From assembly GCA_016906335.1 (NCBI GenBank), contig JADEYG010000003.1:1718138-1738137 (forward strand): 20,000 nucleotides of DNA, read 5' to 3'. Numbering within the stretch: the first letter of the stretch is position 1; every line of letters starts with the position of its first letter. The position numbers and the translations under genes were made by a program. Shown here piece after piece: positions 1 through 20,000 of the stretch. The stretch is from Novakomyces olei. Its lineage: Eukaryota. The notes under the pieces were generated by a model. The model was not told where the DNA came from, made no database searches, and saw nothing but the letters and a program-made list of their open reading frames with translations.

Positions 1-309
1 TACCCCTGTTTCGGTGTATTGGATTTTTTAGACCCTTTGAACCATCCATGGTCAACGATTTGTTGGATCAAATATAGTTCTGTGTTGTCTTTGTAGCGTC
101 GCAGAGCTTTAGGCTTAGGTTGTTCTCTGGTGTTGTGACTGTTCATTGGATGATGTTTCTTTAATTGAGAAATGTGAACAACGGGATGATATTTTATTGA
201 TGTTGGTAGTTCCAATTCATATGAAACAGGACTGATTTTTTGAATAATTTTGAATGGACCAATGTATTTTGATTGTAATTTTCGTGTGAGAACATCGTGG
301 AATAGCTCC
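1..309 (-). pseudogene. Ty3/gypsy integrase C-terminus (GPF module and start of a chromodomain-like region) of older element E0; continues beyond the window
   Basis: Manual minus-strand translation: ELFHDVLTRKLQSKYIGPFKIIQKISPVSYELELPTSIKYHPVVHISQLKKH...ELYLIQQIVDH. Joins in frame to the 5532-6006 ORF when E1 and one TSD copy are removed. Confidence 0.92.
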
Positions 310-606
310 TGTCAGTGCGTGTCACAGGCGAACCTCGACGCCTGAGTACAACTGCTTAATTGCACGCCGCTTATCGTAACGGCTAGCGGGAAAAAGGAGA
401 ATACAATAGAATAATTGCACAACAGTTATATTCACTAGTTGGCTAAGCGTAAGTAAAGTAGATACCAGAAGGCCCTACTTATACTTCCGCTTAGCGTTCT
501 AAATTACTAAGCAAAACTATCTAGAATATTCTATACTAAAAACTAATGCCTGCACACTAATTGCACGAGTGCAACTTCTGTGCCAGGCACATGTCAGCTC
601 CTGACA
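310..606 (-). repeat. E1 3' LTR
   Basis: Direct repeat of 5235-5531 with no differences seen by eye; 6-bp terminal inverted repeat TGTCAG/CTGACA. Confidence 0.98.
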
Positions 607-620
607 TTACCCCCCCTTCA
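607..620 (-). other. E1 polypurine tract
   Basis: Minus strand TGAAGGGGGGGTAA immediately precedes the 3' LTR. Confidence 0.9.
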
Positions 621-685
621 AAGGTTAAAACGTCCTGCAATAGATGTAGTACTATGTGCAGTGTAAGGCATGTATATGTGTTTTT

Positions 686-810
<125 letters not shown>

Positions 811-1053
811 TTTGCCTTTATGTATATATATATATTGTATATATATATAATACTCAAGTAATAAAGTAAGCACAATAGTATATATATATAATACTGACAC
901 ATAGTATGTATATATATATATATATATGAATAATGCTCAAGTAGTAAAGTAAGCACACATAGTATATATATATAATACTAGGGCAATAGAATAAGGACAC
1001 GTATAGGTAAGAATTAAATAAGATCTAAAGAACAAATAAAGAAATACGTGAGT

Positions 1054-1233
1054 TCATGAGCGTAGTTTTCTGTTGTAGTCGTCTAAGGTTTCTTGCGCGT
1101 TTGTCAAGTTGGCTGCGCTTTCCCATGTTCTGTCCTCTTCATTGTAGCCTTTCCAGTGGACGAGGTAGCGTTTGCCAGCTCCTCGTCCGCGATGTCCGCA
1201 TATATATTCGACCTCGTACTCTTTGAGATCGTG
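1054..1233 (-). pseudogene. E1 integrase chromodomain, out of frame with pol
   Basis: Alternate frame reads HDLKEYEVEYICGHRGRGAGKRYLVHWKGYNEEDRTWESAANLTNAQETLDDYNRKLRS*, colinear with the E2 chromodomain. The shift falls in the ATATATA run at about 1234-1240. Confidence 0.92.
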
Positions 1234-4200
1234 TATATATCCGGTACTGTAGTCTCCGTATGATCTCTGTTAAATCGGTCGCCTTTGCTCAATTCTAATT
1301 GTGATTCGTTGAAGACATTATGTATTTGGATATTCGTAGGTAAGTCGACGCGATAAGCTGACACGCCAATTCTTTCAACAATCTTAAATGGCCCAATTCT
1401 TTTGTGATCGAGCTTGGGACTCGGTCGGTCGCTATTGATGTATTTAGGTTGTATCCAAACAAAATCTCCAACGCTATATTCTCGTCCGATTCGTCTCTTT
1501 CGATTGTAGTAAATTGCCATACGTTTGTTGGCTGTGTCCAGCGCTTCTCGGATTCCTTTAAAGACCTCGTTCCAATTCTTCAAACAGTTGTCGGCAGCGG
1601 GGGTTTGTGTTTCCCTGTTGCCCACTGTAAACGTTGTGGGATGGAAGCCGTAATTTGCATAAAATGGGGACAATTTTGTACTGGCGTTCACCGCATTATT
1701 TAAGGCAAATTCTGCAAATGGCAACAGGTCGACCCAATTGTCCTGGTTGTAGTTGGCGTAGCATCGTAAGTACTGTTCCAAGGACTGATTCGTTCGTTCC
1801 GTTTGTCCGTTGGTCTGCGGGTGGTGACTAGTTGACTGGCATAGCTTGATTCCGAGTCCTGTAGTCAGACCCTTCCAAAAATGACTTACAAACCTCGGGT
1901 CTCTGTCGGAAATAATTTCTTTGGGCAGTCCGTGGTACCTAAACACGTGCTGTATAAACAACTGTGCGGTTCCCTGTGCTGTGATCCTAGTATCACATGG
2001 GATCAAATGGCACATTTTTGTCAAACGGTCCACAACCACTAAAATAGAATCCTGGTTCTTCGATTTCGGTAGCTGCACTATGAAATCAATAGACACTGAT
2101 TCCCACGGTTTTTCTGGTATTTGCAGGGAATGCAATTCTCCTGACGGTGATCTTCTCGGTACTTTATTTCTCTTGCAGGTGGGGCACCCCTGTATATAAT
2201 CCTCCACGTCCTTTCGTAGGCCTGGCCATTCATAGTGGCGTTTGATTAACTCCAATGTTCGCGACGATCCGAAGTGTCCCGCCAGCGGGTGATCGTGGTG
2301 GTCGCTCAATATCCTTTTTCTCTCTTCTTCAGTGGGTACAGTGCTTGTTGCTGCTTCCAACTGATTCACGAATATCTCGGGTTTTAGTAATATCTGCTCC
2401 TGGTGTTTTCGGTATGGTTCTGTAGATAAGTCGTTCAAATCTGGTCTCCGGCTAAGTGCGTCGGCTGCACCGTTAAATTGCCCCTTGCGGTATGTAATAT
2501 TAATGTCATAGTCGGCAAGCAGTTCCGACCATCGGGCTTGCCGCCTAGTGAGCTGTTTCGTGGTAGTAAAGGGGATTAAATTCTTGTGGTCCGTATAGAT
2601 CAATGTTGGCTGTTTTTGCCCTTGTACGTAGTGTCTCCATGTTCTAAGGGCCCAGATAATGGCTAGCAGCTCTTTATCATGAATATCATAGTTTATTTCG
2701 GCCATGCTCAGCTTTCGGCTGATAAATGATATTGGCTTGAGTCCTTCAGGAGTAATTTGCGTGAGCACTGCTCCCAGCGCAAAATCGGAAGCATCTGTCT
2801 CGATGATGCATTGCTTCTCGGGGTCGTAGTGGTCCAATAGAACGTTCTTTTCAAATTGCAATTTTAGTGTACGAAACGCATCTTCTTGCACAGTCGTCCA
2901 TTCAAATGGTTTGTTCTTTGATAAAAGAGCCGTGAGTGGTCGTGCTAGCTTCGAGAATCCTTGTATGAAGCGTCTGTAATAGTTACAAAGTCCCAAGAAA
3001 CTCTGTACGTCGTGGATTGATTTCAACTTCGGCCATTTGCGGATTGTTTCTGTTTTATCTTGGCTCATACTAACTCCCTTAGTCGATATTGCATAGCCCA
3101 AAAATTCAACCTGTTCTTTGTGAAACTCACACTTTTCTCCCTTGACACAAAGTCCTCGCCTTTGAAGTCGTCCCAGCACTTCTTTGACGTCTTCGGTATG
3201 TTCCTCCAATGACTTTGAGTAAATAAGAACATCGTCCAGGTAAACTAGGACCTTTCGGTCTAGGATATCGCGGAACACATCGTTCATCAAATCCTGGAAG
3301 GTGGCCGGCGCATTAGTCAATCCAAAGGGCATTACTAAATACTCAAAGTGTCCGAAACGCGTCCGAAACGCTGTTTTCCACTCGTCGCCACGCTTTATCC
3401 TCACCAAGTTATACGCTCCTCTCAAATCGAGTTTTGTAAAATACTGAGATCCTGCGATCTTGTCGATTAGGTCATCGATTCTTGGTAACGGATACTTGTT
3501 TTTGATTGTAATCGCATTCAATTGGCGATAATCCACGCAAAGTCTCAGACTTCCGTCCTTCTTTTTAACGAATAGTATCGGGGCCCCAGCAGGTGATTTA
3601 GACCTGCGTATGAATCCTCTCGCAAGATTCTTTTCAATGTATTCTCTCAGTTCTTCTTGTTCTTCGTGGCTAATGCTGTAAATTGGCCCAAAGGGTATCT
3701 GGGCTCCTTCGACCAGCCTTATCTCGTGGTCGTATAATCCATGTTCAGGAAGCGAATCTGCCTTTTCTTTAGCAAATATTTCCTTGTAGTCCTTGTATTC
3801 TTCCGGGATATCGTCTTGCTTTTCTCTTGTTTCCGTAAGATTTATTTCCAACATCTCCTCTGTACTTTCGTCCTCTTTGAACGACATTGCTCCTTTTCTC
3901 CAATCAATCGAAGGGTTGTTGTCGTGCAACCACTGTATACCAAGAATGATATCATGACGCCCGATATCGGCCATGTAGAATTTTGTAGGCATAAGACGGT
4001 CGTCTATTATCAAAGAAAGGTCTCCCGTTGTAAGTATGACAGGTCCTCCTGGCAATGGCCGTCCGTCCACCACCTGTACAAAGATTGGCTCTTTGATTTG
4101 CTTCATGTCGATGTTTAGTTTATTGACAACCCGCGGGTTAATAAAGTTCAGGTGTGCACCAGAGTCCACCAATGCTCTGAAACTTATTCCGCACAGTTCG

Positions 4201-4268
4201 GCTGTCACCTCAATTTGTTTGTTGTCCTTTCTGATGGGTTTCTCGTCATTTGTGCCCAATGCAGCCAT
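1104..4268 (-). CDS. pol: E1 Pol polyprotein (aspartic protease, RT, RNase H, integrase), probably expressed by -1 frameshift from gag
   Basis: LVDSGA; YLDD; ETDASD/ELLAI/YTDH/ADALSR; HHCC (HDHPLAGH...CPTC); DFI/SDRD/TER; GPF. Confidence 0.97.
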   Translation of the reverse strand: MAALGTNDEKPIRKDNKQIEVTAELCGISFRALVDSGAHLNFINPRVVNKLNIDMKQIKEPIFVQVVDGRPLPGGPVILTTGDLSLIIDDRLMPTKFYMADIGRHDIILGIQWLHDNNPSIDWRKGAMSFKEDESTEEMLEINLTETREKQDDIPEEYKDYKEIFAKEKADSLPEHGLYDHEIRLVEGAQIPFGPIYSISHEEQEELREYIEKNLARGFIRRSKSPAGAPILFVKKKDGSLRLCVDYRQLNAITIKNKYPLPRIDDLIDKIAGSQYFTKLDLRGAYNLVRIKRGDEWKTAFRTRFGHFEYLVMPFGLTNAPATFQDLMNDVFRDILDRKVLVYLDDVLIYSKSLEEHTEDVKEVLGRLQRRGLCVKGEKCEFHKEQVEFLGYAISTKGVSMSQDKTETIRKWPKLKSIHDVQSFLGLCNYYRRFIQGFSKLARPLTALLSKNKPFEWTTVQEDAFRTLKLQFEKNVLLDHYDPEKQCIIETDASDFALGAVLTQITPEGLKPISFISRKLSMAEINYDIHDKELLAIIWALRTWRHYVQGQKQPTLIYTDHKNLIPFTTTKQLTRRQARWSELLADYDINITYRKGQFNGAADALSRRPDLNDLSTEPYRKHQEQILLKPEIFVNQLEAATSTVPTEEERKRILSDHHDHPLAGHFGSSRTLELIKRHYEWPGLRKDVEDYIQGCPTCKRNKVPRRSPSGELHSLQIPEKPWESVSIDFIVQLPKSKNQDSILVVVDRLTKMCHLIPCDTRITAQGTAQLFIQHVFRYHGLPKEIISDRDPRFVSHFWKGLTTGLGIKLCQSTSHHPQTNGQTERTNQSLEQYLRCYANYNQDNWVDLLPFAEFALNNAVNASTKLSPFYANYGFHPTTFTVGNRETQTPAADNCLKNWNEVFKGIREALDTANKRMAIYYNRKRRIGREYSVGDFVWIQPKYINSDRPSPKLDHKRIGPFKIVERIGVSAYRVDLPTNIQIHNVFNESQLELSKGDRFNRDHTETTVPDIYTISKSTRSNIYADIADEELANATSSTGKATMKRTEHGKAQPT

Positions 4269-4276
4269 CTCCTGGA

Positions 4277-5182
4277 TTAGGCGTTTGCTTTTTCCGAGTC
4301 GTCCCTTGTTTCAAATTTCTTCGTTGTTCCAGTCCGCGTCTCTTCGCGGCAATGCTTTGCTATATGCCCCTTTTTGTGGCATCTATAGCACTCGACAGGC
4401 TTTTCGTGCTTGAACTTTCTCTCGCCGTCTCTTGACAATGTCGGTGTTCTCATAACGTCGATTTCCATTGGCATCTCTCTTGTTCCCGGCGATGGTTCTC
4501 TTCTGTAGATTCTGGCTCGGTCGCGGTTTCTCTCAAACAGCCTGTTGTCGATTCTAATGCTCACATCGACAAGGGCTTTCAAATCTCTAGGCGATTCTGC
4601 TCGTGCCAGTTCATCCTTGACACTGTCCTTAAGGCCCTCATAATACTGCGCTGCTAGAGCCTCGTCGTTCCACGCAAGAAAGGCGCTCAGTCTTTCAAAT
4701 TCAGCTGCATAATGCGATGCTGAGCTTTTTTGTTTCAACTGCCTAAGCTGTCTCTGTGCCGTTCGCTTCATGTCTCTATCTCCGAACATGCGTTGTAGCT
4801 CGTTGCAAAACAGCGAAAAATCGTCGAGTAGTTCTCCATCCTCTCGCAAAATATGCGGCTCCCACCAACGAAAAGCGGCCCCACGCAAGTACGATGCTGC
4901 AAACAGAACCTTTTGTCTCTCGGTCGTGTATCTTTCTCTCTGCACATCGGTTATCATTTTCGTCTGCATGATAAATTCATTCAGTTTCCCTCGCTCTCCG
5001 GAAAATAATGGCGGAGGCGCCATCTTCGGCTCGCGGCCGGCAGACACACGTGTGCTGTTCTCATCACTAGTCACTCTTGCTAGTCTCTCCGTCAGCGCTG
5101 TGTTCTTTTGTTCCAAGAACTTCAGCCTGTCGGTCACTTGTGAGCAAAACTTTTGTAACTCCTCCATACTCGCGGGGTCCAT
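4277..5182 (-). CDS. gag: E1 Gag (capsid plus CCHC zinc knuckle)
   Basis: PKMAPPPLFSGER, FAASYLRGAAFRWW, YYEGLKDSVKDEL, PMEID, CYRCHKKGHIAKHC; first in-frame ATG at 5182 (the ORF track starts at a GTG at 5215). Confidence 0.95.
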   Translation of the reverse strand: MDPASMEELQKFCSQVTDRLKFLEQKNTALTERLARVTSDENSTRVSAGREPKMAPPPLFSGERGKLNEFIMQTKMITDVQRERYTTERQKVLFAASYLRGAAFRWWEPHILREDGELLDDFSLFCNELQRMFGDRDMKRTAQRQLRQLKQKSSASHYAAEFERLSAFLAWNDEALAAQYYEGLKDSVKDELARAESPRDLKALVDVSIRIDNRLFERNRDRARIYRREPSPGTREMPMEIDVMRTPTLSRDGERKFKHEKPVECYRCHKKGHIAKHCREETRTGTTKKFETRDDSEKANA

Positions 5183-5223
5183 CGTTCCCACCGTAAATGT
5201 TCTTCCTAGTCCCACTAAAACGG

Positions 5224-5232
5224 ACGCTTAGC
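5224..5232 (-). promoter_or_regulatory. E1 self-priming primer-binding site GCTAAGCGT
   Basis: Begins 2 nt after the 5' LTR and lacks TGG; perfectly complementary to minus-strand LTR ACGCTTAGC (5375-5367), which lies about 33 nt downstream of TATAAGTA (5408-5401). Confidence 0.82.
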
Positions 5233-5234
5233 AC

Positions 5235-5531
5235 TGTCAGTGCGTGTCACAGGCGAACCTCGACGCCTGAGTACAACTGCTTAATTGCACGCCGCTTATC
5301 GTAACGGCTAGCGGGAAAAAGGAGAATACAATAGAATAATTGCACAACAGTTATATTCACTAGTTGGCTAAGCGTAAGTAAAGTAGATACCAGAAGGCCC
5401 TACTTATACTTCCGCTTAGCGTTCTAAATTACTAAGCAAAACTATCTAGAATATTCTATACTAAAAACTAATGCCTGCACACTAATTGCACGAGTGCAAC
5501 TTCTGTGCCAGGCACATGTCAGCTCCTGACA
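5235..5531 (-). repeat. E1 5' LTR
   Basis: Direct repeat of 310-606. Confidence 0.98.
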
Positions 5532-6248
5532 GCTCCGGTATTTCTCGTATGTTGGCTGTGCTTAAATAAGCCAGGTCATTAACATTATATTCAACATTTA
5601 TTCGCTTTTTATCCGCATAGATTTTTGATAAATCATGTGCTGTTCTGATAGCATCTTGACAAAGAATTTTGTTGGCCTCCAGAGTGTTTATAAAAGAGGA
5701 AGTATCTTTGTTCGGTGTTTCGGGCATTGATAAGTCAGTAAGACTACGTGGAATGTAGCCAAGATCCGCCTCAAAGGGTGTCATTGATATGGCGGAGTGT
5801 TGGCTTGAAGAGTAAAAGAATTCGGCAAACGATAATAATGTGTGCCAGCTGAAGTTCTTTTTATTGGCATAAATGAAAAGACGAAGATAGTCTTCCAATA
5901 CACGATTTGTGCGTTCGGTTTGACCGTTGGACTGTGGGTGATAGCTTGATGATGGCTTCAGTTTGATTTGAAGAGTTTTTGTAAGTGTCTGCCAAAATTC
6001 AGACATAAATCTTACATCTCTGTCACTTATTATTGCAGTTGGTAAGCCGTGTAGACAGAAATTCTTTCCAGAAATAGCTGTGCAGTTCCTTGTGCTGTTA
6101 TAGTTGTGTGCGTGGGCCAGAAATGAGCTCTTTTGGTTAGACGATCAACTATGCAAATTATAGCATCAAACTTTCGAGTCCCCGAAGCTGGTAGTCCAGT
6201 GATAAAGTCCATGCCTATTGTTTGCCATCGATTACTCGGTATATCGAG
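5532..6248 (-). pseudogene. Integrase catalytic core of older Ty3/gypsy element E0; one frameshift, 5'-truncated
   Basis: LDIPSNRWQTIGMDFITGLP...IVDRLTKRAHF..., then a frameshift near 6060, then FCLHGLPTAIISDRDVRFMSEFW...YHPQSNGQTERTNRVLEDYLR. Confidence 0.93.
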
Positions 6249-6273
6249 TTAGGGTTAGTTAGGGTTAGGGTTA
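6247..6273 (+). repeat. Interstitial telomeric tract AGTTAGGGTTAGTTAGGGTTAGGGTTA
   Basis: Same units and same orientation as the terminal array at 19900-20000. Confidence 0.9.
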
Positions 6274-6486
6274 CTAATGGTGAAATTTAGGTAGGGTTGG
6301 GCAAAAACTTGGGGAAAATTTTTCGAGGTAGAAAATTTGAAATGCGATTCTTATACGGAAGCTTTGTATGGAGGTTGCTACGCGTCCAGTTATTTGTTGT
6401 GTAAACAAATAATGAGCGTTGCTATAAACAATGGTTTCCTTGGCAACGTATTGCTTATAGCTTGACGAAGACGCATCGTAAGCACC

Positions 6487-6843
6487 ATTGACGGCAAGGG
6501 TAGGGTTGTTGGATTTATAAAATATAATTATTATACAATATGGGCTGCACATATTATAGTTATCTGATAATATAATATAAATATTATAGAGAGAGCACCA
6601 TAGTAATAGAGTATAATAAGAAATACGTCAGAAAAATAAGAAAAATTAAGAGTGTGTTGTCCATGTGTAGAGGTGACAAAAAATCGAAAGAACAAGCGTT
6701 TTTACAAAAAGTATATGGTTGGAAAGAGGGGAGCAGTAGGAGTGTAAATATATATTTGTTTACAAGATTGGATTAGTAGGTATAAAGATATAGGGCTTTA
6801 AAGATTCATAAAAAGCTCATGATGCCCCAGGATGTATTTTATG
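6487..6843 (+). repeat. Subtelomeric ~355-bp repeat, copy R1
   Basis: Colinear with 18509-18864 with scattered substitutions; starts ATTGACGGCAAGGGTAGGGTTG. Confidence 0.93.
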
Positions 6844-6859
6844 GGTCGTGTCTATTGTA

Positions 6860-7930
6860 ATAATTTATTGTAAAGTAATGTATGTATAATAATGTATGGC
6901 AGAGTAATATATGGTATAATAATCTATTGTAAAGTAATGTATGTATAATAATGTATGGTATAATAATGCATTGTAATATAATGTATTGTATAGTAATGTA
7001 TGTATAATAATGTATGGTATTATATTGTATTGTAAAGTAATGTATGTATAATAACACCTGCATATGTGATTGACGGCAAGGGTAGGGTTGTTGGATTTAT
7101 AAATATAACATTGCTACACAAGATGGCCTGCATATATTATAGTAATGAGATAATATAATGATAGTATTAAAGAAAGAGCAACTAGATATTAGGAATGAGA
7201 ATAACATTATAAAAATTGAGAAAAATTAAGTATATTAAAATAATGTATTATAATTTATTGTAAAGTAATGTATGTTATAAGGTAGAATAATGTACTGTAA
7301 AGTAATGTATGTATAATAATGTATGGTGGAATAATGTATGGAGGAATGTATTTATAATAATGTATGTATAATAATGTATGGTGGAATAATGTATGGAGGA
7401 ATATTGTATGGAGTAGTGTATAATAATATATGGCAGTATAATGTATGGACGAACAATGTATGGAGAAATAATGTAAGGAATGATAATGTGTGTTATAATA
7501 ATGTGTGGTAGTATAATAATGTATAAGGCAGTTATTATAAGGCAGTTATTATATGGCAGTAGTTATTATAAGGCAGTTATTATAAGCAGTTATTATATGG
7601 CGGTTATTTGGCAGTTAATGTATGGGATCATAATGTATGTGGAATTAATAAGGCAGTTATTATAAGGCAGTAGTTATTATAAGGCAGTTATTATAAGTAG
7701 TTATTATATGGCGGTTATTTGGCAGTTAATGTATGGGATAATAATGTATGTGGAATTAATAAGGCAGTTATTATAGGGCAGTTATTATAAGGCAGTTATT
7801 ACATGGCGGTTATTTAGTAGTTAATTTATGGGATAATAATGTATGTGGAAGTAATATATGGAGGAATGGAAAGTATGGGATGATCATTATATCGCAGCTA
7901 ATATATTGCGGTTTATTACACGGCAGTTGG
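6860..7930 (+). repeat. C-poor degenerate satellite (ATAATGTATGG/GTAAAGTAATGTATGT units, then GGCAGTTATTATA units with a ~100-110 bp higher-order repeat)
   Basis: Motifs recur many times; GGCGGTTATTT...GTTAAT.TATGGGAT recurs near 7600, 7710 and 7805. Confidence 0.85.
7069..7230 (+). repeat. Partial, more diverged third copy of the R repeat
   Basis: ATTGACGGCAAGGGTAGGGTTGTTGGATTTATAAA identical to the R1 start, then degenerate similarity up to GAAAAATTAAG. Confidence 0.85.
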
Positions 7931-8194
7931 TTATATAGCAGTTGCTACAAGAATAGCTATAATTGCGTGATGTTTATTTGCTATGCTGAAGGTGCAAGTT
8001 CGTTCGCTCAATAATAGGATTAGTATTTGATTCAGCTCTAGTGTAGAAAATAAAGTTTATCACAATTAACTTGTACGAAATTGTTTGCGTTTGATAAAAT
8101 ACAAAGTACATCAATTTTGGTTGTTGTAGATTATACAATGGATATGGGAAACGAGAGAGCCAAAAACTTAAATAGGTAGTAAAGTAAAATGTAT

Positions 8195-8219
8195 GGGCAG
8201 GGCAGGGCAGGGCAGGGCA
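8195..8219 (+). repeat. (GGGCA)5, potential G-quadruplex
   Basis: Five GGG tracts with 2-nt loops. Confidence 0.85.
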
Positions 8220-8571
8220 GATATCCGGTGGACAAATGCAGTTTTAAATATAGATATCTAGTGTTTCGATATCTGCGAATATATGGCAGTTGGTTATACG
8301 GTAGTTATTATATGGTGTTGGACATGTTAGTAATTTGTATGGTTCATTATCATGTGGCGATTATGTATGTATAATAATGTATGGGGGAATAGTGTATTGC
8401 AGTTATTATATTGCAGTTATTATATGGCGGTTAATTATGTTGCGGTTAATATATGGCAGTTTATTGTATGATAGTAATTATATTGAATTTAATATTTGAA
8501 TTAATATAAAATTATTATAAATTTGAATACTATTAATACTTAATGAAATTAAACTGATAATTGTATAAATC

Positions 8572-8726
8572 ATTATATTATATTATATTATATTATATTA
8601 TATTATATTATATTATATTATATTATATTATATTATATTATATTATATTATATTATATTATATTATATTATATTATATTATATTATATTATATTATATTA
8701 TATTATATTATATTATATTATATTAT
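8572..8726. repeat. (ATTAT)n pentanucleotide microsatellite, about 31 units
   Basis: Perfect tandem array. Confidence 0.95.
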
Positions 8727-8949
8727 AAAATATTATATAAAAAAAATTTGTATGGTACAGTATCATATAGCGGTAAATGTATGGTATAATGTATGGGAAT
8801 AGGCCAGCTAATATATGGCGGTTTATTATATTGACGTAGGCTTTGTTTATGCGGAGCTATTCTGACAATAAAAGTCGCATTTAGTAGAATTCAATTCAAT
8901 TAAAACTATCCGAAGCAAAGTACATTTAGTTGTATTAAGCTAAGTCGTG

Positions 8950-9685
8950 TTAGTTAGAGAAGTTTAAACTTAGATCTTCGTTAAATGCGCGTAGGCGTGT
9001 TAGCCAAATCGTAAGCTTGTAGTCGCTGAAGGATGGAATTGGGGCATCATTCAGGCGGCTATAACATGTTTTATCACTAAATAAAGAAAGATCAGACACA
9101 AAGGCATTGATACTGCTCATATCTGAGTGGCTTGCAACAGGCCCATACCAGTTAATTTTCTCAACTGCCGCTACGTTTTGTTCTCCATTTTTCTTTTTCC
9201 GGGATGCAGCCAATGTATTATTGTCATATTGCGGAATTATCCATAGATATCTCGCCGCAGTTATTGGCAAACGATCCATAAACATTTCAGCCCACACTGA
9301 ACCAGCCTGAATTTTAAGAATATTATAAAGCTGTCTTGAAAGCACAACAAATCGCTCCTTGTCCCACGTAGCGCTTCCTCTCGTACGCCAATCAAATAAC
9401 CCCTTCAGTTTACCGGTCCAAAGCATATTTTCGGGCGTGAGCTCTTTTCGAGAAACTCGTGACTCTATCACACGAGGTAAAAATCCAAGCGCTTGCTGTA
9501 TGGTTTTACAATCCATCCCAATTCGACCCTCGGCCATGTACTGACTATTCTCCGTATATGGCAAACAGTAATTGTCTTTCTTGGCTCTATCGTGAATTAA
9601 ACGCCATATGTCGGCCATGTATTGTCCAATCACCATTTCGTGACAGATCTTCAACACTTTGGCACGTTTTGTAGTTAGTGCACAG
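8950..9685 (-). pseudogene. 3' part of a 901-aa uncharacterised protein gene interrupted by E2
   Basis: Rejoined junction reads ...ENDLRDC-ALTTKRAKV-LKICHEM..., in frame with both ORF 16107-18125 and ORF 8950-9657. Confidence 0.93.
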
Positions 9686-10077
9686 TGTTACGGTGCGCTA
9701 TATGAGGCGCTAGCTAGCGCTGAAGATAGCGCTTTTACATCCTTTAATTTGTTTTGTTTCACTTTATTTTGTGTTACGACTTCTATTTTTAATTAGTTCT
9801 ATTTATAACTCTTAGCTTCTATTTTTAGATAGCAACTTAGTTAGTTTAATTAGTTTAGTTTGATTAGTTTCTCGGGCAAAGCCCCACGGAGCGTCATAAG
9901 AATGGGACACTCCCCTCTTATGTTCGCTACGTGTAATCAAATCTTGGTGTGCAATATTTTGGTTTTCTATTACTAGGTTCCCTACTTTCCACGTATCCTC
10001 AACAGAGCCAGCGTGAGATCTGGCATATTCACCTTATTGCACCTTTACGACTTTTTGGAAGTAAAGCCCCCATAACA
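9686..10077 (+). repeat. E2 5' LTR
   Basis: Direct repeat of 15759-16150 with no differences seen by eye. Confidence 0.98.
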
Positions 10078-10079
10078 GT

Positions 10080-10088
10080 ATTACACGT
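10080..10088 (+). promoter_or_regulatory. E2 self-priming primer-binding site ATTACACGT
   Basis: Begins 2 nt after the LTR and lacks TGG; complementary to LTR ACGTGTAAT at 9929-9937, which lies about 34 nt downstream of TATA-like CATAAGAA. Confidence 0.82.
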
Positions 10089-10115
10089 CCACGATTCTGA
10101 TTCGAGGATACAACG

Positions 10116-11129
10116 ATGTCGGCAGCGGATTTTGAGCAGTTGAATAGGTTTCTTGAGCAAACCACAGCGCGTTTGGAACGGCTGGAGAAAGAGAACCGCA
10201 CTCTCGCTGACCAACTCGGTATCGCTAAGGGAACCGTGCAGGAACGAGGGTCGAAGGAGCCTAAAATGGCACCACCACCATTCTTTTCCGGCGAACGCTC
10301 GAAAACTGGTGAATTTTTGACCTGCGTGAGGATGATTATTGGCAGTCAACCAGATCGCTATCGCTCGGCGCGACAGCAAGTGATGTTTGCGGCGTCTTAC
10401 CTTCGCGGAGCGGCTTTCAGATGGTTTGAGCCTCATGTGAGAAACGAAAATGAAGTTATTCTCGACGATTTTGATTGTTTTTGTGACACGCTCGAGAGGA
10501 TGTTCGGAGACCGGGACGTCAAACGAACAGCAGAGCGAAGTATCCGTCTCTTGAGACAGAGAGGATCTGTATCTCAGTATGCGACTGAGTTTGAAAGATT
10601 GAAATCTTGGCTAACCTGGAACAATGATGCATTAGTTGCTCAGTTCTACGATGGGTTGAAAGAGAATATCAAAGATGAGTTGTCAAGGAGAGAAATGCCT
10701 GAACTTTTGGGCACCTTGATTGATGAATATGTGAAGATCGATGGCCGTTTGTTCGAGAGAAACAAGGCTAGACAGCGATTTAGTTACAGTGAAAGGGAGT
10801 ATGCAAGACCTCTGCATTGTGGAAGTACACCGATGGAGATTGACAATCTGATGACAAGACGGATTGATGACGAAGAGACAAGCGTTAATTATGACGCTAC
10901 CAAACGCCGATACTCGCGCCCGCAACAAACTGATACAAGAAACTATGGCGCTAAGTATGGCGCTATGGAGCGCAGTTCAAAGCCAAACCAGAGCAAGGAC
11001 GTTACCTGCTATCGGTGCTACGAGAAGGGACATGTGTCCAAGAATTGCCAAGCGCCTTTTCCAAAGCAGTCGTTTACGAATGGAAATGTGCCAAGCAAGA
11101 AAGTACATGATTTAAAAGATCGGACCTAG
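10116..11129 (+). CDS. gag: E2 Gag (capsid plus CCHC zinc knuckle)
   Basis: EPKMAPPPFFSGER, FAASYLRGAAFRWF, PMEID, CYRCYEKGHVSKNC; clearly homologous to E1 Gag. Confidence 0.96.
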   Translation: MSAADFEQLNRFLEQTTARLERLEKENRTLADQLGIAKGTVQERGSKEPKMAPPPFFSGERSKTGEFLTCVRMIIGSQPDRYRSARQQVMFAASYLRGAAFRWFEPHVRNENEVILDDFDCFCDTLERMFGDRDVKRTAERSIRLLRQRGSVSQYATEFERLKSWLTWNNDALVAQFYDGLKENIKDELSRREMPELLGTLIDEYVKIDGRLFERNKARQRFSYSEREYARPLHCGSTPMEIDNLMTRRIDDEETSVNYDATKRRYSRPQQTDTRNYGAKYGAMERSSKPNQSKDVTCYRCYEKGHVSKNCQAPFPKQSFTNGNVPSKKVHDLKDRT

Positions 11130-11152
11130 AGACCGAGGTGGTGTCGCTAGGT
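11111..11152 (+). promoter_or_regulatory. E2 -1 ribosomal frameshift signal (U_UUA_AAA, 6-nt spacer, hairpin)
   Basis: Heptamer is in X_XXY_YYZ phase with gag; the pol frame opens immediately after TGA 11108-11110; stem ACCTAG-A-GAC/GTC-G-CTAGGT at 11124-11152. Confidence 0.8.
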
Positions 11153-14100
11153 GGTATTGAGCGAAAGCCACCAGATAAGAAACTGTCAAGCGGAAAGCTT
11201 GAAGTGTTATGCAAATTTGAAGAAAAGGAATTGCACGCTTTGCTAGATAGCGGTGCAGACGCAAATTTTATACATCCAAGAGTGATATGGCGTCTAAAGA
11301 TTGAGACAAAGAGACTAGAGAGTCCTATTTTTGTGAAAGTAGCCGATGGCCGAGCAATGGCATCTGGTCTAGTACGAAGAACGACCAAGGATATACCTAT
11401 TGAAGTGCAAGGTATTAGGTCGACTGAGATTTTTTATGTGGCGCAAATTGGACACCATGATGCGATCTTAGGTATCCCATGGTTGACCAAGAACAATCCC
11501 AATATTGATTGGATTACAGGACGCCTGACGTTACGACAGCCTACGCTGGAATCTATTGAACTTAACAGTATAAACGAGATTATTCAAGACAGCGAGGATG
11601 ACTGTCAGATTGGAAACGAGAAAATTGAATTGCCTCCAGAATATGAGGAGTTCAGAGATGTTTATGAAGAACCAAAGAACGACGTGCTACCACCGCATCG
11701 ATCGTACGACCACGAGATTGAACTACTGAAGGACGCAAAAATACCTTTTGGTCCCGTTTACAGTGTTAATCAGAAAGAACAAGAATACCTACGCGAGTAC
11801 TTAAATGAGAACCTCGCGAAGGGATTTATTAAACGCTCTAAGTCACCGGCAGGAGCACCAGTGCTATTTGTGCCGAAGAAGAATGGAGAATTGAGATTAT
11901 GTGTCGACTATCGGGGACTGAATAATATTACTATCAAAAACAAGTATCCAATTCCCCGGATTGACGATTTGATCGACAAGCTAGCCGGAGCCAAGATCAT
12001 GACAAAGATCGACTTGAGAGGTGCCTACAACTTGATAAGAATCAAAAAAGGTGATGAATGGAAAACAGCCTTTAGGACAAGATATGGCCACTTCGAATAT
12101 CGCGTCATGCCCTTTGGACTGACGAACGCACCCGCGACATTTCAAGCTCTCATGAACGATGTGTTTAGAGACTTGCTTGATTACAAAGTTTTAGTATATC
12201 TTGATGATATTCTAATATTTTCAAAGGACAAAGAAACGCACGTGAAAGATGTTCAGGAAGTACTACGACGCCTAAGAGCCAACCAGTTGTATGCAAAAGG
12301 CGAAAAATGCGAGTTTCATCGCACCAAAGTTGAATTTCTCGGCTTTATATTATCTACAGATGGAATATCAATGTGTGAAGAGAAACGAGATCCCATTCTG
12401 ACTTGGGAAAGACCAAAATCAGTCCACGATGTTCAAGTGTTTCTTGGATTTTGCAATTATTACCGAAGGTTTATCAAAGACTTTGCAAAGCTAGCGCTGC
12501 CGCTAACGCAGGCGCTACGAAAGAATAAAACATTCGAATGGACTGAAAGGCAACAAGGAAGTTTCGATGACTTAAAGAGTTGTTTTAAGAAAGACGTTAT
12601 GTTGCGACATTATGACCCGTCAATGGAATGTATCCTAGAGACAGACGCTTCAGACTTTGCGCTGGGCGCTGCTTTGACGCAAGGACCAGAAGACCACCGT
12701 CGACCTGTGGCATTTATCAGTAGGAAGCTCACACCGGCCGAAGTGAACTACGATATCCACGATAAGGAATTACTCGCAATTGTTTGGGCATTCAAAACCT
12801 GGAGACATTACCTCCAAGGTCACCCAAACCCAATAGTTGTCTACACGGATCATCGAAACCTACAAACATTCAGAACTACAAAGCAATTGTCTCGAAGACA
12901 AGCAAGATGGTCTGAGATTCTGGCCGAATACGATTTTATTATAAGTTACCGAAAAGGAGCTGCTAATGGAGCCGCTGATGCCCTTAGTCGATGCTCCTCT
13001 CTAAACGATTTAAAGACTAATACATACGAACAAGAGCAAAACAGGATATTGCTCCCCGATGAGAAATTTACAGATACAAATTTGGAATTGAATGCGGCTG
13101 AGACGTTGGCCAACCAATTGCCAGAAGGAGTTTTAAAGGACTTTGTACCAGAAGAAAACAGAAAGGAAGTCCTGGCCAACGCACACGATCACCCGCTAGC
13201 TGGGCATTTTGGTGTAGCTAAGACTTTGGCTCTTGTGCAAAGACACTATACTTGGCCTGGAGTTGTCAGAGACGTTACTGACTACGTGAAAGCTTGTACT
13301 ACTTGCAAAAGAAACAAAGTGAGTCGCCAAAAGAAAACAGGATTGTTGAACCCTTTGCCTACTGCCTCACGACCATGGATTTCTGTGTCGCTCGATTTTA
13401 TTGTCAAATTACCAGAGTCCCAAGGGTACGACAGTATTCTTGTTGTGGTGGATCGATTCTCAAAAATGGTTCATCTTATCGCCTGCAAGGAAACAATTGA
13501 CGCAAAAAGTTTGGCTAATTTGTTTCTTCGTGAAATTGTTCGACTACACGGTCTACCAGACGAAATTATATCAGACCGCGATCCAAGATTCGTCAGTAAA
13601 TTTTGGACCTGCCTTACAGCGCAACTTGGCATAAAATTACACAAGTCTACGAGTCATCATCCACAGTCAGATGGACAAACAGAAAGGATGAATCAGACTT
13701 TGGAACAGTATTTGAGATGCTACTTGAATTATTTACAAAACAACTGGATTCATTTGTTACCATTTGCCGAAATCGCAATGAACAACTCTACGAGTGCAAC
13801 TACGAAAGCCTCGGCTTATTTTACAAACTATGGATTTCAACCACGTTTTACGCTGACTCCTACAATATCGGAGAATCCCTCAGCGAACAGTGTCGTTCAG
13901 GACTGGAACGAACATTTTAAAAGAATTATGGAAATGATTACGAAAAACTCTGAAAACATGAAACGTTTTTACGACCGCAGAGTACGTCAGGGACCACAGT
14001 ATCAATCTGGAGATTTAGTATGGATACGCAAGAAACACATCAGAAGCGATCGCCCCAGTGATAAATTTGATCACACTCATATAGGACCATTCAAAGTTCT

Positions 14101-14458
14101 CGAATCCGTTGGACGATCGGCTTACCGCATCGAATTACCGCACCACATAAAGATTCACAATGTGCTTAACGAGACTTTACTTGAGCCCTTTGTACCGGAC
14201 CGATTCAACCGTGATCCAACTGATCAGATCGTACCAGATGTCCTACAAGAAGTTAATGAATACGAAGTGGACTATATTGTTGATCACAAAGGAAGAGGCA
14301 AGAATATCCGTTACCTGGTTCACTGGAAAAACTACCCAGTGGAAGACCGAACATGGGAGCCATACACAAACCTCTCACAAGCACAAGGTGCTGTGTCCGA
14401 CTATCATTCGCGACTTACCGATAGCGTTAACACTCGCGCTACAGAGCGCCATATATAA
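11138..14458 (+). CDS. pol: E2 Pol polyprotein (PR, RT, RNase H, IN, chromodomain); the frame is open from 11111
   Basis: LLDSGA; YLDD; ETDASD; HHCC; DDE; GPF; chromodomain EYEVDYIVDHK...YLVHWKNYPVEDRTWEPYTNL. Confidence 0.98.
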   Translation: MVSLGGIERKPPDKKLSSGKLEVLCKFEEKELHALLDSGADANFIHPRVIWRLKIETKRLESPIFVKVADGRAMASGLVRRTTKDIPIEVQGIRSTEIFYVAQIGHHDAILGIPWLTKNNPNIDWITGRLTLRQPTLESIELNSINEIIQDSEDDCQIGNEKIELPPEYEEFRDVYEEPKNDVLPPHRSYDHEIELLKDAKIPFGPVYSVNQKEQEYLREYLNENLAKGFIKRSKSPAGAPVLFVPKKNGELRLCVDYRGLNNITIKNKYPIPRIDDLIDKLAGAKIMTKIDLRGAYNLIRIKKGDEWKTAFRTRYGHFEYRVMPFGLTNAPATFQALMNDVFRDLLDYKVLVYLDDILIFSKDKETHVKDVQEVLRRLRANQLYAKGEKCEFHRTKVEFLGFILSTDGISMCEEKRDPILTWERPKSVHDVQVFLGFCNYYRRFIKDFAKLALPLTQALRKNKTFEWTERQQGSFDDLKSCFKKDVMLRHYDPSMECILETDASDFALGAALTQGPEDHRRPVAFISRKLTPAEVNYDIHDKELLAIVWAFKTWRHYLQGHPNPIVVYTDHRNLQTFRTTKQLSRRQARWSEILAEYDFIISYRKGAANGAADALSRCSSLNDLKTNTYEQEQNRILLPDEKFTDTNLELNAAETLANQLPEGVLKDFVPEENRKEVLANAHDHPLAGHFGVAKTLALVQRHYTWPGVVRDVTDYVKACTTCKRNKVSRQKKTGLLNPLPTASRPWISVSLDFIVKLPESQGYDSILVVVDRFSKMVHLIACKETIDAKSLANLFLREIVRLHGLPDEIISDRDPRFVSKFWTCLTAQLGIKLHKSTSHHPQSDGQTERMNQTLEQYLRCYLNYLQNNWIHLLPFAEIAMNNSTSATTKASAYFTNYGFQPRFTLTPTISENPSANSVVQDWNEHFKRIMEMITKNSENMKRFYDRRVRQGPQYQSGDLVWIRKKHIRSDRPSDKFDHTHIGPFKVLESVGRSAYRIELPHHIKIHNVLNETLLEPFVPDRFNRDPTDQIVPDVLQEVNEYEVDYIVDHKGRGKNIRYLVHWKNYPVEDRTWEPYTNLSQAQGAVSDYHSRLTDSVNTRATERHI

Positions 14459-14746
14459 CGCCCACTATTCTATTATTTTATTATTATTCTTATCCGCACT
14501 ATTATTACTATTATTCTTATTATCTCTTATTATGAGGATTATCATTTATTATGGAATTACTTAAATTCTTCTTACTATATGTTAGCGAAAATATACACAG
14601 CTTATATTTCGTTATAACAGATTTAATATATTATTAACTATGGTGCTTGCAACATTACTTATTGTCCTTATCCTCTGGGCGGGATCTTCGTTAAAAATAT
14701 TTTCACGGCGCTACACACACGGTTACAGAACCCAATATCTAACGCG

Positions 14747-15748
14747 ATGACGGAGCTCACGCGTCCGAGAGAGGAGAGTGGCGAAGAGCCCAGTGGTCGG
14801 AAGCGCAGACAGCGCAACGGAGGTTCCTTTAGATGCGAAGTGTGCGATCAGCCCTTCTACTTCGCAAAGGATTTGAGAAAACACGAACGGTTGTTCCATT
14901 CGATCAACCTTACGGAAATCATCAATGGGTGGAAGAAGAATGCAGATCTGGCTGTCAACTACGATATCGGTTTATTGGCTTTAAAACGCGCTTTCGAATC
15001 TCCGCATCAACTAATCGAAGTGGAGAAACAGGACCCGAAATTAACTATAGATCAGATCAATGAAGTGCTTCTGAAGGAGAGACAGTGTATTCTAATGAAA
15101 ACTTATGCACGAACGGCCGATCCAGATCTGACAGTGACAAACTTTGTGACTAGCCTTATCGACAGTACAAAGGAGAAGATTGCTATCTACAACATCAGTG
15201 GCGGAAACGAGCTTGTTCGGCCAGACAAGAGGCATGTTGGAATCTCGGATTTTTGGCTACACGCGATAACGCCCGCGTCTACCATCACCGACGTGCATGT
15301 GGACAACGTATTGCTCGGGCATACAATTTATTGTTTATCCGGGAAAAAGCTATTGCTTCTGTGGCCTGGTTCTGACTACAATCTGACACAGTTTGCCCCA
15401 TACCATCGGGTAGGTGGAGATTTATACCTACCAAAGGCTATCAAGGAATTGCGCGATTTGAAATTGGCTATATTGGAGACGGGGGATTTTGTCATACTTC
15501 CGGCGGGGTCACTTCATGCGGTGATCACCATTGAGACCTCGGTGATTACCGGTTATATGTTTGTGGACAAGTGCGCCGATTGGCAAAGACTAGCGTTTTG
15601 GGACGCGAAAGCTGCTCGCGATGATGATGCGGTGGCCGCAGTTTTTACGGAGCACCAGGAGGCCTTGGAGCTGCTATCCTCGTGCAACCTGCTCACCCCA
15701 AATATCGAAGAAAAGGTCAAGGCAGGAATTGAATATCTCGAGTCTTGA
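14747..15748 (+). CDS. E2 ORF3: NLS + C2H2 zinc finger + JmjC-domain 2OG/Fe(II) dioxygenase (putative histone demethylase)
   Basis: RKRRQR; FRCEVCDQPF...LRKHERLFH (C30, C33, H46, H51); T181-D-V-H184-V-D186, GKK201LLLLWP, GDFVILPAGSLH257AVIT. Confidence 0.9.
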   Translation: MTELTRPREESGEEPSGRKRRQRNGGSFRCEVCDQPFYFAKDLRKHERLFHSINLTEIINGWKKNADLAVNYDIGLLALKRAFESPHQLIEVEKQDPKLTIDQINEVLLKERQCILMKTYARTADPDLTVTNFVTSLIDSTKEKIAIYNISGGNELVRPDKRHVGISDFWLHAITPASTITDVHVDNVLLGHTIYCLSGKKLLLLWPGSDYNLTQFAPYHRVGGDLYLPKAIKELRDLKLAILETGDFVILPAGSLHAVITIETSVITGYMFVDKCADWQRLAFWDAKAARDDDAVAAVFTEHQEALELLSSCNLLTPNIEEKVKAGIEYLES

Positions 15749-15758
15749 GGCGGGGTAG
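15747..15758 (+). other. E2 polypurine tract (GAGGCGGGGTAG), overlapping the ORF3 stop codon
   Basis: Purine-rich run abutting the 3' LTR. Confidence 0.8.
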
Positions 15759-16150
15759 TGTTACGGTGCGCTATATGAGGCGCTAGCTAGCGCTGAAGAT
15801 AGCGCTTTTACATCCTTTAATTTGTTTTGTTTCACTTTATTTTGTGTTACGACTTCTATTTTTAATTAGTTCTATTTATAACTCTTAGCTTCTATTTTTA
15901 GATAGCAACTTAGTTAGTTTAATTAGTTTAGTTTGATTAGTTTCTCGGGCAAAGCCCCACGGAGCGTCATAAGAATGGGACACTCCCCTCTTATGTTCGC
16001 TACGTGTAATCAAATCTTGGTGTGCAATATTTTGGTTTTCTATTACTAGGTTCCCTACTTTCCACGTATCCTCAACAGAGCCAGCGTGAGATCTGGCATA
16101 TTCACCTTATTGCACCTTTACGACTTTTTGGAAGTAAAGCCCCCATAACA
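15759..16150 (+). repeat. E2 3' LTR
   Basis: Direct repeat of 9686-10077. Confidence 0.98.
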
Positions 16151-18125
16151 CACAGTCTCTCAAATCATTTTCCGTTTCAACTATTGGCCCCTTAATCAAA
16201 TCGACCAAATACTTATCCCGATTTGCTCTGTAATCCAGAACTCGTATAATGTCTGTATTTCCCTTCAACTTCTTCTGTAAAGCCGACGTTACAAACGGCA
16301 AGCGAGGCAACAACACTGGCTTGAACATGAGCAAACCTGCTTCTATCAAGTCGCTGTCCAGAAATGCTAAACTTGCCTCCGATAATGACTCTTTCAAGTT
16401 GAGTCCATTGTAAGTAAGGCGGTTATTCCTTCGACGAAATTCTTTTAAATAAATATCAGAATATTTAGTAGCATCTTCACTGGCCAGGAAAATGGACAGT
16501 ATTCTCACATACGCTGTTAAAAGTGGTCCCCTAAGCAATTGAGTGACTTTTTCATCATTGCTCATACTAGCGATGGCTTCTATGGGCATCATCAATCGGC
16601 TGATTTCAGCCTCCAAGAAATCCGCCAAAACTTCGGTTTTTACTCTGTAATAGCTGGAGGGACATGGAACTTCAGATTCTGATTCCAATGTCTCCAATAC
16701 AGAGTAGTCGTCTAAGCTGAAGTCTAGTATTTTATCATATGTTATTCTAAACTCTCTTCTCACACCAAAACTTGACTTTTTTGAAGCCGTGAGGCTTTCA
16801 CAAATCCTCTGCTTTGTGGCAACGTACGCTGAGACGACAGAATTTCGAGACAGTGGCTTTCCAAAGCGACTATTTTCAGCATGGAACTCGCTGAACATGT
16901 CATTTGACATGTATAGAGACTCGAAATGAGGCAGTCCGAACGACCTATGGCCTTTCTTAGGAGTAGTAATAACATCTTTAAAGCTGTTATAAGCTTTCAA
17001 TTGGGCGAGTCCAGTAGACTGCCGTAAAACACATCGGATATTTGTAACTGCGTCCACCGAGCCAGCTTCGCCCAAAAAATAAAAAGGATAATATTGGAAG
17101 CCATAGCGTGATGCAGCTGGCCGTGGGCTCAAGGTAGATGAAAGGAAACCAATCAAAGGATCTTTTTTATACAAAAGAGTAGTCGGCTCATCGGAATCCG
17201 GGACATCTTCAACTCCAATATCAATGAATATGTCTGAGGCCTTAATTTTATTGTCGTTCCCGTCACGACTCCAATTGATCATCTCACTCAACTTTTCATC
17301 AAATCGCATAATAGTATCATAAAGACTCTTCGTCTTGTACGACAACTTTGTGTCGTGAGCTTCACAAATTATAAATGGATCCTTAAATTTGGAGAGGTCG
17401 GGGTCTGTTGAGTCTAACAATTGTAGAATTTCGTTCCACAAACGGTCGAAATAGATGTTTTTGAGATAAGCACCGTTTGGAAAGGCCGACAGTGATCCAG
17501 GCGACTCTTCCCTCGCTACTTTCGACTTGTAAAGGGCTTCCTCAAAGCTTCTGGGCATATGCTGCAGAACATCCCAAGGAAGAACCCTTTTACAAGCCGG
17601 AAGCAATATTTTATTAATCCAAACTGCCATTTCATCGTTGGTTGGGTACACCTCCGTCGATTGTTTAGCCCGCACAGACCCAAAGCAAACCTTGACCCAC
17701 GTTCCTCGAACATTATTCGCGACAGCCAAACGGATAAAGTAGAAATGCTTGTAAGCACTTGGGTTCCGACCCAGCGGCCTGACATGGAGCTGCTGGTTTT
17801 TGACCGACAGAAAGGGGATGTAAAAATGTAAAACTCCATCTTGTTTGAAACTTCCGAGATTGGAACTTCCAATGATAAGACTGTCGATGTCATAAACACG
17901 ACGAATATTAACATCTTCTAAAGAGCCTTTTTCTAAAGTTATCGAGTGTCTTTTGTCCCCATGACAACCGGTAAGCAGCCTTTCCCAATCCACCGCGTCT
18001 TCTCCAAACTCAGAGATACAGGGCTGAAATATTGGCCATTGGGTTTTATCCATAATATTTTTAAGCCAGACAGCATGAAGCTCTATAGGACACTGCCCAA
18101 TTTGGGTGTTAATGTCACTCGTCAC
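16151..18125 (-). pseudogene. 5' part of the 901-aa uncharacterised protein gene; now reads into the E2 LTR and stops at 16107
   Basis: Long intronless ORF; 1975 + 731 nt = 2706 nt = 901 aa + stop after removing E2 and one TSD copy. Motifs VYDIDS, FIDIGVE, KAYNSFK, FGVRREFRI. Confidence 0.9.
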
Positions 18126-18157
18126 ATTGTACTGAATACCCTAGATATATTCAAACC

Positions 18158-18490
18158 GGAATTATGGCGAAATTCCATTTTTATGTAATGTGATTCTTAT
18201 TATGTATAATTCTAGTCAGGGTTTTCGCTTTTCCTTTACGCCATAATTCCATTTCGAAAAATAATTAATGTATGAGGGGGGGGTCATGCCAATTTCCTTA
18301 GCATTCCCGCGAATTATGGCGTAATTCTAATAAGAATGGTAGGAGAAACGTGGAGGCAGGGTTTTTTAGGGAGAATTTTCCGACTAAATTCCAAATTATA
18401 ATATGGGAAATTGCGCGGGAATGCTAAGGAAATTGGCATAAACGGGGGTAAGAACGACGTAAGAGCAAAAATAGTTTCCGCCTTAATTCC
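18158..18490. repeat. Inverted-repeat cluster upstream of the 901-aa gene
   Basis: Perfect 26-bp IR at 18286-18311 / 18414-18439; (G)GAATTATGGCG motif at 18158(+), 18239-18250(-), 18311(+), and a 1-mismatch copy at 18479-18490(-). Confidence 0.9.
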
Positions 18491-18508
18491 AAAACATTGG
18501 CAAACCAT

Positions 18509-18864
18509 ATTGCGGCGAGGGTAGGGTTGCTGAATTTATAAAATATAATTATTATACAAGATGGTCTACACATATTATAGCTATCTGATAATATAATAAA
18601 AATATTATAGAGAGAGCCCCATAGTAATAAAGTATAATAAGAAAAACGTCAGAAAAATAAGAAAAATTAAGAGTGTGTAGTCCATGTGTAGAGGTGACAA
18701 AACGTCGAATGAACAAGTGTTTTTACAAAAAGTGTATGGTTGGATAGAGGGGTGCAGTAGGAGTGTAAATATATACTTGTTTACAAGATTGGATTAGTAA
18801 TTATGGAGATATATGGGTTTAAAGATTTATAAAAAGCTCATGACGGCGCAGGATGCATTTTATG
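18509..18864 (+). repeat. Subtelomeric ~355-bp repeat, copy R2
   Basis: Direct repeat of 6487-6843. Confidence 0.93.
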
Positions 18865-18869
18865 TGGCA

Positions 18870-19690
18870 TTATAATAATGTATAGTAGAATAATTTATTG
18901 TAAAGCAATGTATGTATAATAATGTATAGTATAATAATGTATGGTAATTTAATGTATAGGAATAATGTATGTATAATAATGTATGGTATAATAATGTATG
19001 GTATAATAATATATGGTAGAATAATGTATTGTAAAGTTATTGTAAAGTAATGTATGTATAATAATGTATGGTAGAATAATGTATTGTAAAGTTATTGTAA
19101 AGTAATGTATGTATAATAATGTATGGAGGAATATATAGGAATAATGTATGTATAATAATGTATGGTATAATAATGTATGGTATAATAATATATGGTAGAA
19201 TAATGTATTGTAAAGTTATTGTAAAGTAATGTATGTATAATAATGTATGGAGGAATAATGTATGGAGGAATAATGTATGTATAATAATGTGTGGTATAAT
19301 AATATATGGTAAAATAATGTATTGTAAAGTGAATAATGTATGTATAATAATGTATGGTATAATAATGTATTGTAAAGTAAAGTATGTATAATAATGTATG
19401 GTAAATAATATATGGTAGAATAATGTATTGTAAAGTTATTGTAAAGTAATGTATGTATAATAATATATGGTAGAATCATATGGTATAATAATATATGGCA
19501 TTATAATGTATGGTATAATAATATATGGTGGAATAATGTATGGAGGAATAATGTATGTATAATAATGTATGGTATAATAATATATGGGGGATTAATGTAT
19601 GGGAATAATGTATGGGGAATTAATGTATGGGGGATTAATGTATGGAGAATAATGTGTATGGGGGAATAATGTATGGGGGAATAATGTACG
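18870..19690 (+). repeat. Telomere-associated C-poor satellite (ATAATAATGTATGGT family)
   Basis: Almost no C on the + strand; includes a >100-bp exact duplication with a period of about 179 (18957 vs 19136). Confidence 0.9.
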
Positions 19691-19899
19691 GTGATATTTA
19701 TTTAGGGTTAGGGTTATTTATGATCGAATGGAGTAGAGAATTATATTGAGATTGTTGGATATGAAAGGGAGGGAGAGAGTTGGAGTTGAGATAGGAAGTA
19801 AAGGGAAATAGAAAATGGGAATAGAGTAATGTAGAAGTTGCCAAAAAAATGTTTGATAAAGGACAGTTATTGAAAGGAAGATTGTTTTAATATTATGTC

Positions 19900-20000
19900 A
19901 GGGTTAGGGTTAGTTAGGGTTAGTTAGGGTTAGTTAGGGTTAGTTAGGGTTAGTTAGGGTTAGTTAGGGTTAGTTAGGGTTAGTTAGGGTTAGTTAGGGT
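19900..20000 (+). repeat. Telomeric array, 10-bp unit TTAGTTAGGG
   Basis: About 10 perfect tandem units running to the window end; G-rich strand points 5'->3' outward. Confidence 0.93.

Follow-up and report, generated by a model that had tools for sequence, protein, structure and literature searches.

This locus raises the question of whether a single mobile element can encode both a reader and a putative eraser of silencing marks. The element concerned, E2, lies in the window (the whole 20,000-nt stretch of DNA that was analysed; Table 1), together with a second element, E1. E2, a Ty3/gypsy chromovirus of 6465 bp (9686-16150, + strand), is intact, has transposed very recently and carries an additional gene, ORF3, after pol. 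We are highly confident of the anatomy and domain identities of E2. How ORF3 might serve the element is discussed below in more tentative terms.

Table 1. Features of the E2 element, its insertion site and the neighbouring element E1. Positions are counted from the first letter of the window.
Feature	Position	Strand	Details
E1	310..5531	-	second chromovirus, no ORF3; LTRs 297 bp identical, TSD GGAGC
15-nt satellite arrays	6853-8740 and 18871-19692		repeat scan; E2 between them
Host frame split by E2, C-terminal part	8953..9680	-	excision restores 906 aa
TSD CACAG, left copy	9681..9685	+	same 5 nt at 16151-16155
E2 5' LTR	9686..10077	+	392 bp, TG...CA
Tandem 16-nt and 14-nt motifs in U3 of E2 5' LTR	9780-9870	+	tandem-repeat scan
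E2 primer-binding-site region	10080..10088	+	ATTACACGT, 9 nt, complementary to LTR 9929-9937
gag	10116..11129	+	337 aa; Retrotrans_gag E 7.8e-14, Ty3_capsid 3.1e-8
T_TTA_AAA heptamer, gag frame	11111..11117	+	sequence read
pol	11138..14458	+	1106 aa: protease, RT, RNase H, integrase (H2C2, rve, SH3_Tf2-1), chromodomain
Chromodomain, integrase C-terminus	14261..14413	+	pol aa 1042-1092; Y/W/Y aromatic cage
Spacer, pol stop to ORF3 start	14459..14746	+	AT-rich, 30% GC
ORF3	14747..15748	+	333 aa, between pol and polypurine tract
C2H2 finger of ORF3	14828-14899 (aa 28-51)	+	zf-C2H2 below Pfam threshold, E 0.0013
Polypurine-tract-like run of E2	15747..15758	+	GAGGCGGGGTAG, overlaps ORF3 stop codon
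E2 3' LTR	15759..16150	+	matches 5' LTR exactly
TSD CACAG, right copy	16151..16155	+	directly 3' of E2 3' LTR
Host frame split by E2, N-terminal part	16156..18140	-	excision restores 906 aa
Telomere-type repeat (TTAGGGTTAG)n	19900..20000	+	window end

E2 has the paired LTRs and target site duplication (TSD) of a Ty3/gypsy chromovirus, and its LTRs are 100% identical across 392 bp (self-match 9684-10077, offset 6073). Excision of the element in silico, with one copy of the TSD, restores a 906-aa open frame, which has no Pfam family and no usable Atlas match. Because the TSD brackets the whole 6465-bp unit, ORF3 is part of what moved; the restored host frame and the other flanks and higher depth found in DNA run X1 (see below) likewise place the gene inside the mobile unit. 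The pairing of the primer-binding site (PBS) with the LTR appears in both the MFE and the centroid fold (RNA folding of 9929-10095), and this 9-nt complementarity suggests Tf1-style self-priming. No tRNA genes were found in the 20,000-nt window by a tRNA scan, and no Rfam families by an Rfam scan. The polypurine-tract-like run (PPT) of E2 has a counterpart, GAAGGGGGGGTAA, in the equivalent place in E1.

The coding region is that of a chromovirus. In gag, a CCHC knuckle scores below the Pfam cut-off. The pol frame, -1 relative to gag, is open from 11111, and its Pfam E-values were 4.2e-39 for RVT_1, 7.6e-39 for RT_RNaseH, 2e-22 for Integrase_H2C2, 2e-9 for rve and 7.1e-15 for SH3_Tf2-1. The order is PR-RT-RNaseH-IN followed by a C-terminal chromodomain, which Pfam places at residues 1042-1092 of 1106. 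This chromodomain matched Pfam Chromo (PF00385) with an E-value of 2.2e-13 and 50.4 bits (cut-off 25.1). Among PDB sequences, phmmer matched it to CDY1 (1.2e-9), Drosophila HP1 (1kna; 5.6e-8) and, further, MPP8, SUV39H1 and Clr4, all of which we take to be H3K9me readers. In the alignment with 1kna, three pairs of aromatics face each other (E2 residue first): Y in EYEV and Y in EYAV, W in HWK and W in KWK, and Y in NYP and Y in GYP. All three aromatics of the cage are therefore there, as in group I (HP1-like) chromodomains, which the available part of one source defines by YWY at these positions (PMC3605345).

Group I chromoviruses (MAGGY of Magnaporthe, Tf1/sushi and Tcn1-like elements) share with E2 both the LTR-gag-pol arrangement and the Y/W/Y integrase chromodomain, and the likeness to Tf1 extends to the SH3_Tf2-1 domain and the 9-nt PBS/LTR complementarity. 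The chromodomain of MAGGY reportedly binds H3K9me2/3 and directs integration, as Gao et al. are said to have found in 2008. Unlike these elements, E2 has a third gene after pol. Its nearest integrase relatives among the matches listed share only 35-48% identity with it, and none of 120 listed relatives of the E2 integrase has a JmjC or cupin family.

ORF3 comprises a basic stretch (GRKRRQR), one C2H2 finger and a JmjC domain (aa ~70-333). Its frame is open from 14627, with no ATG upstream of the annotated start, and it ends 10 nt 5' of the 3' LTR, the stop codon lying within the PPT-like run. Pfam alone makes no JmjC call, as ORF3 stays below the gathering cut-offs of PF02373, PF08007 and Cupin_8 (for the last, E 0.04 and 14.3 bits against a cut-off of 27.4). 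We call the domain JmjC because of a family profile, the predicted fold and the conserved catalytic residues. When the profile (ORF3 and 48 homologues, n=49) was compared with PDB sequences, the best match was KDM2A (E 3.2e-22), and others were ceKDM7A (2.5e-19), PHF8 (4.5e-16) and PHF2 (6.6e-13); JMJD6 reached only 6e-4. The clade of KDM2, KDM7, PHF2 and PHF8 accounted for 14 of the 19 PDB sequences found, at 3e-22 to 1e-12. An AlphaFold (AF2) model (pLDDT 84.5, pTM 0.81) predicts the double-stranded beta-helix fold of JmjC oxygenases. Searched with this model, Foldseek placed ceKDM7A at the top (E 5e-12), and rows 1-23 of VIA-align were all PHF2, KDM2A, PHF8 or KDM7 (Z 16.8-18.6, 237-257 residues aligned), led by PHF2 (Z 18.6, rmsd 2.9 A, 245 residues), with KDM2A at Z 18.4; JMJD5 came next after the clade, at Z 15.4.

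The metal triad (H184, D186, H257) and the 2-oxoglutarate contacts (T181, K201) of ORF3 are all intact. They align with ceKDM7A and KDM2A residue by residue in a TxxHxD...GxK...H pattern, where the assignment of each structural residue to the metal or to 2-oxoglutarate is the one that we presume for JmjC proteins. ORF3 is nearer to the KDM2/KDM7/PHF2/PHF8 clade than to other JmjC groups, and it shares the fold of KDM2A, KDM7A/ceKDM7A, PHF8 and PHF2. It differs from them in having only 333 aa, an identity of 11-15% and an N-terminal C2H2 finger instead of PHD, CXXC, F-box or LRR modules, none of which was found by Pfam. Because of this small size and layout, ORF3 is best described from its sequence as a member of a separate small-protein family within the clade and not as an orthologue of KDM2, KDM7 or PHF proteins. 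As predicted from sequence and model, it is a small nuclear-type protein with a JmjC domain of this clade and intact catalytic residues. An earlier note on this DNA had claimed that E2 pairs a JmjC cargo with an integrase whose chromodomain keeps three cage aromatics, and both halves of the claim hold: the cargo by the KDM2A match (3e-22), fold and catalytic residues, and the cage by the Chromo match and the alignment with Drosophila HP1.

KDM2A is an H3K36 demethylase. Because the clade includes this protein, the top sequence match, H3K9 is not the sole candidate mark for ORF3; its putative substrate could equally be H3K36me (KDM2-like), or it could have none. The clade also includes H3K9me2 demethylases, for example PHF2, according to the available part of the source (PMC11315909). 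By eye, no PxVxL-like motif was seen in ORF3.

Of 104 library hits, 95 match the ORF3 core (best E 6.5e-14), and 48 of these went into the profile. Across the family (n=49), H184 and D186 are each conserved in 48 members, K201 in 44, H257 in 43 and T181 in 40, and a Tyr replaces the last metal-binding His in six. In an alignment of 12 sequences, H184, D186, K201 and H257 are present in all 12, and T181 is nearly invariant (at least 90%). The finger-plus-JmjC layout recurs in four homologues (P0001, P0004, P0009 and P0025), so ORF3 is a whole family member and not a fragment. Only 2 of 38 scanned homologues reached the Pfam cut-off of JmjC_2. Judged by sequence, the family is fungal and distinct and goes for the most part unrecognised by Pfam; the analysis of E2 thus defines a group of small finger-JmjC proteins missed by standard domain libraries. 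In a word-indexed protein search, ORF3 as a single query found nothing at E <=1e-3, and the 12-sequence profile found one protein only (P0003). ORF3 had no match in metagenome contigs or in viral contigs, nor had the homologue P0016 in viral contigs. A further homologue, P0002, led to one 7.8-kb contig (L001) with the homologue gene at its edge. Neither repeats nor retroelement domains were found in this contig, five ORFs near the gene matched no Pfam family, and the 203 nt upstream of it held no pol end. As the gene lies at the contig edge, this neither shows nor excludes a retroelement context.

The site of insertion bears on the reader half of the question. From the end of the 3' LTR at 16150 to the telomere-type repeat at ~19900 is 3.75 kb. 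The earlier note had placed E2 in a subtelomere among satellites; the closeness to the telomeric repeat and the arrays on both sides agree with this, but the insertion itself is in the 906-aa frame and not in satellite DNA. The same note had described E1 as lacking ORF3, and E1 is indeed a second chromovirus (pol 57% identical to that of E2) without this gene. The E1 chromodomain (~1221 to 1054) is also cage-intact (Y/W/Y), but lies in a different frame from E1 pol. There is a 1-nt frameshift in an ATATATA run, which could be a sequencing error. Because E1 also encodes a cage-intact chromodomain, frameshifted in that copy, what truly sets the two elements apart is ORF3.

E2 appears to be multi-copy. 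In run X1, a single contig covers the passage from pol to ORF3 (12415-15279) with a word depth of 15 against 4-6 in the flanking host frame, a depth that is not a copy number, and contigs exit both LTR ends into other sequence (loose ends 9685 and 16151). Together, the depth and the loose ends agree with further ORF3-bearing copies elsewhere. RNA-seq data under the same species label (runs X5 and X6) had no reads on any of 9301 bases, host frame included, and are therefore no gauge of expression. An env-like spliced mRNA for ORF3 was considered and dropped, as no GTRNGT splice donor was found in the E2 leader (10078-10400) or in the pol end (14300-14470); the YAG acceptors upstream of ORF3 are trivial ones only. 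If it is expressed, ORF3 is probably made from its own transcript, starting in the AT-rich spacer and driven by an internal promoter, but since no consensus donor lies in the leader or the pol end, this route is a guess.

We put forward, as possible rather than probable, that ORF3 is an element-encoded anti-silencing factor. The chromodomain would tether integration of E2 to H3K9-methylated chromatin, presumably including this subtelomere, and ORF3, probably made from a transcript of its own that starts in the spacer, would act against the silencing of E2. It might do so by demethylating repressive histone lysines over the element or, alternatively, by countering heterochromatin proteins non-catalytically, in the manner proposed for Epe1; targeting may come from the finger and the basic region. 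The reader-plus-eraser mechanism that we infer, as the earlier note did, would have E2 land by way of H3K9me and then erase the mark locally. In a self-specific version, which we consider quite unlikely, the chromodomain would park E2 in H3K9-methylated ends, and ORF3, steered by its basic region and finger to the LTR repeats of E2, would open only that patch, a cycle that would resemble VANC of plant DNA transposons. It speaks against the proposal that a demethylase active across the genome would wear away the mark that the E2 integrase supposedly reads. The wider form of the self-specific reading, in which the finger-JmjC family is largely transposon-borne, is hinted at by the short contigs of Tilletia, where 10 of 11 entries of the family lie on contigs of <=7 kb. 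One E2 site, within an open reading frame, cannot show a targeting bias, and the same pattern would arise if insertions survive in gene-poor ends.

The proposal has to be weighed against the reading that ORF3 is a passenger: a host finger-JmjC gene, captured between pol and PPT (for instance when reverse transcription switched template to a host mRNA), that is of no help to E2 and has not yet decayed. This is, in our judgement, somewhat unlikely. The gene is intronless and in a single frame, its composition is unlike the rest of E2 (GC3 0.545, against 0.406 in pol and 0.491 in gag), and E1, a 57% relative, manages without it. Furthermore, the family also occurs as apparently ordinary fungal genes: the member from Agrocybe is on a contig of 2.98 Mb, and one of those from Tilletia horrida is on a contig of 51 kb. 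The homologue locus L001 has no retroelement domains. Nor does the integrity of ORF3 speak to selection, because E2 is so young: identical LTRs leave no time for purifying selection to show. Against a mere passenger, however, stand the tidiness of the insert, whose complete frame starts with an ATG of its own and ends in a stop codon adjoining the PPT, the full set of intact catalytic residues, and the extra 1.3 kb, which is costly for a 5.2-kb element. The depth and loose ends in X1 also fit several ORF3-bearing copies, and hence a gene kept over repeated rounds of transposition.

ORF3 might instead be active and useful to E2 without being an H3K9me eraser, which we think unlikely. It could act on H3K36me2/1 (KDM2-like), on H3K27me2 or H4K20me1 (KDM7/PHF8-like), or as a hydroxylase of a host restriction factor, Gag or integrase, and the effect would then fall on transcription, splicing, RNA export or integration and not on the mark read by the chromodomain. 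In favour of this reading, KDM2A is the best profile match and ties structurally with PHF2, and ORF3 lacks the modules (PHD, CXXC, F-box) on which the substrate choice of KDM2 and KDM7 depends. The hydroxylases JMJD5, TYW5, FIH and JMJD6 were also matched, at lower scores. An orchid Ty3/gypsy lineage has gained another 2-oxoglutarate dioxygenase, an m6A RNA demethylase, as described in the available part of the report (PMC9289625). The gap in sequence score is large, though, with KDM2/7/PHF at 1e-22 to 1e-13 and the hydroxylases at 6e-4; the structures agree, with 23 rows before the first other family, and both fungal JmjC comparators, Epe1 and DMM-1, oppose H3K9me heterochromatin in the excerpts available. 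We regard it as extremely improbable that the locus was misassembled or that its parts lie together by chance, either as LTRs around an unrelated host gene or in a chimeric contig. Subtelomeres are difficult to assemble and the frameshift in E1 could be an error of sequencing, but the 5-bp TSD and the exact restoration of the 906-aa frame show that an integrase inserted the whole unit in a single event, the independent X1 contig spans pol, spacer and ORF3 with 1 differing letter in 2865, and run X3 also contains ORF3 sequence (14819-15099).

If ORF3 is an anti-silencing factor, it has functional analogues among fungal host proteins, Epe1 and DMM-1. These belong to the KDM2/KDM7/PHF2/PHF8 clade, and ORF3 may be kin to them more closely than at clade level. 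They are host genes, much larger and HP1-recruited, unlike the element-borne ORF3. According to the available parts of the sources, Epe1 of S. pombe and DMM-1 of N. crassa are JmjC proteins that limit H3K9me heterochromatin (PMC7192584, PMC9023284), neither shows demethylase activity in vitro, and Y370 of Epe1 is a Tyr at the position of the last metal-binding His (PMC7192584). The six family members with Tyr at this position share the Epe1 type of substitution as given in that excerpt, whereas ORF3 itself keeps the His.

Transposons with genes that act on silencing marks are described in the available part of one source, namely VANC of Arabidopsis VANDAL elements, TET/JBP dioxygenases of fungal DNA transposons and SET genes of oomycete Harbinger/MuDR elements (PMC12730594), and an excerpt of another describes an ALKBH-type m6A demethylase carried by orchid Ty3/gypsy elements (PMC9289625). 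As far as these excerpts go, each resembles E2 in being a mobile element with a gene directed against silencing marks, given the role that we infer for ORF3; none is a JmjC histone-demethylase-type gene in a retrotransposon, and no such retrotransposon was found in the literature searched. Element-borne anti-silencing enzymes are thus already known for DNA methylation (TET/JBP, VANC) and for RNA methylation (orchid Ty3/gypsy), and E2 would, if our reading is true, be the first known case of a retrotransposon with an anti-silencer gene of the histone-demethylase type. E2, intact, seemingly multi-copy and equipped with ORF3 and a putative heterochromatin-reading integrase, lies beside E1, which lacks ORF3. 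The pair is a natural experiment on whether an element can pick silent chromatin to land in safely and yet stay transcribed. RIP and CpG-decay indices are normal in both elements.

The ORF3 gene is part of the mobile unit in this copy of E2. When E2 and one copy of the CACAG pentamer present at both of its flanks were removed in silico, the flanking minus-strand ORFs fused into an uninterrupted frame of 906 aa, from 18140 to 8953. Taken together, the identical LTRs, the CACAG flanks and the restored frame identify E2 as a single recent insertion of 6465 bp made by an integrase, and thus all of the sequence between the LTRs moved as one. By every criterion that was tested, E2 is a group I chromovirus.

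Features of E2 and of the surrounding chromosome end
Feature	Position	Strand	Remarks
E2 LTRs	9686-10077 and 15759-16150	+	identical across all 392 bp; TG start, CA end
gag	10116-11129	+	Retrotrans_gag, E 7.8e-14
Slippery heptamer T_TTA_AAA	11111-11117	+	exactly at the opening of the -1 frame of pol; 12 nt ahead of the gag stop
pol	11138-14458	+	in order: protease, RT, RNase H, integrase H2C2, rve, SH3_Tf2-1, Chromo
Spacer between pol and ORF3			288 nt; 30% GC
ORF3	14747-15748	+	
Polypurine-like run GAGGCGGGGTAG			overlaps the ORF3 stop, adjoins the 3' LTR
Halves of the 906-aa frame	18140-16156 and 9680-8953	-	split by E2
15-nt satellite arrays (TATAATAATGTATGG and variants)	18871-19692 and 6853-8740		
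Telomere-type repeat (TTAGGGTTAG)n	19900-20000		

Searched alone, ORF3 gave sub-threshold Pfam matches (zf-C2H2, E 0.0013; Cupin_8, E 0.04) and weak PDB matches (ceKDM7A, 0.039; KDM2A, 0.26), and 'JmjC domain-containing protein' clusters came top in a language-model look-alike search (0.96). An exhaustive HMMER search returned 104 proteins at E <=1e-3 (best 6.5e-14), of which 95 cover the ORF3 core (residues ~170-290) and nine the finger only. A family profile of ORF3 and 48 of these core matches (49 sequences) found KDM2A (3.2e-22), ceKDM7A (2.5e-19) and PHF8 (4.5e-16) among solved structures and, lower down, KDM7 (3.8e-15), PHF2 (6.6e-13) and JMJD6 (just 6e-4). The AlphaFold2 model built on the same 49 sequences is confident (pLDDT 84.5, pTM 0.81); Foldseek ranked ceKDM7A, KIAA1718, JHDM1A, PHF8 and PHF2 top (from 5e-12), and the first 23 rows from VIA-align all belong to the KDM2/7/PHF-type clade (Z 16.8-18.6; rmsd 2.9-3.8 A; 237-257 residues aligned, model residues 70-333), followed by JMJD5 (Z 15.4) and UTY/JMJD3 (14.8).

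The metal triad and cofactor contacts of ceKDM7A and KDM2A align with T181, H184, D186, K201 and H257 of ORF3. In the closest 12 sequences the last four are invariant and T181 nearly so; across the alignment, H184 and D186 are each kept in 48/49 members, K201 in 44/49, H257 in 43/49 and T181 in 40/49. The other six members have Tyr in the H257 column, the substitution of the last metal-binding His described for Epe1 (excerpt of PMC7192584), and some members of the family may function non-catalytically. At its N-terminus ORF3 carries GRKRRQR and then a C-x2-C-x12-H-x4-H finger, which is beta-beta-alpha in the model and lies at the same position in four other family members. The named members belong to Tilletia and Agrocybe, and just two of the 38 members scanned in Pfam passed the JmjC_2 cut-off. 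ORF3 is therefore a complete member, with its catalytic residues intact, of a fungal finger-JmjC family that Pfam largely misses; the JmjC cargo proposed in the earlier note is borne out. ORF3 shares fold, motifs and clade with KDM2/7/PHF-type proteins but has none of their accessory modules and falls under the Pfam cut-offs; it therefore represents a small-protein family of its own and is no orthologue of theirs.

The other half of that proposal, an integrase chromodomain with an intact aromatic cage, also holds. Pfam Chromo matches pol residues 1042-1092 (nt 14261-14413; E 2.2e-13), and the best solved-structure matches are CDY1 (1.2e-9), CDYL, Drosophila HP1 (5.6e-8), MPP8, SUV39H1 and Clr4, all H3K9me readers. 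In the alignment with HP1, the three aromatics named in the earlier note lie opposite HP1 Y, W and Y, positions that make up the methyl-lysine cage and by which group I chromodomains are defined (excerpt of PMC3605345). The neighbouring chromovirus, E1, encodes a cage-intact chromodomain too (EYEVEY...VHWKGY...; 1054-1240, minus strand), so the difference between E2 and E1 is ORF3, not the chromodomain. In E1, whose 297-bp LTRs are identical, the domain is out of frame with pol through a 1-nt shift near an ATATATA run (~1240-1225), which may reflect a genuine inactivating slip, an error in sequencing or a frameshift used by the element. In the place of ORF3, ~450 bp of low-complexity DNA separates pol from the polypurine tract in E1 (607-1100, minus strand); it reads on the plus strand as a T run, (TTA)31 and TA-rich repeats.

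The window covers the end of a chromosome, and its terminal and satellite repeats confirm the subtelomeric, satellite-rich setting claimed for E2. The terminal unit is of 10 nt, not plain TTAGGG, and two LTR retroelements lie among the satellite arrays. These arrays come after each copy of a 300-bp direct repeat (6492-6791 vs 18513-18812; 92% identity), suggesting that a subtelomeric module was duplicated and flanks the E2-bearing frame on both sides. The 906-aa frame matches no Pfam family and has no look-alike in the Atlas; it may represent an uncharacterized subtelomeric gene or a further mobile element. A contig from sequencing run X3 passes straight from plain CCCTAA repeats into sequence beginning at 18141, and in DNA run X1 depth is 48 in the bin 17919-18200; the region from ~18141 is thus a telomere-adjacent element that is present in multiple copies and varies between samples.

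A Logan contig from X1 spans 12415-15279 (pol, spacer and ORF3 start; one differing letter; word depth 15), and E2 pieces, including 14819-15099, are present in X3; that the E2-ORF3 arrangement is an artefact is extremely improbable. Depth in X1 was 20.6 over the 5' half of E2, ~50 over the LTR and 4-6 over the flanking host frame, and contigs exit both LTR ends into unrelated sequence, which fits several ORF3-bearing E2 copies elsewhere, word depth not being copy number. No diverged E2 relative with ORF3 was found: among the integrase matches listed, the closest are 35-48% identical, and a chromodomain is present in 116 of the 120 relatives, a JmjC or cupin family in none. Nor was a retroelement seen at the one ORF3-homologue locus examined, where the homologue lies at a contig edge. 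A contrary hint comes from Tilletia, in which 10 of 11 finger-JmjC entries (proteins P0005, P0020, P0022, P0025 and cluster mates) are on contigs 1.5-7.0 kb long; short contigs are typical of unassembled repeats, and the family there may be repeat- or transposon-borne.

How might the two domains work together? The chromodomain would tether the E2 pre-integration complex to H3K9-methylated nucleosomes, as reportedly happens in MAGGY. ORF3 would be transcribed from the AT-rich spacer (a search for a consensus splice donor found none), and its product would enter the nucleus and counter the silencing of E2, by demethylation or non-catalytically, as proposed for Epe1 (excerpt of PMC7192584). The finger and basic region could give local targeting, which would resolve the paradox of a global eraser destroying the integrase's landing mark. 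We propose this anti-silencing role tentatively, as a serious possibility short of a probability. Alternatively, ORF3 may be a neutral passenger gene, in line with its GC3 of 0.545 against 0.406 in pol, an explanation we consider rather doubtful; that it acts on another substrate or serves another purpose, for example on H3K36me or in protein hydroxylation, seems unlikely. The evidence for the domains is strong, and the E2 system can be tested directly.

Counter-silencing encoded by transposons is already known, examples being VANC, TET/JBP in fungal DNA transposons, SET genes in oomycete transposons (excerpt of PMC12730594) and an m6A demethylase in orchid Ty3/gypsy elements (excerpt of PMC9289625). 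According to the same excerpt of PMC12730594, TET/JBP are encoded by no retrotransposon, and the open-access papers and preprints searched, a scope outside which Repbase reports fall, describe no JmjC gene in a retrotransposon.

The tRNA scan found no tRNA gene in the window, and no tRNA-type primer site is evident in E1 or E2. Nine nt at 10080-10088, two nt past the E2 5' LTR, are complementary to LTR 9929-9937, a duplex present in both the MFE and the centroid fold; the E1 equivalent lies 1 nt past its 5' LTR. This complementarity suggests self-priming in the manner of Tf1, in which case E2 transcription would start near 9929. Finally, the LTR U3 contains tandem motifs, a 16-nt CTTCTATTTTTAACTTAG and a 14-nt TTAGTTTAGTTTAA, at 9780-9870 and 15853-15943; these are candidate sites for a regulator, possibly bound by the ORF3 finger.
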